Sequence record: NC_091964.1
Length of the DNA: 64,000 bases
Direction: 5' to 3' (one strand)
In this document: one piece after another, positions 1 to 64,000 of the stretch
How positions within the stretch are numbered: the stretch's first letter is position 1
Layout of the letters: every line of letters begins with the position of its first letter
Notes under the pieces: generated by a model
Seen by the model: only the letters and a program-made list of their open reading frames with translations
What the model was told of the DNA's origin: nothing
Database searches by the model: none
Position numbers and translations under genes: made by a program

Positions 1-13
1 TAGTTATATGTGA

Positions 14-874
14 ATGGACGGAGAATTTATCATGCACCATAAAATCCTTGATGCACTTGCGAATATTACCACTCCAGAACGTATGGTCATATATAAAGAA
101 TCAGTGAGTATTTTATTACTCAAAGACCTTTCGATCTACGATCTGATTTTCGACAATTTCCACGACAGTATGTTTGAATCCGATACTGTCTCTAACCTGG
201 CTGATTTCGACAACCTTTTAATTGGAAACCTGCGGGGTACAATTGAAGAGTTCGGTATCTATCTGGCGATGGATGTGGTCGATGCTCGTTCAGTTGAGCC
301 GATGACGTATTTGGCTAAGATGCTGTACGACTACGATCGATACGATGATCAGAACGAGCTGCTGTTAATGCTCGAGCAGGAAGTTCCTGCAACCGAGCTC
401 ATCGGCGAGATGGTAGCATCTATTACGTCGTATAATAAAGTAGAGGCCGTCATGGAGATTATCTCTGATGTATCTACTGCTATTATTAAGAAGATGCGAC
501 TGACCAGTCAGGAAACCATCAAAGCAATGGAGCTGGAACCGACGTACAGTCAAGAAGAGCTTGAGCGTATTGCGTACCTTGCCAAGCTTTCTGATAAGTT
601 CCAAACACGAGCTGCTTATGACATGCTGGCTCAGGGTTGGAAGTTTGGTGACGATCTCGGTAAGTACGCCTTAGCGTTGGTTCCGGCGGATGAGGTCAAA
701 GAACCTAGCCATGTTGCTGCTCTGTTATGTTTGGCTGCTGTTATGGCCAACACGCCGATTAAAAAGATCAAAGAAGTCGTAGGTGAGTACGTACAATCTC
801 GCTTTGACGACAAAGCTGATCTCATGATGGGGATCGGTCGTGCCTTAAACCGAATTGACCTTGAGGTAGTATAA
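14..874 (+). CDS. Hypothetical protein, 286 aa, upstream of the vRNAP beta-prime C gene
   Basis: Long ORF, TATG at 7-10 just upstream, stop overlaps next start (TAATG). No motif recognised. Confidence 0.75.
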   Translation: MDGEFIMHHKILDALANITTPERMVIYKESVSILLLKDLSIYDLIFDNFHDSMFESDTVSNLADFDNLLIGNLRGTIEEFGIYLAMDVVDARSVEPMTYLAKMLYDYDRYDDQNELLLMLEQEVPATELIGEMVASITSYNKVEAVMEIISDVSTAIIKKMRLTSQETIKAMELEPTYSQEELERIAYLAKLSDKFQTRAAYDMLAQGWKFGDDLGKYALALVPADEVKEPSHVAALLCLAAVMANTPIKKIKEVVGEYVQSRFDDKADLMMGIGRALNRIDLEVV

Positions 875-1290
875 TGAGCATTACCAAAAGAATATTAGGT
901 GGATCGAAAGGCGATACGTTTATCTATAAAGAAAAAGAGTACGCTATCAGCGACTTGGTTAAGTTCTGCAAAGATAAACCTGTTGAGGAAGTTAAGTTAT
1001 CCACATTTCGTCAGTTAGGTAAAGGCGGGACGATGGATGATCTCTGGACTATCCTTAATGACTCTACGGGTAAGGTTACTTCCCCTACCGTTATAGAGAT
1101 CGCGCGTCAGGTGAAGCGTGTCAAAGATGCAGACACCACCAAACCCATTATCGTTCTTAAAGAGAATGGTAAGATGCGCGTACTGGACGGAATCCATCGA
1201 CTGGCTAAAGCCTACATGGATAAAAAGAAAACTATCCCGACTATCTACTTAACGCCTGAAGACATGGTCGAATTTACAACGGGGTCTTAA
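874..1290 (+). CDS. Small ParB/Srx-fold (ParB N-terminal-like) protein
   Basis: KPIIVLKENGKMRVLDGIHRLAKAY matches the PIIV...DGxHR core of ParB/sulfiredoxin domains. Confidence 0.75.
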   Translation: MSITKRILGGSKGDTFIYKEKEYAISDLVKFCKDKPVEEVKLSTFRQLGKGGTMDDLWTILNDSTGKVTSPTVIEIARQVKRVKDADTTKPIIVLKENGKMRVLDGIHRLAKAYMDKKKTIPTIYLTPEDMVEFTTGS

Positions 1291-2658
1291 ATGGATCGTA
1301 TTCAATATCTTAAACATGCAGTCAAGGCAGGAGCTTGCTATTACAAGACCTGGCTTATTGACTCTATGGGGATCGTGGACTTACCGCCTAAACCTGAAAC
1401 GGTAGATGCAACGATTAACCCGTCACCTGGTCTGCGCAAAGACGAGCCGCCGCGTTATCCTCACGAAGAGCATCCGTACCAGTTATTCGATTTCAAAGGT
1501 ACGCCTGTATTCCTTAACCCTACGACGAATGAGTGGGAGCCTGTAGATGGCTACAAGAAAGGCGCGCCTTTCTTCCGCTTCAAGGAAGAGATTAATCTGG
1601 AACCGGGTGATATTGCGAACGTCAAAGAACCCATCACTACCTGGATCGGAAACCTCCTCGTCAACCAATGCGTTCTCTGTTACCCCTTCGGCGACCTGAT
1701 ACCTTTCCAGATGGGACAGTTCTCCATCAAGAAAGTAGAAGCAATTATCGCGTCCAAGTTAGAATCTCTGCCAGACGTAGGTCAGGCTCGTGACGAGACT
1801 AAGATCTACGTCGATACGTTAGAGAATTATTACTACGATGCTGCATATTCGCTTTCTGGATGGACGCAGCTCGCTGTACCGGCCGCATCACCTCATACGC
1901 TAATCACGGATCCTAAAATCCGTAAACGTCGTATAGAGCTTCTGAACGAGTATAAGGACCAACTCGACGATCCGGCTATTATTGCTAAGATCATGCAAGA
2001 GCTCATCGACATGGACGTAGCTTTCCAGGCAGACGATCCAGAAGGCGGTTATCTCCAGCCAGGTAAGTCTTTCGACGTAGTCCGTGCAAAAGCTTTCTTG
2101 ATGTACGGTATCGAACGCGACTTCAACGATCCGAACAAGATCGTGCTTATTGACAGACCTCTGTCGGAAGGCTGGGATATTACCAAGTTACCTTACATGG
2201 TCAATGCTTTGATCGAAGGTTCGTTCTACCGTGGTGCAATGACAGCCCTCGGTGGAGAAGGAGCTAAGTTCATTCAACGCTTCTTCTTGAACACAAACAT
2301 CATCGAAGAAGACTGTGGGGTTAAGTACGGTAAAACCACAATCCTGAAACCGAAGGATAAGGATGACTATCTCGGCGCATCTGTAGTAGGTCCCGGTGGA
2401 TCGCGCATCGAACTCACTGAAGAGAACTACGCGTCGTATGCAGGTAAAATACTACAAGTCTTCTCTCCGCAGTACTGCAAGACAAAACGCCCTAACTTCT
2501 GTGTGAAGTGTTTGGGTGCGCGCTATCGCGGTAAACCTAATTCACCTGCCGCCTTGGCGTCAGTAATCGGCTCGGTGTTGATGTATATCTTCATGAAGAA
2601 AATGCACGGCGTAGCACTGAAGACTAAGAAGTGGGACTGGCGGGCAACTGCTGAGTGA
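1291..2658 (+). CDS. Virion RNA polymerase beta-prime subunit, C-terminal part (phiKZ gp80-like)
   Basis: RpoC-like motifs NIIEEDCG (cf. VTEDDCG), SPQYCKTKRPNFCVKCLG (Zn site) and IGSVLMYIFMKKMH (trigger-loop region); size and synteny with the DNA polymerase fit. Confidence 0.88.
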   Translation: MDRIQYLKHAVKAGACYYKTWLIDSMGIVDLPPKPETVDATINPSPGLRKDEPPRYPHEEHPYQLFDFKGTPVFLNPTTNEWEPVDGYKKGAPFFRFKEEINLEPGDIANVKEPITTWIGNLLVNQCVLCYPFGDLIPFQMGQFSIKKVEAIIASKLESLPDVGQARDETKIYVDTLENYYYDAAYSLSGWTQLAVPAASPHTLITDPKIRKRRIELLNEYKDQLDDPAIIAKIMQELIDMDVAFQADDPEGGYLQPGKSFDVVRAKAFLMYGIERDFNDPNKIVLIDRPLSEGWDITKLPYMVNALIEGSFYRGAMTALGGEGAKFIQRFFLNTNIIEEDCGVKYGKTTILKPKDKDDYLGASVVGPGGSRIELTEENYASYAGKILQVFSPQYCKTKRPNFCVKCLGARYRGKPNSPAALASVIGSVLMYIFMKKMHGVALKTKKWDWRATAE

Positions 2659-2665
2659 GGTGAAG

Positions 2666-3310
2666 ATGTTAGAGACAATCCTCTCTAGAAAAGCAGGGGG
2701 AGGCATTGGTACAAATACTCTGTTACTGATGCAGGCTGATAAAGGGTTCACTGATATAGCTAACCCATCTCGTCTCGTACAGAAGTACTCTAACCCGGTG
2801 ATAGGATCAACTCAGTCTAAGTTTAGTAACGTTTCCTTCGACTGTACTGGCGGTGGTATCTTAATCCCTGCCGCCAGTAAGAAGGATCTCGTCTTCTCGG
2901 CTGATAAACCTTACACGATTGAGTTTTGGGCCTATAACACATCGCTCAATAATGTTTGGTGGCTTTACTCGGGACGTAGTTCTCAGAGTGACCTTAAGGT
3001 CTATAGCGGTAACGTATATTTACAGGATGAGGGCGGTAGTCTCTACGCTCCTTCCTCGTTCATGACTACCGGTAAGTGGGCACACGTCGCGATAGTTGGG
3101 ACTGCCAACGATAAAGTGAGATTGTTCGTAGATGGGAAAATCATAGGGGTTCCTTTCCTCCCTAAAGGTTGGGGCCATGTTAACCAACAAATGGTTATCG
3201 GCTCAGGTGAAATTAACTCCTGGGCGCACCTTGACCAAATCCGCATCTCCAACATAGCTCGTTATACTGCGGCTTTTACTCCCCCAACTGATCCTTTTGT
3301 AATAGATTAA
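2666..3310 (+). CDS. LamG/concanavalin A-like lectin-domain protein, MLE-tag family
   Basis: TLLLMQAD, YTIEFW, WAHVAIV, RLFVDG, LDQIRISNIARYTAAFTPPTDPF are typical LamG motifs; RBS GAGGTG before ATG 2666 (ORF track starts at 2660). Confidence 0.85.
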   Translation: MLETILSRKAGGGIGTNTLLLMQADKGFTDIANPSRLVQKYSNPVIGSTQSKFSNVSFDCTGGGILIPAASKKDLVFSADKPYTIEFWAYNTSLNNVWWLYSGRSSQSDLKVYSGNVYLQDEGGSLYAPSSFMTTGKWAHVAIVGTANDKVRLFVDGKIIGVPFLPKGWGHVNQQMVIGSGEINSWAHLDQIRISNIARYTAAFTPPTDPFVID

Positions 3311-3314
3311 AAGT

Positions 3315-3341
3315 AAGGGCTGCGGCCCTTCTTTTTTTTTT
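3315..3341 (+). terminator. Intrinsic terminator
   Basis: AAGGGC-TGCG-GCCCTT then C and T10. Confidence 0.85.
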
Positions 3342-3397
3342 GTAAAATATTAATCCCTTCTCCCTTATAATGAAACCCAACCCTGAGGACTATTAGG

Positions 3398-3691
3398 ATG
3401 GAAATTATTGTAACGGTTAGTGTTACAGGAGCTAACAAACTCGTAGTAAACAAGTCCAGAAAAGAAGTAGAAAATGTATCGGACACGTTCTCTGTTAATA
3501 CCAAAGAAGAATTGAGGACTCGCCTCCAGGCGTTCGTTAATTCATTCGGCGTCAAAGCGCCATTGAAAGAAAAGATTAAGATCGATGACGCGTTTGCGGC
3601 AATGATCGAACGCGCGGTTAATGACAACTCTGAAAAGCTGTCAGTAGGTGTACGCGACAACTTATACTTCTACCGCGTTTTCGAGCGCTGA
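3398..3691 (+). CDS. Hypothetical protein, 97 aa
   Basis: ORF after terminator with GAGGA/AGGA upstream; no motif. Confidence 0.7.
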   Translation: MEIIVTVSVTGANKLVVNKSRKEVENVSDTFSVNTKEELRTRLQAFVNSFGVKAPLKEKIKIDDAFAAMIERAVNDNSEKLSVGVRDNLYFYRVFER

Positions 3692-3698
3692 GGTCGCT

Positions 3699-4160
3699 AT
3701 GGAAGTTTCTGAATTCTTACGGGCTAGACTAGTCGATGGTTTAACTATGTTGGACTATGAAGCCGAGCAGCTAAAGGTATCCAGAGTCAACGAAAAGAAA
3801 CTCATCCCTTACGAACTCCTTCAGTGTAACGGGATAGCTCTGATCAAAAGCGTAATGCAGATCGTTCTTTTCGAAAAGAACTACACTGAACTGGCTTTTC
3901 ATTACAAGAAGTTAAACAAGCGCTTTCTTGAATCCTTCCCTGACTTCGACGATCTGGTGATCAACTATATCCAGATTCAAGGCATGGGGTTCGGTGCGCC
4001 AATCAATACCCCTACTCTCAAAACCCCTTATGGTGAATTAGTGTTAGGGTTACCTGATACTTTCGTTGCAGAGTTCTATCGTAACTTAAAAGCAACGATT
4101 GTTCCTGCTAACGATAACGACAATGTTGTCAAGGTGGATTTCGGTGGAAAGAAAGATTGA
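3699..4160 (+). CDS. Hypothetical protein, about 153 aa
   Basis: RBS GAGGT before ATG 3699 (track start 3648 overlaps the previous gene); ends NVVKVDFGGKKD. Confidence 0.7.
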   Translation: MEVSEFLRARLVDGLTMLDYEAEQLKVSRVNEKKLIPYELLQCNGIALIKSVMQIVLFEKNYTELAFHYKKLNKRFLESFPDFDDLVINYIQIQGMGFGAPINTPTLKTPYGELVLGLPDTFVAEFYRNLKATIVPANDNDNVVKVDFGGKKD

Positions 4161-4272
4161 TCTGTCTCAGTCAGATGAAGAAAACAATTCCGAACAAGAA
4201 GCCGAGCTAGGGGCACTACTAGAAGAACTTGTAGAAGTTCATGTAGCCGCTAAGTTTGGTAACGGAACTTAA
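4123..4272 (+). CDS. Possible small acidic ORF, 49 aa (not in ORF track)
   Basis: ATG 4123 reads MLSRWISVERKIDLSQSDEENNSEQEAELGALLEELVEVHVAAKFGNGT to TAA 4270-72 and fills the gap before the terminator; RBS weak. Confidence 0.4.
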   Translation: MLSRWISVERKIDLSQSDEENNSEQEAELGALLEELVEVHVAAKFGNGT

Positions 4273-4276
4273 TACA

Positions 4277-4307
4277 GGGACCTTCGGGTCCCCTTTATTT
4301 TTTTTTT
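4277..4307 (+). terminator. Intrinsic terminator
   Basis: GGGACC-TTCG-GGTCCC followed by a long T tract. Confidence 0.85.
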
Positions 4308-4338
4308 GTATGACAACCAATCCAACAGGGGCAGAGAT

Positions 4339-4992
4339 ATGTTAGAAAATCTATTAACGGGAGTATCTACTGTCCCGCCGAGTGGGGATGTTATATTCCA
4401 ACTCAAAGACTTTAAAACAGTGGATGATATAATCGACAGAGGTCCGTTATCAATCCCTGTAACGCGGGGTGGTGCTGTTTCCGTAGGTAGTGACGCTAAC
4501 GGTAGCTTTATTCAAATGCCAGGTGCAAGCTGGGCCGATATAGTCACGTTTGGTAGTGCGAAGTTGTCTTGTAATGAAGTAGAAGTAAATATAATTATCG
4601 GAGATATGGAAGATACTTCCGGTGCATACGGACCATGTATATTTGATGCACGTCCTCAGGGACAGAACGGAAACTACTTACTGTTCACCATCGTAGGTAG
4701 CCCAGACGCCATCGAGGGACATTATCGCGAATTCGTTATTAACTCCGGGCAGAATGGATTCTATCCTGGAGCTAAGCTTCCTAAGAACACTATAGGTAAG
4801 CTCAGAGTTAAGTGCCTTAAGAACAAGACGTTCATTTATTACAACGAACGTTTTGTTGCATCCTACAACGCAGGTATTAGTAACTTCATTGGAGACTATG
4901 CTGGGATAGGCCGTCATGCTTTCTCCATGGTTACAGGGACTACACCTTTGAAGGCGAAGATCTATTATTTCGATATTCGCAAGATTAGTTAA
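4339..4992 (+). CDS. Beta-rich lectin/LamG-like protein, MLE-tag family
   Basis: Starts MLENLLTG at ATG 4339 after AGGGG; Gly/aromatic-rich beta pattern; ends KIYYFDIRKIS. Confidence 0.65.
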   Translation: MLENLLTGVSTVPPSGDVIFQLKDFKTVDDIIDRGPLSIPVTRGGAVSVGSDANGSFIQMPGASWADIVTFGSAKLSCNEVEVNIIIGDMEDTSGAYGPCIFDARPQGQNGNYLLFTIVGSPDAIEGHYREFVINSGQNGFYPGAKLPKNTIGKLRVKCLKNKTFIYYNERFVASYNAGISNFIGDYAGIGRHAFSMVTGTTPLKAKIYYFDIRKIS

Positions 4993-5022
4993 TACTATGT
5001 AACTTTAACTGAGAGGTTTGAG

Positions 5023-5694
5023 ATGAGCAATCCAGATAACATTGCTGCTATGTTGGCAGCAAGTGGTGAGAAGGCAGCGGGTCAGGAAGAGAAAGAACAG
5101 TCTGCTGCTGCGGCTGCTGCGCAGAACGCCAGTATTGATAAAGTGTCAGTAGTCGACCCTACTGATACTCGCCAGGAAAACGCAGGTCTGACTGGTGCGG
5201 CACGCGATGTTGCTCCGGTTGTCCCGCAGACTCGCGAGCGGGAACAAAAGTTTGGCCCGATCGTTTCTTCTGCTGTTGCGACTATCAACGACTATGAAGT
5301 CAAGATGGCCGATAACGTTCGTGTAACTCCGGAGTATATCGACGCGCAACAGTCTCGCCTGTATAACGCTATTCGCGCTATCGTGACCGTTGAAGAAAGC
5401 TCCGAGTTCATGGGCGGTATGGAATTCCTGTTCCGTAAGTTCCATGAAGATAAGTACGGTGCTTTCAACGGCAGCACTATTCGCCGCCGTATCAACTTCA
5501 TGAAGAAGCCTTCCGGCGAACAGGCATTCAAAGCGTACACTGCGTTTATCGATCTTCTGCAAGTGTTCAGCGATCCGAAAGGTCGTAAAGTCCTGTGGGC
5601 GCGTTTCAACAAGCGTCAGGCACTTGACTTCCTGCAAGGTCAGCCAGAGCTGCGTCAGCGTCTGGAAACCTATATGAGCAAAATCTGTTCATAA
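5023..5694 (+). CDS. Hypothetical protein, 223 aa, Ala-rich low-complexity N-terminus
   Basis: RBS GAGAGG, TATG at 4996-4999, strongly biased codons. Confidence 0.8.
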   Translation: MSNPDNIAAMLAASGEKAAGQEEKEQSAAAAAAQNASIDKVSVVDPTDTRQENAGLTGAARDVAPVVPQTREREQKFGPIVSSAVATINDYEVKMADNVRVTPEYIDAQQSRLYNAIRAIVTVEESSEFMGGMEFLFRKFHEDKYGAFNGSTIRRRINFMKKPSGEQAFKAYTAFIDLLQVFSDPKGRKVLWARFNKRQALDFLQGQPELRQRLETYMSKICS

Positions 5695-5703
5695 CTGAGT
5701 TAG

Positions 5704-5753
5704 ACAGCATAAGCCCCCTCTTCCCCTTTCGGGGAAGAGGGGATATGTGCCGC
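5704..5753. terminator. Bidirectional hairpin between convergent genes, with ACRGCAYA-type flanks
   Basis: CCCCTCTTCCCC-TTTC-GGGGAAGAGGGG; ACAGCATA on the left, TGTGCCG on the right; no T tract. Confidence 0.75.
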
Positions 5754-5756
5754 TAC

Positions 5757-6239
5757 TTAAATAAACTTACCATCCCAGGGAATCGGGGCAGACATCCCCA
5801 GAGGATTGACTCGCATTACTTTACCAACTGTACTATCGAAATAGAGGAAGTCCAAAGCCTGTGATCCATTGAAGGTTCCGTAGGTAGAAGACGTATAGCC
5901 ATTTCGACTGAGGGATACGTACGAGGGATTAGAACCCAAATAGTGTAGCTTAAAAACGACGATCCTTTTACCAGTGATGTTCTCGTTAAGCAAATCAATC
6001 GTAGGGAAGCAGTGTTGGGCTACCCTACCCATAGGAGAGTCATAGGTAAACCTATTCCCCCAAGGAGTGCCCCACATAGTTCCAGAAGGTGAAGCCATTG
6101 TGGTTCTACAATAACCCTCCGTTCCGTTCGGTCTTACAGTAGGTCCAATATCCGTAAAACCCGAGACAGCTTTAACGAAAGAACCGTAATCAACATTACC
6201 TGCAATTAGGTTCTTCCCTGACAGTAGTGTCTCTAACAT
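5757..6239 (-). CDS. Hypothetical protein, 160 aa, MLE-tag family
   Basis: Starts MLETLLSGK after RBS GGAGG; Gly/Tyr/Thr-rich. Confidence 0.75.
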   Translation of the reverse strand: MLETLLSGKNLIAGNVDYGSFVKAVSGFTDIGPTVRPNGTEGYCRTTMASPSGTMWGTPWGNRFTYDSPMGRVAQHCFPTIDLLNENITGKRIVVFKLHYLGSNPSYVSLSRNGYTSSTYGTFNGSQALDFLYFDSTVGKVMRVNPLGMSAPIPWDGKFI

Positions 6240-6253
6240 GAAACCTCCAAAAA

Positions 6254-6664
6254 CTATTTACCCTCAATAGGATTGGAGCTAATTTTCTTTCCGTAGTACG
6301 CCATGTACTTAGAGGATTTCTGCGACCAGTAAGAACGGTAACGTCCTTTACCCGGACCTCTCTTAACCTTGATGGTAATCCGTACATGCCGGAAGATCTC
6401 TTCTTCGCGGCGCAGCGCGTGAGGGTAATTGGGTTTGATATCTTCTGGTCGTAAGATAAATGGAAAAGGGTCGGACCAAGGAAAGAGCACGGTAGGTGTG
6501 GTCATTCCTCTACCGATCATGGCAGTACCGACATAGTCCTCGCCATTGTCTCCCTTTACCAGAACGAGCCCAGGTTCGGCACGACCGCATTCAAACTCCA
6601 CCAATGCCCGTTCCAACGTTTCGGCTATATTTGTCTCCTCGGTGGAAGATTCAAATTCGTTCAT
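6254..6664 (-). CDS. Hypothetical protein, 136 aa
   Basis: Co-oriented ORF coupled to neighbours, RBS GGAGG-like upstream; basic C-terminus. Confidence 0.65.
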   Translation of the reverse strand: MNEFESSTEETNIAETLERALVEFECGRAEPGLVLVKGDNGEDYVGTAMIGRGMTTPTVLFPWSDPFPFILRPEDIKPNYPHALRREEEIFRHVRITIKVKRGPGKGRYRSYWSQKSSKYMAYYGKKISSNPIEGK

Positions 6665-6858
6665 AACGGATCACCCTCCTTCCTCGTTAGAACACGCATC
6701 AGGTCAATAGGTTTATTGTTACCTATCCCTACTTCCTGAAAACGTCTTAGCTGTTCGTTGAAGATCTTCTTGGCGAGCTCGCGTGCAGCAGGGCCATGTA
6801 CGATTTGGCAATTAAAGGTAATTTCATGCGTTACTTCGGTTGTTTTCTGGTCGGCCAT
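6661..6858 (-). CDS. Hypothetical protein, 65 aa
   Basis: Start overlaps the DNA polymerase stop; GAGGTGG upstream. Confidence 0.6.
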   Translation of the reverse strand: MADQKTTEVTHEITFNCQIVHGPAARELAKKIFNEQLRRFQEVGIGNNKPIDLMRVLTRKEGDPL

Positions 6859-8750
6859 TATGCCACCTCACGTTTGTAACCGATCTTACGTTCGTAGCTA
6901 CGCATCCATTCTACTGGACGAGGCATGTTACAAATCGTAGTACCGATATCAATTGCATTTACACGGCCAGAAGGCAAGTTAATACCTGCGCGCCGCTGTT
7001 GTTCAAAATCAATACCCGCCATCGAGCACATGACACGGTAGATCGTATCGCGAGCAATGTTCATCCATACGCCGGTTGACGGATAAGAAGATTTAACGTC
7101 AATGTCAAGTACGAGTTTAACGATCTTCGTAAACACGCCTTCTGACTCAGTTAGCACCTTCCTTCCCATCTCGTGGTGTATAAGGTGAGCAGCCAATGTA
7201 CAGATCCACCCTTCGAGGCTAACAGAGTGTTTATCCATCTCTGTTTCCATCTGGTCGGATACGCCGCTTAAAACAAACCCTTGTTCCAGTAAGAAGAAGT
7301 ACAAGTCATCACCTAACTTTCTCCCCTGTGAACCGTATGATTGCAGTTCTGAGAACTGACATTGGTTAGGGAAGGTAAAGCATAAGTCCAACGTTGCCTC
7401 ATCAAGTTGTTGCGCCCCTAAGTTATCCCACTGGTTATAGACGCAGTAGAAGATCTTATGGTTAGCCTGCATATCACGGTGCCAGTCTGCGCCGGTAGAG
7501 TTGGTCAGGTCATCGCCTTTCAACTTACCATGACCCAGCTCTTTCTCCAGAATACTACCCAGAGAGTAAGATGGTTCTTTCGACAGGTGGCGACGTACGA
7601 AACGACGTACTGACATTTGGTCAGCCCAGAAGAACGAAGACGGAGCTGTAACAGCATGCCAACGATCCCACGGGTCTTTCGATTCTGCTTTACCGTTCGC
7701 ATCTTCGATCTTAGCCGCACCTTCACGGAAGTTGAAGTAACGCAGGTCACGTGGAATGCACGGATCGCAGTAAACGTCTTTCGGGTCGTATCCTTCTTTT
7801 TCTAAAGCCTTGGTCATGTTGCCCAAGTCAAAGGGAAGGTTCCAGATAGACAGAATATCTGGTTTCCATTCGTGGACACGCTTAAAGGTTTCGACAACAG
7901 CTTTAGCGGGAGTACTAACGACAATTACTTCTGTCTCTAGCTTAATATCCTGACGCTTGACCGGTAAGGTTACAGAGTTGAGCTGATACCATTTTTCGTA
8001 AGGAAGATCTTTCTCGCTGACACCATTCTCTTTACAATACTTCTTCCAGCATTTCTTTAACTTGCCTTCGAGTAATAAAGGAATGATCTCTTCTTCCTGC
8101 TTCTGCATGATCTTTTCAACAGGGTTTTGAATTGTCCCCAAGAAACTCTGTACCACTGCCTGGAATAAACGATCGCCCATGGATACGGAAACCATGTTGA
8201 TCGCCCTTTCCTTTGTATTCATGTCAGTCTCGATATCGAGGTGACAGGTTGTGTTATAGGTAACCAGGTCAGGGTATTTCGTGCGGTACTTGTGCTTTAA
8301 CAGCACCTGAGGTGAAACATCAGTACCGGCAATGAACGGGTTTCGGTTGATGATCTTCATCCCACCGTTAGTACCGGCTTTCAGTGCACGGGCCGCCGCG
8401 TCTTTAAGTTGACGCTGATTCGACTTATATTCGCGACACCACTCTAAAGGTATCCATGCACGCTTTTGTTTAAAGGTACGATAGCTATCGCGTACAACGT
8501 AGAAAGGTTTCTGGAAATTCCGGATAATACGAATGTTTGGTTCTGTTGTATTATCGTCGTAATGAATTCGTTCTTTGATGATTACAGCATCGTCGGTCTG
8601 GTTCGCTTGGGAGACGACGTAAGAGCTATGTTTGAATTCGTAGCCAATGATCTTTTTGCTCACGATTCGCTCCAATCCGTTAGTAAAAGTAAAATGTGTT
8701 CTATAGTAATAAACATTGACTTCTATTATGAAATCACTGTACCTGGTCAT
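6858..8750 (-). CDS. Split family-B DNA polymerase, 3'-5' exonuclease plus motif A half (phiKZ gp82-like)
   Basis: ExoI HLDIETD, ExoII WNLPFD, ExoIII YNQWD, PolB motif A LDIDVKSSYPS near the C-terminus; motifs B and C absent. Confidence 0.88.
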   Translation of the reverse strand: MTRYSDFIIEVNVYYYRTHFTFTNGLERIVSKKIIGYEFKHSSYVVSQANQTDDAVIIKERIHYDDNTTEPNIRIIRNFQKPFYVVRDSYRTFKQKRAWIPLEWCREYKSNQRQLKDAAARALKAGTNGGMKIINRNPFIAGTDVSPQVLLKHKYRTKYPDLVTYNTTCHLDIETDMNTKERAINMVSVSMGDRLFQAVVQSFLGTIQNPVEKIMQKQEEEIIPLLLEGKLKKCWKKYCKENGVSEKDLPYEKWYQLNSVTLPVKRQDIKLETEVIVVSTPAKAVVETFKRVHEWKPDILSIWNLPFDLGNMTKALEKEGYDPKDVYCDPCIPRDLRYFNFREGAAKIEDANGKAESKDPWDRWHAVTAPSSFFWADQMSVRRFVRRHLSKEPSYSLGSILEKELGHGKLKGDDLTNSTGADWHRDMQANHKIFYCVYNQWDNLGAQQLDEATLDLCFTFPNQCQFSELQSYGSQGRKLGDDLYFFLLEQGFVLSGVSDQMETEMDKHSVSLEGWICTLAAHLIHHEMGRKVLTESEGVFTKIVKLVLDIDVKSSYPSTGVWMNIARDTIYRVMCSMAGIDFEQQRRAGINLPSGRVNAIDIGTTICNMPRPVEWMRSYERKIGYKREVA

Positions 8751-8791
8751 TTTTTGTGTACATCATTCCGCACGGTTACTAAGGAACTAAA

Positions 8792-10075
8792 ATGACGCGC
8801 ATCTTCTCAACCCCAGAAGTGAGTCTTGAGGCTGCCGTAGCCTTTCAAGTCTCCAATATTTTTCGAATGGAGCTTACGAACGCCATTGAAGAATCTCGTG
8901 GTACGGGCAAGTTAGACATTGTCCGTATTGCTGCTGTAATAAAGAAACACACCAACCTTAGCGTTCAGGTTGGTTTGGACACAACTCTCGTCCCTAACGC
9001 TTATGTGATCCCTCCTAAGGTCGATAAGAACCACCCTATTGTTAATGAATGGCGTCGTGCATTCAATGCAAACACGGATGGTATCAACTCTATCAACTTT
9101 ACCAACGGTGCGGCGTTTGGTGGCGTGGACTTTGAAACGGGCAAAGTCTCTGGCGTGTTCAGTAAGTTGACCTCTGAGATCTGGATCACTAAAGGTGCGA
9201 TCGAAGGCTACGGTCAGATTCGTCTGACTAGCGGCGAGATCACCGGTATGATCATCCATGAAATCGGTCATGTGATCACGTACTTCGCGACACTCGGCCA
9301 GACCTTCCGTACAGCATTCATCCTCGACGGCTTTGTGCGTGAGACGATGAAGGTTAACGAAAAAGAAGTTCGTTACAAGCTGATCCGTGAATTCGAATCT
9401 GAAACCGGCGTTACCATTTCTGATAAAGTCCGCGTTGCTGAATCTGAAAACGAAGGTTCCATTGCAACTGTTGTACTGTCAGACATCATCGAATCTAGTC
9501 GCTCTCAGTACGGTACGACTCTTTACGATATGCGTAGCTGGGAAGCGTTAAGCGACCAGTATGCTGCTCGTATGGGCTGCGCTGGCGAACTGGCTTCTGC
9601 GTTGGATAAGCTCTACGGTATCTACGAACCGATGTATTACCGCGGTACGTTCAAATACCTGATGGTAGAGATCGGTAAGTTCCTCGGCGTGTTCCTGTTG
9701 ATCACGGCGAACGCATTATTGCTGAACATCCTCGGCCTGGTAATCATCTTCGTTTACCTGTCCGCATCACCTCATCAGCGCGAGTACGATAACCCGCATG
9801 AGCGTCTGGTTAAGTTGCGCAACGAACTCATTGCTCAACTGAAAGACAAAAACATTAATAAAGAACGTAGCGCGTCACTGCTGGCCGATATTGAAGCCAT
9901 CAACCGTGCGTTGGATAACGTGAAAGACCGTCATTCGTTCTTTGAGAAATTCTGGTTGGTTGTCTCTCCTTATACTCGCCGTCAGGTGAAGATGGGTAAA
10001 GAGATCCAGGAACTTGAACAGCTGGTAAACAACGAGATTTTCGTTGAAGCCGCCAAACTTAAGAAATTAGCGTAG
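8792..10075 (+). CDS. Putative head protein with an M48/HtpX-like zinc-metallopeptidase signature and a hydrophobic segment
   Basis: IHEIGH (HExxH), EALSDQYAARMG...LASALDKL, hydrophobic FLGVFLLITANALLLNILGLVIIFVYL, NPHERLVKL; N-terminal VSLE site. Confidence 0.7.
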   Translation: MTRIFSTPEVSLEAAVAFQVSNIFRMELTNAIEESRGTGKLDIVRIAAVIKKHTNLSVQVGLDTTLVPNAYVIPPKVDKNHPIVNEWRRAFNANTDGINSINFTNGAAFGGVDFETGKVSGVFSKLTSEIWITKGAIEGYGQIRLTSGEITGMIIHEIGHVITYFATLGQTFRTAFILDGFVRETMKVNEKEVRYKLIREFESETGVTISDKVRVAESENEGSIATVVLSDIIESSRSQYGTTLYDMRSWEALSDQYAARMGCAGELASALDKLYGIYEPMYYRGTFKYLMVEIGKFLGVFLLITANALLLNILGLVIIFVYLSASPHQREYDNPHERLVKLRNELIAQLKDKNINKERSASLLADIEAINRALDNVKDRHSFFEKFWLVVSPYTRRQVKMGKEIQELEQLVNNEIFVEAAKLKKLA

Positions 10076-10084
10076 GAGACTTAC

Positions 10085-10549
10085 ATGAAACGCTCTGTTG
10101 TTGATGATGTAGTTCAGCCCCTGACCTCTACTCTGGGATCTGACAAAACCCGTATTTCCATGGCCCTTGCTATCGCACTGGCGTTCTCTCTTCCTTTACC
10201 GACTCAGCGTCTGGATAAAGGCGCGACTCCTGAGCTGTATTATATTCAGCATCAGATGAACCGCGTCAACCGCTTCATTTCCGATTTCAACGAACGTTTC
10301 CTGATTGACGTTACTGAAATCGCGCAGGCGACGAAGACCATCTTCTGTACTCGTTACGATATGGTTTACAGTCGCGACCCGCAGAAGCTGATGTCGATTG
10401 CTCGTGGCAGCTGCCCGATCAAAGATTATCTGGCAGGCTTCTCGTTTGACGAAGAAGTGGCTGGTACAGTGATCTCCGCTGGCATCGCATCCATCGATCG
10501 CATTGAGCGCATTCTTCTGGAAGAGCCTAGCGCTTCCTCGGGCGTGTAA
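10085..10549 (+). CDS. Hypothetical (probable virion) protein, 154 aa
   Basis: RBS AGGAG; inside the head-protein operon. Confidence 0.75.
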   Translation: MKRSVVDDVVQPLTSTLGSDKTRISMALAIALAFSLPLPTQRLDKGATPELYYIQHQMNRVNRFISDFNERFLIDVTEIAQATKTIFCTRYDMVYSRDPQKLMSIARGSCPIKDYLAGFSFDEEVAGTVISAGIASIDRIERILLEEPSASSGV

Positions 10550-10551
10550 TC

Positions 10552-11598
10552 ATGGAACTCTCTTCGCGTCTTAGGAAGTTCTACGATGAGAAGAGATTGT
10601 TCAGTATTACCAAAAGAGCTAAGCTTTCTGAGATGGCGTCTTACGACGCCGTTTCGGCAGATTTGATCCCGGAAGATCCCGGAGCTAAGCGCAAGTTTGC
10701 AACTGAACAACTCTCCATCGCGACTAGCGCAATGTCGGCATTTGAATCCATTGCGCTAGAGTGTGCTGAGATCCAGGATATTATTCTCGAGGTTGCTCGT
10801 TATAGTTCTTACCTGGATCAGATCGTACCTTTCAAACTGGCTCGTGATGACGAGAAGGTGATGGCTGCCCGCGAAACGCTATGTGCGTTACGTACGCTCT
10901 TCGTAGAGTCGTTAGTAAACGACGATATGGTGAGTAGTCGTACCGTAGCGGCCGCTACCGGTGTATTCACTGAGATCCAAAACTTCGATCAGTTCCTTCG
11001 TTACTTCGGCGAATATATTTCTTCCTTAAATATCCAGGAAGGTCCGTTGGATGAGCAAACATTGGAAGACTATAAAGGTTCTTTCAACGAAACAAGTCCG
11101 GGTGCACTCCTGGCTCTTGTTATCGGCTCTGACGAAGAGGGTGTCTTCGAACAACAAGTTAAGATCTTGAATGATCTCAAAGACCAGGCTACTAACTATG
11201 CTCGGGTAGAAACTGAGTCAAACGTCCTGTGCTGGTCTATGTCGCGTTCTTACGTCGATCTGCCTGTACGACTACTGGCGAAGGCTGGGGACTCTCCTAC
11301 GGACGCTCTGGAGCGTATAACGCGACAAATCACTGCTGTGAGCGAACTTAACTTTGACGAAGACGGAATACCCGGTCTAACTTGCCTGGCTGAGTGGGCG
11401 GTGATTATCCGTAACGGGATGGTGACGCTTCTGAGTCTCACTAAGATCTTTGTGTCGTTACTCGATGCAACGATGAAGTGCATCTGGGAGTTCTTATTCT
11501 TCCAGCTGAGTAAGTTAGAAGAGCTTGAGGAATTCGAAGTTCTGGAATCCGTTGTCGTCATGTGCCAACAAACTCTGTTTAAGGAACCTGTACAATGA
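10552..11598 (+). CDS. Hypothetical (probable head) protein, 348 aa
   Basis: Tightly packed in the operon; candidate sites SAFE and IALE near the N-terminus. Confidence 0.7.
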   Translation: MELSSRLRKFYDEKRLFSITKRAKLSEMASYDAVSADLIPEDPGAKRKFATEQLSIATSAMSAFESIALECAEIQDIILEVARYSSYLDQIVPFKLARDDEKVMAARETLCALRTLFVESLVNDDMVSSRTVAAATGVFTEIQNFDQFLRYFGEYISSLNIQEGPLDEQTLEDYKGSFNETSPGALLALVIGSDEEGVFEQQVKILNDLKDQATNYARVETESNVLCWSMSRSYVDLPVRLLAKAGDSPTDALERITRQITAVSELNFDEDGIPGLTCLAEWAVIIRNGMVTLLSLTKIFVSLLDATMKCIWEFLFFQLSKLEELEEFEVLESVVVMCQQTLFKEPVQ

Positions 11599-12977
11599 CA
11601 CGTTCTATTGTACTTCCTGTTAACGGTCAGTCGAACCCTATGTTCACGCTGATCGATCCTAACGGGGAAGATCTTCACACGCATCTCATGGAACTTAACC
11701 GCGCCCATGCTGATGAAGAAGTTCGTAAGAACACCGGCGAAAAGCTGGTTTCCGAACTTGAGCGTATCCGCGATAACATTACTGACTCTGGTCAGGTAAA
11801 TCGCCGTGATATGGAAGAGGTAGAGGCAACCAGTGGTGTTGCTATCGAATCTTACCCGATCGGTGCGTTCACTGAGCGTAAATCTAAAACGGGCCTGACC
11901 ATTGCTCTTGAAGAGATCGATGTTCGCCGTGCCGGTTTTATTGCCGCGGGTATCGTCGCTGGTCTGGCGCTTCTTTATAAAGTCGTCAAGTGGTTTATCG
12001 GCCGGGTACGTAGTACAGCGGGTGGTGGTGGTGGCGGTTCTGCTAAGTTCAATGGCGGGAAAAGTGACGAAGAGTACAAAAAGGAAATCGAACAACTCGA
12101 ATCGGATATTGCCGAAGCTGAGAAAGCTCAGAAGGGTCTTGACCCGGAAGCTGGCTTAGATGCAGACGGTAAGAAGAAGTACGATGACGACGTTGCTCGC
12201 TACCTGGATGCTCGTACTATCTTTGTTGAAAAGATCATGTACGGTAATCCCTCGTACTCTCGCGCCTTCTCTCAATTTGTACCGGCGTTCATGGACCGTT
12301 ACGCAAAAGAGCGTCAGTTGCTGGAATCTGTTATTGAAAAGCTGAAAGACTTCAGCGATATCGAAGCAGGTGAAGTTACTGAGAAGGACCTCAACGGTTT
12401 GGCTGCGATCTCTCAGTCCATGGATGAGTCAGGCTTCTCCATGAACAAGTGGGATCAGTATCAAGTATTCATGAAGGCATGCGGTGTTTCTTCCGGCGGG
12501 ACCAAAACCCTTAAAGAAGCAACAGCAGAGCTCATGGATCGCTTCAAGAAGGAGATGGAGAAACCTTCTAAGCTACGTCCTGCGGATATCAAGGGCCAGC
12601 GCCTGAAGCGCGTTAATGACGATATCGTTAACTCGATCAATTGTCTTGATGACCAGGAAGATTCCGGCGGGTTCACCAACCACTACTTCTATATCCCCCA
12701 GGAAGATCTGGACAAGGGTATCGATGAGCTGGATAAAACTGCTGAAGAGATCAAAAAGATCGGTGAGGCATTCAGAGAGAAGCATAAAGAGTCTTACGGT
12801 GCTACTGCTGTTAAAGCGATGCAGATGATGACCACTATCATCGGCCAGTTGGGCCAACGTAATACTCTGATCAACTTCCCTATCATGATCAACGAACTTA
12901 TCGGTAAAGAACATCGTAAGTTCCTGAACGTGGCTCGTGAATTCGGTAGTAAATACGTCGTCGTTACTCGTAGCTGA
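11595..12977 (+). CDS. Probable inner-head protein, 460 aa
   Basis: Propeptide-like N-terminus with VAIE/IALE sites, then hydrophobic AGFIAAGIVAGLALLYKVVKWF, poly-Gly linker and helical charged body. Confidence 0.7.
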   Translation: MTRSIVLPVNGQSNPMFTLIDPNGEDLHTHLMELNRAHADEEVRKNTGEKLVSELERIRDNITDSGQVNRRDMEEVEATSGVAIESYPIGAFTERKSKTGLTIALEEIDVRRAGFIAAGIVAGLALLYKVVKWFIGRVRSTAGGGGGGSAKFNGGKSDEEYKKEIEQLESDIAEAEKAQKGLDPEAGLDADGKKKYDDDVARYLDARTIFVEKIMYGNPSYSRAFSQFVPAFMDRYAKERQLLESVIEKLKDFSDIEAGEVTEKDLNGLAAISQSMDESGFSMNKWDQYQVFMKACGVSSGGTKTLKEATAELMDRFKKEMEKPSKLRPADIKGQRLKRVNDDIVNSINCLDDQEDSGGFTNHYFYIPQEDLDKGIDELDKTAEEIKKIGEAFREKHKESYGATAVKAMQMMTTIIGQLGQRNTLINFPIMINELIGKEHRKFLNVAREFGSKYVVVTRS

Positions 12978-12982
12978 CACAA

Positions 12983-13021
12983 CTCCCTCTCCCCTTGCGG
13001 GGAGAGGGAGAATTGTGCTGT
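12983..13021. terminator. Bidirectional hairpin between convergent genes
   Basis: CTCCCTCTCCCC-TTGC-GGGGAGAGGGAG followed by TTGTGCTGT. Confidence 0.75.
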
Positions 13022-15963
13022 TATGTTTCAGGAAGGTGAAGATCCCACTCGAACTTGATATCTTCTTTAACGATGATCTTACCATCGTCATTTAAAGCAG
13101 CCAGGCGACGCACTGTCGCACGATAAGCATCATCTGCCGTTGTGAAGGTGGCAATTTCCTTACCGTCGCTAAGCATTGTCATCTTAAAGCCGCTCAGACG
13201 ATCATCTACGTTCTGTACGATCTTGGACGTGATAGCAGCTGTTGATACCGTACGGTTTTTGAGCACTGCTGAAATAGATGAATTACAGAGGCTCTCTACC
13301 ATTTCACGGAAGTCGTTATCGCGGTAGCCTGTTTCAGTTGCGTACAGGATAAACTGGAAAGTAAGCTGTGATTGGATATTAACTTCCACCGCATCGTCAA
13401 TCAACACCGGGATATTACTCAGCGTCTTCTTCGGATACAGGAAGATGTTTGTCTTCTCAAGCTTGCGCTTAGAAAGCGTTTCCAGCGCCGGGATGTACGT
13501 ATCTACAATACTGTCAGACAGGAACTTAAGATCCGTCTTCGACGTTGTATCGTTAGCGTAGTAGTAAACACCGTCAACCATGAAGATCTCGGAGAGACGG
13601 AGAATAGGACGTTCGCTAACCGGGATTGGTTCCTTAGTCGCTTCGTCAATGATCAGACTGTCCTTAGGATAAAGAACCTTCTGCTTACCATCGACCATTA
13701 CCGGATCACCTTTGGAATGTAACTTGTTAAAAATTACTTTCCCATCAGCACCGATTGTAAACTTACGAGCTTTGGTAACCGGATCCATTTCGTAGACATC
13801 GTCTTCCCAAACAGCCATAACATCCTGAGCGTATTTCTTAAACTCAGTTGCACCGCCCAGGGAACGACAGTTGGCCCACAGGCTCTTCAACGCTGTACCT
13901 AACTCTAACCCTACCTTCTCAACCGTAACGCCGTAGATATCCAACGGCAGCAAGGTCTTACCCAGGTAACCATCCACGTCGCTGTAGTCTAAACCATCAA
14001 CGATGTAATCGGTCACTGAGTAGGTCAGAACAAAGTCAGTCGAGAGAGGTAAAGGAAGAGAGCGAGGAACGGCTGTGAAGATAGCAAAGTTATCGACAAT
14101 CAAATTGTCGTTGCCATCCAAGTCAAACGTACAGTGAATCGGGAATTCCCAGGTATCATAAACTGCCTGGTTCTGCTCGATCCTACCGACGTATCGGCCG
14201 TTCAGGTATGCGTAGTTAACTTCACCGTAAGGAATAAAGCCAATCTGCGCAAAACGCTGGTCTTCACGTAAAGCCTGCCAGTTCGCACCCACCTGTGCCA
14301 CAATCGTCAACATGTAACCGTCGGCGGTACGCTGAAGGTCAAATGCAGTTGTGGAGATTTCGAGCTGCGTGGTTTCGTTCTCGTGAATAAATTCACGGGT
14401 CGTTTGACGGGGATTCTCCAAGCGGTACGGTCGCAGTTCGAAGTTGTTGTCGTTCGTATCCAATACGTAATGGAAAGGACTGAAGACATAGTGAGCAGAG
14501 TTAATCGTATTGATCAACGTCTCAGTTGTATTAGCCACAAGCTCAGGATACTTGTCTGCTTCGACCAACGACAGAATACCATCGTTAATACGGAAGAGTG
14601 TGGCCGGACTGATAGTGACGCGATTACCGTTGTCGTAGACGCCTGGGTATTTCACCAGATCATCAGCCTTAACCTGGAGCGCCATGATACCGCAGCTAGG
14701 AGCAGCAGTGAAGTTTGACGCTGTAGCAGGAGAAAGCGTTTTAGACGCCAGATAAACACGATCCGTCAGATCATCACGATTCTTGATCACGTCGAAGCCC
14801 ATGGTCCCTAGACGAGATTCAATCTGCGCGGGCGTAATAGGAACGTCGATGATAGAAACGTTATTGATGATGAGGTTCTGCATCTCGTTGAACGTCAAGC
14901 CTAACGAGCCCCCAGTAATCGATTCAGCTGAATACAGAGAATGCTCAAGGCTACGAATAGGAGCAGCGTAAGGTTCCAGAGAAGGATCATCAAGATCTTC
15001 CTTCCAGTTAACTTTAAAGCTCGCTGCCTGCAACGTAGAGAGGTCGCGCTCCATTGGTCCCTTGGTAGTATAGACATCAAAGCGAATGCTCGTACCGGCG
15101 GGTACAAGGCCATTATTGATGTATACCGGAGGAATGCGGTAGTTAACCACGTTCTCTTCCACGGTAACGATGACAGTCGGCTTAGTAGCCGAGTACACGA
15201 ACTCTGAGTACGTTGTTGCGAACTCAGTCCAACCACCGTCATCAGACCCGAAGAACACGCGAGTGTTATGGAAGTAGTCAGAGTAGGCCTGGTTAAAGAC
15301 GTACGTGCCGCCTTCTATCGTGTCTTTGTTGACACTCCGGGTCAGCTGTAACATCTCCATCGTAATGTCCAGGAACTCACGCCCTTCCGGAGAGCGCGTG
15401 ATATACCAGTCAACAACGTTATCGTCGAGTGACATCAGAGGAGATTTCTTGTCGGTGTTAGATACGATCATCAACGGCGCTTTGGTATTCGTAACACCTT
15501 TATGTACTGGCTGGCGAATCTCGATCGGGTACAACAACAACAGGCTGGTTTGGTTATCAATGAAGATCTCGGTATTACGCGGAATAACAACCTTACGCAA
15601 TTGAGAACCTGGGACAGTAACCATCTGCCCCACGAGTTCTTCCCGCGGGAACATAACGTGCATCTTAACGGCAGAAGGTTGTGACCAGCGGTCGACCATG
15701 TCGTAGTCAGATGCGTTAGCATACAAGTCACGCATGGTACGGGAGAGTAAAGAATAGTTGCGACGATCACCAGCCATCGATTCTTCAATCTGGACGCAAG
15801 CTTGCGCAGATGAGATTTCTAACTGCTGAACCATCGGCGATAAAGGATCAGGAACGACCTTACCTTGAAGACGTGCTTCAATATAGTCAATCCCTGTCTG
15901 GACAAAAGCCCAGGGGTTTCTTACCGCAAGACGTGTGCGCTTTAAGATATCATAATCAGCCAT
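13021..15963 (-). CDS. Large virion structural protein, probable baseplate component (phiKZ gp87-like)
   Basis: About 980 aa, beta-rich; synteny upstream of inner-head genes; start MADYD at 15963 after RBS GAGG. Confidence 0.7.
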   Translation of the reverse strand: MADYDILKRTRLAVRNPWAFVQTGIDYIEARLQGKVVPDPLSPMVQQLEISSAQACVQIEESMAGDRRNYSLLSRTMRDLYANASDYDMVDRWSQPSAVKMHVMFPREELVGQMVTVPGSQLRKVVIPRNTEIFIDNQTSLLLLYPIEIRQPVHKGVTNTKAPLMIVSNTDKKSPLMSLDDNVVDWYITRSPEGREFLDITMEMLQLTRSVNKDTIEGGTYVFNQAYSDYFHNTRVFFGSDDGGWTEFATTYSEFVYSATKPTVIVTVEENVVNYRIPPVYINNGLVPAGTSIRFDVYTTKGPMERDLSTLQAASFKVNWKEDLDDPSLEPYAAPIRSLEHSLYSAESITGGSLGLTFNEMQNLIINNVSIIDVPITPAQIESRLGTMGFDVIKNRDDLTDRVYLASKTLSPATASNFTAAPSCGIMALQVKADDLVKYPGVYDNGNRVTISPATLFRINDGILSLVEADKYPELVANTTETLINTINSAHYVFSPFHYVLDTNDNNFELRPYRLENPRQTTREFIHENETTQLEISTTAFDLQRTADGYMLTIVAQVGANWQALREDQRFAQIGFIPYGEVNYAYLNGRYVGRIEQNQAVYDTWEFPIHCTFDLDGNDNLIVDNFAIFTAVPRSLPLPLSTDFVLTYSVTDYIVDGLDYSDVDGYLGKTLLPLDIYGVTVEKVGLELGTALKSLWANCRSLGGATEFKKYAQDVMAVWEDDVYEMDPVTKARKFTIGADGKVIFNKLHSKGDPVMVDGKQKVLYPKDSLIIDEATKEPIPVSERPILRLSEIFMVDGVYYYANDTTSKTDLKFLSDSIVDTYIPALETLSKRKLEKTNIFLYPKKTLSNIPVLIDDAVEVNIQSQLTFQFILYATETGYRDNDFREMVESLCNSSISAVLKNRTVSTAAITSKIVQNVDDRLSGFKMTMLSDGKEIATFTTADDAYRATVRRLAALNDDGKIIVKEDIKFEWDLHLPET

Positions 15964-17146
15964 TAATATCAACCTCTTCGTCTAAGGCCCCGGACTTATA
16001 GCCGTAGGTAGGGTTAGCCATTGCACTACCATCCGCACCATCATTCAGCTTCTCTGGGCTAATAGTAATGTTCTGTTGAAGCTCACGAGCGATTTCATTA
16101 TAACGCTCAGATTCCATGAACCACATCAGTTCCCAGGTTACCGGATGAATAAGCGGGTAGCACTCGTAGTTGTAGTAGTCGAGATAGGCGTTAGGGATTT
16201 GAACATAACGCTCACCGCGAGCAAGTTTCATTTTACCGTCTAATAACGCAGCAATTCCGCTTGCATCATTATCAATGAGTTCCAGGTCGCGGTTAAACAA
16301 CCCGACTGTCTGGTTAAACTCCCACGGTAGGATAGGATCGTTGTACTGTGCCCCAACAGAACGGAACTGAATGTTGACCTTATCATTACTACGGTCAAAG
16401 TTCTCAGCTGAACTGAAGTTGGCAATTGCACCCCACGGGTTAGTCTTCGGATACATATATCCGTTGGCCATGATGTGCTGTACGAAACGACGTGACGGGT
16501 CCATGATCAATCGGTACATGCGCATGGTGTAATCCATACGGTTCTCGATGTTGTTATCCGCATACGGCACCATGGTGATCCCGAGCACGTTCTCCATATA
16601 GATGAGCATCGTATCCAAAATCTTAAGTACCGGAGCACCCTCGGTATTCACGAATGAACACGTAAGATCAAAAGCTCCGCGGTAACGATAATAACCGTCC
16701 GCCATCGCTATCGCTTCACCCATGATACCTTCAGGCTCAACATAGTCAGCCATCGTGTTATCGGGCCATCCTGATACGTCAGAGATGGTATTAGTAAGGA
16801 TAGTAAGGAACGCATGGTTATTATTAATTATCGGCGTACCGTAACCATTATTGACACAATGAGGATCAAGCAGTGCACGTATAGCACGCTGGATCGTGTA
16901 TTGGTTACCAGTGAGCAAAGGACTGAGATACCTATCTTGTGATAGATTCTTGTCCGTCAGGTTGAGTTCTGGCCGTGTAATAAAAGTGTAACCAACCTGA
17001 TCAGTGTTAGCGGGCGTAGCCAAACCGTTAGCGCGGAAATTGTAGCCACGGAACATATCGTAGGCTTGGCCCTTATATGTACCGTAACCCATGCTCCGAC
17101 TAAGCTGGTCTAGGCTGCGCCGGAATTCTTCTTCTCTCGAACCCAT
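15956..17146 (-). CDS. Virion structural protein, tail tube/baseplate-like (phiKZ gp88-like)
   Basis: FITRPELNL and related motifs; start MGSREEE at 17146 after RBS GAGGA, which removes the apparent overlap with the divergent gene. Confidence 0.65.
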   Translation of the reverse strand: MGSREEEFRRSLDQLSRSMGYGTYKGQAYDMFRGYNFRANGLATPANTDQVGYTFITRPELNLTDKNLSQDRYLSPLLTGNQYTIQRAIRALLDPHCVNNGYGTPIINNNHAFLTILTNTISDVSGWPDNTMADYVEPEGIMGEAIAMADGYYRYRGAFDLTCSFVNTEGAPVLKILDTMLIYMENVLGITMVPYADNNIENRMDYTMRMYRLIMDPSRRFVQHIMANGYMYPKTNPWGAIANFSSAENFDRSNDKVNIQFRSVGAQYNDPILPWEFNQTVGLFNRDLELIDNDASGIAALLDGKMKLARGERYVQIPNAYLDYYNYECYPLIHPVTWELMWFMESERYNEIARELQQNITISPEKLNDGADGSAMANPTYGYKSGALDEEVDING

Positions 17147-17174
17147 ATCTTTATTCCTCGACAGGAAATGAATT

Positions 17175-18314
17175 ATGACTGGAAATGTTTTGTTAAACGC
17201 CGCTGCCGGTGCCCTCACACCATTGGAGTTGATTACCGGCTTACCGGAGCTTGTCCGTTCTCGCGGCGATTCTCTGGTTGAATACACCGCTGACACTCGT
17301 CTGGAACCAATCGCTCTGATCGATTCTGGACTGATGGGCCTCTCATGTCTTGAGTCTGCCCTGCAAGTTCAGCTGACGATGTTCTCTTCTCTTTATCTTA
17401 CAGCAGTACAGCTGGGTGCGAGTGAAATCAACGGCGTTAGTATTCTTAGCCGTCTGGGTAAGTTCAACCCTACCCGTGACCCAATGAACACCGCTGCTGA
17501 TAGCGTAGCTGGTTTGATCGGTGCAATCTCCACCGAATCTGCTGCGCTTAAGTTTGGTCTGCCGCCTATCGGTACTCTCCACAACCTCGTGTCTATGGAA
17601 GCCGATGGTGCAGACGGTGAAGTTATCCAGCAAACGATTGGTAAGGACACGCTGAAGGCTATGGCCGATCAGGCGAACCTGAACATCGGTAAAATGCTGG
17701 AAGTGAACATTCGTGTTGACGATAAGTCATTCACCGTGCCGGTAACAGCGCGTCTGAATACATTGCCGTCTCCAGGGGATGTTATCTCTGGCGAGCTGTG
17801 TGCTCTGGCTGAAAACCTGAAGCCGGATCCGAAGGAACGTAAGATCAAGCTGAAAGCGGGCGCTATTCGCTTCCTGCAAGACTTCGTTGCTTGTGGTGAT
17901 CTTATTGACAACCACATGAAAACGATCGTTAAAGATCCGAACGGTCTGTATTTGCGTTCAATCGAAAACGCGCGTCGTAATAAGCTGGCCGGTTGGCTGA
18001 GCGGTCGTCCTTCTGTCGCAACGGCATCGAACATCTATAACATCTCGGAAGAGACTGCGATGAAGATCGAACGTCGCCTGAACATCGACCTGTCGAACCC
18101 GTCAGATCGTAACCGTCTGTTCGAGAAGTCCTCGATGATGGTGCTCTATGTCTTTGACCGCGAAGCTGAAATGGTTACCGCTTACTACCGTAAGTGCAAA
18201 AACCACAGCCGCGTTACCTTCCGCCAAATGGAGCAGAAAGGTAAAGAAGATAAGTCAACCGACGTACTGCGCCTGATGCAGGACTTCAGTCAGATGAAGG
18301 CCCCTTCTTTCTAA
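17175..18314 (+). CDS. Inner-head protein (phiKZ gp89-like)
   Basis: Synteny; ISTE and VSME maturation-type sites; strong codon bias. Confidence 0.7.
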   Translation: MTGNVLLNAAAGALTPLELITGLPELVRSRGDSLVEYTADTRLEPIALIDSGLMGLSCLESALQVQLTMFSSLYLTAVQLGASEINGVSILSRLGKFNPTRDPMNTAADSVAGLIGAISTESAALKFGLPPIGTLHNLVSMEADGADGEVIQQTIGKDTLKAMADQANLNIGKMLEVNIRVDDKSFTVPVTARLNTLPSPGDVISGELCALAENLKPDPKERKIKLKAGAIRFLQDFVACGDLIDNHMKTIVKDPNGLYLRSIENARRNKLAGWLSGRPSVATASNIYNISEETAMKIERRLNIDLSNPSDRNRLFEKSSMMVLYVFDREAEMVTAYYRKCKNHSRVTFRQMEQKGKEDKSTDVLRLMQDFSQMKAPSF

Positions 18315-18323
18315 GGAACAGTC

Positions 18324-19235
18324 ATGCTTAATAAAATCGTTGAAGTTCTTGCTCCGACTCTGGAAGCACGTCAGATTCGCGAAGAGATTGCGAACACTCG
18401 TAAGATCCTCGAAACTGAAACACTGGCACCGTACCGCACTACGGTGGAAGCTAAACTGTTCGTTGGTCCGCGTCCGTTCAAATCTTCTCAGGTTGTTAAG
18501 ATCAACAGCCTGATTGCTCGCACCCTGCCGAACTATAAAAACAACAACTTCGTTGAAACAGTAACGATGGTGCTGTCGAATATTTCTGCTGGCTACGATC
18601 AGTTCGAACGTTTCGCCGAACACACGATCAAAGGCACCGTAATCGACAAGCTCGGTATGAGCTATCGTAAAGGTACGATCCTCCAGTTGCTGGGCCTGAT
18701 GGACTTCGTCTGTTACTACAGTCGTTCTGTCCTCCTTTATACCTTCGGCAAAGAAGTAAAGAACTTCAAGTCGCAGGCGGGTATGCCTGAGCCGTTCTCT
18801 GCATCTGAGATCAAGTACCTGGAAAAGCACGCCGAGAACTACGCTCGTTGCCTCCAGATCTTCAGTCAGCCTATGGCTAAGATCATGGCTACTATCGAAA
18901 CGGTTCCGGACATCGTCTACGATCCGTCGAAAGAAGCTGCTGTACTGGCACAGGTAGGTAACCGCCTTGATCCGCTGCGTATGGGCTACGTTCCGGTTGT
19001 TTCTGACGTAATCATGTTCTTCGGTTTGCGCTTTGCAGAGAAACGCGCTCTTCGTTATCTGAAGGCGGAAGCTGATAAGAAGGCACTGGAACTGCGTATC
19101 TCTCAGTATCGTGCTGCTGTATTGAACCAGCCTGATGCTGTTACGGATAAAATGATCCTGGCAGCGGAAGACGAGCTCAAGCAGCTGGACTACGACCTGA
19201 AAGAAATGCGCAAGAAAATGGGGATCGATGAATGA
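18324..19235 (+). CDS. Inner-head protein (phiKZ gp90-like)
   Basis: Synteny; RBS AAGGA; C-terminal coiled coil. Confidence 0.7.
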   Translation: MLNKIVEVLAPTLEARQIREEIANTRKILETETLAPYRTTVEAKLFVGPRPFKSSQVVKINSLIARTLPNYKNNNFVETVTMVLSNISAGYDQFERFAEHTIKGTVIDKLGMSYRKGTILQLLGLMDFVCYYSRSVLLYTFGKEVKNFKSQAGMPEPFSASEIKYLEKHAENYARCLQIFSQPMAKIMATIETVPDIVYDPSKEAAVLAQVGNRLDPLRMGYVPVVSDVIMFFGLRFAEKRALRYLKAEADKKALELRISQYRAAVLNQPDAVTDKMILAAEDELKQLDYDLKEMRKKMGIDE

Positions 19236-19759
19236 GGCCTATCGCTTACGATATTACGCCTCAGGGTTTCCGTGTTCCGTTATATGACGACAAGCGTCGC
19301 GGCGACGGTCCGGATAGCCTTGTGGTTGAGTCCTGCGCTTTGCTGGCATCGGACCCATCTGGCTTTACGCACAGCTGGGATTTCCAACGCAAGATCATTA
19401 ACCGTGGTCTTGACCTGTTTGGGGATTTCCATCAGTTCCTCAAAGCGCAGGATATGCACGGTAATTTAACTGTGCATCAACGAGGGTTCCTGGAAGATAC
19501 GGTACAGTTTATTCGTACCGGTAAACGCTCTATGTCCATTGAGACACGTATCATGTGCCTTATGGCGGAGATGGGTCACAAGCACCCAACTATCTTCACC
19601 CCTAACCGTTCAACTCGTTCACTGGTCGATATGCTGGGCCTTCCGAGCGAAGATTACATGTACCATTGGATTGGCCACGCGCGTGGTTTTACCGATATGG
19701 TATGTACATTAAACGTTATTTTTGGTAGTACCCAGAAAAACGTTGCCGGTATCAAATAA
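19232..19759 (+). CDS. Probable head protein, 175 aa (phiKZ gp92-like position)
   Basis: ATGA overlap with the previous stop; synteny only. Confidence 0.6.
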   Translation: MRPIAYDITPQGFRVPLYDDKRRGDGPDSLVVESCALLASDPSGFTHSWDFQRKIINRGLDLFGDFHQFLKAQDMHGNLTVHQRGFLEDTVQFIRTGKRSMSIETRIMCLMAEMGHKHPTIFTPNRSTRSLVDMLGLPSEDYMYHWIGHARGFTDMVCTLNVIFGSTQKNVAGIK

Positions 19760-19783
19760 CTCTCTTAGCTAAGGGGAATTGTA

Positions 19784-21193
19784 ATGAGCGTTACTAAACG
19801 TGTATTGGGCCGTGCGGCAGCTCCTGTCCGCAACGTCTCTCTTGAGAACTATGAAGATGGCATTTCGCCGGAAGATATGGCTCAGGCTCAACAGCTTCAG
19901 ATCGAACAGAACGAAGCACTGGAAGAACTGGAGCAGATCGATAGCGCCCTGATGGCAGACAATGCCGAAGGCGAAGTGCTGTCTGAAGCGGTTGGTTCTT
20001 ATCCGAAAGTTGTTGAGATGATCGAACGCGACATCGAAGACAACGGCGGTATCTCCACCGAGTCTGCGAAGTATGTTAACTTCATCCTGGAACAAGCCGG
20101 TATCGCTGGCGTAGTAAGCGTGTCTGTCGAAAACATCGGCGACAACGCCCGCCGCCTGAACGAAACTCGCGTTTCGCTGGAAGGCCTGAAAGAAACTCTG
20201 CGCGCCTGGTGGGATAACCTGCTGGAATGGTTCCGCAAAATGCGTGAGAGCCTGAAAAAGTGGTGGATCAAATCTTTCTCCAGCGCCGCGACTCTGAAGT
20301 CTCGTGCTGCTAACATCGCTGATCGTGCGAAGAAAGTAACGACCTCCAACCCGAAAGAGAAAAAGCTGAGCTTCAACAACCTTCAGTCTACTCTCTTTGT
20401 GCAGGGTAAATTCCCTGGCCAGCAGCTGCCTGCGGCGCTGAAAACCATGTCTGATGTCGGCTCGTCCCTGTTCGGTGACTGGCAGGCGGAAGGTATCAAG
20501 TCTGCCGAAGGCATTCTGGACGTTGTTGGTTCTGCCAACATGGACGAGAACGGTATCGAAGCATTCGCGACCGCTCTTCAGGCCAAGATCCAGGAAAGCG
20601 TAAGCTTCAAACCGGCCGGTTTCACCAACGTAAGCGGCGGGGATATCCCGGACGACTACGCTCAGAACAACGACAGCCGTTATACGGTTAGCCGTACTCC
20701 TGAGCTGCCGGGTCAGCGTGCGATCTACCTGAAACAGCTGACTGGTAACATGAACCAGGGTGGCGGTGCTGAAGGCGGTATCGGTAAACTGACCAACAGC
20801 GTTGACTGGCTGACGAACCGTGTGTTCAAGCTGGACAACTTCACGAAGAAAGCGAAAGAAGATTCTGATACTCAGATCGATACCCTGACGCCGACTTCTA
20901 TCATCGAAATCTGCGGTGAAATTGAAACCTTCGCGACCATCGTCGAAAACTACCAGCGCAACTTCAAAGCGCAGGAGAAAGCGAACGAAGACATCGCCAA
21001 GTTCAAGAAAATCGCTGACCAGGTGCCGGACGATAACAACCGCGACGTTGTTACTGCTCAGAACCTCGTTAAGAAGATTCCGAAGGCGCTGAACGAAATG
21101 ATCAACGAGCCGGTAACCCAGTTCGGTAGTCACTTCTTCAAAGTTTCTCAGTCCGCGCTGCGCGTCTGCGAACGTTCCCTGGCCCAGTACTAA
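19784..21193 (+). CDS. Inner-body/head ejection protein, paralog 1 (phiKZ gp93-family-like)
   Basis: Acidic propeptide with VSLE, ISTE, VSVE, VSLE sites, then EGLKETLRAWW...; very strong codon bias. Confidence 0.8.
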   Translation: MSVTKRVLGRAAAPVRNVSLENYEDGISPEDMAQAQQLQIEQNEALEELEQIDSALMADNAEGEVLSEAVGSYPKVVEMIERDIEDNGGISTESAKYVNFILEQAGIAGVVSVSVENIGDNARRLNETRVSLEGLKETLRAWWDNLLEWFRKMRESLKKWWIKSFSSAATLKSRAANIADRAKKVTTSNPKEKKLSFNNLQSTLFVQGKFPGQQLPAALKTMSDVGSSLFGDWQAEGIKSAEGILDVVGSANMDENGIEAFATALQAKIQESVSFKPAGFTNVSGGDIPDDYAQNNDSRYTVSRTPELPGQRAIYLKQLTGNMNQGGGAEGGIGKLTNSVDWLTNRVFKLDNFTKKAKEDSDTQIDTLTPTSIIEICGEIETFATIVENYQRNFKAQEKANEDIAKFKKIADQVPDDNNRDVVTAQNLVKKIPKALNEMINEPVTQFGSHFFKVSQSALRVCERSLAQY

Positions 21194-21281
21194 GGTAAAT
21201 TCCTTATACTGTGAAATACTCTGTGGGGTCGGTTAAACGATACGACCGCCCCCGCTAATCATTTGATTTTGGAGATAAACA

Positions 21282-22613
21282 ATGAGTATCACTCGTCGTG
21301 TACTTGGTACTAACGTTTCCGCCCCTTCTTTCGAAGCGATGGACGTTTCCCTGGAAGAAGAAGTAATCGCAGCTGGCGAAGCGCAAGATGAGCTGAACAA
21401 CGCGGAAGCGGAGTCTGGCGAAATTGAGCGTCTGCAAGACGTTGCTGATCAGACTGCGCAGTCTGTCGATTATATCGAAACCCAGATCAACTCCCCGGAA
21501 AACAGCGAAGGCGCAACTCAGAACGAAGTTGCTCTGGCTGAGCAGGTTGCTAACCTGGCCACCGTCGGCACCGGCGAAGACGCTGACACTGTCATGCCGT
21601 CTTCTGAATCTTTCGTTGGCTCGCAGATCTCCTGTGAAGGCCTGAAAGAAACCATCCGTGGTATCATCCGCGCCGTTATCGACGCGATCAAAAAGCTGTG
21701 GGTCCGCCTGAAAAAATTCTGGCGTTCTACCATGAGCCGTCTGAGCTCCCTGAAAAAATCTGCTCAGGAACTTAAAGAGCGCGCCAACAAAACCACCGGC
21801 ACCGCGAAAGAGAAGAAAATCAAAGTCTCTGGTAGCATCGCTGGCCTGCTGGCCGTTGACGGTTCCGTGCAGAAAGAGTACGGTCAGATCACCTCTGGTC
21901 TGAAAGACTTCGATAAGCGTATCACCGAAGCTGGTCAGTGGTCTGCTAAGATCGCAGAAGTGGGCGAAGGCATTGCCGACGCTATCAGCGATCTGGACGC
22001 GTCCAAAGCTGCTGCTGAAGAAGCTGCGTTCACCGGTAAGTTCATCTCCAAAGTCGCTGGTCTGAAAGGCGTCTTCGGTGGCATGACCAAAACTACCGAT
22101 AAGCGTTTCGCTGACGACAAAGTCGAAGTCTCTTCTACCAAAACCCTGCTGGGTGAGAAGAAACTGTTCAGCCGTGCTCGCTCTGGTGGTTCCGACAAAG
22201 CGTCTAACTCTCGTCAGATCTCTTCTTCCCGCGTATGGCTGGATGCGTCTTCTGACAAAGTGAAAGATCACAGCGAAACCGAAATCAGCACCATCAGCCC
22301 GTCCAACGTGGCAGATCTGGCTGACGACGTAATCAACCTGTGCGACGCGATGGCGTACTACGGCGAAGGCAAAGGCCTGGATAAAGTCGAAAAAGCTTCT
22401 GGTAAAGTTGAGAAGGCGCTGGAGAAACTGAACCGCGCTAACGATACCGACGAAGCGAAAGGCGAAGACGCTGCTGCGCTGCGCCGCATGGTTGCTCTGG
22501 GCCACGCGTTCAGCGACTGGGCTCGTAACCCGACTGCATCCCTGGTTAACCACGTCTGCACCGTTAGCCGTGCTGTCCTGACCGTTGGTACTAAGTCTCT
22601 GGCTCAGTTCTAA
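21282..22613 (+). CDS. Inner-body/head ejection protein, paralog 2
   Basis: PSFE, VSLE, PSSE, ISCE sites then EGLKETIRG...; aligns by eye with paralog 1 (KEKKLSF vs KEKKIKV; C-terminal KSLAQF vs RSLAQY). Confidence 0.8.
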   Translation: MSITRRVLGTNVSAPSFEAMDVSLEEEVIAAGEAQDELNNAEAESGEIERLQDVADQTAQSVDYIETQINSPENSEGATQNEVALAEQVANLATVGTGEDADTVMPSSESFVGSQISCEGLKETIRGIIRAVIDAIKKLWVRLKKFWRSTMSRLSSLKKSAQELKERANKTTGTAKEKKIKVSGSIAGLLAVDGSVQKEYGQITSGLKDFDKRITEAGQWSAKIAEVGEGIADAISDLDASKAAAEEAAFTGKFISKVAGLKGVFGGMTKTTDKRFADDKVEVSSTKTLLGEKKLFSRARSGGSDKASNSRQISSSRVWLDASSDKVKDHSETEISTISPSNVADLADDVINLCDAMAYYGEGKGLDKVEKASGKVEKALEKLNRANDTDEAKGEDAAALRRMVALGHAFSDWARNPTASLVNHVCTVSRAVLTVGTKSLAQF

Positions 22614-22637
22614 TCTGTCCGGCCTGCTGGCGAAGAG

Positions 22638-22668
22638 AAACAGGGCCTTCGGGCCCTGTTTTTTTTTT
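22638..22668 (+). terminator. Intrinsic terminator
   Basis: AAACAGGGCC-TTCG-GGCCCTGTTT plus T tract. Confidence 0.85.
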
Positions 22669-22735
22669 GTTTCATTTTTAATAGAAGGGAATCATCATTT
22701 GTAAGACAATGAACACTTAACGTTAAGGAAATGTA

Positions 22736-23758
22736 ATGAACAAGATGCTTACTGTATTCAACGATAAAGGAAACTTCTGTGGCAATCTGGAAGTTGCGGA
22801 AGCTGCTGACATCTCCGTTATCAAATCTGTACTGGCGCCGCACCGCGTAGAAGAAACTGCGCACAGCGAAACATCAGTGTTTACCGTTAAGCCGATGCTG
22901 GGTATGTCGGTTAACGAAGAAGGTTTTCTTTCTCTGATCAAAGTCACTCTGCGTAACAACGGCCTGCTGCTGTCCGATGGTGTTCTGGAAACCGGTTACG
23001 GTGCATTCACCCTCACCGCAGAGTTCTCACCTGAAGGCGACGGTTACGAAAGTTCCCTGACCATTCGTCGCGCTGACAACAACGCTACTATTCTCACCCT
23101 GGGCCTGGATTATAACTCGGCTATCCGCGGTGTTGATAAACTGGCGTGTGTAGCCGATGACGTTAACTCGCTGGTCGAAGCAAGTCAGGCACTGTCCTCT
23201 CTCATCTCTCAGGGTACTGAGTTCATTGTAGAGAAACTGCGTGAGAAGCAAGAAGAGTGGTCCGGTATCGAACCTGCTGCCCCTGAGCAACCGGTACAAC
23301 CTGTTAAACAACAGCCGCTGCCGGATGATAGTCTGGGCAAACGTATTGAACGCGTCCGCGCTCCGCAGCCGGAGCCTGTACAGAAGCACGAAGTACGTGC
23401 TATCGTAGATAATGCTGTCCAACAAGCGAAAACGCAGCAGGCGCCGTCCAGTGAAGTTCTCGGCCTGCTTCCGGTATACCCGGCAGATCGTAGTACGCCA
23501 GTCTGGGTACTTATCCAGATGACCGGTGAAGATCACGAACAGTTTGTTGCGGAAGGCGTAGTAACTACCCTCATGCAGAAACTGGAAGGGGCTGCGATCA
23601 ACGCTAACGGCGTACTGACCTTCAATAGCTCTAAAGGCTATCTGATGAAAGTCCGCGAGTCTATGCAGGATCACGGTATCATTCCTATCTCTGTTACTCC
23701 GCGTGAGCCTAACAGCGTAGACGAGTCTGAAGAAAACCGTCTGGTTCGCCTGATTTAA
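22736..23758 (+). CDS. Hypothetical two-domain protein with Pro/Gln-rich linker, 340 aa
   Basis: RBS AAGGA; monocistronic between terminators; biased codons. Confidence 0.8.
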   Translation: MNKMLTVFNDKGNFCGNLEVAEAADISVIKSVLAPHRVEETAHSETSVFTVKPMLGMSVNEEGFLSLIKVTLRNNGLLLSDGVLETGYGAFTLTAEFSPEGDGYESSLTIRRADNNATILTLGLDYNSAIRGVDKLACVADDVNSLVEASQALSSLISQGTEFIVEKLREKQEEWSGIEPAAPEQPVQPVKQQPLPDDSLGKRIERVRAPQPEPVQKHEVRAIVDNAVQQAKTQQAPSSEVLGLLPVYPADRSTPVWVLIQMTGEDHEQFVAEGVVTTLMQKLEGAAINANGVLTFNSSKGYLMKVRESMQDHGIIPISVTPREPNSVDESEENRLVRLI

Positions 23759-23770
23759 TAACGTCTCGAC

Positions 23771-23803
23771 AGAGCCCTTCTCCGAAAGGAGAAGGGCTCT
23801 TTC
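23771..23803 (+). terminator. Terminator hairpin
   Basis: AGAGCCCTTCTCC-GAAA-GGAGAAGGGCTCT, followed directly by TATG (23804-23807). Confidence 0.75.
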
Positions 23804-23838
23804 TATGACTTCAACGAATTCAGACTAGGGAGTGAGAT

Positions 23839-25392
23839 ATGCCTGAACTTTCTTACCCCGTTCCAGATGTCTACCAGATGATAACTCGACCGGTTATCGT
23901 GTCTGTTGTAAAACAGATTATGGAAGGGACGGGTATCAGCGAAGATGCTTTTATCGAATATAAAGGCGAGCAAGGTCAAGTTCCTACCTGGCGTTCTTTC
24001 CTCGACCATAAGAACCCCAACGGTACTAGCTTCAATACGAAGACCCCTTTTATCGAGAAGGTTCAGGTAGAAGTAGAAGAAAACATCTTAGAAGAGTTTA
24101 TCCTTTCTACCCCCTACCATTACCCAGACAATAAAAAGGTTTGGGAAGATCGTATTCTCGGTATTACGTTATCGCCTTTCTACGAACGTTCTGAATACGT
24201 GATTAACTTTACGTACAGAACACCGAACAAAGGGACAGCTACTGAGTGGCGTACCAACATGCGTCGCCGTATGAAACTCAAGTTCACTGACATGTCGATG
24301 ATTGCTCGCTATCAGATCATTATCCCTCAGCTCATTATCGTGTTCTTAAAAGAGTTCTGGGAAATGCGTGAGCGGATTGCGGGTTACGGCGATACGTGGT
24401 CAGAGTACTTCATGTCTAACCGTTTGCAGAAACTGGTTAAGCTGGTAGACCAGGCCGGTCGAAATGCAGAGATTGCTCTGGATGAAACTCAGCTGGATAT
24501 CCTGGGTAACTTTGAGTTCACTTCTGAACCGAAGGAAGAACGCTTGGACGATGGTTCTTGTTACTCGATTAACTTCTCGTACAAGTTCCGTTTCGATCAT
24601 CCGAAAGGGTTTATGTTCAAGTACCCGTTGGTTATTCACAACCAGCTGGTTCCGGCTAACCGCAGACCCGATAAACCGCATCGGTATGACCCGCATGCAA
24701 TCCTCGGCAATTCTTCGCAGTCCATGTCACGCTATGACGTTATTGTCCAGCAAGTAGGCGGACGTAAAGAGTCTGTCGTTGGCGGGCATCTGGTTCCTTG
24801 GTTCGATGATTGGTCGCCAAACAAAGGTTACCATAACTGCTCTCCGTTACTACAGCTGTTATGTCGGGTTGATCCTAACGATCCTACTGCGTTGATAGAT
24901 TTAAGGCAGCTCGAAGGTGCTGGACTAAAAATGTCCGATACTACAAGAGAGTACCTTGAATCAGAACACCGTTATTTGAACCGACACTCTATGTCCGGTA
25001 TTCACGTAGCCGTGTACATCAACGATGATCTTCTTGACTCAACGGCCTATTACGTAACGAAGGACTTAGTAGTTCGCACTCGTGAAACGATGGATATGCG
25101 CAATGTCTATCACGTCGTTATCTTTGTCCTGAACGATTTATTGGCGTTAGTACCAGAAGCGAAGAAGCGTCTTAAGTACAATCCGCCGATGTTTAAAGAA
25201 CTCGTGCATACGCTGGAACCTAGTATCAACACCGATGACATTAAGGTTCTGGCGGACAAGTACATCGCTGAGTTCGAGTTCCAGGACACGTTGGTTAAAA
25301 TACATACGAGCTCTAAGTGGTACGGGCGTAAGCATTTCTTAATGCGGCCTACTGCCCTTGGCTCGATGATTTCAAAGATCAATAAGGAGTAA
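23839..25392 (+). CDS. Virion structural protein (phiKZ gp98-like)
   Basis: 517 aa; RBS GGGAG; synteny after the gp93 family. Confidence 0.65.
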   Translation: MPELSYPVPDVYQMITRPVIVSVVKQIMEGTGISEDAFIEYKGEQGQVPTWRSFLDHKNPNGTSFNTKTPFIEKVQVEVEENILEEFILSTPYHYPDNKKVWEDRILGITLSPFYERSEYVINFTYRTPNKGTATEWRTNMRRRMKLKFTDMSMIARYQIIIPQLIIVFLKEFWEMRERIAGYGDTWSEYFMSNRLQKLVKLVDQAGRNAEIALDETQLDILGNFEFTSEPKEERLDDGSCYSINFSYKFRFDHPKGFMFKYPLVIHNQLVPANRRPDKPHRYDPHAILGNSSQSMSRYDVIVQQVGGRKESVVGGHLVPWFDDWSPNKGYHNCSPLLQLLCRVDPNDPTALIDLRQLEGAGLKMSDTTREYLESEHRYLNRHSMSGIHVAVYINDDLLDSTAYYVTKDLVVRTRETMDMRNVYHVVIFVLNDLLALVPEAKKRLKYNPPMFKELVHTLEPSINTDDIKVLADKYIAEFEFQDTLVKIHTSSKWYGRKHFLMRPTALGSMISKINKE

Positions 25393-25397
25393 TTCGA

Positions 25398-26786
25398 ATG
25401 GGGCTCTTTGATGAAGATGCGTTGCCTAATGCGCAGCGCGTTAACCCAATCCCAGAAGTACAAGAGTTCCAGACGGCTCGTGTTACTACCGAAGATCAAC
25501 CGGTAGGTACGTTACTAACGCACATTGGCGGTATGCGTTGGATTCCTCGTCTGGTGTTCTCTCAGGTAAAAGGTCGAGATGAGGAGACTGGCTCTTATCA
25601 AGGCAAGTTACGTCCGATCAACCGTCAGTATCGACTTATCCATGAGATGGAGATCAAGGTACAGACTGCTGCACCTAACACTCCGTCAATTGATAACGTC
25701 AACCAGGAAGCAACTGTTAAGGGAACTGCGCGTGTTTATCCTAACACGTTTATCCCTAACCCTGGTGATATGATTATTGGTGATACGCCAGATGGTCGTC
25801 AGGCTATTTACCAGATCTGCGATAACGTTACACCTCTGCAAATCTTCAACCGTGCTGCGTATGAATTTGAATACGTGATGTATGCGTGGTGGTCTTCTGC
25901 TTTAGAACAGGAGATGATGAAGGGTGTTGTTGCGCAGTATCACTTTGTCCGTGATAATATCGATGCGGGTATCAACCCGTTAATTGCGGATGAAGACTGG
26001 GGTATATGGCAGGAGCTTGAGCAGCTGGAGGAACAATTCCCTCAAGCGTTTATTGCTCGTTTCTTGAGCCGTGAATACAGTACGTTACTTCTCCCTGGTC
26101 AGCCAACTACTATCTACGATCCGTTCCATACGTCTTTCTGTTCAATGATGTTCCACCAACCGGGCTCAAGTCTGATGGGCGGACTCAATATCATTCCGAC
26201 AGACGACGGAAGTAACGCGACTCGTTTAACTATCCATTCGGTGTTGATCGAACTGAACAAACATCTGATGGAAAATATCCTGGTGAAGATCCCGGTTATT
26301 CCAGCAAAAACATTTATGCAAGAACCCAACCTGGGTGGCATTCGTTTCGCTGGTACAAACTACGTCGTTTACCCGGTACAGGATAGACGTCTCCTATGGT
26401 ATCCAGGAAGCTCTGTGGCGGTTAATAGCCTTACACTAACGAAAGGTATTACCGCACCAAATAAAACGCGTAGCAAGCTTTCTGCGCTGTTTCCTGACGA
26501 GTATCTGGGGGATGCTTTCAATCCTCGCCCGAAAGAGGACCAAAACTCCTATTCGCCGGTACTGGACGATGACTTCTATATCTTCTCCGAAGCATTCTAC
26601 GACCATGACGATGAAGACATGTCGAAGATGGAAATGATGCTTTGGCGGACGATCGAAGAAAACGTAGTTAACCCGAAAGATCTTCTAACTTTATTCAAGG
26701 AATCGACTACATGGCCTGTGCTGGATCAGTTCTATCTCCAGCCGTTCTTATACGCCATGTTACCAGCCGCATTCCGAGGTGTGTGA
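25398..26786 (+). CDS. Virion structural protein (phiKZ gp99-like)
   Basis: 462 aa; RBS AAGGAG; PNTFIPNPGDMII resembles neck/head-closure-type motifs; synteny. Confidence 0.62.
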   Translation: MGLFDEDALPNAQRVNPIPEVQEFQTARVTTEDQPVGTLLTHIGGMRWIPRLVFSQVKGRDEETGSYQGKLRPINRQYRLIHEMEIKVQTAAPNTPSIDNVNQEATVKGTARVYPNTFIPNPGDMIIGDTPDGRQAIYQICDNVTPLQIFNRAAYEFEYVMYAWWSSALEQEMMKGVVAQYHFVRDNIDAGINPLIADEDWGIWQELEQLEEQFPQAFIARFLSREYSTLLLPGQPTTIYDPFHTSFCSMMFHQPGSSLMGGLNIIPTDDGSNATRLTIHSVLIELNKHLMENILVKIPVIPAKTFMQEPNLGGIRFAGTNYVVYPVQDRRLLWYPGSSVAVNSLTLTKGITAPNKTRSKLSALFPDEYLGDAFNPRPKEDQNSYSPVLDDDFYIFSEAFYDHDDEDMSKMEMMLWRTIEENVVNPKDLLTLFKESTTWPVLDQFYLQPFLYAMLPAAFRGV

Positions 26787-26794
26787 GGTTACTC

Positions 26795-27385
26795 ATGGTT
26801 GATTTAACAAAAGATGCCGACCAGAAGCATCGAGCTTGGTGGAAAATCAAGAACAAACGCTTTCTGGTTTCAATCGCTTCGTATCTTATTCCTCGGGATG
26901 GGGAGTATAATACAGTAGGCGCTTTCACAACGGGGTCGCGGGCAGCTGACCAGCAACTAGCTTCTGCTAAAGAGCAAATCTGGTTACCGCTCGTAGACCT
27001 CATTAACATCTTCACGCAGTCAGGTGATTTCTCTTTCCTAAAACCGAATACTGACATCCCGGTCATTCACCAGATTCTTCAGGAACATATCGAAGACTTC
27101 ATGAAGGCCGAGGAGATGTATCGTCGTGGTTTGTATTCGGAAGATGAAGATGTGATGAACGAACGGCGAAGGGATATCCTGGAGATTGATGAGTTCGCTC
27201 GTGAGATCTACAAACGTGCTTACCGCAAAGAGCTGCCGAAAGATTCTATCTTCAAAGGCTTCGAGCGCATGCTCTCTCCGTTCGAAACAATTCGCGATCG
27301 CTCCAAAGATCCTTTACCGGTGTACGAGACAGTGGCGAACCACGTCGACTACTCAGCGCTGCGTAATAGACGAAGAGGTAGATAA
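26795..27385 (+). CDS. Hypothetical protein (phiKZ gp100-like position)
   Basis: RBS GAGGT before ATG 26795 (track start 26711 lies inside the previous gene). Confidence 0.65.
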   Translation: MVDLTKDADQKHRAWWKIKNKRFLVSIASYLIPRDGEYNTVGAFTTGSRAADQQLASAKEQIWLPLVDLINIFTQSGDFSFLKPNTDIPVIHQILQEHIEDFMKAEEMYRRGLYSEDEDVMNERRRDILEIDEFAREIYKRAYRKELPKDSIFKGFERMLSPFETIRDRSKDPLPVYETVANHVDYSALRNRRRGR

Positions 27386-28734
27386 TGAGAAACGCACGTC
27401 TCGAGCGTGCCGCCCAACGCGTACTGGATTCGTCCAGTACGCAGTTTGGTATTGAGGTTACGTTCATTACCCCAAACGGTAGCGTCAAAGGTCGCCGTGT
27501 ATTAGAGTTTTATAGTACAGCGGATTTCGTTTCGAAGTTCACGACTGACTTCGATATCCTGACCATGGTTTCGCTGGTCGACTATCGTTACAAGATCTAT
27601 CCTAATCGTGATAACTTGAAAGCTCTGGTCCAGTGGTTCCCGATCGATGCTTCTTCTAACAAGTACACTTCTCCTAAACCACTTTACGCCGACACTTACC
27701 GAGCTTTGTTGTTTGATAATGATGATGGCGCCACAGCAGCGGCTTCTGCTTTGTCAGCAAAGCAGGAAACAAACTCCCTGGACGAAGAACGCGTTATCAA
27801 GGTAGCGTTAGTAGAGATTGCTTCCGAATCACTGTCTTACAAAAACGCCCAGGGTACTTTCCGCTATACCGACAACCAAAACATCGTTGAAGGTTTTATC
27901 TCTTCCCAGATCGAGCAAGAGGCTCAGTTAAACCCTGCGGCTAATGTCAAGCTTGAAATGTACCCTATCGATGAAGTGGTGGAGAAAAGGGATGCGGTCA
28001 CTATACCGATTAAAACCCGCCTTGTAGACGTTCCGGAGTTTATGCAGACCAAGGAAGGGGGTTTGTATTCAAACGGCTTAGGATCGTTTATACAGCGCGA
28101 TACGTGGTGGATCTACCCTGTCTTCGATACCTCACGGTTTACAAAGACGACAAGGCGTCTGAAAATCATTCAGATGGCCGGTCCCTACGCTCCCATGGCC
28201 GAACAAAGTTGGCTCTATGAGAACGGTGAACTGACAGTTGTCTGCACGACAGCATCTAAGATGCAAGACATCTCAACCTCTGCCCAGATCAATAACGGTA
28301 CAGGTACTCGCTTTATTAAAGCAAGTGAGATGTTCAACAACACAACTGCTGGCGATCCTAACAAAGAGCACTTTAACAGCGAAGGTGTCTTGGCCGAGTT
28401 CCAGGTAGGTAAGCGCGATGACGGAAACAACATCGCCATGTTCAGTGATGTGGCTATCACCGACAACATCGTTAACGAGTATTCTAAAATCGCTTTCCGT
28501 AAAGGTCAGATCTTCATTACTATCTGGCAGCGATCTATGGCTCGTTATGTTTACCCCGGAATGCCAATGCGTTTGTATTACGATAAGGACGGTCAGACAA
28601 TGGTCTATGACGGTGTCGTGATGCAGATTGATGAGCAGTGGAAGGGCGAGTCGAAGGGTATGATTCAGAAAAACATGATTGCCACGGCTGCAATCTATTG
28701 CTTTATCAACAAAGAGGTTACTCGTAATGGTTGA
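27385..28734 (+). CDS. Virion structural protein, possible baseplate hub-like (phiKZ gp101-like)
   Basis: 449 aa, beta-rich; C-terminal VYPGMPMRLYY...YDGVV pattern; synteny. Confidence 0.6.
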   Translation: MRNARLERAAQRVLDSSSTQFGIEVTFITPNGSVKGRRVLEFYSTADFVSKFTTDFDILTMVSLVDYRYKIYPNRDNLKALVQWFPIDASSNKYTSPKPLYADTYRALLFDNDDGATAAASALSAKQETNSLDEERVIKVALVEIASESLSYKNAQGTFRYTDNQNIVEGFISSQIEQEAQLNPAANVKLEMYPIDEVVEKRDAVTIPIKTRLVDVPEFMQTKEGGLYSNGLGSFIQRDTWWIYPVFDTSRFTKTTRRLKIIQMAGPYAPMAEQSWLYENGELTVVCTTASKMQDISTSAQINNGTGTRFIKASEMFNNTTAGDPNKEHFNSEGVLAEFQVGKRDDGNNIAMFSDVAITDNIVNEYSKIAFRKGQIFITIWQRSMARYVYPGMPMRLYYDKDGQTMVYDGVVMQIDEQWKGESKGMIQKNMIATAAIYCFINKEVTRNG

Positions 28735-29620
28735 GTCTAACTACCCTGACGTTGTGAGGGTTGTTACAGCGATGTTTGCTCAGTTCGATGCGCAGACAGC
28801 CAAGTTCCCTGGTAAGCCGCTGTTCCTTAACGTCAAAGAGTACCCTGCTGTTCAAAACGCAGCGATCAGTAACAAGTCGTTAGACCAAACAGGTTACGCG
28901 ATGTCGTTACATGATGTCTATCTTGGAGCTAACCATTCTAAGATGGATCTGAATGTAAACCCGCTGCACATTGAACCGGGGGCGATGGCTAAAGAGTCCG
29001 TCTCGAAAGTGATGATCGAACTCGGTCGTCGGAAAATGTCGATCCCGCATAACGGAACCGATCTACTGTATAAGTTGTTCTTCTCGATTTATGGTCGTCG
29101 TTCTGATCTGGTAGTAACTAATATTTACCATCCAGAAACGATCGTAGCGTATATCCTCACCGGATTAGCGCCTACAACGATCTGGAACCGCGCTAAGAGC
29201 GATATGATCAGTCAGTCGCTGAACAACTACCCTGTTGCTGCAAAATTCAATGTAGCGGCTTTCAGGACGTATATGGCGAAGTTCGATGCGACGATGGATA
29301 TCAACGATATCTACATCAACAACCAGAAGTTCAAGATTAATCTGAACTCGGATAACATTAATCTGGAAGATGGTGGGATTTGGGATCGTAACTCAAGAAC
29401 GTTTGGAACTTGGTCCCCGTTCCCTCGTGATGGGGATTACCTGTACGGCGTCAACTTAGCCGGGTTTATCCTGGGTCTTTTAGACAACCAGTTGGCAGGT
29501 ACTGACCGTACTAAGTTCAAACAGCAGAACTGGGAGAAACGTATTACTTACCTCTGCCTCTCAGCTGCAATGAATGCTTATACGTACAGTTACATCATGG
29601 ATTATGTTAAGCCAGCATAA
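28727..29620 (+). CDS. Hypothetical protein, about 297 aa
   Basis: RBS AGAGG before ATG 28727; last gene of the operon. Confidence 0.7.
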   Translation: MVESNYPDVVRVVTAMFAQFDAQTAKFPGKPLFLNVKEYPAVQNAAISNKSLDQTGYAMSLHDVYLGANHSKMDLNVNPLHIEPGAMAKESVSKVMIELGRRKMSIPHNGTDLLYKLFFSIYGRRSDLVVTNIYHPETIVAYILTGLAPTTIWNRAKSDMISQSLNNYPVAAKFNVAAFRTYMAKFDATMDINDIYINNQKFKINLNSDNINLEDGGIWDRNSRTFGTWSPFPRDGDYLYGVNLAGFILGLLDNQLAGTDRTKFKQQNWEKRITYLCLSAAMNAYTYSYIMDYVKPA

Positions 29621-29622
29621 AG

Positions 29623-29682
29623 CCCCACTTGGGAGAGGCATTAGCCTCTCCCAATGGGACGAACCATGAAGTTTTTTTTTTT
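29623..29682. terminator. Hairpin between convergent genes
   Basis: TTGGGAGAGGC-ATTA-GCCTCTCCCAA, CAGCATA upstream, T11 downstream. Confidence 0.75.
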
Positions 29683-29684
29683 GC

Positions 29685-31232
29685 TTAATTCATTGCGTAA
29701 GTTTCAGTAGGCGTACTTGCCCAGAAGTCATCGTCAGCTAATACAGGGCGTCCAGGTTTATCCATCGCGCGTGATTCAGGTTCGTTAATGTCATCAAGGA
29801 TTCCGAGCTCACCTATTTGATACCAGCAGATCTTATCCTGCTCAGGAGTATCGTTTACACCACGGTGCTTACCACGGCCATAGCCAATGTAGGTGATGCC
29901 ATTGACTTTGTATTTCTGGATATTGATTTCGTAATCCACTTCCTGATGGAGAGAACGACAAAGTTTATAGTAGCCTCGGTTGAGAATCTCTTCCAAGAAC
30001 TTACTTGGACGATCACGCTCAATCAACGCAGCTTCGGTAGATAACTGATGCGGAGAGATGAAGAACGTTTTACGGACAGTCATCATGTTACGGACACGTT
30101 TCCACAACAGTTGTTCTGCCTGACCTGTTACGCCACCGCCATCAATGCCTTTCGTTGACATCATTGACAGATAGTCGAAACAGCAAACGATCAATTCGTG
30201 ACCAGAGTTCTCCAGATCGTAGATCATGGACTGGAAGTCGCTCAGGGTGAACTCATCAGGGTTAACACGAACCATGTAGGTACGCCATCCGTTCTTACTG
30301 AACGTATCCTTGATGAATCGACCTGCTTCTTCAACCTCAGGTTCTTTCTCCGGCATCTTACCGTAAACGTTAACGTAGCACTGATTGTACAGTTCACGCA
30401 TGTTAATGGTTAGGTCGTTTTCTGCCGAGATGATAAGGATCGTTGGAATCTTATCCGGGTTGTGCAGTTTAGGTACGTTGTACATCGCAATGCCGCGAGT
30501 AATCTGCATGGCCAGTACGGATTTACCGTGGTGACTCAAACCACCCACTACAACACACTCACCACGACGACCGCCCCCTTGACGACCCGTCATCTTGTTC
30601 AGTCCTTGTAAAGGGTACTTCAAGATTTCGTCAGGAGAGATCTCGTTCAACGCATCGTTAAACAAAGCGACCAGTGCATCATTATCGTCAAAGTCAACGA
30701 AGTCGACAACACCGCCTACGCCACCAATACCGTCAGATTTATGTACAGCAAAGTTTTCTGACTTCTCAATAACAGTACGGGCAGCTGCTGTAAGATCAAA
30801 TTCTTTTTCGCTGTAAACGTAGTCACGTGCAATATTTTTCAACATGTTCACGAACTGGATACGACGAGAATGTTCGTAAACATCTTTAGACAATACAGAA
30901 CATTCGACCTTGATTTCTTCTGGTGTGAGGTCACGTTCTACAGATTCTGTGATGATGTCTGCCACATATTGGTCATGGCTCGCCATTACTTTGATCTGGC
31001 GGACTAACGCTCCCTTGTCAATTTTATCAGACGGGTGTGAACAGATACGCATTATTAATGATTGTAATGCTACGTAAACATCTGTTGAATCACCGGCATC
31101 ACCTGAATTAGAAACACGTAATTCAGACATGATTTCTTTAACCATATCGATACTGCTGACTTGGTTGTTCTCTATTTGTCTTTCCCAATAGAGCAGGAGT
31201 AATGAGTTAATAATAAGAAATCGGTAGTTCAT
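29685..31232 (-). CDS. dnaB: DnaB-like replicative helicase (phiKZ gp118-like)
   Basis: Walker A GGLSHHGKS, Walker B CCFDYL, SPHQLS motif, GKHRG. Confidence 0.9.
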   Translation of the reverse strand: MNYRFLIINSLLLLYWERQIENNQVSSIDMVKEIMSELRVSNSGDAGDSTDVYVALQSLIMRICSHPSDKIDKGALVRQIKVMASHDQYVADIITESVERDLTPEEIKVECSVLSKDVYEHSRRIQFVNMLKNIARDYVYSEKEFDLTAAARTVIEKSENFAVHKSDGIGGVGGVVDFVDFDDNDALVALFNDALNEISPDEILKYPLQGLNKMTGRQGGGRRGECVVVGGLSHHGKSVLAMQITRGIAMYNVPKLHNPDKIPTILIISAENDLTINMRELYNQCYVNVYGKMPEKEPEVEEAGRFIKDTFSKNGWRTYMVRVNPDEFTLSDFQSMIYDLENSGHELIVCCFDYLSMMSTKGIDGGGVTGQAEQLLWKRVRNMMTVRKTFFISPHQLSTEAALIERDRPSKFLEEILNRGYYKLCRSLHQEVDYEINIQKYKVNGITYIGYGRGKHRGVNDTPEQDKICWYQIGELGILDDINEPESRAMDKPGRPVLADDDFWASTPTETYAMN

Positions 31233-31281
31233 GGCTCGTCTCTACTTAATCTTATGTAATCAAGTGCCTCAGGAGGCCTTT

Positions 31282-31860
31282 ATGCAAGTTAAACCCATAT
31301 TGACCTTGAAGGTTGCTGTAGTGCCTTCATGGTTCAATGAGATCGTGGTGTTGGAGAAAATCCCGCTTGAGGACTTGAGCTCCTTCAATAAGTTGTACAC
31401 GTACGCCGAGCAAAACAAATGTTCGAAAGAAGAAGTGTATGGCTATATCATGGCCAATGCTCGCCTCGTGAAAATGTTTGGTGATGTTTTTGCTGACTTG
31501 TATATGATAGGTCAGTGCGATGAAAATTTATCGTTCACTAAAAACCATCAGGCTGGCATCGATATTTTCCAGGCTCTTCTGAACGAGGAAGAGGCTGTTA
31601 AAAAATTGGAGTCTTCAAACAAAGACGAAGATTCCTCGATTTTCAAAACCAGACCCAACCTGCTCGAGAAAGAGCATTATATTCCTAAATTGGTTCAAGG
31701 GGATACTTTGCTACTTATCGGCAGCCCGACGCAAGCTTATAAAAACAAGCGTGCTTTCTATAATGCCACCATTGAATGTGTACACAAAGCTTTACCCTTC
31801 GAGCTTCTGAAGCGCACCAATTTAATGAGGCACTATTTACGACATGCCGTAGACGAGTGA
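31282..31860 (+). CDS. Hypothetical protein upstream of MCP, about 192 aa
   Basis: RBS AGGAGG before ATG 31282; TATG at 31253-31256. Confidence 0.75.
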   Translation: MQVKPILTLKVAVVPSWFNEIVVLEKIPLEDLSSFNKLYTYAEQNKCSKEEVYGYIMANARLVKMFGDVFADLYMIGQCDENLSFTKNHQAGIDIFQALLNEEEAVKKLESSNKDEDSSIFKTRPNLLEKEHYIPKLVQGDTLLLIGSPTQAYKNKRAFYNATIECVHKALPFELLKRTNLMRHYLRHAVDE

Positions 31861-31877
31861 CCGTCCGGGCCTGTTTA

Positions 31878-31912
31878 TATGTAATGCGCTCACAGTTTAG
31901 ATATACTGTGAG
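31878..31912 (+). promoter_or_regulatory. Candidate late promoter (TATG) and 5'-UTR hairpin of the MCP gene
   Basis: TATG 31878-31881 in AT-rich context; inverted repeat CTCACAGT (31889-96)/ACTGTGAG (31905-12). Confidence 0.55.
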
Positions 31913-31948
31913 TAAATACACCCTTAATCGATTAAGGAAATACCAACG

Positions 31949-34282
31949 ATGATTCGTTCTAATAATCGCAATAACGCGACCAAGACGTTCAACAACGTCA
32001 TGGACTCCATCCGTACCACCATCACCGGCGGTCTTAACGTTCTGCCGCAGAAAGATAAAGTCAGCCTCATTGGTGTTTCCGTAGAAAGCTACGGCCAGGA
32101 CGGTGCGGCAATCTTTGACAGCGCGATCGACCATCTGGAGAAAGGCTTCCAGTCTATCTCTCAGGAAGCGTTCAAGCTGGACGAAGAGATGGCCCGTGGC
32201 GCTGGTGAAAACACCAACAAGCAAGGCGGTCTGCACTACACCAGCCTGGCTGACCAGGACTGGATGCGTCAGCGCCAGCTGGAAGTTTCTGTAGAAGCTG
32301 CAACCATTCTGGGCCTGGCTCACAATGGCGTCGGCAAATACATGAACATCAAGCCGCGTGAGTTTGATTCTGAAACTCGCCTGAACCAGCTGAACACCGC
32401 TGGTAACTGGGGTCGTATCCCGGTAGTTGGCGAAGACGCTCGTCCGTCTATGGAATCCTTCGACGAAACCGAAACCGAAAAATGGCGCGAATTCTCGTAT
32501 GCTGTCAACCTGATGGCCGCGAAAACTCACCCGTTTGCTGAGCTGTTCTATCCGCTGTACGTGACCACTCCGGAAAACGCCGGTTGGCTGATGACCATCC
32601 GCCGCACCATGGTGTGGGAAGGTTACCAGCAGACCACTCTGGACGGCCGCGCGGTTGAGCTGAAGAAAACCAACGCCCTCGAAGCGCTGCTGAACCACAA
32701 AATCCTGGAAACGGATTCTACCCGTCTTTATCCGGTCCTGACCGATGAAAACAAAGACTGGTTCGTGCCGGACACCATCGTCGCGCCGCAGCCGAAAACC
32801 CAGGGCGAAGATAAGTTTGAAACTCAGTACCTGAAGTTCAACACTGCTCACAGCTTCAACCTGATCAACCTGGCGCAGACCCCGAGCCGCATGTCGAAGG
32901 GTGCACCGAACTTCACCGACTCTCTGGACCGCCGTATCGCGCTGGACGAAGTCGTTCTGAAAATCGGCGATGACACTGTTATCATCAACGTTAACCGTGA
33001 CAGCTACGCTCAGTTCCTGGCACCGCGCGAATATAACTTCCGTGACATGACCGTGAAGTTCCATCCGGGCGCAAACCAGGGCCACGGCATCAGCCTGAAA
33101 CCTGAAAACCTGAACACCAAAGACGAAGTCCCTGCTTCTCTGAAAGCGCTCTTCGACAAAGGTATCGGTCTGGAATTCCAGATGAAGGTCGATGGTGAGA
33201 TCAACGTTGAATCTGGTAACGGCCAGGTCCGCGTAGCGAACGCGCAGTTCACCACCGCATTCCGTCTGGATAAGCCGGAAGAGAAAATTGCTCTGGACGA
33301 CGCTGAAGTTAAAGCGCTGGTTCCGGCCAAGTTCTCTGCGGAAGGCTTCAGCCTCGAAGCACGTCTGACCAACCTTAACCAGCTGGAGCGTGGTAAACTG
33401 GTTGACTCCGATGTGCAGAAAGAAGGCTTCATCATCCCGACCCTGTCGCCGATCTGTATCGTTAAACCGAGCCAGATGGAAGATGAGAAAGTCTATCCGA
33501 AAATCGAGTCGCTGCAATTCGTTTACCGCACCATGCTGCGTAACGACGCCGTTACCTCCCTGCTGAACCGCGCCGATACTCTGGAGTCCTATCTGGGCAA
33601 CGGTATCACCCACGGCCTGGAAAGCAACCTGGGTATGGAAGGTCTGGGACAGTACTACTACCGTCCGCACTTTGAGCGCATCAAGATCAACGTTGCGCAA
33701 GAGCTGAACAACCTGACCTCGGCTAACAAGCTGGGCGACATTCAGGGCCTGATCGTCTCTCGCATGAACGAAGTGATCTACCGCGTAAACAAAGTAACCG
33801 GCTACAGCGCCGCGCTGGAAGAGCAGTTCCCTGGCTCTACTCCTAAGCCGCACGTTGCAATCGGTACTGACCTGTACCTGCCGCAGTTCCTGATGATTCA
33901 GGGCGACGACCGTACCGTAGCCATCGGCTTCGACCACACCATCGCGTCAATCTCTGACCTGCGTATGAGCAACAAGATCGTCATGCAGTTTACTCTGCCG
34001 GGCGAGAAAGAACCTCATCCGATGCAGTCCGGCGTTTGCGGCATGATCCCTGAGTATCTGGCTAACTTCCAGATGATCCGTGATCAGCGTATCAACACCG
34101 AAATGCGTCTGACGCCGCGTTACCGTTACTTCAACTTCACCCCGGTCATGATCGTGATCGAGATCGAAGGTCTGGAAGAAGCGGTTGCACAGCGTACCGC
34201 GATGAACGTCAATGAGAAAGCTGTAACCGCTTTCCCTGGCGAGCCGGTTGCTCCGACTCCTCCGGTAACCGACGGCGAGTGA
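31949..34282 (+). CDS. Major capsid protein precursor (phiKZ gp120-like)
   Basis: 777 aa, extreme codon bias, propeptide with VSVE/ISQE/VSVE/PSME sites, position between DnaB and nvRNAP beta genes; ends in Pro-rich PGEPVAPTPPVTDGE. Confidence 0.9.
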   Translation: MIRSNNRNNATKTFNNVMDSIRTTITGGLNVLPQKDKVSLIGVSVESYGQDGAAIFDSAIDHLEKGFQSISQEAFKLDEEMARGAGENTNKQGGLHYTSLADQDWMRQRQLEVSVEAATILGLAHNGVGKYMNIKPREFDSETRLNQLNTAGNWGRIPVVGEDARPSMESFDETETEKWREFSYAVNLMAAKTHPFAELFYPLYVTTPENAGWLMTIRRTMVWEGYQQTTLDGRAVELKKTNALEALLNHKILETDSTRLYPVLTDENKDWFVPDTIVAPQPKTQGEDKFETQYLKFNTAHSFNLINLAQTPSRMSKGAPNFTDSLDRRIALDEVVLKIGDDTVIINVNRDSYAQFLAPREYNFRDMTVKFHPGANQGHGISLKPENLNTKDEVPASLKALFDKGIGLEFQMKVDGEINVESGNGQVRVANAQFTTAFRLDKPEEKIALDDAEVKALVPAKFSAEGFSLEARLTNLNQLERGKLVDSDVQKEGFIIPTLSPICIVKPSQMEDEKVYPKIESLQFVYRTMLRNDAVTSLLNRADTLESYLGNGITHGLESNLGMEGLGQYYYRPHFERIKINVAQELNNLTSANKLGDIQGLIVSRMNEVIYRVNKVTGYSAALEEQFPGSTPKPHVAIGTDLYLPQFLMIQGDDRTVAIGFDHTIASISDLRMSNKIVMQFTLPGEKEPHPMQSGVCGMIPEYLANFQMIRDQRINTEMRLTPRYRYFNFTPVMIVIEIEGLEEAVAQRTAMNVNEKAVTAFPGEPVAPTPPVTDGE

Positions 34283-34429
34283 CTGTCAGAAATCTTCAAG
34301 GATGAAGTATTAGACGGTTTTGCGTTACCCGCTCCGGTGGATCTGTACTTGCAGACAGAGGACCTGACGGATACCGTCGATACCGAGCAGGGCAACCCCA
34401 TTGAGTTGGAGAGGCCGTCTGGTCGTTAA
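34283..34429 (+). CDS. In-frame 48-aa extension after the MCP TGA (candidate readthrough domain)
   Basis: GAG TGA CTG TCA... reads LSEIFKDEVLDGFALPAPVDLYLQTEDLTDTVDTEQGNPIELERPSGR-TAA; no ATG or RBS of its own; lies before the terminator at 34443. Confidence 0.65.
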   Translation: MSEIFKDEVLDGFALPAPVDLYLQTEDLTDTVDTEQGNPIELERPSGR

Positions 34430-34442
34430 GTGATGACAGTTA

Positions 34443-34475
34443 AATAAGAGGACCTTCGGGTCCTCTTATTTTTTT
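34443..34475 (+). terminator. Intrinsic terminator of the MCP transcript
   Basis: AATAAGAGGACC-TTCG-GGTCCTCTTATT plus T tract. Confidence 0.88.
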
Positions 34476-34530
34476 GCCTGATGAGTTATTAACATGATTA
34501 AGTATGATAACGATTAAGGCAGGAGGAGGT

Positions 34531-35193
34531 ATGCTTGAGAGTATGTTAGCTGGAAAGCAGGTCGATAAGAATGTCCTTATCGATATTGATTTCTCCAGAC
34601 AAGATATCGGCGATACCTTCATGACAGATCTTGCAGGTAACCAGTGGGACCTTGTAGGAAATGATCCGGACTGTAAAGTAGTCTCGGATAGTGTGAAAGG
34701 TAAAGCATTCAGATTTAAGGGAACAACTTATTTTAGGAGTCCCTTGGTTAGCAGGCTGCTACTTGCTAACGTTAGCTTCTCATTAGAGTTAGGCATTCAC
34801 TCAGATGCATCGGCCTCTGGTGTTATTCTAGGGACAGGTAACTATCCTTCTTCCGGGGGCATCTTAGGCGGGTTTAACTTATCTACAGGTCAATACCCTG
34901 CCACCTACATTCAAATGTTCATGACTAACTCTAGCGGTGTTTATCAACGCTGTTTACCAGCTAACACTGCATGGGCCAATACGTGGGACGACATCATCTT
35001 TACTCGTCGACGTAACACCAGTGTATTTGGGCAGGTTACTCGTAACGGTGTTATTACCGGAACTAACTCCGTAGGGGATAATCCATTCGGTAACGGTAAA
35101 GATTATTTCTGTATTGGGGCTAATGCGCATATACTCGGAACATCTGGATTCAAAGGTTTAATCAGTAGAATCAAACTTAAGTTACTAACTTGA
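34531..35193 (+). CDS. LamG/ConA-like beta-sandwich protein, MLE-tag family
   Basis: RBS GGAGGAGG; starts MLESMLAGK; DLAGNQW, AFRFKG, FSLELGI, FCIG...FKGLISRIKL fit a LamG-like fold. Confidence 0.75.
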   Translation: MLESMLAGKQVDKNVLIDIDFSRQDIGDTFMTDLAGNQWDLVGNDPDCKVVSDSVKGKAFRFKGTTYFRSPLVSRLLLANVSFSLELGIHSDASASGVILGTGNYPSSGGILGGFNLSTGQYPATYIQMFMTNSSGVYQRCLPANTAWANTWDDIIFTRRRNTSVFGQVTRNGVITGTNSVGDNPFGNGKDYFCIGANAHILGTSGFKGLISRIKLKLLT

Positions 35194-35195
35194 GG

Positions 35196-35223
35196 GAAGG
35201 GCTTAGGCCCTTCTTTTTTTTTT
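35196..35223 (+). terminator. Intrinsic terminator
   Basis: GAAGGGC-TTAG-GCCCTTC plus T10. Confidence 0.85.
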
Positions 35224-35234
35224 GTTTTATAATA

Positions 35235-35261
35235 TTTTCACTTATATATCACTTACATGAA
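35235..35261 (+). promoter_or_regulatory. Candidate early (virion RNAP) promoter
   Basis: TTTTCACTTATATATCACTTACATGAA; the same 27-bp pattern occurs at 36700 and 54806. Confidence 0.7.
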
Positions 35262-35300
35262 CTACCTTGTTCAATTTACTAACTATAAGAGGAAATAAGA

Positions 35301-35714
35301 ATGCAATTTGAAAAGAACAACAACATCGGTGAGTTTCCAGCTATCTCTCAGCAGCTCTTCGATTTTGACGAACCCATTGCTAAAGTGGCTATGGTAGCCT
35401 GTCACGCTCTCCCGCATTCCTGGGGCGCTTATCAGATGCCTAACGATGCACAGACCAAGTGCGCGATCTTCCGTCTGGAAGACAGCCCGTTCATTGACGA
35501 TATGCCGGAAAGCGAAGTCGTGAACGAACCGGAAGAGTATCGTCCGTTAAATGGCGATCTCTGGTTGTTCGACGGCGGTTCTGATAAACTCTGGGATACT
35601 ATCAAGAACCAGGGGGATCAGGCCTTCATCGATTCGCTGGAGTACGTTAAACTGGATCAGGATAAACTGTTCGCAGAAAGCCTGATGGAACTCCATGCAC
35701 AGGGGAAATACTAA
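35301..35714 (+). CDS. Hypothetical early protein, 137 aa, acidic
   Basis: RBS GAGGA; downstream of the candidate early promoter. Confidence 0.75.
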   Translation: MQFEKNNNIGEFPAISQQLFDFDEPIAKVAMVACHALPHSWGAYQMPNDAQTKCAIFRLEDSPFIDDMPESEVVNEPEEYRPLNGDLWLFDGGSDKLWDTIKNQGDQAFIDSLEYVKLDQDKLFAESLMELHAQGKY

Positions 35715-36157
35715 TGGCTGTAGTATTGAGTTTTCAGTCCTACGATAACCGTGAGCTGGAGATCGTAGGGATCGATAAAGAAGACCCGTACGTTTACTTC
35801 TTTGATCGCCAGATCGACGAAGAGATTGATCCTCACGGCGGGTTCACTCTGGAGCATGCAGATCAGACCCTGCGCGATATCCAGTCGGTTCTTCAAGTCT
35901 CTCATTCAGATGTTCCGGAGTTCGAAGATCTGTTAGAGCATCTCGGCGGTGAGGAATCTGAAACAGGGTTCCGCATTACCAAAGACGAGTTCGCTAATAT
36001 CCTTATGCTGGCTGGTGAAACTACCAGCGCAGTTGAAGGGGAAGAAGATCTCTACAACGCTTGTAAGTGCCGTGACGCTTTACAGGCATTCTATATCGAA
36101 AACGATTGGGAGAACACTACGGTGTACATCAATCGTTTCAGCGACGACAACCAGTAA
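35714..36157 (+). CDS. Hypothetical early protein, 147 aa, acidic
   Basis: TAATG coupling with the previous gene. Confidence 0.75.
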   Translation: MAVVLSFQSYDNRELEIVGIDKEDPYVYFFDRQIDEEIDPHGGFTLEHADQTLRDIQSVLQVSHSDVPEFEDLLEHLGGEESETGFRITKDEFANILMLAGETTSAVEGEEDLYNACKCRDALQAFYIENDWENTTVYINRFSDDNQ

Positions 36158-36172
36158 TAAGGTAAATAAAAA

Positions 36173-36505
36173 ATGGGAAGCATTAAATACGTTGTAGGTG
36201 AGCACCCGGTAACTGAAGTAATGGAAGACACTGCTCATCCTGTAGAAGGTAATCCGGATTACATGGTCGTCAATTCTATCGAGAAAGGCCTGTTCGTAAT
36301 CTTCCCTTCTAAAGCTGTGGATGGTGATAACTTTAAACGCGGCACTGTCGTCCATATGGTTCAGGGTAACTACGATGATTTCGATGGTGAAATCTCTACA
36401 GTGATTAACATTGCGTCTGACATGGATGAAGTATCGGTCATGCACGTATCCAGTCGTATGCCTATTGCTAATGTTATCTGGGCAATTAGCTCCCCGGTTA
36501 AATAA
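36173..36505 (+). CDS. Hypothetical early protein, 110 aa
   Basis: RBS AAGGT; ends before the terminator. Confidence 0.72.
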   Translation: MGSIKYVVGEHPVTEVMEDTAHPVEGNPDYMVVNSIEKGLFVIFPSKAVDGDNFKRGTVVHMVQGNYDDFDGEISTVINIASDMDEVSVMHVSSRMPIANVIWAISSPVK

Positions 36506-36506
36506 A

Positions 36507-36554
36507 ACAGCATAAGTCAGAAGAGTATGGTAATCCATACTCTTCTTTTTTTTT
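36507..36554 (+). terminator. Intrinsic terminator preceded by ACAGCATA
   Basis: AGAAGAGTATGG-TAAT-CCATACTCTTCT plus T tract. Confidence 0.85.
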
Positions 36555-36699
36555 GTTTGTTATTAAAAGACTAAAGACACTGAAGGATGGACTCCGTCCA
36601 CATTACAGCACAGCGGCTACGCCGGTGCAACTGCACTGGGGGTTAAGGTTCTTAAAAAGAGAGAACTACCTCAAAAAAGAATTATCCAGTTTTAATAAA

Positions 36700-36726
36700 T
36701 TTACAACCATATATTATCTTAGTGAA
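36700..36726 (+). promoter_or_regulatory. Candidate early promoter of the nvRNAP beta operon
   Basis: TTTACAACCATATATTATCTTAGTGAA matches the 27-bp pattern. Confidence 0.7.
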
Positions 36727-36778
36727 CCTTGGGAATTGAATATCAACTAGAGTGATTTTCAAATGGCATTAATGATAC

Positions 36779-37714
36779 ATGAAGACCCTAAGAGCGGAAG
36801 CTCATAACGAAGCACCTTTCAGTATACCCGACTTCTGTATAGAGCGTAGGGTTTTAAACAATACTGAACGAGGGATTTATCTCTACGGTAGAGAGGGTTA
36901 CGTTGCTTATATTGAGCCGACCTACAATCCCAACTTGCCCAAAGGAATTTACTTCAACACGGAAGTGAGGTCGAAGGGGCAAGTAAAAACTGACGCCAGC
37001 TCCATTTTAATTGAGAAAGATTCTAACGAGCGACCTTCTGGTGCCCGACCTCGCTTGCGAGTACTCGAGGGTTTCACCCGAGTACGGGAGGACTTGTTGG
37101 ATACATCTTCTTCAAAATTACATTACATCACTGACCATGATGTAGCTCTCGGCTTCAGAGAGCCTACTCAGTTTGACGTACATCCGTTTTCCCGTGAAGG
37201 GGCGGTAGATTACGTTACGGATGGTGAGCGTAAGAGAGAGGCGAATGGTGCGTTAGATATCACTATCGATATAGTCGACAACGAAGGGACGTTCGGCGAT
37301 AGGTATCTCAACGTAGGTGGAACAGCTTTTGCAATACGAGCACGTAAAGACCCGACGTTATCGTCAGGCATTTATGCAGGTTGGACGAACGAGATCCGTG
37401 TTAACGGTTCGCCTATGGTATTTGGCCGCAGGCTATTCCCGTTCGAAGAGCTTGATAAAAGTGTGTTCCCGTTCACCCTGTACAAAACACCTGAGGAAGC
37501 TCAGGGCATTGATCCATCCAAACGATTTGAGATGGAGCTTACAGAGTCCAAGACTCGTCTTGACTTGTTAAAGCATGAGCGCGATGAAGTTAGTTTAGCC
37601 CGTAAGGACTTCTACGAAGAACGCTCCCTTGCCCGGAAGGATTCCTCAGACGGTTGGAAAATGCTACCAGCATTCGTGCTGGGTGTAGCAACGTTAGTTA
37701 AACTCATTTTCTAA
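36779..37714 (+). CDS. Hypothetical protein with coiled coil and C-terminal hydrophobic tail (phiKZ gp122-like position)
   Basis: Ends WKMLPAFVLGVATLVKLIF; directly upstream of nvRNAP beta. Confidence 0.7.
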   Translation: MKTLRAEAHNEAPFSIPDFCIERRVLNNTERGIYLYGREGYVAYIEPTYNPNLPKGIYFNTEVRSKGQVKTDASSILIEKDSNERPSGARPRLRVLEGFTRVREDLLDTSSSKLHYITDHDVALGFREPTQFDVHPFSREGAVDYVTDGERKREANGALDITIDIVDNEGTFGDRYLNVGGTAFAIRARKDPTLSSGIYAGWTNEIRVNGSPMVFGRRLFPFEELDKSVFPFTLYKTPEEAQGIDPSKRFEMELTESKTRLDLLKHERDEVSLARKDFYEERSLARKDSSDGWKMLPAFVLGVATLVKLIF

Positions 37715-37724
37715 GGGGAACGTA

Positions 37725-39332
37725 ATGGATGCGGAATACTGGCAGTACAGTGTACGCGACGAACCAAAATTCAACGAAGTAGTTTGTAGTGGATACGTTC
37801 TTAAGTCGTTTGAAGATGTGGTTCCATGGTTAGATCGATTTATCCGTTCGACAGCTTCTAGCTTCCCGGATAATTTTAAGTATCGCGGCATTTCCGTGCC
37901 AGGACCATTTGAACAATATCAACGAAACGTTTTGAATAAAGATGTAAAACGCGAGTTCGACATTGCTCGGAGCGATCTGTTTTTAGCAGATTTGGAATTT
38001 GAGTTCCACGATAAAGGCGATATTAAAACAATCAGACGTGAGATCTGGCTACCGTTCGCGCGCCAAGGTAACACCATGATGATCAAAGGTTCGCTGGCTA
38101 CGATTCATCCAGTAGTTGCAGACCGACTAGTCTCCGTCACTCAAGACGGATTGTTCTTTATTATCCAACGTGCCAAATTTAACCTGGATAAGCGTGACTA
38201 CACAGTGCTCAAAGATGGTGATATCTTCACCGGCGTAATGCTCGAAGCATACCTGCACAATGATGCGGGTGGAAAGAAAGCTAACGATAAATGGGCATCC
38301 CCGACAACAGGTCATTACCTGTTTGCCAAGTACGGAGTTGTTGAGACGTTCCAACGTTATTATAATACTGAGGTATACGTCTGCACATCCGATGAACTGG
38401 ATCCTCGTTACGATCCTGATTTGCATTACAAGATCACTTCTCGTGACCGTCACGGCCGTCGCAAGCTTCAGCGCGATACTGACTTCGTGATGATTGTTCC
38501 ACGTGAAGAATTCGATACACAGCCAGGTTTCGTCAACTTAGTCGTATCGTTCTTCTATGCGACCGACCACTATAACGTATCCTTTACGTTTGGTGATATC
38601 GATCGTCCGGAAGACTGGCTAAAGACGCTGGCCTACGCGATTTTCCGCGAAAAGTCAAACTTAGCTCTCCAGCTTACAAAGATCCAAAAACACATGGACT
38701 CGCTGGAGGACTATATCGATGAGATGACGGCAGAAATCATTCTCGAAGAAGGGCTGGAAAATATCAATACGATATATGATCTGCTCGTCTATGCGAACGA
38801 CGAAGTCATCGACTTGATGAAGAACACAGACGTGGGCTCAATGTGGGGTAAGCACTTGATGGTCAAGCGCTATGCACTGAGTTCCATTACCTTCCAGATC
38901 ATTAACCTCAGCTGGGAACTTAAGAAAGACAAAGATCAATTAACGTATAAGAAAGTTAAGTGGCTGTTAGGTCGTTATCTCCACCCGAATAGTTTCTTAG
39001 GTATTACCAAGAATCACGGCGAGAAAACGAATGTGCAATATCCTGGTGATAACATGTTGTTCAAACATACCCTGATCTCGGTACGACAAATCGATGCGGT
39101 CATGACTGCGAACGGTAAGTCCAAGATCAACGTTGACGACCCAGGTTATCATCTCCATCCTTCCATCTTCGATTCCGGTTCAATGGTAAACTTTCCGAAA
39201 CCGAACCCTGATGGAAGGACGAAACTCAATCCGTTTATAACCACTTCTGAATCGGGGAAAATCTTGCCCAACCCGAAATACTACCGCATGTTGAAAGACG
39301 AAGTAGGTTCAGAGATTGGTTTCGATAACTAA
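37725..39332 (+). CDS. Non-virion RNA polymerase beta subunit, N-terminal part (phiKZ gp123-like)
   Basis: LPFARQGNTMMIKGS (cf. RpoB P..T.NGTFVING) and HLHPSIFDSG...PKPNPDGRTKLNP (cf. DVHPTHYGR...PEGPNIGLIN); synteny after MCP. Confidence 0.82.
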   Translation: MDAEYWQYSVRDEPKFNEVVCSGYVLKSFEDVVPWLDRFIRSTASSFPDNFKYRGISVPGPFEQYQRNVLNKDVKREFDIARSDLFLADLEFEFHDKGDIKTIRREIWLPFARQGNTMMIKGSLATIHPVVADRLVSVTQDGLFFIIQRAKFNLDKRDYTVLKDGDIFTGVMLEAYLHNDAGGKKANDKWASPTTGHYLFAKYGVVETFQRYYNTEVYVCTSDELDPRYDPDLHYKITSRDRHGRRKLQRDTDFVMIVPREEFDTQPGFVNLVVSFFYATDHYNVSFTFGDIDRPEDWLKTLAYAIFREKSNLALQLTKIQKHMDSLEDYIDEMTAEIILEEGLENINTIYDLLVYANDEVIDLMKNTDVGSMWGKHLMVKRYALSSITFQIINLSWELKKDKDQLTYKKVKWLLGRYLHPNSFLGITKNHGEKTNVQYPGDNMLFKHTLISVRQIDAVMTANGKSKINVDDPGYHLHPSIFDSGSMVNFPKPNPDGRTKLNPFITTSESGKILPNPKYYRMLKDEVGSEIGFDN

Positions 39333-39362
39333 TTCAAAAATTTGCTTGGAGAAAGGAAAAAG

Positions 39363-41426
39363 ATGAGCCTTGAAACAATTGTAGAAGATATCATTATCGA
39401 GCAGCTGGAGAAATCACGTCATCCCGGCGTTGATTGCGCGTACGAAGAATTAAAGCGCGATCGTTATGCCAACAAGGATTTCGATGAAGTCTTCAGCAGC
39501 GTTTTAGATATCGTCGAAGAGGCTGATATCGATGAGCGTGCACGTGGTGGTGAATCCAAGATCGGCGCAGTTGCGGTTATGGTAATCACCAAGTGGGCAG
39601 ATGACGAAAAGCTCACTGACGATCTTGACGATCGCGCTTATCGTAAAGTCGAAGATACGATCGAAGATTATAAAGAGCTGATCGATCGTTTAGAAGGTGG
39701 CAGCCGTCGTGGTGGCCGCCGTAGCAGTTCTCGTGGCGATGAACGTCGCCGCGGACGTGGTCGCGGTCGTGACCGTGATGATTTCAGCGCAAGCGATCGT
39801 GATAGCCGTTCCGGCCGCCGCAGTAGCTCTCGCGACGAAGGTCGTCGTCGCTCTAGCCGTGGCAATGAACGTAGTCGTTCACGCAACGGTGGCGAAGAAC
39901 CGAAAACCCTCACTCAGCGTCGCGCTGAGCAGGTTCGCGAGGAAGAGCAGGAGGAAGTTATGCAACCGCAAACGCCTCAGCAGATCAGTCGCTCCCGTGA
40001 ACGTACTAACGAACGCAATCGTCCGGTTCGTGAAGAACGTTCTTACGATTTCGTCGGTGAGAAAGAAGTTGCTCAACCGAAGAATCTTTCTAAGACCGAA
40101 GAAGAGCTGGGCTTCTCGTACGATGAAGTTCCAGTCGGGTCTATTGCGGATTACGTTGAACTGAATATCGATGTAAACGATCCTAAGTTTATCGCAACCC
40201 GTCCTATCGATAAGACCGACACGTTTCGTGAAGTCATTTACGATCCGTTTGTGAAACAACCGAAGTGGGAACTGAACGCCGACGGTTTACGTGTGCTGCG
40301 TTTCCGGGACTTTAACATGAACATTGACAACCACGTTATTCCTGATTTCAAACGCACCAGCGTTACACCGGCTCGTGCCGTTAACCAGGCTGTTCTGCCG
40401 TCTCTGGCTCAACCTTCCCGTCGCAGCATTCTGGATGTTTCCAAGAAAGCTGATGAAGAAGAACGCCGTTACGAAGACCGCCTCAACGAGTGGGAAGCTA
40501 ACAACAAAGATCGTCCAGAAGACGAACGTGAAACTAAACCTGAATCTCCAGCCGTTCAAAAGCTGGGCAGTCACACACTGCGTGTAGACGAAGCTATCAA
40601 CACCAGTTCGCTGGGTGATATGATGCAGGAAACAATGTCACGTTTCGGTCAGCTGCGCGGCTTTAGCGAAGGCCACCCTCCTGTTGAATCTTTCGGTAGC
40701 CTGCGTCAATTCGCATGGTGTGCTGAAAGTGCGGAAGATCGTGACCGTATCATGGAACAGGTTGAAATGTTCTCCACCTCCCACAGCCATCGTAGTGAAG
40801 ATGGTCGTCAGGTCGTGCCAATCCATAACTACCACGCTGCCTTAATGGCAGTGGTCGATACAATTCCGTACGGCCTGTGGAAGCGCATTAACCGTCGTAT
40901 GACTGAGTACTGCAACGATATCTTGACCGTAAGCCTCGGCCTCGGTGTAACCATTGACGACTTTGCCGAAGATGGTGACAAGATTATCCAGTACCTCGAT
41001 GAAAACTACGGTCAGGCGGTAATGGAAGGCTTTATTATCGGCCATGCTCAAACCGGCGGACGCATCTCGATGCTCGAAGCAGGTAAAGGCGACACCGACG
41101 TTCTGATCTACGAAGTACGTGGTACTCAGGTAACTATTCTGCCGGTAGCCCCGGACGAATTATCAATTTCCTCCGTCAAGTTAGCTGACAGCAAATCTCC
41201 ATCTGCACCAGCTTTAGTAACAGCTGAATCCAACCTGCGTCTGTTCAATGCTCTGCGTACTGTATCAACGCAAAGCACGCCTATTATGGGTAAACAAACG
41301 CCGTTCAAGTACATCGCCTTCTCTGACGGCACAGTGTACCGGATTGACCGTAACGCTCTGGGCCTTTCCGGCGACCAAAAGCGCGACACAGTGGAATTCC
41401 TGCTCACGCAGGTTGCTACTTGTTAA
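39363..41426 (+). CDS. Hypothetical protein with Arg/Ser/Asp-rich disordered region, about 687 aa
   Basis: RBS GGAGAAAGGA before ATG 39363; RRSSSR repeats at about 39700-39890. Confidence 0.85.
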   Translation: MSLETIVEDIIIEQLEKSRHPGVDCAYEELKRDRYANKDFDEVFSSVLDIVEEADIDERARGGESKIGAVAVMVITKWADDEKLTDDLDDRAYRKVEDTIEDYKELIDRLEGGSRRGGRRSSSRGDERRRGRGRGRDRDDFSASDRDSRSGRRSSSRDEGRRRSSRGNERSRSRNGGEEPKTLTQRRAEQVREEEQEEVMQPQTPQQISRSRERTNERNRPVREERSYDFVGEKEVAQPKNLSKTEEELGFSYDEVPVGSIADYVELNIDVNDPKFIATRPIDKTDTFREVIYDPFVKQPKWELNADGLRVLRFRDFNMNIDNHVIPDFKRTSVTPARAVNQAVLPSLAQPSRRSILDVSKKADEEERRYEDRLNEWEANNKDRPEDERETKPESPAVQKLGSHTLRVDEAINTSSLGDMMQETMSRFGQLRGFSEGHPPVESFGSLRQFAWCAESAEDRDRIMEQVEMFSTSHSHRSEDGRQVVPIHNYHAALMAVVDTIPYGLWKRINRRMTEYCNDILTVSLGLGVTIDDFAEDGDKIIQYLDENYGQAVMEGFIIGHAQTGGRISMLEAGKGDTDVLIYEVRGTQVTILPVAPDELSISSVKLADSKSPSAPALVTAESNLRLFNALRTVSTQSTPIMGKQTPFKYIAFSDGTVYRIDRNALGLSGDQKRDTVEFLLTQVATC

Positions 41427-41448
41427 GTTGATTTGACATAAGTGGAGG

Positions 41449-41482
41449 AAAGAGGGGCCATGGCGGCCCCTCTTTTTTTTTT
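41449..41482. terminator. Terminator between convergent genes
   Basis: AAAGAGGGGCC-ATGGC-GGCCCCTCTTT plus T tract. Confidence 0.8.
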
Positions 41483-41485
41483 GCT

Positions 41486-44314
41486 TTAAGCGGAAGGAGC
41501 TGATGGCTCGGAAGGAGCCGCGGGAGCATCTCCTGCGTTAGCATCTGGACTTGCTGCCTCAGGCGAAGCAGGCTCAGCCGCTGGTTCATTATCCGTTGGT
41601 TCCGGATTATCCTCAGACGGGTTGTCTTCAGTGCTATTATCATCATCCATGCCCGGAGGCATTTCCATAGAGAAACTATCGTCGTCTTCACCACCACCGT
41701 CGTTATTGTCGTCGGTAGAAGTATCAGAGCTAGAACCACCGCTAGTACCATTACGGATTGCATCCGCGTACTGTTGGTTACGTTTCTCGAGGTTTTCGAG
41801 ATACAGTTCACGACGAAGTTTAACTGCGGCACCCCAGTCACCGAGGTTGGTGATAAGGTTGGTGATATGCAGGATAACTTCTTTAGAGATGTCAAGTGCA
41901 GGACTATCTTCTGTACCTTTACGAGTAAGCTCGGCCAGTTCAGGGAAGATATTGTTTTCCAGCATGTAGTTACGGATATAGTAAGCTTTAACCGATGCGA
42001 GTACCTGGTTGAGGTAGTTGCTATCGTTGTCGTTACCAGCCAGATCCATGAAGTCAGAGGAGATCCACGCCGCCAACGCAACGTCAAGACCCTGAACGTA
42101 CTTGTTCAGTTGTTCCATCTGAGTATCAAGTTTGGTGTTCTCAGGAGATGGGAGCTTAATCTCCAGTACACGGAAGAACTCTTCGATAATGTTATCGTAA
42201 AGTACGCCATGTGAACCATCTTCGCCGCCACGCTCCAGATACTGAGCAGGGATCTTATCCTTAGCTGCGTCAATGATGTTCTGCAACTCATGGATAATTG
42301 TACCGGAACTGTAAGAATAGATCGTCACGTAATCGCTTAAGAAAGATTCAGTGATTTTCTGTAAGTTCTTGATACGTTTGGCGAAGAGCTGGTTAGTAGT
42401 CCAACGAGTAATCGCAAAGTCAGCCGACTGAGTCGCATCCACCATTTCCGGGGTTACGTAGAAGCCCATGTAGACCTGCTTCTCCAAACGATCCATGAAG
42501 TCATTATCAATGATCTGTTTATTGGAGTTGAAGTCCTCTACGTTTACCGAGGTATTAGGGATACGAGTGTTGCCCTGGATATCGAAGATGATACCCATCT
42601 GACGAATAACACGGAACATCTCCGCAGACGACGCTACATCAGTTGGCGTTGCGCCACCTTGAGCACGTAAGAACTCGTCTTGCAGAATAGCCGCAGATTT
42701 CTCTGGGTCCGGATCACGTTCGTCGATGTTGATCGTTACACGGGTTCTACCCACTGCATTTCGAATAGACGCCATGAAGTTAGCGAAGTTACACATCGTA
42801 CGGAGTGTAGCAACTTGCTTAACGCCATCCAGCATGGAAACGCCCATACCGTTTTCGTCGTACTCGTAGGCAAGGTATGCAACCTGATCTGCTGCCAAGA
42901 AGACGATGTGAGTCATCTCGTTAGAAAGCTGACGCATGAACATCAAACGCATGATGTCTTCGTCGTGCTTCATCTTAACAGACATACCACGCAGGCCGTT
43001 CTTAATACGGTTCAACAGCTGAAGTTCCATCACATCAGAGAAGATGCGGAGACGTTCTGCTGTACCTGTATCTTTATCGACACAGTACCCGTTTTGCATG
43101 ACGTTAATCTGCTGCAACATCGCAGTAGTTTGGTCCGTCATGGCGGTGCCCTGCATGGAGGCAATACCCTGTTCCTGAAAACGCTTCAGTTCTTGTGTAA
43201 CATTAAGTGGTTGCCCGAAGCCATCAGTAATCACGTAATAGCCGATGTGGCGTTTCGGGTTACCTGGTACAAATACCGGGATGGTAGATTCGTTAAGTAG
43301 AGGAATCACCAACGGATGGCCGATAGAGCTCCTGGAAGCCTCGTGAGAGCTTCGTACGATCGAAGTGTTACCATAGGAGCTACGGCGACTACGATTCGAG
43401 TTACGAGGGTTATAGAGCGATCTCTGGATACGCTCAATATTCCGAGCCAATGCTACCTTATCTTCTTCACCTGTCGCAGCAGATTCGCTCGAGACACGAG
43501 GGATTCGACCAGCAGGGTGATTGAGAGAAAGACGGCTACGCATCTTCGCTCGGTTAAAGGCCGCATTCAGTTCCGGCAGACGCAACTGAGCAGGGTTATC
43601 CGTAATGAAGATATTATCGGTAATCTTCTGGTTAACGGTAGTTGCCAGCGAATACATCTCGAAGCTTGGAACCTGTGCAGAATGAGTAGGGTTCTCAGGC
43701 CCGCCCAGAATGCCTTTTGATTTGAGGATTCCTGCTTTCACATCGAAGAATTCACTGTTAACAGATTCTTGCCACGCTTCGTTCGAAACGCGGGAGGTTT
43801 TGTTAATCAGATCATCGAGCGACGCTTCTGGTATGATACCCCAGATAGACGCACCACGGTTAACGAGAGCATCTGCGATCATGTCGCTGAGTTCTTCGCC
43901 GAGGTTATGGTCTGTACTGAAGTGCTGACTTACCGGTTCAATCATGGTGTTGAGTAACGACAAGGGTAAATCAGAATCGTTTACCTTGAAGAATAAGTCG
44001 TCATCTTCCATGGACAAAGGTGAGCGAATACACGACACCAACGTTTCACGGATTAATTTAATATCCGGGTTCAAACGTAAGATCGTATCCGCGTCCATGT
44101 TTTTCTTGGCGCGGGTCTGCATCATGGTGTTGAATGCAGTATCGTCGGTTACAGCTACACCATCGTCTTTTGGGAGTTCGCCCGGACGCCGCCGATCAGG
44201 GATTAGCTTTGACGCAATAACTGAAGCGGAAGGATTGTCTTTAAAGAAATCAGACTTCCCGCTTCTTACTCGACTAATTCTCGAGTTTATACCAATAGGT
44301 TTCAACAATTCCAT
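41486..44314 (-). CDS. Portal protein (phiKZ gp129-like) with acidic C-terminal tail
   Basis: 942 aa; GRTRVTINIDERDPDP and AITRWTTNQLFAKRIKNLQ resemble T4 gp20-type portal motifs; VSNE/PSFE/VSSE sites; synteny. Confidence 0.75.
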   Translation of the reverse strand: MELLKPIGINSRISRVRSGKSDFFKDNPSASVIASKLIPDRRRPGELPKDDGVAVTDDTAFNTMMQTRAKKNMDADTILRLNPDIKLIRETLVSCIRSPLSMEDDDLFFKVNDSDLPLSLLNTMIEPVSQHFSTDHNLGEELSDMIADALVNRGASIWGIIPEASLDDLINKTSRVSNEAWQESVNSEFFDVKAGILKSKGILGGPENPTHSAQVPSFEMYSLATTVNQKITDNIFITDNPAQLRLPELNAAFNRAKMRSRLSLNHPAGRIPRVSSESAATGEEDKVALARNIERIQRSLYNPRNSNRSRRSSYGNTSIVRSSHEASRSSIGHPLVIPLLNESTIPVFVPGNPKRHIGYYVITDGFGQPLNVTQELKRFQEQGIASMQGTAMTDQTTAMLQQINVMQNGYCVDKDTGTAERLRIFSDVMELQLLNRIKNGLRGMSVKMKHDEDIMRLMFMRQLSNEMTHIVFLAADQVAYLAYEYDENGMGVSMLDGVKQVATLRTMCNFANFMASIRNAVGRTRVTINIDERDPDPEKSAAILQDEFLRAQGGATPTDVASSAEMFRVIRQMGIIFDIQGNTRIPNTSVNVEDFNSNKQIIDNDFMDRLEKQVYMGFYVTPEMVDATQSADFAITRWTTNQLFAKRIKNLQKITESFLSDYVTIYSYSSGTIIHELQNIIDAAKDKIPAQYLERGGEDGSHGVLYDNIIEEFFRVLEIKLPSPENTKLDTQMEQLNKYVQGLDVALAAWISSDFMDLAGNDNDSNYLNQVLASVKAYYIRNYMLENNIFPELAELTRKGTEDSPALDISKEVILHITNLITNLGDWGAAVKLRRELYLENLEKRNQQYADAIRNGTSGGSSSDTSTDDNNDGGGEDDDSFSMEMPPGMDDDNSTEDNPSEDNPEPTDNEPAAEPASPEAASPDANAGDAPAAPSEPSAPSA

Positions 44315-44338
44315 AACAAATCCTTAATGGGGGCTCGT

Positions 44339-46684
44339 ATGGCTTTCACCACACAGGCGCTCTATATAGAACAGGTAATTCAGTTAGCTCGTTCGGTGAT
44401 CATTAAACTTGATAGCGCTGCTGAAGTAATGAATAAGTACCTCGTCAGTATAGGGAAGACCGTTGACGCGAACGATCCTAAGTCCTGGATCTACTATCGT
44501 CACTTGGCAGGATTATACCATCCGACAGACAAAGTGATGAAAATCACCTCATTGGACACCCTTGAGGAAATTGAGTTCACATACGATAATCTCAAATATC
44601 ACCGCGCTACTTTTAATGCGTATCGGTCGAAAGGGGATTTCTATAAGTCGCTGGTAGCTTTATATCCAGAGCAGGTAGATTTAATCAACGGGATACTCAA
44701 CCCCGTAGACATCAACATAGCAATTAACGTTCCCAACTTCACCGTCTTAGCACTCGACACGAACTTGGTAAACGCGAATGAAACAAACTTAGTTGATGAA
44801 TTGCAGAAGTATGTCACCGGCTTTAGCGATAGCTGGTATAACCACAACTACTGCTATCTGTTCGACGAGTATCCGGCGATCTTCTTGAACACGCTGTATA
44901 CCACGTTACCAAGTGCCATTTTAAATATCCGTAAGAATAACATCCGTACGGAATATGTGCATGACTATCATCTTTGGGCTTACCTGGGTTCACATCAGCG
45001 AATCGATAAGTATCGCGATTACCTGACACGTGAACAAGCGATGTGGCTGTACCGTAACATCTCTTATCTGGAAGCTCACCCTGGCTGGAACCATTCCTTC
45101 ACCGAATTGATCGAGTGGCTCCTGACTAAGCGAACGATTCCTATCACCTCCTTCGAGTTAACGCATAACCTGGAGAAGCTGGGCGAAACTATTTCGCCTA
45201 GTACGGAAATCGTTAAGCGACCACTCAACAAGTACGCTTATAGCTCTGCTGGTTTAAAGAAAGAAACCATCGAAGCTACGCTTAATAAAGAAACATCACT
45301 TGCCCCGGCTAACAAAGATTATTACGCCGAGCAGATAGTGGCGGTCCCAGAGAAATTTAAACTTTCACCTTTCTCATCTCTTGAGACGAAAGTCCTTGAG
45401 TCAGATATGGTGGATAGAAGCGATGCGCAGCCAGTTCACTTCATTAACACCGTGTTCAATGAATGGATGTACTTAGCTTCTACCGGACGTTATACCGCAA
45501 ACATCACGCTGACCAATCCGTACACATCGGAAGTATTGTCGATGACGGCGAAAGAAGCAGTGATCGTTTGGTTGTACTGTTTGCATCGTATGCTGGACGT
45601 AGAGATTGATGTAGTCCCTACTTTCTTGGCGCACGATGTGATGCGACCGATCTCTCCTCGTTATACTGAACTACGCGACATGTCTCCGCGTATGTACGTT
45701 TCTGAAGAGATGATCCTGGCAGTAATGGATGAGTTCGTACCGCAAGGTCAGATTATCTCAGTGGAGAAATTCACCGAGGTCGTCACTAACATCCATAACG
45801 CCGTGGGTGCGATGCGTTACCTTTATGCTACTCAGGAGTCTTTCCATATCCGTGGGCATTTGGAGAACGTTGTTAAGCGCATGTTCATGGAGCACCGTTG
45901 TACTTTCACCGAAGGTATTACGTATTACTCCGACTTCTTCCAGCTGAAAGGTTGGAAGATGGACAAGATGACCAATATCCAATATCAGGACTTTGCTAAC
46001 CAGATCTTTGTTCAATCCACCGGACTTGATCTGAAAAACATCAACTCAGTGCGTGCTATCCAGCAGGCCATGATTCAGTTGATGCAACAGCTGAGTTCTT
46101 ACAGTATCCAGTTCCTGTCCCGTATTACCGACAGCTCTGCTACTGTGTTGGATTTCCCAGTAATCCGCGTAGGCGATGTCGATAACTCTTCTACTATAGA
46201 AGCAAGGCATAAGCTGCGCACCGAAGTTCTCCGTGTATACGGTAAAGGACATTCGGCTAAAGTCTGGGATGTAGGTCACGGTGTTCAGCTGAACGATGAT
46301 CGTATTAAAGTAGAAAGCGGTTTATTGGCGACATATCCAATCACTGCTGGCTTTACATCGAGATCGCAAGTTGTCACCACACGACGCCTTAAACTACCAC
46401 TGGCCCGCATCAATCTTAAACGTGCTCCTGGTATTGCCGATACAATCGATAACCGGAAGATCGATGGCGTATGGTTATATGACATCGAAGAAGCTGGCGG
46501 GGTCCCAATTGAAGATCCTATCGAGAACAAAGCGCTCAACGACTTCTGGCCCGATCCTTTCGAGGAAGCGGGTCTTAATGTCGATGAACACGCTCTTGAC
46601 GGCATCAGGGCTTACCCGGCTTTTGGAACACTTGAACAAACGTTCCAGGACGAATCTCTTAGCGGTTTCGGCTTAAACGATTAA
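44339..46684 (+). CDS. Virion structural protein, probable baseplate wedge-like (phiKZ gp128-like)
   Basis: Divergent from the portal; start 44339 or 44327; four short C-terminal repeats. Confidence 0.7.
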   Translation: MAFTTQALYIEQVIQLARSVIIKLDSAAEVMNKYLVSIGKTVDANDPKSWIYYRHLAGLYHPTDKVMKITSLDTLEEIEFTYDNLKYHRATFNAYRSKGDFYKSLVALYPEQVDLINGILNPVDINIAINVPNFTVLALDTNLVNANETNLVDELQKYVTGFSDSWYNHNYCYLFDEYPAIFLNTLYTTLPSAILNIRKNNIRTEYVHDYHLWAYLGSHQRIDKYRDYLTREQAMWLYRNISYLEAHPGWNHSFTELIEWLLTKRTIPITSFELTHNLEKLGETISPSTEIVKRPLNKYAYSSAGLKKETIEATLNKETSLAPANKDYYAEQIVAVPEKFKLSPFSSLETKVLESDMVDRSDAQPVHFINTVFNEWMYLASTGRYTANITLTNPYTSEVLSMTAKEAVIVWLYCLHRMLDVEIDVVPTFLAHDVMRPISPRYTELRDMSPRMYVSEEMILAVMDEFVPQGQIISVEKFTEVVTNIHNAVGAMRYLYATQESFHIRGHLENVVKRMFMEHRCTFTEGITYYSDFFQLKGWKMDKMTNIQYQDFANQIFVQSTGLDLKNINSVRAIQQAMIQLMQQLSSYSIQFLSRITDSSATVLDFPVIRVGDVDNSSTIEARHKLRTEVLRVYGKGHSAKVWDVGHGVQLNDDRIKVESGLLATYPITAGFTSRSQVVTTRRLKLPLARINLKRAPGIADTIDNRKIDGVWLYDIEEAGGVPIEDPIENKALNDFWPDPFEEAGLNVDEHALDGIRAYPAFGTLEQTFQDESLSGFGLND
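46428..46681 (+). repeat. Four tandem degenerate peptide repeats at the C-terminus
   Basis: IADTIDNRKIDGVWLY / IEDPIENKALNDFWP / LNVDEHALDGIRAYP / LEQTFQDESLSGFGL. Confidence 0.65.
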
Positions 46685-46696
46685 CGGAGTTAAATA

Positions 46697-47566
46697 ATGG
46701 CGAGTACTAACCCCGCTCCTAATGGGTATTATAACCGCCCAAGTGATGACTTGTGGTGGGCGATCTTCACTCGCGACAACCCTCGTATTGACTATCAGCA
46801 GAACCAAGTGCGCGTATCGCAAATGTTACCGAATGATTCCGGTGATGTTAAGCGCAACACAAAGGGTAAGCTGGTCGCTATTCCTGGGATGGGTCGTGAG
46901 GGCGAGGAATGGTTAACCTGGAACCGTCCTTACATGGAAGAACTCTTTAAAGATAAAGAGGTCTGGATTCCACCGAATAACCAACATACCCTCAGTGAAC
47001 TGATCGACACGTTCAACCAGATCTGGAAATTCCAGTTATCTGCACGTGACTTCTACGATCAGAACATTGAGATCACAACGCTACCTGCTACTTTCCAGGT
47101 AGTGATGCGACCAACCTGTTTGTGTTTCCAGGGTACGCTTACTCTCCATGTAGGTAACCCGAAGGTACATATTGGCGAAGTCATTATTAACCGTGATCTT
47201 GCAGGGCTGCAATACCCGACCGATCAGAGAGTAAAAGCTCAGGGTCCTTTAATGGTCTTCGAGCGTAACTTTACCTTCGCCGGTCAAACCCTGAAAGAGA
47301 AGTTTGGTTATGATGACCTTATCTCTGCGGACCAGTTAGACATTCTCAACGATCTGTTCGAACAGCAATGGACAATGAGCAATGCGACCAGTGACTGGAA
47401 CTTACAGGGGGCGACAGTAGTCTATAACGGACCTGCTATCGATTCCCCATCGCCGTGTAACACCGATTACGAAAACGTTCTCCTTATTCAGTTGGATGAC
47501 GTCTTGTGCGGTAATGTAGCCGGGCACCTTAATCTCCACTACAACGTTATTAAGGCTCCTAAATAG
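46697..47566 (+). CDS. Virion structural protein, baseplate-region paralog family
   Basis: N-terminal beta domain, IINRDLAGLQYP motif, C-terminal LQGATVVYNGP domain. Confidence 0.7.
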   Translation: MASTNPAPNGYYNRPSDDLWWAIFTRDNPRIDYQQNQVRVSQMLPNDSGDVKRNTKGKLVAIPGMGREGEEWLTWNRPYMEELFKDKEVWIPPNNQHTLSELIDTFNQIWKFQLSARDFYDQNIEITTLPATFQVVMRPTCLCFQGTLTLHVGNPKVHIGEVIINRDLAGLQYPTDQRVKAQGPLMVFERNFTFAGQTLKEKFGYDDLISADQLDILNDLFEQQWTMSNATSDWNLQGATVVYNGPAIDSPSPCNTDYENVLLIQLDDVLCGNVAGHLNLHYNVIKAPK

Positions 47567-47609
47567 TTTGAGGAAGTAACCTCAACTCCGACCTTATAAG
47601 GAAACTATC

Positions 47610-48164
47610 ATGTTGAAAATCGATCTTAGCAAAACCTCTAAGGAACTGCTCTACGCAGTACTGACCGAGACTGCTGGTAAGGCTATCACTGATAAAGACG
47701 TTAGCTTCGCCAACATCGCCTCCATCCAGGGTGCACAAGCAGGTCAGCCGAACGCTACCGTGGAACTTAGCTCTGTCGCTAACTCCACTGTAGTTAAACC
47801 TGGCGGCACTGAGCCCCTGACCCGTAAAGTAACTCGCCATACTCTGGCGGAGTGCGCTACGGCGTTGGCAGTTGACCTGACTATCGATGACGACATCACG
47901 CAGTACGATACTGCGAGCTATGTCGTTGCGAAAGTTAACAGTCTCCTGGGTTCTGTTCTGACCGAAGCGGAAGTTACTGTTAGCGCCGCGGCCGCCGATA
48001 ACGGCGTACGTGAAGTTACTGTTTCCATGAAAGACGGTGCCCACATCGCACTGCATGGCGACCTCGTTCTGATCGTTACGGATAATGTCGACCATCGCTC
48101 GACGGTGGAAGGCACATTTCCCGGAGACGACCTGAGTGGCTTCGACCAACCGGCCTCAGCCTAA
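47610..48164 (+). CDS. Virion structural protein, short member of the same family
   Basis: RBS AAGGA; ends TFPGDDLSGFDQP. Confidence 0.65.
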   Translation: MLKIDLSKTSKELLYAVLTETAGKAITDKDVSFANIASIQGAQAGQPNATVELSSVANSTVVKPGGTEPLTRKVTRHTLAECATALAVDLTIDDDITQYDTASYVVAKVNSLLGSVLTEAEVTVSAAAADNGVREVTVSMKDGAHIALHGDLVLIVTDNVDHRSTVEGTFPGDDLSGFDQPASA

Positions 48165-48178
48165 CGGCTAATTAAGAC

Positions 48179-48213
48179 GAGAGGAGGGGCAACCCTCCTC
48201 TCTCTTTTGCCGT
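48179..48213 (+). terminator. Terminator hairpin
   Basis: GAGAGGAGGG-GCAA-CCCTCCTCTC then TTTTGCCGT; TATG at 48218-48221. Confidence 0.8.
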
Positions 48214-48258
48214 ATTTTATGTCGACGACACACCCTTTCCTTATAAGGAGCCATTTCG

Positions 48259-49242
48259 ATGGACAGTACTGAAATTGAAGCCACAAAGATCAATAGCGTG
48301 ACGACGCGTACGATCTGGGGTGCGCTGATGCAAACCTGTCAGTTTGCACACTTTAAAATTCCTGCTATTCAGTATATCTCAATGAATGAACGCCTTGAGA
48401 TTCTGAAAGACCGTAAACCGCCTGCCGGACAATGGCCTTTCTTCCAGTACTGGGTAATTGGTGATAAAGGGCACATCCAACGTATCGATGCAACCGATCA
48501 GGAAACGTATATTGACGAAGCGAAACATGACGGCGATCACGCTGCTCCGTTCCGTCCAATTCCGTTCGTAATGCGCCCGGAAGGTTCTGACCTCACCGAA
48601 GCCGAACGTAAGAAGTACATTCTTCGTAAGAAGGAGAACTTCAACAACGTTGATTACTGGTGCTATTACGGGATGCGTATCCCTGGCATCACTGATGTTG
48701 TACCGACTGTCTATATGACAACGGTTAAAGACGGCGTGGGCACGACCAAAGAGTACGAAACGTCCAACGCCAACATCTACCCACAGCAGAAAGTCATCGC
48801 ACCGGATCAGTCGGTTACGACCTCCCCTGACACTCTGTCTGTATCGGCCGCGCTTACGATCGATTTTAACCCGAACGATGCGCAAGAACTCATCAACGTT
48901 GCGAAGATCCGTTACAATGGTAATGAGAAACGCGCGGTGATCTCCGAAATCGGTTTGTGCACCGGATTGGATACCGGCGGTATTCAGACCGAGACTGACG
49001 GTGGTGCACCGATCATGTTCAATGAAGCGATCTCTGTTTGGATCTCTGCTTTCATCTCGACATTCCAGTCACTTGCCTTTAACAACAAAGGCTTTAAAGT
49101 TGAACTGGAACTCGGTGCTACCGAACCCGTCACCACTGGTAGCGAAGTACCTGACGCACAGGCTGTTGACGCGCTTAACAATGCACGTCTCTCCCGCCTG
49201 TCCAGCAGTGGTATCGCTGCTACAGTTAAGCTTAACAATTAG
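48259..49242 (+). CDS. Virion structural protein (phiKZ gp139-like)
   Basis: RBS AAGGAG; YWVIGDKGH, YWCYYG and SEIGLCTG motifs as recalled for this family. Confidence 0.6.
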   Translation: MDSTEIEATKINSVTTRTIWGALMQTCQFAHFKIPAIQYISMNERLEILKDRKPPAGQWPFFQYWVIGDKGHIQRIDATDQETYIDEAKHDGDHAAPFRPIPFVMRPEGSDLTEAERKKYILRKKENFNNVDYWCYYGMRIPGITDVVPTVYMTTVKDGVGTTKEYETSNANIYPQQKVIAPDQSVTTSPDTLSVSAALTIDFNPNDAQELINVAKIRYNGNEKRAVISEIGLCTGLDTGGIQTETDGGAPIMFNEAISVWISAFISTFQSLAFNNKGFKVELELGATEPVTTGSEVPDAQAVDALNNARLSRLSSSGIAATVKLNN

Positions 49243-49254
49243 TAGGGAGCACCC

Positions 49255-50172
49255 ATGGAACTTTTCTTTAAAGATCCTATCGTCCAGATTATCGACGAGC
49301 TCAACGCGAAGAACAGCACAACGCTGAAGCGACCGTTGACCGTTAACGATCTGACCTTTACCGAGGTTAGTAGCAACGAAGATACAGGCGCACGTGAAGT
49401 GATCGCTCGCCCTGCATCTGGCGCCGAGTACTTCGGTATCATCCGTAATCCGGGCATCACGTACCATCGTTACGTCGGTACTAAGATGTTCGTCGTTCAG
49501 CCGCGTATTTGGGGCGTGAAGGGTGAAACGTACCCTGACCTTATCCAACGCATGGCCCAGTTGTATAATCTGCCTCCGTTCACTATCGAACCTAAAGCCG
49601 GTGATACAACTAAGCCGTACGACTTCGGTAAAGAAGTTCATGACCAGAAGATCGACCAGGGCGACGACTGGCTTAACTTCACGATGCAGATCTCCTTCCA
49701 TGCAAGTTCTCTTGGCTGGGTAGGAATGTTCCCGATCGTCGTGTACAACGCAGAGCGTGACCTTGGTAAGATTATCAAGGATACCGCACTTGATGCGCTG
49801 GCTTATCCTGACGATACCGAAGGTAGCGCGGGCTCGATGTCTACCCTGACCTATCCGATCGAATTTGAGCTACCTGCAAGCGCGCAGGCGACGTTGTCTA
49901 CTGTTGGCAGTAAGTTAGCCAGCGATGTTAATGACGACACCGTCAAGGCCATTATCGATCAGATTCTGGAGTACTACGAATTCAGCATCCCAAGTGATGC
50001 TCGCGATTCTCTTGAATCTACGGTGCCAGGATCCACTGTTCTGACCACTAACCTGGGCGACAGTGCGCAGACTAGCAAGCAAGTTGTTCTTCAGATGACA
50101 AGTCCGTCAGGGGCTTCTCCGATGTTCGTCGGTAAGATCTACCTGAACAACCCTTCCTTCAGTCCTGCCTAA
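49255..50172 (+). CDS. Virion structural protein, baseplate-region paralog family
   Basis: RBS GGGAG; LGKIIKDTALDALAYP motif. Confidence 0.68.
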   Translation: MELFFKDPIVQIIDELNAKNSTTLKRPLTVNDLTFTEVSSNEDTGAREVIARPASGAEYFGIIRNPGITYHRYVGTKMFVVQPRIWGVKGETYPDLIQRMAQLYNLPPFTIEPKAGDTTKPYDFGKEVHDQKIDQGDDWLNFTMQISFHASSLGWVGMFPIVVYNAERDLGKIIKDTALDALAYPDDTEGSAGSMSTLTYPIEFELPASAQATLSTVGSKLASDVNDDTVKAIIDQILEYYEFSIPSDARDSLESTVPGSTVLTTNLGDSAQTSKQVVLQMTSPSGASPMFVGKIYLNNPSFSPA

Positions 50173-50184
50173 GGTAAGTAATTG

Positions 50185-50218
50185 AAAGAGGAAGGGGCTA
50201 GTGCCCCTTCCTCTTTTT
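50185..50218 (+). terminator. Terminator hairpin
   Basis: AAAGAGGAAGGGGC-TAGT-GCCCCTTCCTCTTT; TATG at 50220-50223. Confidence 0.82.
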
Positions 50219-50249
50219 CTATGTTAACCTCAACTCAAGGGCTATTTAA

Positions 50250-50606
50250 ATGATTTCCCAGAAATTTTTATACTTGCTCGCTGAGGCCTGTCATGAAGCA
50301 ACGAAAGTTATTTCAGAACAAATCCTCTCCGAAGAGAAGAAAGAATGGAAGCTAATCGATTCTGCTACTAAGGCTCGCCTAATCAATGCGGTACGTCGTG
50401 CCATTGATGATAAAGTAACAGATCCAGCTATCGCCCATGCTAACTGGGTGACGGATATGGAAAAGGATGGTTGGCAATTCGGCGATGAGTTTAGCGAAGA
50501 AAATAAAACACATCCTTGTATGGTTCCTTATGGTGAGTTAGAAGTTGGTCAACAGACTAAAGATTACATCTTCCTCTCCATCCTGAAGCCATTCTACTAT
50601 CTGTAA
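50250..50606 (+). CDS. RyR (ryanodine-receptor repeat) domain protein
   Basis: AHANWVTDMEKDGWQFGDEFSEENKTHPCMVPYGELEVGQQTKD fits the RyR consensus H..W......GW.YG......K.HP.LVPY..L....K.KD. Confidence 0.88.
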   Translation: MISQKFLYLLAEACHEATKVISEQILSEEKKEWKLIDSATKARLINAVRRAIDDKVTDPAIAHANWVTDMEKDGWQFGDEFSEENKTHPCMVPYGELEVGQQTKDYIFLSILKPFYYL

Positions 50607-50618
50607 CCGGGAGGGACC

Positions 50619-52094
50619 ATGAGTCTCATTACTCCAGAATGGCGGGTGGTTCTGACTGATCACATCAATCGGAAGTACAAAACCTCCCTTAAGCCAGCTG
50701 CTCTTTTGTTCGAGCACAACCGTTACTACACTCCCATTACTGGTTGCCGAATTATCGACGTTTTACCAGGCGACGGGACTCTCCAGGGACGTGGGACATT
50801 ATTCATCAAACCGCGGGATCCTAAAAAGTATTTTCTTAATATCCCGGTTGTTATTTACCCTGACAGCGATCTTACTGGTTCTGAACTTATCGATCTCTTA
50901 GGTCAGAAGTATGGGATCGTATTCGATAAAGCAGTCGATATCGAACAATCGTTCTTGAACTCGAAGATTACGCTCGGCGGACAGCAAACCATTGCTATTC
51001 CGTTTAAAGCAGATTCGTTTGTTTGGGACGGTACGTTAGATATCGTTATCGCCGACAGCGGACTTAACCTTCCTACTGCTGTTAAGAACCGTGAGCTCGA
51101 TGCACTGATCATCCCGGATATTACTGATAAGAACACTCAGTCACTACAGCTTCTGACTGCACCTATTGTTATCAGTGATAAGACACTGGTACGTAAGTTC
51201 AGTGGCTCTGGTCCTGTTCTGATCGAAGGTAATATTCTCGATCGCCTGATGGTGGAAATTCAGTCTCAGTTTATCGTGGATAATTCTGACCTGGGCGGAT
51301 TACGCGATCTCTTCACCAACGTCGAGTTTGTTTCCGTCGAAACCGAAGAGAGCGATTACGATCGTTACATGACATCGATTGATTCATTGGCGAACGATAA
51401 GTTCTCTGGCTATCCGCGTTTCCGTTTCAAATCAGTGGTCATCGAAGACGACATCCAGAGCGTCGTAGGAGAGATTGTCGTTAAAGACCTGCCTGACCCA
51501 TCAGGACTGAAGATGACGTCCTTCCTGGTAGCTACAGGCGACTATAGCGGCAGTTACATGGCTAACCTTCTTAATGCTCAGGCAGAGAAGTATCCTGAGC
51601 GTGCAGATGGTATCCGGGAAGTCATTGATGCGATGTTCGGTGAGGAAGGTTTGTTTGAACCTATGGACCGCAGCGGTGCTTATGCACAACTGTCCACAGG
51701 TAAAGCAACAGTCTACGTACCAACCCGTGAGGGCTCTGGCTGGACCGGTCGCTTAGCAATTACTTTCCCGATGCCTACCTTCGCAATTGAAGACGAGTCT
51801 CAGAAAGATCTGGAAACTGAAGACGGTGCTGATGTACTTAACCTTGAACACAAGTTCATTGTTGTTTACACTGCTGATGGTCAGTTGTCAGATGGTGACA
51901 TTGGGACACCTGTTAGTTCCGGTACACTTGCAGAGACTTCTCTCCTGGCGATGATGGCTTTTGACAACGATGCTAACGGCACAATGCCGAAGCTCAAGTC
52001 TACGCTGGTATCTTCGCCTATTGAAGACGGTACTGCTTACACTGAACCTGGCTGGCCTAACGTAGAAATCCACGTTAAAGAAGTCGTTCAGTAA
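50619..52094 (+). CDS. Virion structural protein, long member of the baseplate-region paralog family
   Basis: RBS GGGAGG; LPTAVKNRELDALIIP motif; internal partial repeat (DSFVWDGTLDI vs GSGWTGRLAI). Confidence 0.68.
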   Translation: MSLITPEWRVVLTDHINRKYKTSLKPAALLFEHNRYYTPITGCRIIDVLPGDGTLQGRGTLFIKPRDPKKYFLNIPVVIYPDSDLTGSELIDLLGQKYGIVFDKAVDIEQSFLNSKITLGGQQTIAIPFKADSFVWDGTLDIVIADSGLNLPTAVKNRELDALIIPDITDKNTQSLQLLTAPIVISDKTLVRKFSGSGPVLIEGNILDRLMVEIQSQFIVDNSDLGGLRDLFTNVEFVSVETEESDYDRYMTSIDSLANDKFSGYPRFRFKSVVIEDDIQSVVGEIVVKDLPDPSGLKMTSFLVATGDYSGSYMANLLNAQAEKYPERADGIREVIDAMFGEEGLFEPMDRSGAYAQLSTGKATVYVPTREGSGWTGRLAITFPMPTFAIEDESQKDLETEDGADVLNLEHKFIVVYTADGQLSDGDIGTPVSSGTLAETSLLAMMAFDNDANGTMPKLKSTLVSSPIEDGTAYTEPGWPNVEIHVKEVVQ

Positions 52095-52097
52095 ACT

Positions 52098-52126
52098 AAG
52101 AAGGGGGCAACCCCTTCTTTTTTTTT
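52098..52126 (+). terminator. Intrinsic terminator
   Basis: AAGAAGGGG-GCAA-CCCCTTCTT plus T tract. Confidence 0.85.
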
Positions 52127-52173
52127 GGCTGATTTACATTTCTATGTAAAAACATACGTCAGCGAGTAACATT

Positions 52174-52773
52174 ATGAACCGAGGACTATATCGATCTCTA
52201 GGACTTGATCCAGGTTCTCGTAACTTAGGTTATGGAGTTCTGGATATAGATCTGGTACAGGCAATGAAGGACAAGTTCCAAACGGAAGTGAAGCACATGG
52301 AGTCCGTGCTAGTTGACCAGATCGTCCGTAAATACGAAACACGTTGGTTCGGTCGAACCGAACGCCAGCGTCGCCTTAAGTCCTGTGGGTTATTTGCTCA
52401 AGGGCTCGTCGAACATTTCGATCCTGACTGCGTAGTCATTGAGGATGCCTACCTCAATCGTCGTCAACCTACTTCATACCGATCATTATCAGAGGGGATT
52501 ATCTATCTGGTAGAAGCCATCCGTGAAGTGGATGAAACGATCCCGATTTACATCATTGAAGCGATGCGCGCTAAGAAAGCGGTGGGTGCAAAACCTAAAC
52601 GGGGTGACGATCAGAAAAAGATTGTAAAGGAAGCGATACTAAATAACAAAGAAATCATTTTACCCGAAGACTTTCTTCGTAAGAGCGAACACGCAATGGA
52701 TGCGGTAGCCCTTAGCCATTTCGGATGTGTCGAATGGTGGGAAGAAAATGGTTGCTTCTATTCAACCCAATAA
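52174..52773 (+). CDS. ruvC: RuvC-like Holliday junction resolvase
   Basis: LGLDPGSRNLGYG, VVIED, KKAVG, EHAMDAVAL catalytic motifs. Confidence 0.88.
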   Translation: MNRGLYRSLGLDPGSRNLGYGVLDIDLVQAMKDKFQTEVKHMESVLVDQIVRKYETRWFGRTERQRRLKSCGLFAQGLVEHFDPDCVVIEDAYLNRRQPTSYRSLSEGIIYLVEAIREVDETIPIYIIEAMRAKKAVGAKPKRGDDQKKIVKEAILNNKEIILPEDFLRKSEHAMDAVALSHFGCVEWWEENGCFYSTQ

Positions 52774-52788
52774 TAACTAGGACTACAC

Positions 52789-53466
52789 ATGGCAAAGCTA
52801 ATAGTAGCCGAAGGTTTGGATTTCGCTGGGAAGAGTTCTTTCGTTGAGAAATTTGTCGAGAAGCTCAATGCGTCGGGCTATCCGACAATTCATACTTACG
52901 AACCTGGCGGCACTAACTTCGGAAACGAAATCAGTAAGATCACTAAGTACCCTCGTCGTTTGTTTGACCAGGACTTAACTGAACTTACTAAGATCACTTT
53001 ATTCAACGCCTCTCGTTTAGAGAACCTTGATAAAGTTATTCTGCCCGCTCTGGCCGAAGGTAAGAACGTCGTCGTCGATCGTTTTTGGTGGACTACTCTG
53101 GTCTACGCTGACCCGTCTATTGAAAACGAAGTGATGCGTATGCATAAACTCTTGCAGAACGACATCCGCGCAGACTTCACTTTCCTCTGCGATATTGACT
53201 ACTCTACGTTTATCGAGCGACGTGGTTTCCGCGGTCAGTGCGATGAGATCGAAGATAGCTTGTTCCAACGTTTCGACTTGATGCGTAGTCGCTACCTGGA
53301 CCTCGCTGATAAAGACTCAAATTCTATGGTCCTGTCCCAATCTCTGTCAGTTGACGAGAAGGTGATGGTAGCTTACACGCGACTGAGGAGGCGCTTGAGT
53401 GATGACCGTAGAAGAACTGCTGTTAGTACGGCCGATAACGTTCGGGGTGAGCTCGCTCGCGCTTAA
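52789..53466 (+). CDS. tmk: Thymidylate kinase
   Basis: IVAEGLDFAGKSS P-loop, EPGGT, LFNASR, VVVDRF. Confidence 0.92.
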   Translation: MAKLIVAEGLDFAGKSSFVEKFVEKLNASGYPTIHTYEPGGTNFGNEISKITKYPRRLFDQDLTELTKITLFNASRLENLDKVILPALAEGKNVVVDRFWWTTLVYADPSIENEVMRMHKLLQNDIRADFTFLCDIDYSTFIERRGFRGQCDEIEDSLFQRFDLMRSRYLDLADKDSNSMVLSQSLSVDEKVMVAYTRLRRRLSDDRRRTAVSTADNVRGELARA

Positions 53467-53950
53467 AGACGGTAAAGGCTTCGTACAGGCTTTGATCGAA
53501 GAAGGCCTGAAATTAGAAACAGGTAAGCGTCTGAGTATTCGTGTTGTTAGCGAAATGATCGGTAGCTTACCAGAAGAACAGCGTAGCCGTATTCTTAGTT
53601 GGGAAATCGATGAAGCTTCCGAGATCGAAGCTGTAGCACTTGATCATGCTACTCCTGCTATCTTACCCGACAGCAAAGTTGTTAATCACGTTAACAACGT
53701 AACTGTTTGGACGCTTTGCTTGACTACACTGATGTTCGTGGGTTCTATCTCATGGAACATCGTCGTGAATCATGAATACCCTAAAGTCACCCTGGGCTTG
53801 GTAGCTATCGGACCAATCACTCTTTGTGCACTGTGGGTAATCGGTGTCCTGCGTAACCGTCAGTCTCTGATGTCTGTTGTACTGGGCGACGGCGAAGCGA
53901 AAGAATCTGCAACACAAGCTGTACTTAAAGCATTAGTAAACAGAAAATAA
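53399..53950 (+). CDS. Two-TM membrane protein (holin candidate)
   Basis: RBS GAGGAGG; hydrophobic VWTLCLTTLMFVGSISWNIVV and VTLGLVAIGPITLCALWVIGVL; basic C-terminus. Confidence 0.6.
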   Translation: MMTVEELLLVRPITFGVSSLALKDGKGFVQALIEEGLKLETGKRLSIRVVSEMIGSLPEEQRSRILSWEIDEASEIEAVALDHATPAILPDSKVVNHVNNVTVWTLCLTTLMFVGSISWNIVVNHEYPKVTLGLVAIGPITLCALWVIGVLRNRQSLMSVVLGDGEAKESATQAVLKALVNRK

Positions 53951-53953
53951 TAA

Positions 53954-53979
53954 TAGGGGCCTTCGGGCCCCTACCTTTT
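53954..53979 (+). terminator. Terminator hairpin
   Basis: TAGGGGCC-TTCG-GGCCCCTA then CCTTTT. Confidence 0.7.
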
Positions 53980-53998
53980 GAATGATTGGAGAGAAAAG

Positions 53999-54742
53999 AT
54001 GATCGAACAACTGAGTGGTCCGTTTACTAAAGAACTCAATGACGCGCAAAAGGCGCGTATGTTGGAACAAATTTTAACGATGGTTGACGTGACCATCGAG
54101 TGGGTAGAGGAGGATGAATTCTACCTGCATAATGTACAGCTCACTGAAAAAGCGGAAATCCTGAAGGACTGGGTATGCGAAGAGAAGAAAAACGGTCAGA
54201 GAATCTTCAATTCTATTGAAGAGATCGTCAAAGCATCCATTAGTAACATGAGCCCACGTCCTGATACCGAAACCATACGGGAGTTGCGTAAACAGCTGAC
54301 TGAGAAGTACGGCGAAGTCTTCCAGAGCCTCGAGCCACCGGTGCCGGTCTTTAAGTTCGATCCTTGTGACGAACCAAAAGAGAACCCGATTGCAGAGCTT
54401 AAGGAAAAAGAGGTTGCTCCATTGAAAGTAGAGCTCCCTGGTATCGGCGAAATCGAGAAGTTCAAAGAAGGCTGTATTGGTTACCATATGGGTAACAATA
54501 ACGTGGTTGTTATGTACAACTACGAAGGTCGAACTGAACGTTCCGCAGATGATGAGCTTAATAGCGCTAAGTCATTCTGGGAACGCTATTGCAAAGACCG
54601 TCCGGATGGCCCGCGTAAGGATGTTCGTATTCACGTCCGCTACGGCGCTGAAGCAATACGTAGTGAAGATAATCTCTTCCATTATGCAACTGCGCTTAAC
54701 CGCACCGTAGACGCAACCTTTACTCCTGTTCGCGTAAGCTAA
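53999..54742 (+). CDS. Hypothetical protein, about 247 aa
   Basis: RBS GGAGA before ATG 53999 (track start TTG 53978 lies at the terminator). Confidence 0.7.
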   Translation: MIEQLSGPFTKELNDAQKARMLEQILTMVDVTIEWVEEDEFYLHNVQLTEKAEILKDWVCEEKKNGQRIFNSIEEIVKASISNMSPRPDTETIRELRKQLTEKYGEVFQSLEPPVPVFKFDPCDEPKENPIAELKEKEVAPLKVELPGIGEIEKFKEGCIGYHMGNNNVVVMYNYEGRTERSADDELNSAKSFWERYCKDRPDGPRKDVRIHVRYGAEAIRSEDNLFHYATALNRTVDATFTPVRVS

Positions 54743-54788
54743 CGGCACAGCCCCTCTCTCCCTTGTGGGAGAGAGGGCTTTATGCTGT
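54742..54788. terminator. Hairpin with ACRGCAYA flanks on both strands
   Basis: ACGGCACA-CCCTCTCTCCC-TTGT-GGGAGAGAGGG-TTATGCTGT. Confidence 0.75.
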
Positions 54789-54805
54789 CACAGTGTTCTA
54801 ATTTG

Positions 54806-54832
54806 GTTTCAGATATATATCACTTAAGTGAA
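54806..54832 (+). promoter_or_regulatory. Candidate early promoter
   Basis: GTTTCAGATATATATCACTTAAGTGAA matches the 27-bp pattern. Confidence 0.7.
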
Positions 54833-54853
54833 TAAACCTATTCAATTTTACTA

Positions 54854-55135
54854 ATGGAGAATACCATGGAACAATCATTATACAATCAAGCAATCGAAGC
54901 TCGTAATACTCACGCACTTCGCTCATGTAACGAAGGGTATGAACTTTCCGTTGTTGTAGATCGTTACTGGGATGATACAGCAGAGATGTTAACGATCCAT
55001 TATGATCGTAACCTCATGCCGTTGTGCTATACCCTGACCCATCTTCGCCCGGCGAATATCATTTTAACCGGTACTGGTGCAAAGCTCGGGAATGAAGAAG
55101 AAGTGTTCGGTAGAACGCATCACGTCTTCCACTGA
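54854..55135 (+). CDS. Hypothetical early protein, about 93 aa
   Basis: Monocistronic between the candidate promoter and a terminator; GGAGA suggests the second ATG may be the start. Confidence 0.7.
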   Translation: MENTMEQSLYNQAIEARNTHALRSCNEGYELSVVVDRYWDDTAEMLTIHYDRNLMPLCYTLTHLRPANIILTGTGAKLGNEEEVFGRTHHVFH

Positions 55136-55143
55136 TCAAAAAA

Positions 55144-55183
55144 GCATGGCGGGGTAATCCCGCCATGCCCCTTATTTTTTTTT
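55144..55183. terminator. Terminator between convergent genes
   Basis: GCATGGCGGG-GTAAT-CCCGCCATGC plus T tract. Confidence 0.8.
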
Positions 55184-55184
55184 G

Positions 55185-55721
55185 CTATTTTTTCAACATG
55201 CCGTTGTACTGATCTACGGACTGGTTGTAGCGGTAGACGGACCACCACAAGGCGTCGTAGTCTGACTTGAGCTTGTTGTAGTCGATAGCGCACTGATCGG
55301 CTCGTAAGGCTTCTCGCTTAAGAGGCACGCTAGTCTGCTCTGAAAGCTGGGTTCGTACCGTGACGGTAGATTTGGATCCTGCGGTTGCAGTTCCAGCTTT
55401 TGCATCACTGGACGGTTTTTGGTCAGGTTGGACTGTCCACACCCAACTAGGCTGACCATTGTTAAGCATGCGATTAGCATCATCGGCAGTTTTCTTGTCA
55501 GCCAAATACTGATCGAAGGATTTCTTGATAGCATCTTTATATTCCGCGTTGATGTTCTTGAAATTGGAATCGAGAGCATTCTGTACAATAGTGGTAACAG
55601 AACTCTCCAGCTCTTTTTTGAACTCTTCTTTCTGATGGTTGTTATAGGCGTTCAATCCCATGCCCGCACCGAAAGATAAAACTACAGCGAGTATAATCCC
55701 GCCGATAAGCTTCAGGTTCAT
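55185..55721 (-). CDS. Rz: Inner-membrane spanin (Rz-like)
   Basis: N-terminal TM LIGGIILAVVLSFGAGMGL, helical periplasmic part, EALRADQCAIDYNKL typical of i-spanin C-termini; contains an embedded lipoprotein ORF. Confidence 0.72.
   Translation of the reverse strand: MNLKLIGGIILAVVLSFGAGMGLNAYNNHQKEEFKKELESSVTTIVQNALDSNFKNINAEYKDAIKKSFDQYLADKKTADDANRMLNNGQPSWVWTVQPDQKPSSDAKAGTATAGSKSTVTVRTQLSEQTSVPLKREALRADQCAIDYNKLKSDYDALWWSVYRYNQSVDQYNGMLKK
55214..55483 (-). CDS. Rz1: Outer-membrane lipoprotein spanin (Rz1-like), embedded in the +1 frame
   Basis: MMLIACLTMVSLVG-C lipobox, Pro-rich mature part with two more Cys; offset 238 nt (+1 frame) from the Rz start. Confidence 0.68.
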   Translation of the reverse strand: MMLIACLTMVSLVGCGQSNLTKNRPVMQKLELQPQDPNLPSRYEPSFQSRLACLLSEKPYEPISALSTTTSSSQTTTPCGGPSTATTSP

Positions 55722-56983
55722 ACAGCACCTACTGTTATAAGCAACTGCGCAGCGTCGGCATGATCCACTGCCCGGTAACCGTAATCCATGTCACGGGTAA
55801 AGGTTACTTCGTCAGTGTTATTACGATGACGCATTGCATTATGCGTAAGATAATGAGGACAGGACATGACGTAAAAACGTTCACGTTCCATTACGTTGAA
55901 CTCCGGCAGATAACCATGACCGATGCGTACTGGTACATCAGGATAGTTTTTACCAACCGTTCTGTATTGCCCAGGATCGTAGCACTTATCCAGCAACGTA
56001 CGAGTAACCGTAAGTCGAGGAGTGTTCACTACAACAAAGAAAGTCTGACTCAGGTGCATTGTTGCACGGATATACTCTTCCGTATAAATATCACGTGAGT
56101 CAATAAGATCTTCGGTAAAGCGGTTAGGCGTTACCGGGAAATCTTCCGGGCGATAGATCATCGTACGGTTGGCGTAGTACTGAGACAAAAGATCGATAAA
56201 GCGGAAATTCACCTTAATCGTATCGTGTCCTACGTAATCCACTACTGGGTCGATGAAGTATAAGAACCCACCCATCACCAACAGCACCGACTTCCCATCT
56301 AAATCGAACGGGAATTTAAAATAGGCTGTCCGCGAAATGTCCTTACCTTCATGCACAACCAGGTATTCGTCCTTGAATGGATAGGTGGTTACTCCGCCCA
56401 ACGCTTTAAAGTCTAAGATCCCTACACGGTTATCGTTGACCTTAACCATAGTACGCCCACCTTCATAAATCATGACGCCCTGTTCGATAGCTTCAGCCCG
56501 GTGCAGAAGGCCATTTACTGTGAACAGCGCATTTTTTACGATGGTCTGGTAGTCCTCAATCTCATCGTGAGAGATTAAAAGATCAAGCATTTGATCGGGG
56601 GCAAGATCGGAGTCCGGGTGCATGTTCCTGTTGATCAACTTTTGCTTAAAGCCGTAGTCATTAGCGAAAAGAGATCGAACGTAGTTGGGCTCTTCCCCGT
56701 CACCAGAATTCGATTTGTTTGGCGTGTCGCTGTAGAGTCTGATCGTGTGCTTCGCAGCACTCGCCAGGTAATCGTTAAGCTTTACGCCTGATGTGCGTAT
56801 TGTCACTGGGAAATCATTGATTGTGGCCCATCCGTATTCCAGGCTTTCGGTATTGCTTAAAAGCAAGAGAACGTTCTCGTAACGGAGAAACAGCTGAAAT
56901 AACGGTTGGTTTCCTGCTTCAATGTCTACCCAGTTGCCAAGAGACAGTTTGTCCAATGCCTTGGCAGATAAGAGAGTATACAT
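55718..56983 (-). CDS. Probable virion structural protein, 421 aa
   Basis: RBS AGGAG; divergent from the tail-fibre cluster; LFTVNGLLH and LLVMGGFL segments; function unresolved. Confidence 0.6.
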   Translation of the reverse strand: MYTLLSAKALDKLSLGNWVDIEAGNQPLFQLFLRYENVLLLLSNTESLEYGWATINDFPVTIRTSGVKLNDYLASAAKHTIRLYSDTPNKSNSGDGEEPNYVRSLFANDYGFKQKLINRNMHPDSDLAPDQMLDLLISHDEIEDYQTIVKNALFTVNGLLHRAEAIEQGVMIYEGGRTMVKVNDNRVGILDFKALGGVTTYPFKDEYLVVHEGKDISRTAYFKFPFDLDGKSVLLVMGGFLYFIDPVVDYVGHDTIKVNFRFIDLLSQYYANRTMIYRPEDFPVTPNRFTEDLIDSRDIYTEEYIRATMHLSQTFFVVVNTPRLTVTRTLLDKCYDPGQYRTVGKNYPDVPVRIGHGYLPEFNVMERERFYVMSCPHYLTHNAMRHRNNTDEVTFTRDMDYGYRAVDHADAAQLLITVGAV

Positions 56984-57005
56984 AAGGGCTCCTGCGTTTC
57001 AATCG

Positions 57006-57017
57006 TATGTCGACATA
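57006..57017. promoter_or_regulatory. Palindrome placing TATG on both strands between divergent genes
   Basis: TATGTCGACATA is a perfect 12-bp palindrome in the 60-bp gap. Confidence 0.55.
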
Positions 57018-57043
57018 TAAGTTCGAACTTAGTAGAGGTAACT

Positions 57044-59512
57044 ATGACTACTCAATGGGAATATGAGTTCGACCCCTACGGCGACAATCCGAATAACCTG
57101 ATTGTTGACGAACCTCATACCATTACACCTGCCAATGGCAAAAATTTTAGCTTCTTTATCCCGAAGAAAGGACCGTTCCATCGCCGTTCTGTCATCGTAA
57201 AAGATCGTAAATCCGGTGCTCGTTTGAATATCGGTACGGACTGGTACGTTGGCTGGCGTTACGACGACATCATCCTTTCTGGTTCGGTTCAGCCGGTATA
57301 CGGCGCGATCGTTCTGAATGACCCGACTAAGTCGTACGATGTGTTGGTTACGTATCGAACTGTAGGTGGACCAACTGTTCTTGACGGTCAAGAAATCGTT
57401 AAGTTGTTGGCGAACACTCAGCGAGATCCACGCCGCGCATTGTGGACGGACGTTGTAGGCGTTCCTGACGAACTGCCGCCAATTCCGCACCGTCAGTCTA
57501 CCGGTGACTTAATCGGTTTCGACTCGATGGTAGAAGTGCTCTACAAAATCGCTGACAGTATCTCCGAAGGTAATGTCAAGTCGATGCAGGCACTGATGGA
57601 ACACGTTGCTGACCATCACAACCCTCACCGCATTACGCTCTCTGACCTTGGTATCGACGAACTAGGCAACTTGATCGCCGCTACTAAAGAAGAAGCAGAG
57701 GGTGGGACCGACAATACTCACTACATGACATCGCTGCGTGTTGCTCAATATAGCGCTGCGAAAATCATTCCGGTTATTGACGCCCATAAAAACGACAAGA
57801 ACAATCCGCATGGCACCACTAAGGCGCAAGTCGGGTTAGGTCTGGTAGAGAACTACCAGGTTGCTTCTTCTGTCGAGGCGGAAGCAGGGGTAGCGACTAA
57901 CCGCTACATGACACCTGCAACAACTGCTATCCTGATGCAGAAGAACTTTGTTCCGTTGCTTGATGCACATATCAGCGATAAACAGAACCCACACGGCACA
58001 ACCAAAGCACAGGTTGGTCTGGGGTCTGTTGATAACTTTGCTACAGCGACCTCCGCTGAAGCGGGTGCAGTTACTGCCACTAACCGTTTCATGACGCCAT
58101 ATGGTGTTGGCCTGGCTATTGCCTCGTACGCACCTACCGTTATGGAATACCATACCACTGACTACGATAACCCTCACAAAGTTACTAAAAGTCATGTTGG
58201 TCTGAGCAACGTTCAGAACTTTGGTATCGCAACGGTTCAGGAAGCGCTTGCTGGTACGGCTACCGATAAATACATCACTCCTTATCTCCTGTCGCAAGTT
58301 ATTGCTATCGGCGGAGGTGGTGGAGGTGGTGGTGATCTGGGTGCCCACATCGCTAACCACGATAACCCGCATATGGTTAATAAAAACCAGGTAGGGTTAG
58401 GTAGCGTTGAGAACTATGCGTCCGCTACTGCTGTAGAGATGAAGACTCTGACAGGCGATCCTCGCTATGTTACGACGACTTCTCTCAAAGGCTGGTTCGA
58501 TGCTGACGGTGGTGCAAGTCAGTTTATCAATGCTGCGTTCATCGGCTTAGATAAGGTCAAGAACTACGGCATTGCGACCGACAACGATATCCGCGCCGTT
58601 TCGAATGCGGCGTATGCTACTCCAGCAACTGTCGAGAAGATGATTGGTGATTCACTGATCAAAACCCCGATGCTGACCAACGAAGTCATTGACCCTGCTA
58701 CCTACACCGGCGTTCCTTATGCTGCTGTTGAAGTATCGTCTAGCTTCGGCGTAGACCCGCGTAAGAACGGATTCTCCGTCTCGTATGCGCTCGGGGAAAC
58801 GGCAGGTCAGACTACAGCTTATCTCCTTACCGATTTTGATCAAACGGGATCTCGTACTTATACGGGTACTCTTAATAACATCAAACCTGCTTTCCAGAAC
58901 GGCGTCGCATTCGCTGCCTTTACGGACAGTTCCGGTACTGAGTATACGCTGGGCATCGTGGTGACAGGTAATCTGCTCTATCTGGCTAACTTAGCAAATG
59001 GTCAGATCGATCTGTTGGATGCAGGTACAGCCATTACAGGCCTGACGAACACCGCTGCTTTTGGTATCACCTTTGACACCACTGCTAAGTCTTACAGTGT
59101 AGTAGTGACAATCGGTGGGAACAGCTACACGGTGAGCGGTACTGCTGCAACGCTTCAGACTCTCCTTGGCCTTGACCCGGCTGACGTAGCTGACACCTCC
59201 ATGAGTGGTGCCTACGGGTTTGTAGTTGAACTGGATGAGACGGGAGCGACTACCAACTCTACCCGCTACTCTTCTACTTATCTACCCAACTCTAAGGATA
59301 CTTTCGTTTATAACGTGAATAGCCGGACGAAGTGGAGTTACGATGGTACGAAGTGGGTTGTAGGGGAAATCCTGGAACCAGGTGATACAGCGACAATCGT
59401 TACGTTCAAACCGGGATCTACTTATTGGAACCCGATGACTGACGAGCTGTTCTTGGCTGTTACACCACGACACACTGTGGCGTACGGCATGGGTACTATT
59501 GTGGATGCCTAA
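57044..59512 (+). CDS. Tail fibre protein with NPH repeats (phiKZ gp145/146-type)
   Basis: N-terminus FDPYGDNPNNLIVDEPHTI; repeated H..D..NPH..TKAQVGLG.V.N; Gly8 hinge. Confidence 0.85.
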   Translation: MTTQWEYEFDPYGDNPNNLIVDEPHTITPANGKNFSFFIPKKGPFHRRSVIVKDRKSGARLNIGTDWYVGWRYDDIILSGSVQPVYGAIVLNDPTKSYDVLVTYRTVGGPTVLDGQEIVKLLANTQRDPRRALWTDVVGVPDELPPIPHRQSTGDLIGFDSMVEVLYKIADSISEGNVKSMQALMEHVADHHNPHRITLSDLGIDELGNLIAATKEEAEGGTDNTHYMTSLRVAQYSAAKIIPVIDAHKNDKNNPHGTTKAQVGLGLVENYQVASSVEAEAGVATNRYMTPATTAILMQKNFVPLLDAHISDKQNPHGTTKAQVGLGSVDNFATATSAEAGAVTATNRFMTPYGVGLAIASYAPTVMEYHTTDYDNPHKVTKSHVGLSNVQNFGIATVQEALAGTATDKYITPYLLSQVIAIGGGGGGGGDLGAHIANHDNPHMVNKNQVGLGSVENYASATAVEMKTLTGDPRYVTTTSLKGWFDADGGASQFINAAFIGLDKVKNYGIATDNDIRAVSNAAYATPATVEKMIGDSLIKTPMLTNEVIDPATYTGVPYAAVEVSSSFGVDPRKNGFSVSYALGETAGQTTAYLLTDFDQTGSRTYTGTLNNIKPAFQNGVAFAAFTDSSGTEYTLGIVVTGNLLYLANLANGQIDLLDAGTAITGLTNTAAFGITFDTTAKSYSVVVTIGGNSYTVSGTAATLQTLLGLDPADVADTSMSGAYGFVVELDETGATTNSTRYSSTYLPNSKDTFVYNVNSRTKWSYDGTKWVVGEILEPGDTATIVTFKPGSTYWNPMTDELFLAVTPRHTVAYGMGTIVDA
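57600..58570 (+). repeat. Five to six degenerate NPH-xx-TKAQVGLG repeats
   Basis: HVADHHNPHRITLSDLG, HKNDKNNPHGTTKAQVGLG, HISDKQNPHGTTKAQVGLG, HTTDYDNPHKVTKSHVGLS, HIANHDNPHMVNKNQVGLG, partial FIGLDKVKNY. Confidence 0.85.
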
Positions 59513-59525
59513 TTGAGTTAAGGTC

Positions 59526-59560
59526 GCGGGGAGGTTTCCCTCCCCCGCCCTTTATTTTTT
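59526..59560 (+). terminator. Terminator hairpin with one bulge
   Basis: GCGGGGAGG-TTTC-CCTCCCCCGC plus TTTATTTTTT. Confidence 0.7.
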
Positions 59561-59577
59561 GGTTCTTGGAGGATTCA

Positions 59578-60057
59578 ATGACTCTCATCGAACGTTTGAA
59601 AACAATCATGACGTTTATCGGACGTCGAGATAACCCTAACGAAGTAACTGCTGCACAGGCAGGTGCTTACAGCAAATCAGAAACAGAACAGCGACTTAAC
59701 CAGAAAATTCCTAATGGTATTCTTCCGATCTACGCGTTCGGGTCCTCGGATAGCACTGCGATTAAGTTCACTACATCTGGATTCAACTTAACCATTCCGG
59801 ATAAGCAACCCGTGTTGATTTACGGCACGCCGTTCACGCTGAACCCTGCGACACTCAGCGCTTCTGCTTTTCCTAACACTACTTCTTATTTAGTAGTGGA
59901 GCTTATCTCCGGCAACCCTCGTTATAGTCTTTACGCAAACAAGCCTAAAGATACTAACACTTGTATTAACATTGGTACTGTAACATGTAACGGTACTGCG
60001 ATCACCTCTGCCGTAATTAAAAAGGAAAGAGGGATTATCGCTTCTGAGGCAGTTTAG
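59578..60057 (+). CDS. Short tail-fibre-associated protein
   Basis: RBS GGAGG; RRDNPNEVTAAQAGAYSKSE motif. Confidence 0.72.
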   Translation: MTLIERLKTIMTFIGRRDNPNEVTAAQAGAYSKSETEQRLNQKIPNGILPIYAFGSSDSTAIKFTTSGFNLTIPDKQPVLIYGTPFTLNPATLSASAFPNTTSYLVVELISGNPRYSLYANKPKDTNTCINIGTVTCNGTAITSAVIKKERGIIASEAV

Positions 60058-60066
60058 GAGTAAGAT

Positions 60067-62730
60067 ATGAACATTTCCGAATTAGTTAAGGCAGCTGTTG
60101 CATACATGTCTAGTAAGTCTAACCCTGGACAAGTTACAGCAGCGCAGCTTGGATCATACAGCAAACAAGAACAAGATAACCTGTTCAGCGGGTTCCTTGA
60201 CGCCGGGTCTTTCAATGCTTCTAAGTATGGCGATAACTCATGGCCTCGTCCTAACGTATTAGGAAACTGGCGCGGCGGCCAGCGTAACGAAGTTTACGAT
60301 CGTTGTACGGTAATTGATGAGCCTGACGGTTCTTTCACTGTCATTGAGAATGCGACCGATGGCACATCAACTGGAGCGTATTATTCTTACGGTAAAGAAG
60401 AGTACATCGATGGCCAGTGGAAGTTCAGCTGGAACCCGACTCCGGTTGCATACAGTCCTCCTATCCTTACGAAGTATAATGGGACATGGAAAGTTAAGTG
60501 GATTGGATCTTCTGAAGGCAATACCGTTACCTGGGGTATGATGACGAACGTCGATACTCTGGAAGAGAAGTATTTCGTTTGCCTCACTAACGGAACAGGT
60601 GATTCTAAGCAGCATATTTGCACCGAGTTTACCCCTGACGCCTTGATCAATAATAAGACGAGAGCGTTCCTGGTACGCAATAACGCCGTGTTCGTTAACT
60701 TCGGTAACCCTACACTCAGTGTATTCACTATCCCGGTGAGCTCTATTCTGAGTGGTGCTGTTGCGACTCCGACAAGAATCACTAACTGGACAACAGATGG
60801 TGTAAATGGTCGTATCACGGATACCGACATCAAACTAGCGTCTATGGTTTCTTCTACTAACTCGGGGGATGACTCGATGATGTGGAAGGACAGTAACGGT
60901 TCTTTCTCGGGTGTCCAGGCAAGGGGATTCACTGCCAGTCACCCGACTGCTAATAAGTTCCGCCTCCATCTTTCCTACATGTACCGCTTTGTTTTCCCTG
61001 GTGGCGATATACTAGCGAAGGGATTCCATATTATCGATGTTGACCTGAGCGCTAAAACCGCTGTTGTATCTGCCAATACGCGTTATAAAGTTATGGCAGT
61101 CAACGACGGTATCATTCGCCTTAAGGCAAGTGGTGAGCAAGTAGGGTTGGGGGATCGTTACAATGGGACTCCGTGGAACTGGCATGGCGAGATAATGGTG
61201 ACTGACTCAGGTCGTCAAATCATCGTCAACTATCCTAACGAGGGATTAGGGAATATCAGCTCTGGTTATGTCGGGAAAGGAATCGGTACAACGGCATGGG
61301 ATAAGCTTGACCCTAGTAACTTTGTTTATTCCCAGGATTACGCTAAGCAGATCTACCGTCGCTTCGGTTCATTAGTTGGCGGCAATGCTTACCTTAAGAC
61401 AATGTTCCCAGGTAATGCAACGCTGCTGTACAGCACAGCCACAAATCCGGCTGACCAGGCCACACCTATGGGTATTTGGTCCTACACCAAAAACATAGGC
61501 GCCTATAATGGCTACAATTACAAAACTGATGTCGGTGCGTTAAAAGGTTATTATCCTTCCTCGGATAAAACTCGCGTAACCGCCCTGCAAGGCATAAACG
61601 CAATGACGACGCTCATGACAGGGAAAGATAAACGTGTAACAAACGTTTCGGCTGCCCTGCTTGATCCTGTACGTGGCGTACTCTCTGCCCCGTCTTCATT
61701 AGTATTAACAGACGGTAAAATTGTTGATGGCGGGAAGGGCGTGATCAGTGCGGCCAACGCAAACTTCATGGATGCGGTAGCTGCAAGTCAGGTAAATGCA
61801 GAAAGGGCAACGTTAGGGGCCGGTGATATTACAACGAAGTGTCAGTTGTGGATACCGCCGAAAGGTAAGCGTACTTATCCTCCGATAGCTATCATCGGGA
61901 TGTTCAATCCAGCGACGCTGGTAGCGATCCAGTTGTTCTACAACGTCAACGTAGTGATGCAGTCTGGCGATTTAAACAACGGTGTTATAGGGTCCATAAC
62001 GCTGGGAGATTTAATCTATCGTAATGCTCACACAGCTACGATTGGTTTCCAGCAGCAGGATATCTTCTCTGCGGGTTACGTGTACGAGCATTGTAACTCC
62101 AGTGATGCGCTGGTGTGGTCTGGTCTGTATGTACCGGCTCATTACTATTACGGCGTGGTTGGCGGTAACTACATTCCTCGCATTGGTGTTTCTATTCTGC
62201 CAGGCGAGAATAAGTATACGGCTTCTCGTTGTCGTTATAACCAGAGTTCTTCATGGTATCATGGACAAGATCCGAATCTTGTTGTCGATACTGTGGGCCC
62301 TGCATTTATTAACTTCACACTGACTCGCCAAGGCGGTGGCGCAGCTTTCTATTACCAGAAGCTGAACATCACTGACGACCCGATGTCATTCATCAACATT
62401 TCGATTAGCAGTGCTGATAATGCTAACTATATCTTAGTGAGCTCGCTCGTTTCCGATGAGTTTAAGATCTACTTTACGGATGACGAGGACTCGTTAATCG
62501 ATTCTGTTTACTATCTTATCAAATCAACCATCATCGATCTCGTTAACATTGACCCAAGTCCGGGCAATAAGAAGTTTTACGTCTATCTCAGTCTGGTAAA
62601 TGGCGAAGTATCTTATGTTATTAGTCGTAATGCCAATGAGAACTACGATCTTTATATCGGCTATGTCGTGACCAATGACACGCAGATTATTGAGATCGAG
62701 ATCGTTAAAGCGACGAAATTCGATTGGTGA
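60067..62730 (+). CDS. Tail fibre / receptor-binding protein, 887 aa
   Basis: SKSNPGQVTAAQLGSYSKQE at the N-terminus; long beta-rich body. Confidence 0.78.
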   Translation: MNISELVKAAVAYMSSKSNPGQVTAAQLGSYSKQEQDNLFSGFLDAGSFNASKYGDNSWPRPNVLGNWRGGQRNEVYDRCTVIDEPDGSFTVIENATDGTSTGAYYSYGKEEYIDGQWKFSWNPTPVAYSPPILTKYNGTWKVKWIGSSEGNTVTWGMMTNVDTLEEKYFVCLTNGTGDSKQHICTEFTPDALINNKTRAFLVRNNAVFVNFGNPTLSVFTIPVSSILSGAVATPTRITNWTTDGVNGRITDTDIKLASMVSSTNSGDDSMMWKDSNGSFSGVQARGFTASHPTANKFRLHLSYMYRFVFPGGDILAKGFHIIDVDLSAKTAVVSANTRYKVMAVNDGIIRLKASGEQVGLGDRYNGTPWNWHGEIMVTDSGRQIIVNYPNEGLGNISSGYVGKGIGTTAWDKLDPSNFVYSQDYAKQIYRRFGSLVGGNAYLKTMFPGNATLLYSTATNPADQATPMGIWSYTKNIGAYNGYNYKTDVGALKGYYPSSDKTRVTALQGINAMTTLMTGKDKRVTNVSAALLDPVRGVLSAPSSLVLTDGKIVDGGKGVISAANANFMDAVAASQVNAERATLGAGDITTKCQLWIPPKGKRTYPPIAIIGMFNPATLVAIQLFYNVNVVMQSGDLNNGVIGSITLGDLIYRNAHTATIGFQQQDIFSAGYVYEHCNSSDALVWSGLYVPAHYYYGVVGGNYIPRIGVSILPGENKYTASRCRYNQSSSWYHGQDPNLVVDTVGPAFINFTLTRQGGGAAFYYQKLNITDDPMSFINISISSADNANYILVSSLVSDEFKIYFTDDEDSLIDSVYYLIKSTIIDLVNIDPSPGNKKFYVYLSLVNGEVSYVISRNANENYDLYIGYVVTNDTQIIEIEIVKATKFDW

Positions 62731-62746
62731 CCTCAGGGAGGTTTAA

Positions 62747-63808
62747 ATGAAACAATCGGTGGAAAGGCTTCTTAAGTCTTTAGCCCCCGGTAGCTGGTTC
62801 CAGGGATCTCATTTGTTCGGAAAGAAAACGGCAAATAGCCCTGAACTTGAGGCCGGTGAATTAGTTAACCTCAGTACAGTCATTGGTTCCCCTTCGGAAC
62901 TTGACCAGATGCAGGGGATTAAGTTTAAAGATGTTTTCAGTACATGGAAACGCATTGCTTTAAACGGTAGTAACCCGAATGCGTCACCGGAGGAGCTGGA
63001 TACCTGGTCTTTCGACGATGCGACTGATACAGTTCATTGTACAGTTAACTCTGTTTCCACCGTTGGTTTCATTAGCCCGAATGCCTACGATCATTATACG
63101 TTCGAGGTAGACATCTCGAGTTCGCATGGTGACGATGACGGGATCGGGCTATGTCTCGCCTATGTAGGTGAGGGAACCTCCGCTTACTCCCTTTGCCTTT
63201 ATCGACAGGGCGGGTCAAACGTTCAACCTGCGAAAAGTCCAGTTGCACCGTTTGCGCTGGTTTATCAACCTGGTGTCGCTAATCTTCCGGGATACGATCC
63301 TACAACCCGTAAGGTTGGCGGTGTAGTAGGTAACCTCGTCTTCCCTGACGGTACGCCTATCCCAGCAGAGGGCATCAGTACCAACGGACTTAACTTGGGA
63401 TGGGATGCACTGGGAGTAGTACGCGTTAAGGTTGTCCGTGAGGGTAACGTTATTACCTGCCAAACCTCGAAGGGACGCGGTGATTTAACTTACGACCCAG
63501 CGAACAAGTTTGTTATTGATCTCAATTCGTCAGACGACTTACGGAAATTCATCCCTCCGTGTCGTGTAGGCTTTATTGCATATAGCCAGCCGAATGCGAG
63601 TTTCAAATCACTTCTGCAACCGGGAGTGAATGATCAGATCATCGATGCACGTACTAACAGTGTATGGACCTACGACGGCACTAATTGGAACAACGCCCCT
63701 TTCACCGCAGAAAATGCACCAGTAAAAGAAGGGCGTATGTACAAGAATGCAATCACGGGTTCCCTTTATTACGTCGCGGGTGGTTTCAACTTCATCCGGC
63801 TAAATTAG
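62747..63808 (+). CDS. Tail-associated lectin-like protein, 353 aa
   Basis: YTFEVDISSSHGDDDGIGLCLAY...VRVKVVREGNVITCQTS resembles ConA-like beta sandwiches; RBS GGGAGG. Confidence 0.65.
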   Translation: MKQSVERLLKSLAPGSWFQGSHLFGKKTANSPELEAGELVNLSTVIGSPSELDQMQGIKFKDVFSTWKRIALNGSNPNASPEELDTWSFDDATDTVHCTVNSVSTVGFISPNAYDHYTFEVDISSSHGDDDGIGLCLAYVGEGTSAYSLCLYRQGGSNVQPAKSPVAPFALVYQPGVANLPGYDPTTRKVGGVVGNLVFPDGTPIPAEGISTNGLNLGWDALGVVRVKVVREGNVITCQTSKGRGDLTYDPANKFVIDLNSSDDLRKFIPPCRVGFIAYSQPNASFKSLLQPGVNDQIIDARTNSVWTYDGTNWNNAPFTAENAPVKEGRMYKNAITGSLYYVAGGFNFIRLN

Positions 63809-63820
63809 TAGGGAATAGAG

Positions 63821-64000
63821 ATGGCTAACAATTTTATTAAGAAGTATCCGTTAGACCGGACAGCCAAAGCGGTATCGAACCGTATCGAAGACGAGCAACA
63901 TAACGTCGGCGTTCAGTTCAACCGTATTGTGGCTCCGAATGCCGGTCCGTATTACGAAGACTCCATGGTGGTCTACGATACGAACGGTAACGAACTGAAG
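63821..64000 (+). CDS. Tail fibre protein N-terminus (partial, runs off the window)
   Basis: MANNFIKKYPLDRTAKAVSNRIEDEQH...IVAPNAGPYY parallels the start of 57044 (FDPYG..NLIVDEPH...PKKGPFH). Confidence 0.75.
   Translation, partial: MANNFIKKYPLDRTAKAVSNRIEDEQHNVGVQFNRIVAPNAGPYYEDSMVVYDTNGNELK

What the first reader, a model, noticed from the sequence alone, without database searches (positions are those of the whole stretch)
874..1290. A ParB-fold protein carries the same N-terminal nonapeptide as the two inner-head paralogs
Seen: the ParB/Srx-fold ORF starts MSITKRILG, and the otherwise unrelated head proteins at 19784 and 21282 start MSVTKRVLG and MSITRRVLG, using different codons. Inference: MS[IV]T[KR]R[IV]LG may be a prohead-targeting signal, so this small NTP-binding/nuclease-fold enzyme could be packaged and injected. 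It sits directly upstream of a virion RNAP subunit. It lacks an obvious S-x-E cleavage site.
Basis: partly seen in the sequence, partly recalled or inferred. Interest (0 to 1): 0.68.

Follow-up and report, generated by a model that had tools for sequence, protein, structure and literature searches.

The report
Shared head-loading tag on ParB-like protein
In the nucleus-forming jumbo phage PCH45, a small ParB/sulfiredoxin-like protein starts with the same short peptide as the two internal head proteins; this peptide is most likely an address tag that loads the protein into the capsid for injection with the DNA, but that has not been shown directly.

Summary
The window is bases 1-64000 of Serratia phage PCH45.

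**Observation: confirmed.**
- gp2 (874-1290) starts MSITKRILG. The PF12699 internal head proteins gp23 and gp24 start MSVTKRVLG and MSITRRVLG. All three use different codons.
- No other ORF in the 212.8-kb genome carries the motif, even in relaxed form (0.13 expected by chance).
- These three pairs are the top 3 of 1.3 million N-terminal comparisons.

**The tag is conserved in both families.**
- It survives in gp23 orthologs down to 48% identity, in all gp24 orthologs found, and in gp2 orthologs only 39-56% identical (for example MLNVTRRVM, MNLTRRIL).
- In the head proteins a protease-type S-x-E site follows the tag. gp2 has no such site.

**gp2 itself.**
- It belongs to the ParB/Srx superfamily: the profile hits SbnI at E = 5.5e-5, all fold hits are Srx/ParB/Noc, and a DGxHR motif is invariant.
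- The tag is predicted to be disordered, outside the fold.

**The same domain is tied to heads in other jumbo phages.**
- RP12/RP31: fused to a virion RNA polymerase subunit.
- RVTF4 and D6: apparently made as a -1 frameshift extension of an internal head protein, followed by an S-x-E site.
- PA5oct: detected in virions by mass spectrometry.

**Verdict.** This is probably a T4-CTS-like capsid-targeting tag co-opted by an accessory cargo enzyme (about 0.6).

The parts
874..1290 (+). gp2 (QFP93211.1), 138 aa: N-terminal tag plus a single ParB/Srx-superfamily domain (phrog_17560)
   Evidence: ORF and annotation. phrog_17560 E = 1e-16. Profile against PDB hits SbnI at E = 5.5e-5. AF2 model pLDDT 77.6. 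Fold hits are all Srx/ParB/Noc/SbnI, Z 5.0-5.5.
874..900 (+). Tag codons of gp2 (MSITKRILG). The start codon overlaps the gp1 stop codon (TAATG).
   Evidence: Residues 1-12 are predicted disordered (pLDDT 38). In gp2 orthologs the tag window has the highest similarity of any 9-residue window (0.83 against a mean of 0.64).
1186..1200 (+). D105-G106-I-H108-R109, the invariant DGxHR core motif of the domain
   Evidence: Invariant in 83 homologs and in the 7-phage alignment. It aligns to the DGvHR motif of SbnI.
32..874 (+). gp1 (phrog_5038, function unknown), the upstream member of the tight gp1-gp2-gp3-gp4 block
   Evidence: In SPLA10 and PhiEaH1 its homolog directly abuts the gp3 homolog with no gp2 between.
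1291..2658 (+). gp3, a virion RNA polymerase beta-type subunit. It starts on the base after the gp2 stop codon.
   Evidence: phrog_2962 E = 4.9e-135. Named vRNAP subunit gp3 and detected in virions in preprint 10.64898/2025.12.19.695335.
19784..21193 (+). gp23, internal head protein (PF12699) carrying the tag MSVTKRVLG
   Evidence: PF12699 E = 7e-68. Virion protein per the preprint. Orthologs keep M[SG]VTxR[VI]LG down to 48% identity.
19838..19846 (+). S19-L20-E21 of gp23, a candidate prohead-protease site that ends a 21-residue leader
   Evidence: The position is conserved as S/A-x-E followed by N-[YF]-E-[DE]-G in orthologs, while the linker before it varies.
21282..22613 (+). gp24, internal head protein paralog (PF12699) carrying the tag MSITRRVLG
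   Evidence: PF12699 E = 6.5e-59. The tag MSITRRVL is identical in SPLA10 and in three metagenomic relatives.
21348..21356 (+). S23-L24-E25 of gp24, a candidate prohead-protease site. S16-F17-E18 lies just upstream.

Best explanation
The peptide at residues 2-9 (consensus [IV]-T-[KR]-R-[IV]-L-G) is a capsid-targeting address tag of the PCH45 clade. It docks the two PF12699 internal head proteins into the assembling prohead core. In those two proteins it is probably removed with a 21-25-residue leader by the prohead protease at a conserved S-x-E site.

gp2 is a small accessory ParB/Srx-superfamily protein inserted between gp1 and the virion RNAP subunit gp3. It has taken on the same tag on a disordered N-terminus. 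It would therefore be co-packaged, uncleaved, and ejected into the cell with the DNA and the virion RNAP. There it would act early as a nucleotide-dependent enzyme (NTP-binding, phosphotransfer or nuclease type).

Shown: the tag, its specificity, its conservation, the fold class, and the links between this domain and head contents in other phages.

Inferred: that the tag causes packaging, that gp2 is in virions, that cleavage occurs at S-x-E, and what the enzyme does.
For: 1. Specificity. Only gp2, gp23 and gp24 carry the motif in 212.8 kb. Their pairs rank 1-3 of 1.3 million N-terminal comparisons. In all of IMG/VR the two DNA patterns tried (Ser as AGY; position 5 as AAR or CGN) occur only on the one PCH45-like contig, at the same three genes.

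2. Selection acts on the peptide.
- gp2 orthologs are only 39-56% identical overall but keep [ILV]-T-[KR]-[KR]-[IV]-[LM], with entirely different codons.
- gp23 orthologs keep the tag down to 48% identity while the next ~10 residues vary.
- The gp24 tag is identical in five phages.

3. CTS-like layout. In the head proteins a conserved S/A-x-E follows the tag within 17-26 residues. This matches the S/A-x-E sites (SQE, AXE) reported for phiKZ-group prohead proteases and the 10-20-residue T4 CTS propeptides.

4. gp23, gp24 and gp3 are virion proteins of PCH45 by mass spectrometry. gp2 sits in a tight block with gp3: it overlaps the gp1 stop and is 0 nt from the gp3 start.

5. The tag lies outside the fold (pLDDT 38 for residues 1-10; the fold begins at residue 15).

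6. The same phrog_17560 domain is tied to heads by independent routes.
- RP12 ORF42 is the virion RNAP beta-prime N-region and carries the domain at its C-terminus after A-L-E. Its RP31 ortholog was found in virions.
- In RVTF4 and D6 the domain follows a PF12699 gene that ends in an X_XXA_AAG heptamer plus TAA. The -1 frame is open and reads S-x-E and then the conserved domain start, which has no start codon of its own.
- PA5oct gp140 carries the domain and is annotated as a structural protein by ESI-MS/MS.
Against: - There is no direct evidence that gp2 is in PCH45 virions. The proteome table exists but is not held.
- gp2 has no [SAG]-x-E site, so unlike the head proteins and the T4 CTS cargo it would keep its tag.
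- Only three proteins carry the tag. The vRNAP subunits and other head proteins do not, so it cannot be the general route into the head.
- gp2 tags in the relatives match their own head proteins' tags less closely (MLNVTRRVM against MGVTKRILG) than in PCH45.
- SPLA10 and PhiEaH1 lack gp2 altogether.
- The fold assignment is moderate (Z about 5, Foldseek E about 0.01) and gives no function.
- The receptor for the tag is unknown.
Confidence: 0.6

Rival explanations
1. The shared peptide is a localisation or handling signal used before assembly. Examples are recruitment to the membrane or capsid-assembly site, recruitment to a chaperone, or exclusion from the phage nucleus. gp2 would share the location or handling of the head proteins but would not itself be packaged.
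For: The tag is short, basic and amphipathic, on a disordered N-terminus. gp2 lacks the protease site that the head proteins have. T4 head-protein N-termini are also reported to recruit chaperonins.
Against: The only other carriers are two bona fide internal head proteins. The gp2 domain family is linked to packaged proteins in three other phage lineages.
Confidence: 0.17
2. The shared N-terminus serves expression or stability rather than targeting. It could be a favourable start-of-ORF sequence for late translation, an N-terminal processing signal (Met removal leaving Ser) or a half-life signal that these three genes share.
For: All three PCH45 genes begin ATG AGY RTY ACY. Position 2 is Ser or Gly, both of which allow Met removal.
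Against: - Codons differ widely among orthologs while the residues are kept.
- gp2 orthologs begin ML-N or M-N, not MS.
- Only 3 of 225 annotated genes, and none of the other late virion genes, carry it.
Confidence: 0.1
3. The tag on gp2 is a historical remnant. A 5' gene fragment from a head-protein gene was copied when gp2 was inserted, and the tag now has no function on gp2. Alternatively gp2 is a decoy that competes with the head proteins for their receptor and so regulates loading.
For: gp2 is a lineage-specific insertion between gp1 and gp3. More distant homologs outside the clade start directly at the domain without a tag.
Against: The tag persists in gp2 orthologs down to 39% identity with saturated synonymous change, and it is the most similarity-conserved window of the protein. 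That is not expected for a neutral remnant.
Confidence: 0.08

Closest known systems
T4 capsid targeting sequence (CTS) of internal proteins IPI-III and Alt (Mullaney and Black 1996, as described in PMC5694885)
   Same: A short N-terminal peptide is shared by otherwise unrelated head-internal or ejected proteins. In the head proteins it lies in a 10-25-residue leader that ends at a prohead-protease x-x-E site. It loads enzymes (Alt in T4, gp2 here) beside structural internal proteins.
   Different: There is no sequence relationship: this tag is basic (K/R-R) and hydrophobic. The phage is a phiKZ-like, nucleus-forming type, where the propeptides described so far are mostly over 100 residues. gp2 has no cleavage site, so it would keep the tag. 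Sufficiency for packaging is untested.
phiKZ / SPN3US internal head (ejection) proteins, PF12699, and their propeptides
   Same: gp23 and gp24 are members. S/A-x-E type sites are present. The virion RNAP is co-packaged.
   Different: SPN3US gp50, gp53 and gp54 have 124-127-residue propeptides, and no short consensus targeting peptide is described in the SPN3US papers consulted here (PMC5694885, PMC10052503). Here a 9-residue consensus is defined and is shared with a non-IP protein.
ParB/Srx superfamily: SbnI and SerK serine kinases, sulfiredoxin, ParB/Noc N-terminal CTPase domain
   Same: The predicted fold matches, and the DGxHR core aligns to the DGvHR of SbnI. From general knowledge of these families, a nucleotide-binding site is expected.
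   Different: gp2 is a single 124-residue domain with no HTH, no dimerisation domain and no Pfam ParB_N hit. The fold scores are only moderate. The activity is unknown.
Programmed -1 frameshift fusions in phage structural genes (for example tail assembly chaperones G/GT)
   Same: RVTF4 and D6 have an X_XXA_AAG heptamer at the end of the upstream gene, and the -1 frame continues into a conserved coding segment.
   Different: The upstream gene is an internal head protein and the extension is a cargo enzyme preceded by a protease site. No protein evidence exists. This is a neighbouring observation in other phages, not in PCH45.

Membership tests
T4-type capsid targeting sequence (functional class) | Short N-terminal peptide shared by unrelated head-internal proteins of one phage | tested here: met
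   Three proteins from two unrelated families carry it; it is unique in the genome.
T4-type capsid targeting sequence (functional class) | Tag lies in a short leader that ends at a prohead-protease site and is removed on maturation | tested here: inconclusive
   gp23 has S-L-E at 19-21 and gp24 has S-L-E at 23-25, both conserved in orthologs. gp2 has no [SAG]-x-E. Actual cleavage was not observable here.
T4-type capsid targeting sequence (functional class) | Tag is necessary and sufficient to load a protein into proheads | not testable with these tools
   This needs tag-reporter fusions and virion mass spectrometry.
T4-type capsid targeting sequence (functional class) | Cargo is present in purified virions | tested here: inconclusive
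   gp23, gp24 and gp3 are reported in PCH45 virions. The status of gp2 is in Extended Data Table 3, which is not held.
ParB/Srx superfamily | ParB/Srx alpha-beta fold | tested here: met
   The AF2 model has pLDDT 77.6 and pTM 0.71. All top Foldseek and VIA hits are Srx, ParB, Noc, SbnI, SerK, KorB or Osa, with Z 5.0-5.5 and 72-83 aligned residues. The strength is moderate.
ParB/Srx superfamily | Conserved nucleotide-site core motif after the central strands | tested here: met
   D105, G106, H108 and R109 are invariant in 83 homologs. The profile hits SbnI at E = 5.5e-5 over this region.
Canonical chromosome/plasmid ParB | ParB_N Pfam match, HTH DNA-binding domain and C-terminal dimerisation domain | tested here: not met
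   There is no Pfam hit at E <= 0.1. The protein is 138 aa with a single domain. The best ParB sequence hit has E = 0.13-0.23.
PF12699 phiKZ_IP | Pfam match above the gathering score | tested here: not met
   This row concerns gp2, which has no hit. gp23 and gp24 do match, at 230 and 200 bits against a cut-off of 27.
-1 programmed frameshift (RVTF4 and D6 loci only) | X_XXY_YYZ heptamer in the zero frame, with the -1 frame open into conserved coding sequence | tested here: met
   C_CCA_AAG plus TAA in RVTF4 and G_GGA_AAG plus TAA in D6. The -1 frame reads S-x-E and then a 12-residue domain start (AYSEGPDSTFTH) that is identical in both phages and has no in-frame start codon. Synonymous differences between the two phages are present.
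-1 programmed frameshift (RVTF4 and D6 loci only) | Downstream stimulatory structure and a trans-frame protein product | tested here: inconclusive
   Only a weak shared hairpin is predicted. No proteomic data are available.

The most novel reading that the evidence does not exclude
An 8-9-residue portable address tag loads proteins into the capsids of a chimallivirus lineage. Separately, a mini ParB/Srx enzyme is a recurrent injected cargo of jumbo phages that has reached the head by at least three different genetic routes:
- a borrowed internal-head-protein tag (PCH45 clade);
- a -1 frameshift fusion to an internal head protein with a protease release site (RVTF4, D6);
- fusion to the virion RNA polymerase beta-prime subunit (RP12, RP31).

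This would imply an early, possibly transcription- or defence-related function delivered together with the genome.
Probability: 0.4. Interest if true: 0.8.

Novelty: new variant of a known kind. Interest (0 to 1): 0.62.

Why it matters
Nucleus-forming jumbo phages must protect and express their DNA before any phage protein is made, so the set of injected proteins is central to how they evade host defences. That set cannot yet be predicted from sequence.

- A short, defined targeting tag would allow injected cargo to be predicted in this clade.
- It would give a handle for loading foreign proteins into jumbo-phage capsids. PCH45 now has genetic tools and a virion proteome, so the idea is directly testable.
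- The repeated, independent attachment of the same small ParB/Srx domain to head proteins or to the virion RNA polymerase points to an unrecognised early function worth assaying.

Tried and rejected
- The single-sequence AF2 model of gp2 was unusable (pLDDT 36), so I replaced it with an 83-sequence alignment model.
- Pfam gave nothing for gp2. The word-based homolog search found only a 96% twin.
- A tag-like match in SPLA10 at 204070 (MLLTRRMLG) is a 51-codon ORF, antisense to an annotated gene and closed by a stop before the RNAP gene. The reversed-pattern control also gave one hit, so I rejected it as chance.
- No gp2 homolog was found in SPLA10 or PhiEaH1, even at E <= 10.
- Whole-record search of the Logan contig carrying P0005 was not possible, so I reached its head proteins through a homolog search instead.
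- The contexts of the more distant homologs P0007 and P0008 are 1-1.5-kb contigs and uninformative.
- The PCH45 proteomics table is not held, and gp2 is not mentioned in the preprint's main text.
- No convincing RNA structure lies downstream of the RVTF4 and D6 slippery sites.
- I did not run complex prediction because no receptor for the tag can be named. I did not use the reads tools because they could not show packaging.

Full report
**Identity of the window.** The first 4 kb match Serratia phage PCH45 (MN334766.1, 212,807 bp) at 100% from base 1. The window is therefore bases 1-64000 of this nucleus-forming jumbo phage. Counting the GenBank CDSs in order:
- the flagged ORF 874-1290 is gp2;
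- 1291-2658 is gp3;
- 19784-21193 is gp23;
- 21282-22613 is gp24.

This numbering agrees with a 2025 preprint that calls gp3 a virion RNAP subunit and gp23/gp24 internal head proteins.

**The observation.**
- The three N-termini read MSITKRILG, MSVTKRVLG and MSITRRVLG, and their codons differ.
- gp23 and gp24 are strong PF12699 phiKZ_IP members. gp2 has no Pfam match and belongs to phrog_17560, a family of unknown function.
- I rebuilt the whole genome from the window plus four GenBank pieces and scanned all six frames. Only these three ORFs carry the motif at two or fewer substitutions.
- A relaxed motif that covers all clade variants also hits only these three, against 0.13 hits expected from shuffles.
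- In an unbiased comparison of residues 2-10 at 1624 candidate starts, the three pairs rank 1-3 of 1.3 million.
- In IMG/VR, the two DNA patterns I tried for the tag (Ser as AGY; position 5 as AAR or CGN) occur only on one PCH45-like contig, at the same three genes.

**Conservation in relatives.** A homolog search with gp23 gave a graded series from 97% to 48% identity.
- All keep M-[SG]-V-T-x-R-[VI]-L-G. About ten variable residues follow, and then a conserved S/A-x-E followed by N-[YF]-E-[DE]-G.
- The gp24 orthologs in SPLA10 and in three metagenomic phages start MSITRRVL without exception.
- PhiEaH1 has a related MGRLARTLG...PSVE. The distant Klebsiella phage FBKp24 has MSKIKSVLSRA...ALE.
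- The exhaustive representative search and a follow-up word search found gp2 orthologs that are 39-56% identical to PCH45 gp2. They start MLNVTRRVM, MLNITKKIM, MVSITRRIM and MNLTRRIL.
- These orthologs always lie in the same gp1-gp2-gp3-gp4 block, and two share contigs with tagged head proteins.
- Their tag codons are entirely different, and the tag window has the highest similarity score of any 9-residue window in the gp2 alignment (0.83 against a mean of 0.64).
- Selection therefore acts on the peptide, not on the RNA.

**gp2 is an accessory gene.** In SPLA10 and PhiEaH1 the gp1 and gp3 homologs abut directly, and no gp2 homolog exists anywhere in those records. More distant homologs outside the clade start at the conserved domain without the tag.

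**What gp2 is.**
- A profile built from 83 homologs hits the ParB/Srx-fold kinase SbnI at E = 5.5e-5 over the region that holds an invariant D-G-x-H-R. Sulfiredoxin and ParB come next.
- The alignment-based AlphaFold model has pLDDT 77.6 and pTM 0.71. Residues 1-12 are disordered and the fold begins at residue 15.
- All leading Foldseek and VIA-align matches are ParB/Srx superfamily members, with Z 5.0-5.5.
- The fold class is therefore supported at moderate strength.
- gp2 is not a canonical ParB: it has no HTH domain and no ParB_N match. Its activity is unknown.

**Layout compared with T4.** In both head proteins the tag lies in a short leader that ends in S-L-E (residues 19-21 and 23-25). 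This is the type of site (SQE, AXE) reported for the phiKZ and SPN3US prohead proteases. The leader length matches the 10-20-residue T4 capsid targeting sequences, whereas most propeptides described in giant phages exceed 100 residues. gp2 has no such site, so if it is packaged it would keep its tag.

**Independent links between the domain and phage heads.**
1. *RP12 and RP31.* The domain (phrog_17560, E = 1.4e-17) is the C-terminal extension of ORF42. The first 543 residues of ORF42 match PCH45 92915-94552. The authors list ORF42 as the virion-associated RNAP beta-prime N-region, and its RP31 ortholog ORF39 was detected in virions. A-I-E and A-L-E motifs precede the domain.
2. *RVTF4 and D6.* The small ORF sits inside the internal-head-protein gene cluster.
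   - The upstream PF12699 gene ends with C_CCA_AAG TAA in RVTF4 and G_GGA_AAG TAA in D6.
   - The -1 frame is open from there. It reads V-T-P-S-V-E or V-T-T-S-N-E, and then the conserved domain start.
   - That domain start aligns with the N-termini of the stand-alone homologs, has no in-frame start codon, and shows synonymous differences between the two phages.
   - The simplest reading is a -1 frameshift fusion of the cargo to an internal head protein, released by the prohead protease.
3. *PA5oct.* gp140 carries the domain after a 135-residue extension and an I-S-E motif. It is annotated as a structural protein by ESI-MS/MS, from a 93-protein virion proteome.

In the alignment, the x-x-E of all fused forms falls in the same column, one residue before the domain start. 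The stand-alone forms begin there, and the PCH45 tag occupies exactly that segment.

**Conclusion.**
- The most likely reading (about 0.6) is that the tag is a T4-CTS-like address for the prohead core, and that gp2 borrowed it and is packaged and ejected with the virion RNAP.
- The rivals are a pre-assembly localisation or handling signal (0.17), an expression or stability signal (0.10), and a remnant or decoy (0.08).
- The main gap is direct evidence. The PCH45 virion proteome of 90 proteins exists, but its table is not held and gp2 is not mentioned in the main text.
- Earlier notes of this scan describe similar shared N-terminal tags in other giant phages. They concern other DNA and I did not check them.
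- I file the finding as a new variant of a known kind: CTS-type targeting, here in a phiKZ-like lineage with a new tag and a new cargo.

Noticed in passing
L007:2993-3345 (Pseudomonas phage RVTF4) and L015:3454-3797 (phage D6): A probable -1 programmed frameshift fuses an internal head protein (PF12699) to the small ParB-like domain. The heptamers C_CCA_AAG and G_GGA_AAG lie directly before the TAA stop. The -1 frame reads S-V-E or S-N-E and then the conserved domain start, which has no start codon of its own. The annotated ATG starts appear to truncate the domain.
   Followed up: partly
L009:1177-3171 (Ralstonia phage RP12 ORF42): The virion RNAP beta-prime N-region carries the same ParB-like domain at its C-terminus after A-I-E and A-L-E motifs. 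tblastn found the domain in RP12 and RP31, but no hit to RSL2 or RSF1 was returned. The RP12 paper reports that only RP12 and RP31 replicate in rifampicin and asks which extra factors explain this. This is a lead only.
   Followed up: partly
window 2666-3310 (+), 5757-6239 (-), 34531-35193 (+); also genome 115932-116633 (-): A second recurring N-terminus, MLE[TSA][IML]L[STA]x[KR], occurs on four proteins. One is the Laminin_G_3 protein gp4, which lies next to gp3. The four are at most very distant paralogs (best pairwise E = 0.002). SPLA10 has a similar MMLESML start at the matching position. This could be another docking or targeting peptide.
   Followed up: partly
window 872-876 and 1288-1293: gp1, gp2 and gp3 are packed with a one-base overlap (TAATG) and a zero-base gap. 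In SPLA10 and PhiEaH1 the gp1 and gp3 homologs abut directly, so gp2 is a precise lineage-specific insertion in an otherwise conserved block.
   Followed up: yes
L012:5454-6818 (Erwinia phage PhiEaH1 gp224): The annotated start reads MEITQ-MGRISSGLRG. The internal Met gives an N-terminus like that of the paralog gp226 (MGRLARTLG), so the true start may be five codons downstream.
   Followed up: no
L032:2501-3949 (Klebsiella phage FBKp24 gp014): A distant internal-head-protein homolog starts MSKIKSVLSRA...A-L-E. This is the same style of basic-hydrophobic leader plus an x-x-E site, which suggests the leader type is old in this protein family.
   Followed up: no
L007 and L015, N-termini of the internal head protein genes: The RVTF4 and D6 head proteins share a different leader motif, [LM]-[IL]-A-S-[LM]-E, at residues about 8-35. 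This is a clade-specific counterpart of the PCH45 tag plus S-x-E arrangement.
   Followed up: no

What the first reader, a model, noticed from the sequence alone, without database searches (positions are those of the whole stretch)
2666..6239. Dispersed family of lectin-like proteins sharing only an MLE[TNS][ILM]L start
Seen: four genes begin MLETILSRK (2666), MLENLLTGV (4339), MLETLLSGK (6239, minus strand) and MLESMLAGK (34531). They then diverge into different 160-220 aa beta-rich bodies, two with clear LamG/ConA motifs. They use rare codons (TTA, ATA, AGA) more than core genes and are slotted between core genes, with a terminator directly after three of them. Inference: a roughly 9-aa docking tag lets interchangeable carbohydrate-binding modules attach to a common virion site, like a plug-in receptor-binding toolkit.
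Basis: partly seen in the sequence, partly recalled or inferred. Interest (0 to 1): 0.7.

Follow-up and report, generated by a model that had tools for sequence, protein, structure and literature searches.

The report
Shared start tag on phage binding modules
A jumbo Serratia phage encodes at least nine small, mostly sugar-binding-type proteins of several unrelated folds that all begin with the same ~9-residue peptide, most likely a common docking tag that hangs interchangeable host-recognition modules on the virion tail, although the docking site itself has not been found.

Summary
The window is bases 1-64000 of Serratia jumbo phage PCH45, a chimallivirus. The four MLE.[ILM]L starts are real, sit at annotated CDS starts and are far beyond chance: 0.03 expected among 225 CDS, 6 strict matches genome-wide plus 3 close variants.

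The nine tagged proteins have at least four body types: LamG/ConA-like jelly rolls, a Kelch propeller, and PHROG families 6409 and 1062. A Gly/Pro/Ser-rich linker follows the tag. In a confident AlphaFold model the tag lies outside the fold.

In the unrelated Rak2-like phage CBB, the same mix of Kelch, LamG and gp34-like modules carries a different shared start (MLPF.R...YGN). Several of those proteins were detected in virions. Two body types occur elsewhere as C-terminal domains of DUF7941 peripheral-baseplate fibre proteins. Two tagged genes lie directly downstream of the PCH45 tail-fibre gene. The nearest relative, SPLA10, keeps the tag but carries partly different bodies.

Best reading (about 0.55): an N-terminal docking peptide for exchangeable accessory host-binding modules. 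Virion location in PCH45 and the socket are not shown. "Sharing only the start" is overstated, because three of the four window proteins share a fold. I rate it a new variant of a known principle, of moderate to high interest.

The parts
2666..3310 (+). gp4, 214 aa. Tag MLETILSRK (2666-2692), Gly-rich linker, then a LamG_3 jelly-roll body.
   Evidence: (Pfam Laminin_G_3, 34.7 bits against a cut-off of 27.6). The closest relatives, at 38-44% identity and including the tag, are in rV5-like phages. Against a 97%-identical relative, 15 synonymous and 2 non-synonymous codon differences.
3315..3340 (+). Terminator-like hairpin plus T-run directly after gp4.
4277..4302 (+). Terminator-like hairpin plus T-run just upstream of gp8. 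It isolates gp8 from the preceding genes.
4339..4992 (+). gp8, 217 aa. Tag MLENLLTGV, Pro/Ser linker, then a PHROG 6011 body (same family as gp34). No terminator follows; gp9 starts 30 nt downstream.
   Evidence: (phrog_6011, E 1e-15, full length). Against the close relative, 18 synonymous and 3 non-synonymous codon differences.
5715..5742 (.). G+C-rich hairpin between the convergent genes gp9 and gp10; probably a two-way terminator.
   Evidence: sequence read directly.
5757..6239 (-). gp10, 160 aa. Tag MLETLLSGK, then a PHROG 6409 body of unresolved fold. The same body is the C-terminal domain of a DUF7941 virion protein in SPN3US.
34531..35193 (+). gp34, 220 aa, directly after the major capsid gene gp33. 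Tag MLESMLAGK, then a ConA-like jelly roll from about residue 14 (PHROG 6011, LamG_3).
   Evidence: (pLDDT 93 overall; residues 1-10 average 61).
35197..35223 (+). Terminator-like hairpin plus T-run directly after gp34. Its stem is nearly identical to the one after gp4.
46697..47566 (+). Context, not a tagged gene: gp43, a DUF7941 peripheral-baseplate fibre protein and homologue of phiKZ gp127. In other chimalliviruses this anchor family carries the gp10-like and gp109-like bodies as C-terminal domains.
   Evidence: bioRxiv 10.64898/2026.04.21.720040.
49255..50172 (+). Context: gp46, a second DUF7941 protein.

Best explanation
The roughly 9-residue start M-L-E-x-[ILM]-L-x-G-[KR] is an N-terminal docking peptide. 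It is joined by a short flexible Gly/Pro/Ser linker to small, self-contained binding modules: ConA/LamG-like jelly rolls, a Kelch propeller and two further body types. The peptide would fit a common socket on the tail periphery, either a fibre or the outer baseplate. The phage could then display a changeable set of accessory host-surface-binding modules without fusing each one to a fibre gene. The modules are accessory cassettes that move between phages and differ between relatives.

Shown here: the tag, its enrichment, its presence on non-homologous bodies, the linker, the lineage-specific alternative tag, and fusion of the same bodies to baseplate-fibre anchors in other phages.

Inferred: virion location in PCH45, the socket, and glycan binding. 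The best socket candidate is the gp111 collagen/fibritin-like tail fibre with its downstream gp110.
For: 1. Nine PCH45 genes carry the tag against 0.03 expected. Conservation is in the protein, not the DNA.
2. The bodies are non-homologous. gp4 and gp108 are LamG_3. gp8, gp34 and gp66 are PHROG 6011. gp10 is PHROG 6409. gp102 is a Kelch propeller. gp64 and gp109 are PHROG 1062/3589.
3. Each tag is followed by a G/P/S-rich stretch. In the confident gp34 model the fold starts near residue 14, and residues 1-10 have low confidence and no secondary structure.
4. Among 65 cluster representatives of the gp34 family drawn from 1.84 billion proteins, about 49 start MLE-like and 13 start M[LIF]PF.R...YGN.
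5. In phage CBB, eight neighbouring Kelch, LamG_3 and gp34-like small proteins all start MLPF.... Some are annotated as structural proteins. The CBB paper reports the Kelch protein CBB_552 in the mature virion (PMC5259590).
6. The gp10 body is the C-terminal domain of a DUF7941 virion protein of SPN3US. PHROG 3589 joins a DUF7941 N-terminal domain to a gp109-like body. DUF7941 proteins are proposed peripheral-baseplate host-recognition filaments.
7. gp109 and gp108 lie directly downstream of the tail fibre gene gp111 and of gp110. The Tn-seq preprint calls gp111 an essential tail fibre.
8. Across 135 kb of the 148.6-kb genome of rV5-like phage 4MG, the only proteins shared with PCH45 are the tagged modules, gp111, gp110, gp141, a DprA-like protein and RNR beta.
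9. SPLA10 has five tagged genes, four of them in a row, with a partly different set of bodies.
10. The tagged genes have atypical codon usage and their own terminators. gp4 and gp8 are under purifying selection.
Against: - There is no direct evidence that the PCH45 proteins are in the virion. The proteome table of the preprint is not held, and its text does not mention them.
- No socket was identified.
- The same tag occurs in chimalliviruses, rV5-like phages and PhiEaH1, which share very few structural proteins. A common socket must therefore itself be a laterally shared protein.
- The candidate families are widespread, so co-occurrence is weak evidence. The gp141 family also occurs in 121Q-like jumbo E. 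coli phages; whether those carry the other tag was not checked.
- In 4MG and CR3 the tagged genes sit among small early or accessory genes, not in the tail module.
- Part of the family is ordinary paralogy: gp8, gp34 and gp66; gp4 and gp108; gp64 and gp109.
- A 6-9 residue peptide is very short for a stable interface.
Confidence: 0.55

Rival explanations
1. Plain paralogy. One ancestral small jelly-roll virion protein was duplicated and diverged. The start is simply its slowest-evolving stretch and has no separate docking role.
For: gp8, gp34 and gp66 hit PHROG 6011 over their full length, including the first residues. gp4, gp34 and gp108 are all LamG_3. gp64 and gp109 share PHROG 1062. The whole gp34 family has a uniform length of 210-228 aa.
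Against: - The Kelch propeller gp102, PHROG 6409 and PHROG 1062 bodies are not jelly-roll relatives.
- The tag lies outside the fold in the gp34 model.
- The same body family carries two alternative tags. In CBB, the other tag is shared by Kelch and LamG proteins.
- One gp10-family member (P0007) lacks the tag altogether.
Confidence: 0.12
2. The tag is an assembly-time handle, not a permanent anchor. It would be recognised by a fibre-assembly or chaperone protein, such as the DUF4376 protein gp110 or the DUF1353 protein gp107. That protein would fold, oligomerise or deliver the modules, which then attach through their bodies or act in the cell.
For: gp108 and gp109 lie between gp110 (DUF4376) and gp107 (DUF1353, PHROG 'tail assembly chaperone'). 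gp110 is one of the few proteins shared with 4MG. The tag is very short.
Against: Seven of the nine tagged genes are nowhere near these chaperone-like genes. Lineage-specific tags on many bodies fit either model, so nothing here separates this rival from the best explanation.
Confidence: 0.13
3. The tag is a sorting or packaging signal. Either it is a capsid-targeting sequence like that of the T4 internal proteins (known from the literature, not tested here), which would bring the proteins into the prohead, or it is a capsid-decoration handle. gp34 is encoded right after the major capsid gene.
For: gp34 follows gp33 (MCP). The tag's length and N-terminal position resemble a targeting peptide. 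PHROG files family 6011 under 'head and packaging', though this is a coarse category.
Against: - Lectin-like and Kelch bodies, and their fusion to baseplate-fibre anchors in SPN3US-type phages, point to the outside of the tail.
- No protease-type site follows the tag.
- The other eight genes are not near head genes.
- The tag also occurs in phages with quite different heads.
Confidence: 0.08
4. The proteins are non-virion accessory ('moron'-like) proteins that act in the infected cell or on its envelope. The tag would bind a host factor or membrane.
For: The genes have atypical codon usage, their own terminators and a location among early or accessory genes in rV5-like phages. Both tag types occur in phages of Enterobacterales.
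Against: Tag type follows phage lineage, not host: CBB and the POP phages both infect Pectobacterium yet carry different tags. Homologues are annotated or detected as virion proteins in CBB, and annotated as virion structural proteins in SPN3US, CR5 and others. The tag is not a signal peptide and has no lipobox.
Confidence: 0.08

Closest known systems
Branched receptor-binding-protein systems of Klebsiella podophages (KP32, K11, KP34). [quoted passage not shown]
   Same: A short conserved N-terminal peptide, not a folded anchor domain, tethers an exchangeable specificity module to a platform protein. The modules are swapped laterally.
   Different: In Klebsiella phages the cargo is a trimeric beta-helix depolymerase tailspike, one per phage. 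Here the cargo is nine small lectin-like, Kelch or other modules of 160-311 aa. No T4gp10-like domain was looked for or found here. The peptide sequence is unrelated as far as can be judged, and the hosts are large myoviruses.
Chimallivirus DUF7941 'fibre cloud' proteins, such as Goslar gp22/gp23 and gp86/gp92/gp161 and phiKZ gp126/gp127 (bioRxiv 10.64898/2026.04.21.720040).
   Same: A paralogous set of virion proteins in the same phage family that hang carbohydrate-binding or other recognition domains on the peripheral baseplate. The gp10-like and gp109-like bodies occur as their C-terminal domains in other phages. A linker peptide docking onto a neighbour is the proposed assembly principle.
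   Different: The tagged proteins have no DUF7941 domain. Their common element is 9 residues, not a domain of about 150 residues. The tag also occurs outside chimalliviruses, where the preprint says DUF7941 is absent.
phiKZ gp131-gp135 fibre paralogues. Shared N-terminal domains co-assemble into a hetero-hexameric fibre base, and the C-terminal domains differ; gp131 has a seven-bladed propeller (PMC13250141).
   Same: A common N-terminal element with differing distal domains, including a beta-propeller, on a chimallivirus baseplate.
   Different: The shared element in phiKZ is a folded domain plus a helix, and the proteins are much larger. No sequence match to the tagged proteins came back from the PDB searches.
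T2/S16-type gp38 adhesin on the tip of the long tail fibre (established knowledge, not tested here).
   Same: A small separate protein, encoded downstream of the fibre gene, that attaches by its N-terminal part to the fibre tip and supplies receptor specificity. This mirrors the position of gp108 and gp109 downstream of gp111.
   Different: gp38 uses a folded N-terminal attachment domain and a polyglycine-sandwich receptor domain, with one adhesin per phage.
PHROG 6011 and RefSeq 'virion structural protein' of rV5-like, Rak2-like and PhiEaH1-like phages.
   Same: gp8, gp34 and gp66 are members of PHROG 6011. Relatives such as CR3 gp255, PhiEaH1 gp002/gp003, 4MG gp182 and CBB gp430 have the same size and fold.
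   Different: The family is only a name. None of the papers read here describes a function, a location on the virion or the shared start.

Membership tests
Pfam PF13385 Laminin_G_3 (ConA-like lectin/glucanase superfamily) | Match to the family model at or above the gathering score | tested here: met
   gp4 scores 34.7 bits and gp34 27.7 bits against a cut-off of 27.6; gp108 scores 54.3 bits. gp8, gp10, gp64, gp66, gp102 and gp109 have no hit. Membership therefore holds for three of the nine.
Pfam PF13385 Laminin_G_3 (ConA-like lectin/glucanase superfamily) | Two-sheet jelly-roll fold | tested here: met
   The gp34 AlphaFold model (pLDDT 93) is all-beta. Its Foldseek PDB matches (E 1e-9 to 1e-7, TM about 0.6) are lectin-like jelly-roll domains, including the arabinanase AbnA domain 4. 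The resemblance is at fold level only.
Pfam PF13385 Laminin_G_3 (ConA-like lectin/glucanase superfamily) | Carbohydrate binding | not testable with these tools
   No binding-site analysis or assay was possible. This rests on fold alone.
PHROG 6011 'virion structural protein' | Full-length match to the family profile, length about 215 aa | tested here: met
   gp34 E 8e-44, gp8 E 1e-15 and gp66 E 2e-22, each nearly end to end. All 65 relatives in 1.84 billion representatives are 210-228 aa except one fragment.
PHROG 6011 'virion structural protein' | Presence in virions | tested here: inconclusive
   CBB relatives are annotated 'structural protein', and CBB_552 (Kelch, same cluster) was found by mass spectrometry. 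For PCH45 the proteome table is not held.
Docking-peptide / branching-domain RBP systems (Klebsiella KP32/KP34 type) | Short conserved N-terminal peptide on an otherwise variable receptor-binding protein | tested here: met
   Nine proteins share the peptide, followed by a linker and variable bodies. This is by analogy only; no sequence relation was tested.
Docking-peptide / branching-domain RBP systems (Klebsiella KP32/KP34 type) | T4gp10-like branching domain on a primary RBP that receives the peptide | not tested
   No search for T4gp10-like domains in PCH45 tail proteins was made. gp111 and gp141 gave no such Pfam hit.
Docking-peptide / branching-domain RBP systems (Klebsiella KP32/KP34 type) | Cargo is a trimeric beta-helix depolymerase | tested here: not met
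   The bodies are LamG, Kelch and other small domains. PCH45 therefore works like this system but is not a member of it.
Pfam PF25613 DUF7941 (chimallivirus peripheral-baseplate fibre proteins) | DUF7941 N-terminal module | tested here: not met
   None of the nine tagged proteins hits DUF7941. gp43, gp46, gp140 and the SPN3US protein that carries the gp10-like body do.
T4-type capsid-targeting sequence | An N-terminal peptide of about 10 residues ending in a prohead-protease site, removed in the mature internal head protein | not testable with these tools
   No processing data are available. The defining features are recalled from the literature. The tag is followed by a Gly/Pro linker rather than an evident cleavage motif.

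The most novel reading that the evidence does not exclude
Large myoviruses of Enterobacterales may use a cross-lineage plug-and-socket system. Very short N-terminal peptides, MLE..L.GK in PCH45, SPLA10, rV5-like phages and PhiEaH1, and MLPF.R...YGN in Rak2-like phages, would act as standard connectors. Small lectin-like, Kelch and other binding modules could then be exchanged laterally and displayed on a shared fibre or baseplate socket. This would give each virion a mixed, quickly changeable coat of accessory adhesins.
Probability: 0.35. Interest if true: 0.8.

Novelty: new variant of a known kind. Interest (0 to 1): 0.62.

Why it matters
How giant phages mount and renew their many host-recognition parts is largely unknown. 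Recent virion structures of phiKZ, Goslar, phiTE and phi92 still leave abundant small virion proteins and peripheral density unassigned.

A 9-residue connector shared by unrelated binding modules, with a different connector in another phage lineage, would give a simple sequence rule for finding accessory adhesins in genomes. It would also explain why these genes behave as mobile cassettes. And it would point structural work to a defined peptide-socket contact.

The hypothesis can be tested with data that largely exist already: the virion proteome, the Tn-seq table and cryo-EM maps.

Tried and rejected
- **PDB sequence searches.** Searches with gp4 and gp34 gave nothing meaningful. gp141 gave nothing and gp111 only a marginal fibre hit.
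- **Word-indexed protein search.** It returned only 2 relatives for gp34 and 5 for gp10.
- **gp10 structure.** The AlphaFold model from 6 sequences was poor (pLDDT 62) and Foldseek found no fold match, so the gp10 fold stays unresolved.
- **NCBIfam.** No family names any of the nine proteins.
- **gp65 as docking partner.** gp65 lies between gp64 and gp66. It was rejected because it is a chimallivirus core gene (phiKZ gp161) absent from rV5-like phages.
- **gp141 as tag-specific partner.** It was weakened because its family is spread over many phage types. That spread includes 121Q-like jumbo E. coli phages; whether those carry the other tag was not checked.
- **DUF7941 linker as model for the tag.** No MLE-like motif occurs in gp43, gp44 or gp46, and DUF7941 is reported absent outside chimalliviruses.
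- **mRNA or translation-signal explanation.** Rejected because the tag codons vary synonymously.
- **PCH45 virion proteome and Tn-seq tables.** They are not held as text, and the main text does not mention gp4, gp8, gp34, gp108, gp109 or gp103. gp10, gp64, gp66 and gp102 were not searched for by name.
- **Collection-wide DNA pattern scan for the tag.** Not run. With about 23-28 bits of information it would return mostly chance matches.

Full report
**Identity of the window.** Bases 2000-8000 match Serratia phage PCH45 (MN334766.1, 212,807 bp) at 100% identity at the same coordinates, so the window is the first 64 kb of that genome. [quoted passage not shown] The record annotates nearly everything as 'hypothetical protein'. 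Counting CDS in order reproduces the published gene numbers: gp3 is a vRNAP subunit, gp33 the major capsid protein, gp50 thymidylate kinase and gp111 a tail fibre. The four genes of the finding are therefore gp4, gp8, gp10 and gp34.

- All four ORFs start with MLE.[ILM]L at the stated positions, and these ATGs are the annotated starts.
- From amino-acid composition or from the internal frequency of the motif, 0.02-0.03 such starts are expected among 225 CDS.
- The rest of the genome holds two more strict cases: gp102 (MLESILSALNK) and gp108 (MLEAMLTGRK).
- There are also three close variants: gp64 (MLEALGGSTK), gp66 (MIESLLPVS), and gp109, which has a GTG start followed by LEILTSKK.
- The codons for the shared residues differ synonymously between genes, so selection acts on the peptide and not on an RNA or DNA signal.
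- The codon-usage claim is correct for gp4, gp8 and gp34 and for most out-of-window members. TTA+ATA+AGA make up 4.5% of codons against 1.7%, and GC3 is lower. It is not correct for gp10.
- Hairpin terminators follow gp4, gp10 and gp34, and also gp64 and gp102. None follows gp8.
- In a 97%-identical relative from a public sequencing run, gene order is the same. gp4 and gp8 show many more synonymous than non-synonymous differences (15:2 and 18:3), so they are maintained genes. gp10 shows 7:9.

**What the proteins are.**
- gp4, gp34 and gp108 pass Pfam Laminin_G_3.
- gp8, gp34 and gp66 match PHROG 6011 'virion structural protein' over their whole length.
- gp10 matches PHROG 6409.
- gp102 is a Kelch beta-propeller.
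- gp64 and gp109 match PHROG 1062/3589.

Pairwise BLAST of the window proteins finds nothing beyond the first ~36 residues of gp4 and gp10. With a 66-sequence alignment, AlphaFold gives a confident gp34 model (pLDDT 93). It is an all-beta jelly roll beginning near residue 14, and residues 1-10 average pLDDT 61 with no secondary structure. Its PDB matches are generic lectin-like jelly-roll domains. The gp10 model is poor and matches nothing. Part of the family is therefore ordinary paralogy, and three of the four window genes share a fold. But the tag also heads folds that cannot be homologous to a jelly roll.

**Architecture.** After the tag each protein has a short stretch rich in Gly, Pro and Ser before the first body strand. 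Examples are GGGIG, STVPPSG, PLPPSDKP, SLGSGLALGPGPQ and NKPSRQPG. In the gp34 family the first body strand starts at position 15-21. The hydrophobic residues at positions 1, 2, 5 and 6 would fall on one face of a two-turn helix capped by Gly. This last point is inference from the sequence.

**Comparative evidence.**
- *Cross-lineage relatives.* The nearest relatives of gp4 (38-44% identity, tag included) and of gp34 lie mostly outside the chimalliviruses. They are found in rV5-like Vequintavirinae (4MG, GAP31, PVP-SE1, CR3, the POP phages), in PhiEaH1, in Rak2-like jumbo phages and in others.
- *Tags in those relatives.* 4MG gp170 starts MLEAMLTAGK, PhiEaH1 gp003 starts MFESNLMGKK, and 4MG gp182 starts MEEMLLVGGGK.
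- *A small family with two starts.* An exhaustive HMMER search with gp34 finds only 65 cluster representatives, and all but one fragment are 210-228 aa long. About 49 start MLE-like and 13 start M[LIF]PF.R...YGN.
- *The second tag on the same module mix.* In Pectobacterium phage CBB (Rak2-like), a cluster of eight small genes comprises three Kelch proteins, two LamG_3 proteins, two annotated virion structural proteins (one of them gp34-like) and gp442. All eight start MLPF[SPAT][RI]..[EKQ]Y[GA]N.
- *Virion detection in CBB.* Several of these carry the original authors' 'structural protein' label. The CBB paper reports the Kelch protein CBB_552 in mature virions, along with a small cluster of virion proteins found by mass spectrometry.

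A second phage lineage thus has the same assortment of bodies under a different shared start. This is the strongest argument that the start is a lineage-matched connector and not a remnant of common descent.

**Link to the tail.**
- The gp10 body is the C-terminal domain of a 439-aa SPN3US virion structural protein whose N-terminus is Pfam DUF7941.
- PHROG 3589 combines a DUF7941-type N-terminal part, matched by PCH45 gp43, with a gp109-like body.
- PCH45 gp43 is a homologue of phiKZ gp127, which is modelled in the outer peripheral baseplate. gp46 and gp140 are further DUF7941 proteins.
[quoted passage not shown] Some carry carbohydrate-binding, hydrolase or LRR domains for host recognition.
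- The tagged PCH45 modules are thus free-standing versions of domains that other chimalliviruses fuse to a baseplate-fibre anchor.
- gp109 and gp108 lie directly downstream of gp111 and gp110. gp111 is a 1156-aa collagen/fibritin-like tail fibre reported as essential, and gp110 is a DUF4376 protein. A DUF1353 protein, gp107, follows them.

**Search for the socket.**
- A comparison of all PCH45 ORFs with 135 kb of the 148.6-kb 4MG genome finds only six shared proteins or groups: the tagged modules, the C-terminal half of gp111, gp110, gp141, a DprA-like protein and RNR beta.
- If one socket serves both phages, it should be among gp111, gp110 and gp141.
- The gp111 family also occurs in Certrevirus, Agricanvirus and Ralstonia jumbo phages, and more weakly in phiKZ-like phages.
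- The gp141 family is far more widespread, so it is a poor candidate for tag specificity. That spread includes 121Q-like jumbo E. coli phages; whether those carry the other tag was not checked.
- gp65, flanked by gp64 and gp66, is a chimallivirus core gene. This confirms that tagged genes are inserted next to core genes, and it rules gp65 out as a shared partner.
- The socket remains unidentified.

**Variation between relatives.** SPLA10, the closest distinct phage (core proteins 50-76% identical), has five tagged genes in the region equivalent to PCH45 1-9 kb. Four stand in a row and start MLESMLTT, MLESMLTS, MLESMLLQ and MIETMLGN. Two bodies are gp10-like, one is gp109-like and two match no family. 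The tag is kept while the cargo changes.

**Conclusion.** The best-supported reading is an N-terminal docking peptide that tethers exchangeable accessory binding modules to the tail periphery (confidence about 0.55). Its rivals are plain paralogy, an assembly-chaperone handle, a head-targeting or decoration signal, and non-virion accessory proteins. The first of these is contradicted by the non-homologous bodies and the alternative tag. The others cannot be excluded without localisation data.

The principle of a short conserved N-terminal peptide docking a receptor-binding protein is known from Klebsiella podophages. Shared N-terminal anchors on variable fibre proteins are known in phiKZ and in DUF7941 proteins. 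None of the papers read here mentions this tag, its nine-fold use on small lectin-like and Kelch modules, or the alternative tag in Rak2-like phages. I therefore rate it a new variant of a known kind.

Noticed in passing
window 46697-50172; MN334766.1 138743-139594: PCH45 has at least three DUF7941 proteins: gp43 and gp46, and gp140 outside the window. gp44 (47610-48164) shares PHROG 2935 with gp43 and may be a fourth, truncated member. gp140 sits directly upstream of the large tail protein gp141.
   Followed up: partly
window 3315-3340 and 35197-35223: The terminators after gp4 and gp34 have almost the same stem (AAGGGC-loop-GCCCTT) and a 10-T run, followed by an AT-rich stretch. Similar hairpin plus T-run elements precede gp8, gp34, gp102 and gp109. 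This looks like a recurrent terminator/promoter cassette boundary in this genome.
   Followed up: no
window 54059 (inside gp52, 53999-54742): MLEQILTMV occurs 20 codons inside an annotated gene with a different body. It is either chance or a mis-called start, and was not counted as a family member.
   Followed up: no
L012 (Salmonella phage SPLA10) 11116-13704: Four consecutive tagged genes. Two of them (11629-12288 and 13057-13704) match no Pfam or PHROG family and may be new module types.
   Followed up: partly
L009 (Pectobacterium phage CBB) 2013-7281 and 11788-12435: Eight neighbouring small Kelch, LamG and gp34-like genes all begin MLPF.R...YGN. CBB is the phage with unexplained whisker-like hairs along its tail, whose protein has not been identified (PMC5259590).
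   Followed up: partly
MN334766.1 139613-143611 (gp141): Residues 285-1197 of this non-essential tail protein are 35-40% identical to tail proteins of rV5-like, Felix-O1-like, SPN3US-like, 121Q-like and ~53-kb Salmonella/E. coli phages. This is a very widely exchanged ~900-aa tail module with no Pfam family.
   Followed up: partly
window 5757-6239 compared with L014 10001-10483: Against a 97%-identical relative, gp10 has 9 non-synonymous and 7 synonymous codon differences. Neighbouring genes are overwhelmingly synonymous, although gp11 (6254-6664) is also fast-changing at 14:21. This may reflect relaxed or diversifying selection, but the numbers are small.
   Followed up: no
P0007 (gp10-family protein from a metagenome contig): A 162-aa relative of gp10 (52% identity over the body) lacks the MLE start and begins with an unrelated 30-residue stretch. 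The body therefore also exists without this tag.
   Followed up: no

What the first reader, a model, noticed from the sequence alone, without database searches (positions are those of the whole stretch)
46428..51116. One short motif appears four times in the gp128-like tail and once in each of four neighbours
Seen: consensus [LI]xx[TIV][FIV]x[DN]xxL[DSA]G[FL]xxP at 46428-46681 (x4), about 47162 (HIGEVIINRDLAGLQYP), 48102 (VEGTFPGDDLSGFDQP), 49759 (LGKIIKDTALDALAYP) and 51066 (LPTAVKNRELDALIIP), plus the MCP extension. In the 289, 305 and 491 aa proteins it links an N-terminal beta domain to a second domain; in the others it is terminal. Inference: a beta-strand-donating peptide that chains subunits together, with the four-copy tail acting as a multivalent hub. 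This would be a modular assembly code for the jumbo virion.
Basis: partly seen in the sequence, partly recalled or inferred. Interest (0 to 1): 0.75.

Follow-up and report, generated by a model that had tools for sequence, protein, structure and literature searches.

The report
Shared docking motif in baseplate proteins
A 13-17 residue motif marks the linker by which a family of jumbo-phage baseplate filament proteins (DUF7941) is thought to chain head-to-tail. The same motif is repeated four times in the tail of the neighbouring baseplate wedge protein, which may therefore anchor those filaments.

Summary
The window is Serratia phage PCH45, a nucleus-forming, flagellotropic jumbo phage. All eight motif instances in 46433-51119 are real and in one ungapped register. 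The ninth, in the major capsid protein, is not supported.

The four neighbours are DUF7941 (PF25613) paralogues. Their motif is the conserved core of the DUF7941 inter-domain linker. An April 2026 preprint on phage Goslar proposes that this linker docks on the next protomer's N-terminal domain to form baseplate-anchored filaments. That part is therefore already known in kind.

The new part is the 785-aa protein, a homologue of the phiKZ gp128 baseplate wedge protein, which ends in four copies of the same motif.
- A scoring matrix built only from DUF7941 linkers of other phages finds 96 hits in the C-terminal tails of 120 gp128 homologues, against 4.2 after shuffling.
- Copy number runs from 0 to 11.
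- The reciprocal test works in 86 of 137 family members.
- One lineage fuses a DUF7941 N-terminal domain onto gp128.

This supports a multivalent anchor, but no binding was shown. Beta-strand donation is not supported, and a virion-wide code is too broad a claim. Mechanism confidence is about 0.55.

The parts
44327..46684 (+). Gene for the 785-aa baseplate wedge protein, homologue of phiKZ gp128 and Goslar gp35. GenBank starts it at 44339 (781 aa).
   Evidence: PDB sequence search: 9xqs_C PHIKZ128, E 9.5e-118, over residues 12-620 only. phrog_3222 covers 8-624. gp128 is the wedge protein in the phiKZ atlas paper PMC13250141.
46433..46681 (+). C-terminal tail of the wedge protein. It holds four motif copies (17-mers at 46433-46483, 46508-46558, 46568-46618, 46631-46681), spaced 25, 20 and 21 residues apart.
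   Evidence: for register; ranks 4, 15, about 1000, and 17 with the independent matrix; none of 20,000 shuffles reached the observed count; repeats conserved in orthologues while spacers and copy number (2-4) vary; the last 90 residues hold 20 Asp+Glu and 15 Gly+Pro.
46697..47566 (+). 289-aa full-length DUF7941 protein (N-terminal domain, linker, C-terminal domain), homologue of phiKZ gp127 and architectural equivalent of Goslar gp22. Motif at 47171-47221.
   Evidence: PF25613 E 5.6e-75. PDB 9xqd_0 PHIKZ127. Foldseek 9xqd_0 E 5e-7, TM 0.65. AlphaFold2 pLDDT 95. Motif rank 1.
47610..48164 (+). 184-aa DUF7941 N-terminal domain with a C-terminal motif only (architecture of Goslar gp23). Motif at 48105-48155.
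   Evidence: phrog_2935. Family HMM built here, E 1.3e-8. No Pfam hit. Motif rank 12. The C-terminal motif is conserved in the SPLA10 and Moabite orthologues.
48259..49242 (+). 327-aa homologue of the phiKZ gp139 / Goslar gp32 baseplate spoke protein (DUF7208). It belongs to the same module but has no motif.
   Evidence: PDB 9xpg_A PHIKZ139, E 5.4e-43. PF23838.
49255..50172 (+). 305-aa DUF7941 paralogue with a divergent C-terminal part. Motif at 49762-49812.
   Evidence: PF25613 E 7e-19. Motif rank 2.
50619..52094 (+). 491-aa DUF7941 paralogue with a long, unassigned C-terminal region. Motif at 51069-51119.
   Evidence: PF25613 E 4e-16. Motif rank 3.

Best explanation
The motif is the conserved core of the DUF7941 linker. 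It is a short peptide that follows the N-terminal domain and, in the published model for this family, docks onto the N-terminal domain of the next subunit, so that subunits polymerise head-to-tail into flexible filaments at the baseplate periphery.

PCH45 encodes each kind of piece side by side:
- Donor and acceptor subunits: the 289-aa protein (N-terminal domain, motif, C-terminal domain) and the 184-aa protein (N-terminal domain plus terminal motif, a plain chain extender).
- Two variants with other C-terminal parts: the 305- and 491-aa proteins.
- A donor-only protein: the gp128-like wedge protein. Its acidic, Gly/Pro-rich C-terminal tail offers four motif copies and has no acceptor domain.

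I infer that this tail is a multivalent anchor. With six wedges and four motifs each, it would give up to 24 start points where DUF7941 chains attach to the inner baseplate.

How firm each step is:
- Shown here: the motif is real, it equals the DUF7941 linker core, and it recurs in gp128-family tails across the family.
- Taken from the literature: the linker docks on the next N-terminal domain, and the subunits form filaments.
- Inferred only: the tail motifs bind DUF7941 N-terminal domains.
For: 1. Family assignment. PF25613 hits for the 289-, 305- and 491-aa proteins. The 184-aa protein matches the family HMM at E 1.3e-8.

2. The motif columns are conserved across about 140 representatives clustered at 50% identity:
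- position -9: Leu/Ile/Val 97%
- position 0: Leu 78%
- position +2: Gly 68%
- position +5: Tyr 72%
- position +6: Pro 76%

3. Goslar gp22, which forms filaments in the preprint, has its only hit at aa 167 (17 bits). gp23 has its hit at aa 159 (15.5 bits). Both fall in the linker that AlphaFold 3 docks on the next protomer.

4. The linker-derived matrix scores gp128 homologues unevenly. It finds 96 hits in the tails (16,158 residues) and 20 in the N-terminal parts (74,400 residues), a 22-fold enrichment. Shuffled tails give 4.2 +/- 2.2. 42 of 120 homologues have at least one hit and 14 have three or more, with up to 11 tandem copies.

5. Reciprocal test. A matrix built from 22 tandem units of two distant tails picks the linker motif as the single best 13-mer in 86 of 137 DUF7941 proteins.

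6. Gene fusion. In one lineage gp128 carries a motif followed by a DUF7941 N-terminal domain. The Pfam score is 37 bits against a cutoff of 27. The protein cluster was seen on 24 contigs.

7. Conserved synteny of portal, gp128, DUF7941, DUF7941, gp139, DUF7941 in PCH45, SPLA10, Moabite, KpLz_1_41, PhiEaH1, Goslar and phiKZ.

8. Acceptor-only proteins exist (N-terminal domain, no motif), as do proteins with two or three tandem motifs. A system that docks in trans predicts both.

9. With a deep alignment AlphaFold2 models the linker confidently (pLDDT 89-96), meaning it is packed against a domain rather than free.
Against: - No structure or binding result shows a gp128 tail touching a DUF7941 domain.
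- A HMMER local model of the linker gives the PCH45 tail only 0.3 bits.
- Tail repeat 3 fails the independent matrix, and the 184-aa protein is marginal.
- Tail copies differ systematically from linker copies. Trp is common at +4 in tails, whereas Tyr at +5 and Pro at +6 mark linkers. This could mean a different partner.
- The AlphaFold2 monomer packs the linker in cis and shows no strand there.
- phiKZ has the best-resolved peripheral baseplate, yet its gp128 tail has no motif. Its gp127 sits at the outer end of the gp139 band, not next to gp128.
- Tail motif strength correlates with neighbouring linker strength across loci (rho 0.41, p 6e-4). At the level of 21 clusters at 60% identity this is no longer significant (rho 0.39, p 0.08).
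Confidence: 0.55

Rival explanations
1. The motif is an internal structural element. In DUF7941 proteins it latches onto the protein's own domains in cis. In gp128 tails the tandem copies fold together into a repeat structure of their own, such as a short fibre or solenoid. The likeness would then reflect a shared hydrophobic pattern or common descent, not a shared binding partner.
For: The AlphaFold2 monomer with a deep alignment gives the linker pLDDT 89-96 in cis. Some tails have perfectly periodic arrays: nine 16-residue units in P0091. Spacings cluster at 16-25 residues.
Against: Tails have no DUF7941 domain in cis, except in the fusion lineage. Copy number changes between close relatives, 2 to 4 within the PCH45 clade, and spacers vary in length and sequence. 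Both suit linear motifs better than a cooperative fold. The preprint's AlphaFold 3 dimers dock the linker in trans, and gp22 polymerises. Acceptor-only domains lacking any linker are common.
Confidence: 0.2
2. The motif is a docking peptide, but for a different common partner. Candidates are the gp139-like spoke protein encoded in the same cluster, another peripheral baseplate protein, or an assembly chaperone.
For: The gp139 homologue sits in the middle of the cluster. In phiKZ gp139 contacts both gp128 and gp127. Tail and linker versions of the motif differ at +4 to +6.
Against: The published predictions place the linker on the DUF7941 N-terminal domain. The gene fusion joins gp128 to that domain, not to gp139.
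Confidence: 0.15
3. The tail copies are leftovers of duplication or recombination with the adjacent DUF7941 genes and have no function of their own.
For: The genes are adjacent. Short repeats expand easily.
Against: Motif positions are kept while spacers diverge. This holds across gp128 homologues down to about 30% identity and in many host genera. Enrichment remains after the PCH45 clade is removed: 80 hits against 3.5.
Confidence: 0.05
4. Chance or composition: a loose pattern found by eye in acidic, Leu/Gly-rich sequence.
For: The MCP instance is at noise level, and HMMER misses the tail.
Against: Independent and reciprocal matrices and the shuffle controls.
Confidence: 0.02

Closest known systems
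DUF7941 (PF25613) filament proteins of chimalliviruses: Goslar gp22/gp23 and phiKZ gp126/gp127 (bioRxiv 10.64898/2026.04.21.720040)
   Same: The family, domain order and gene neighbourhood are the same. The motif lies in the linker that the preprint docks onto the next N-terminal domain. The 289-aa protein has the architecture of gp22 and the 184-aa protein that of gp23.
   Different: The preprint calls the linker disordered. It names no sequence motif, and it does not mention the gp35/gp128 tail. It assumes six peripheral anchoring sites. Here the wedge protein itself carries 0-11 copies of the motif, and one lineage fuses it to a DUF7941 domain.
phiKZ gp128 baseplate wedge protein (PDB 9xqs; PMC13250141)
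   Same: The first 620 or so residues are homologous (E 1e-117). The gene sits in the same place next to the portal gene. A homologue of its wedge partner gp87 is present in the window.
   Different: The phiKZ gp128 tail has no motif. PCH45 has four, Goslar gp35 has two significant copies, and others have up to eleven.
Donor-strand complementation in chaperone-usher pili (from general knowledge)
   Same: The logic matches: a short peptide from one subunit occupies a site on the next, giving a polar head-to-tail polymer with distinct initiator, extender and terminator subunits.
   Different: No incomplete immunoglobulin-like fold was found and no strand is predicted at the motif. There is no evidence of a chaperone or usher.
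Multivalent scaffolds such as cellulosomal scaffoldins (from general knowledge)
   Same: One anchored protein recruits several copies of modular partners through a repeated interaction unit.
   Different: Here the scaffold would carry short linear peptides and the partners the folded domain, the reverse of cohesin-dockerin. Binding is not shown.

Membership tests
DUF7941 (PF25613) | Match to the Pfam model above its gathering score | tested here: met
   The 289-aa protein scores 252.8 bits, the 305-aa protein 68.8 bits and the 491-aa protein 59.7 bits, against a cutoff of 27. The 184-aa protein has no Pfam hit. It matches phrog_2935 and a family HMM built here at E 1.3e-8.
DUF7941 (PF25613) | N-terminal domain with the fold of the phiKZ gp127 N-terminal domain | tested here: met
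   Foldseek of the AlphaFold2 model (pLDDT 95) finds 9xqd_0 as the only significant hit, at E 5e-7 and TM 0.65 on the target. Tested for the 289-aa protein only.
DUF7941 (PF25613) | Conserved linker after the N-terminal domain | tested here: met
   The motif falls in profile columns 161-176, which are conserved in about 140 representatives. The three Pfam-positive paralogues rank 1 to 3 in the window.
DUF7941 (PF25613) | Head-to-tail oligomers or filaments | not testable with these tools
   Only single-chain prediction was available. The claim rests on the preprint's AlphaFold 3 dimers and on negative-stain EM of Goslar gp22.
phiKZ gp128-type baseplate wedge protein | Sequence homology to the solved wedge protein, and conserved position next to the portal gene | tested here: met
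   9xqs_C at E 9.5e-118 and the Goslar chain at E 5e-114. The portal homologue is at 41486-44314. Synteny was seen in seven phages.
phiKZ gp128-type baseplate wedge protein | Heterotrimer with two copies of a gp87-type protein | not testable with these tools
   The partner gene is present at window 13024-15981(-), matching PHIKZ087 at E 3e-118. Assembly itself was not tested.
Donor-strand exchange polymers (pilin-like) | Incomplete immunoglobulin-like fold completed by a donated beta strand | tested here: not met
   DSSP on the model shows a helical turn at 159-162 and then coil through 180. There is no pilin-like structural match. Cis or trans packing could not be inspected.
Array of short linear motifs on a disordered scaffold | Short conserved motif in a variable, compositionally biased tail, with changing copy number | tested here: met
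   Motif columns are kept and spacers diverge. Copy number runs 0-11. The tail is rich in Asp/Glu and Gly/Pro. Disorder itself was not predicted.

The most novel reading that the evidence does not exclude
The C-terminal tail of the gp128-family wedge protein is the missing baseplate anchor for the DUF7941 filament cloud of chimalliviruses. It is an array of 0-11 docking peptides whose copy number sets how many filaments start at each wedge. Four kinds of protein (donor-only, acceptor-only, extender and multi-motif brancher) would then form a small assembly grammar for a branched host-capture net. In flagellotropic PCH45 that net could serve to catch flagella.
Probability: 0.45. Interest if true: 0.65.

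Novelty: new variant of a known kind. Interest (0 to 1): 0.55.

Why it matters
The Goslar preprint left open how thousands of DUF7941 subunits per virion are attached. [quoted passage not shown] A motif array on each of the six wedge proteins would multiply the start points and shorten the expected filaments. It would also explain why the copy number of a tail repeat varies between close relatives.

The work gives a precise, searchable sequence signature for donor sites in any chimallivirus genome. The anchoring question can be tested on existing maps and proteomes without new biology. For PCH45, whose primary receptor is the flagellum, it points to candidate host-capture proteins.

Tried and rejected
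- A HMMER local model of the linker columns finds only two of the eight instances. I relied on ungapped matrices with shuffle controls instead, and I report the discrepancy.
- AlphaFold2 with an 11-sequence alignment gave a poor model (pLDDT 57, linker below 50). It was redone with 118 sequences.
- Mutual-information coupling between motif columns and the domains was dominated by gap artefacts and told nothing.
- The locus-level correlation between tail and linker motif strength lost significance after clustering.
- The MCP instance was rejected. A better-scoring hit nearby lies on the antisense shadow ORF of the MCP gene.
- A search for further gp128-DUF7941 fusions found only one lineage.
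- The extended data tables of the PCH45 Tn-seq and proteomics preprint are not held as text.
- Multimer prediction of tail peptide with domain was not available.
- One search was a mistaken reference and gave nothing.
These were recalled from memory, went into no tool, and support no conclusion.
Full report
**Identity of the window.** The region is 100% identical to Serratia phage PCH45 (MN334766.1), and window coordinates equal genome coordinates. In GenBank every gene in the stretch is a 'hypothetical protein'. PCH45 is a nucleus-forming jumbo phage whose primary receptor is the flagellum (PMC11797060).

**Gene content.** Searches against solved structures and family libraries give the following.
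- 41486-44314(-) is the portal, matching phiKZ gp129 and Goslar gp36.
- 44327-46684(+) is the homologue of phiKZ gp128. The match is E 9.5e-118 but covers residues 12-620 only. In the phiKZ structural atlas gp128 is the baseplate wedge protein, which forms a heterotrimer with two gp87 (PMC13250141). The gp87 homologue is also in the window, at 13024-15981(-).
- The 289-, 305- and 491-aa proteins are DUF7941 (PF25613) above threshold.
- The 184-aa protein is a shorter member, shown by phrog_2935 and a family HMM at E 1.3e-8.
- The 327-aa protein between them is the gp139/gp32 spoke protein.

The order portal, gp128, DUF7941, DUF7941, gp139, DUF7941 recurs in SPLA10, Moabite, KpLz_1_41, PhiEaH1, Goslar (gp36 to gp31) and, in shortened form, phiKZ (gp129 to gp126).

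**The observation.** All eight instances in the cluster are present and align without gaps. In the 289-, 305- and 491-aa proteins they fall in the same alignment columns, just after the N-terminal domain. The pattern fitted to them is over-represented (12 hits against 0.9 expected), but that test is circular.

For an independent model I searched 1.84 billion cluster representatives with a profile of the 289-aa protein's orthologues. This gave 334 hits, of which 150 were fetched. I then extracted the linker columns. Shares by column across about 140 diverse members:
- hydrophobic at -9: 97%
- hydrophobic at -5: about 82%
- Leu at 0: 78%
- Gly at +2: 68%
- Tyr at +5: 72%
- Pro at +6: 76%

An ungapped matrix from these 134 linkers contains no wedge-protein tail. 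Among 44,651 six-frame positions it ranks the three Pfam-positive paralogues 1 to 3, tail repeats 1, 2 and 4 at ranks 4, 15 and 17, and the 184-aa protein at rank 12. Tail repeat 3 fails. Over the whole 212-kb genome the same six sites stay within the top 13 of 111,646 positions. A fifth DUF7941 gene with a non-canonical linker appears at 138743-139594.

A HMMER local version of the model sees only the 289- and 305-aa proteins clearly. The MCP instance is at noise level and lies inside the capsid fold.

[quoted passage not shown] It reports AlphaFold 3 predictions in which one protomer's linker (and C-terminal domain) docks on the next protomer's N-terminal domain. It shows filaments of purified gp22 and fits a gp126-gp127 heterodimer into phiKZ peripheral-baseplate density. 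It proposes a baseplate-anchored 'fiber cloud' with six anchoring sites.

The motif is exactly in that linker. It is the only strong hit in Goslar gp22 (aa 167, 17 bits) and in gp23 (aa 159, 15.5 bits). That part is therefore not new. The preprint defines no sequence motif and says nothing about the gp35/gp128 tail. No other paper in the library treats DUF7941 assembly.

**The wedge-protein tail.** I applied the linker-derived matrix to 120 gp128 homologues.
- It gives 96 hits in the tails and 20 in the much longer N-terminal parts, a 22-fold difference in density.
- Shuffled tails give 4.2 +/- 2.2. After the PCH45 clade is removed the figures are 80 against 3.5.
- 42 of 120 homologues have at least one copy, and some have 9 or 11 in tandem.
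- Spacings are mostly 16-25 residues.
- Within the PCH45 clade the motif positions are kept while spacers diverge, and copy number varies from 2 to 4.

The reciprocal test also works. A matrix built from 22 units of two distant tails, defined by their own periodicity, picks the linker motif as the single best 13-mer in 86 of 137 DUF7941 proteins. Chance would give about one.

Goslar gp35 has two significant tail copies with a tail-derived matrix, and phiKZ gp128 has none. In one lineage the wedge protein ends in a motif followed by a DUF7941 N-terminal domain. The Pfam score is 37 bits against a cutoff of 27, and the cluster was seen on 24 contigs. This fusion links the two proteins physically.

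**Structure.** With a 118-sequence alignment AlphaFold2 gives the 289-aa protein a mean pLDDT of 95 and a pTM of 0.69. The model has a mixed alpha/beta N-terminal domain (to about residue 152), a C-terminal domain (from about 181) and a confidently modelled linker (pLDDT 89-96). The linker contains one helical turn and no strand. Its only significant structural match is the phiKZ gp127 N-terminal domain.

I could not inspect contacts or run multimers. The model shows that the motif is a packed element rather than a free spacer, but it cannot tell cis from trans packing. It gives no support for beta-strand donation.

**Interpretation.** The cluster encodes a donor-and-acceptor system.
- Many phages have N-terminal-domain-only proteins without a motif, which would be acceptors or caps. 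phiKZ gp126 is one of these.
- Others have a domain plus terminal motif, which would be extenders. Examples are the PCH45 184-aa protein and Goslar gp23.
- Some have two or three tandem motifs, which would be branch points. Moabite's 382-aa protein is one.
- The wedge-protein tail is donor-only.

A system that docks in trans predicts this distribution. A purely internal latch does not. I therefore rate the multivalent-anchor reading as the best explanation, at about 0.55.

**Main reservations.**
- There is no contact evidence.
- Tail and linker versions of the motif differ systematically at +4 to +6.
- The monomer model packs the linker in cis.
- phiKZ lacks the tail motif altogether.
- The co-variation between tail and linker is not significant at cluster level.

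The motif is confined to the baseplate-periphery module.

Noticed in passing
window 50250-50606 (+): A 118-aa protein with a RyR domain (PF02026, 33.6 bits) sits inside the baseplate-periphery cluster. It is conserved at the same place in Salmonella phage SPLA10. Its role is unknown.
   Followed up: no
window 13024-15981 (-): This is the homologue of phiKZ gp87, the wedge partner of gp128 (E 3e-118). It contains two motif-like 13-mers at aa 652 and 821, each ranked 5th, one by the 17-column and one by the 13-column matrix. They lie inside folded domains, and their conservation was not checked.
   Followed up: partly
PCH45 genome 138743-139594 (outside the window; L089): A fifth DUF7941 paralogue (E 7e-24) lies directly upstream of the 1332-aa 'tail protein I' gene. 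Its linker is non-canonical, with a best score of 2.7 bits.
   Followed up: partly
L024 7145-9679 and L043 (IMG/VR contigs of about 230 kb); protein P0283: Here the gp128 homologue is fused at its C terminus to a motif plus a DUF7941 N-terminal domain. Two further DUF7941 genes follow on the opposite strand.
   Followed up: yes
L005 14214-15362 (Moabite), L006 13960-15102 (KpLz_1_41), L007 13131-13727 (PhiEaH1): These DUF7941 paralogues have two or three tandem linker motifs and could act as branch points in a chain.
   Followed up: partly
window 31718-33946 (-) versus 31928-34279 (+): A 743-aa antisense shadow ORF overlaps the MCP gene, where GC is locally raised to 0.55. It has no family match and produces a spurious motif hit.
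   Followed up: yes
window 41486-44314 (-): This gene matches the solved portals of phiKZ (gp129, E 7e-88) and Goslar (gp36). The PCH45 Tn-seq preprint names 'gp206' as the portal. The numbering or annotation mismatch was not resolved.
   Followed up: no
window 44327 / 44339: The longest ORF of the gp128-like gene starts at 44327, whereas GenBank annotates the start at 44339 (781 aa).
   Followed up: no
proteins P0079 and P0100 (gp128 homologues, 1015-1023 aa): Their long C-terminal extensions carry a PF17803 domain and have no motif hits. The gp128 C terminus therefore looks like a general site for added modules.
   Followed up: no
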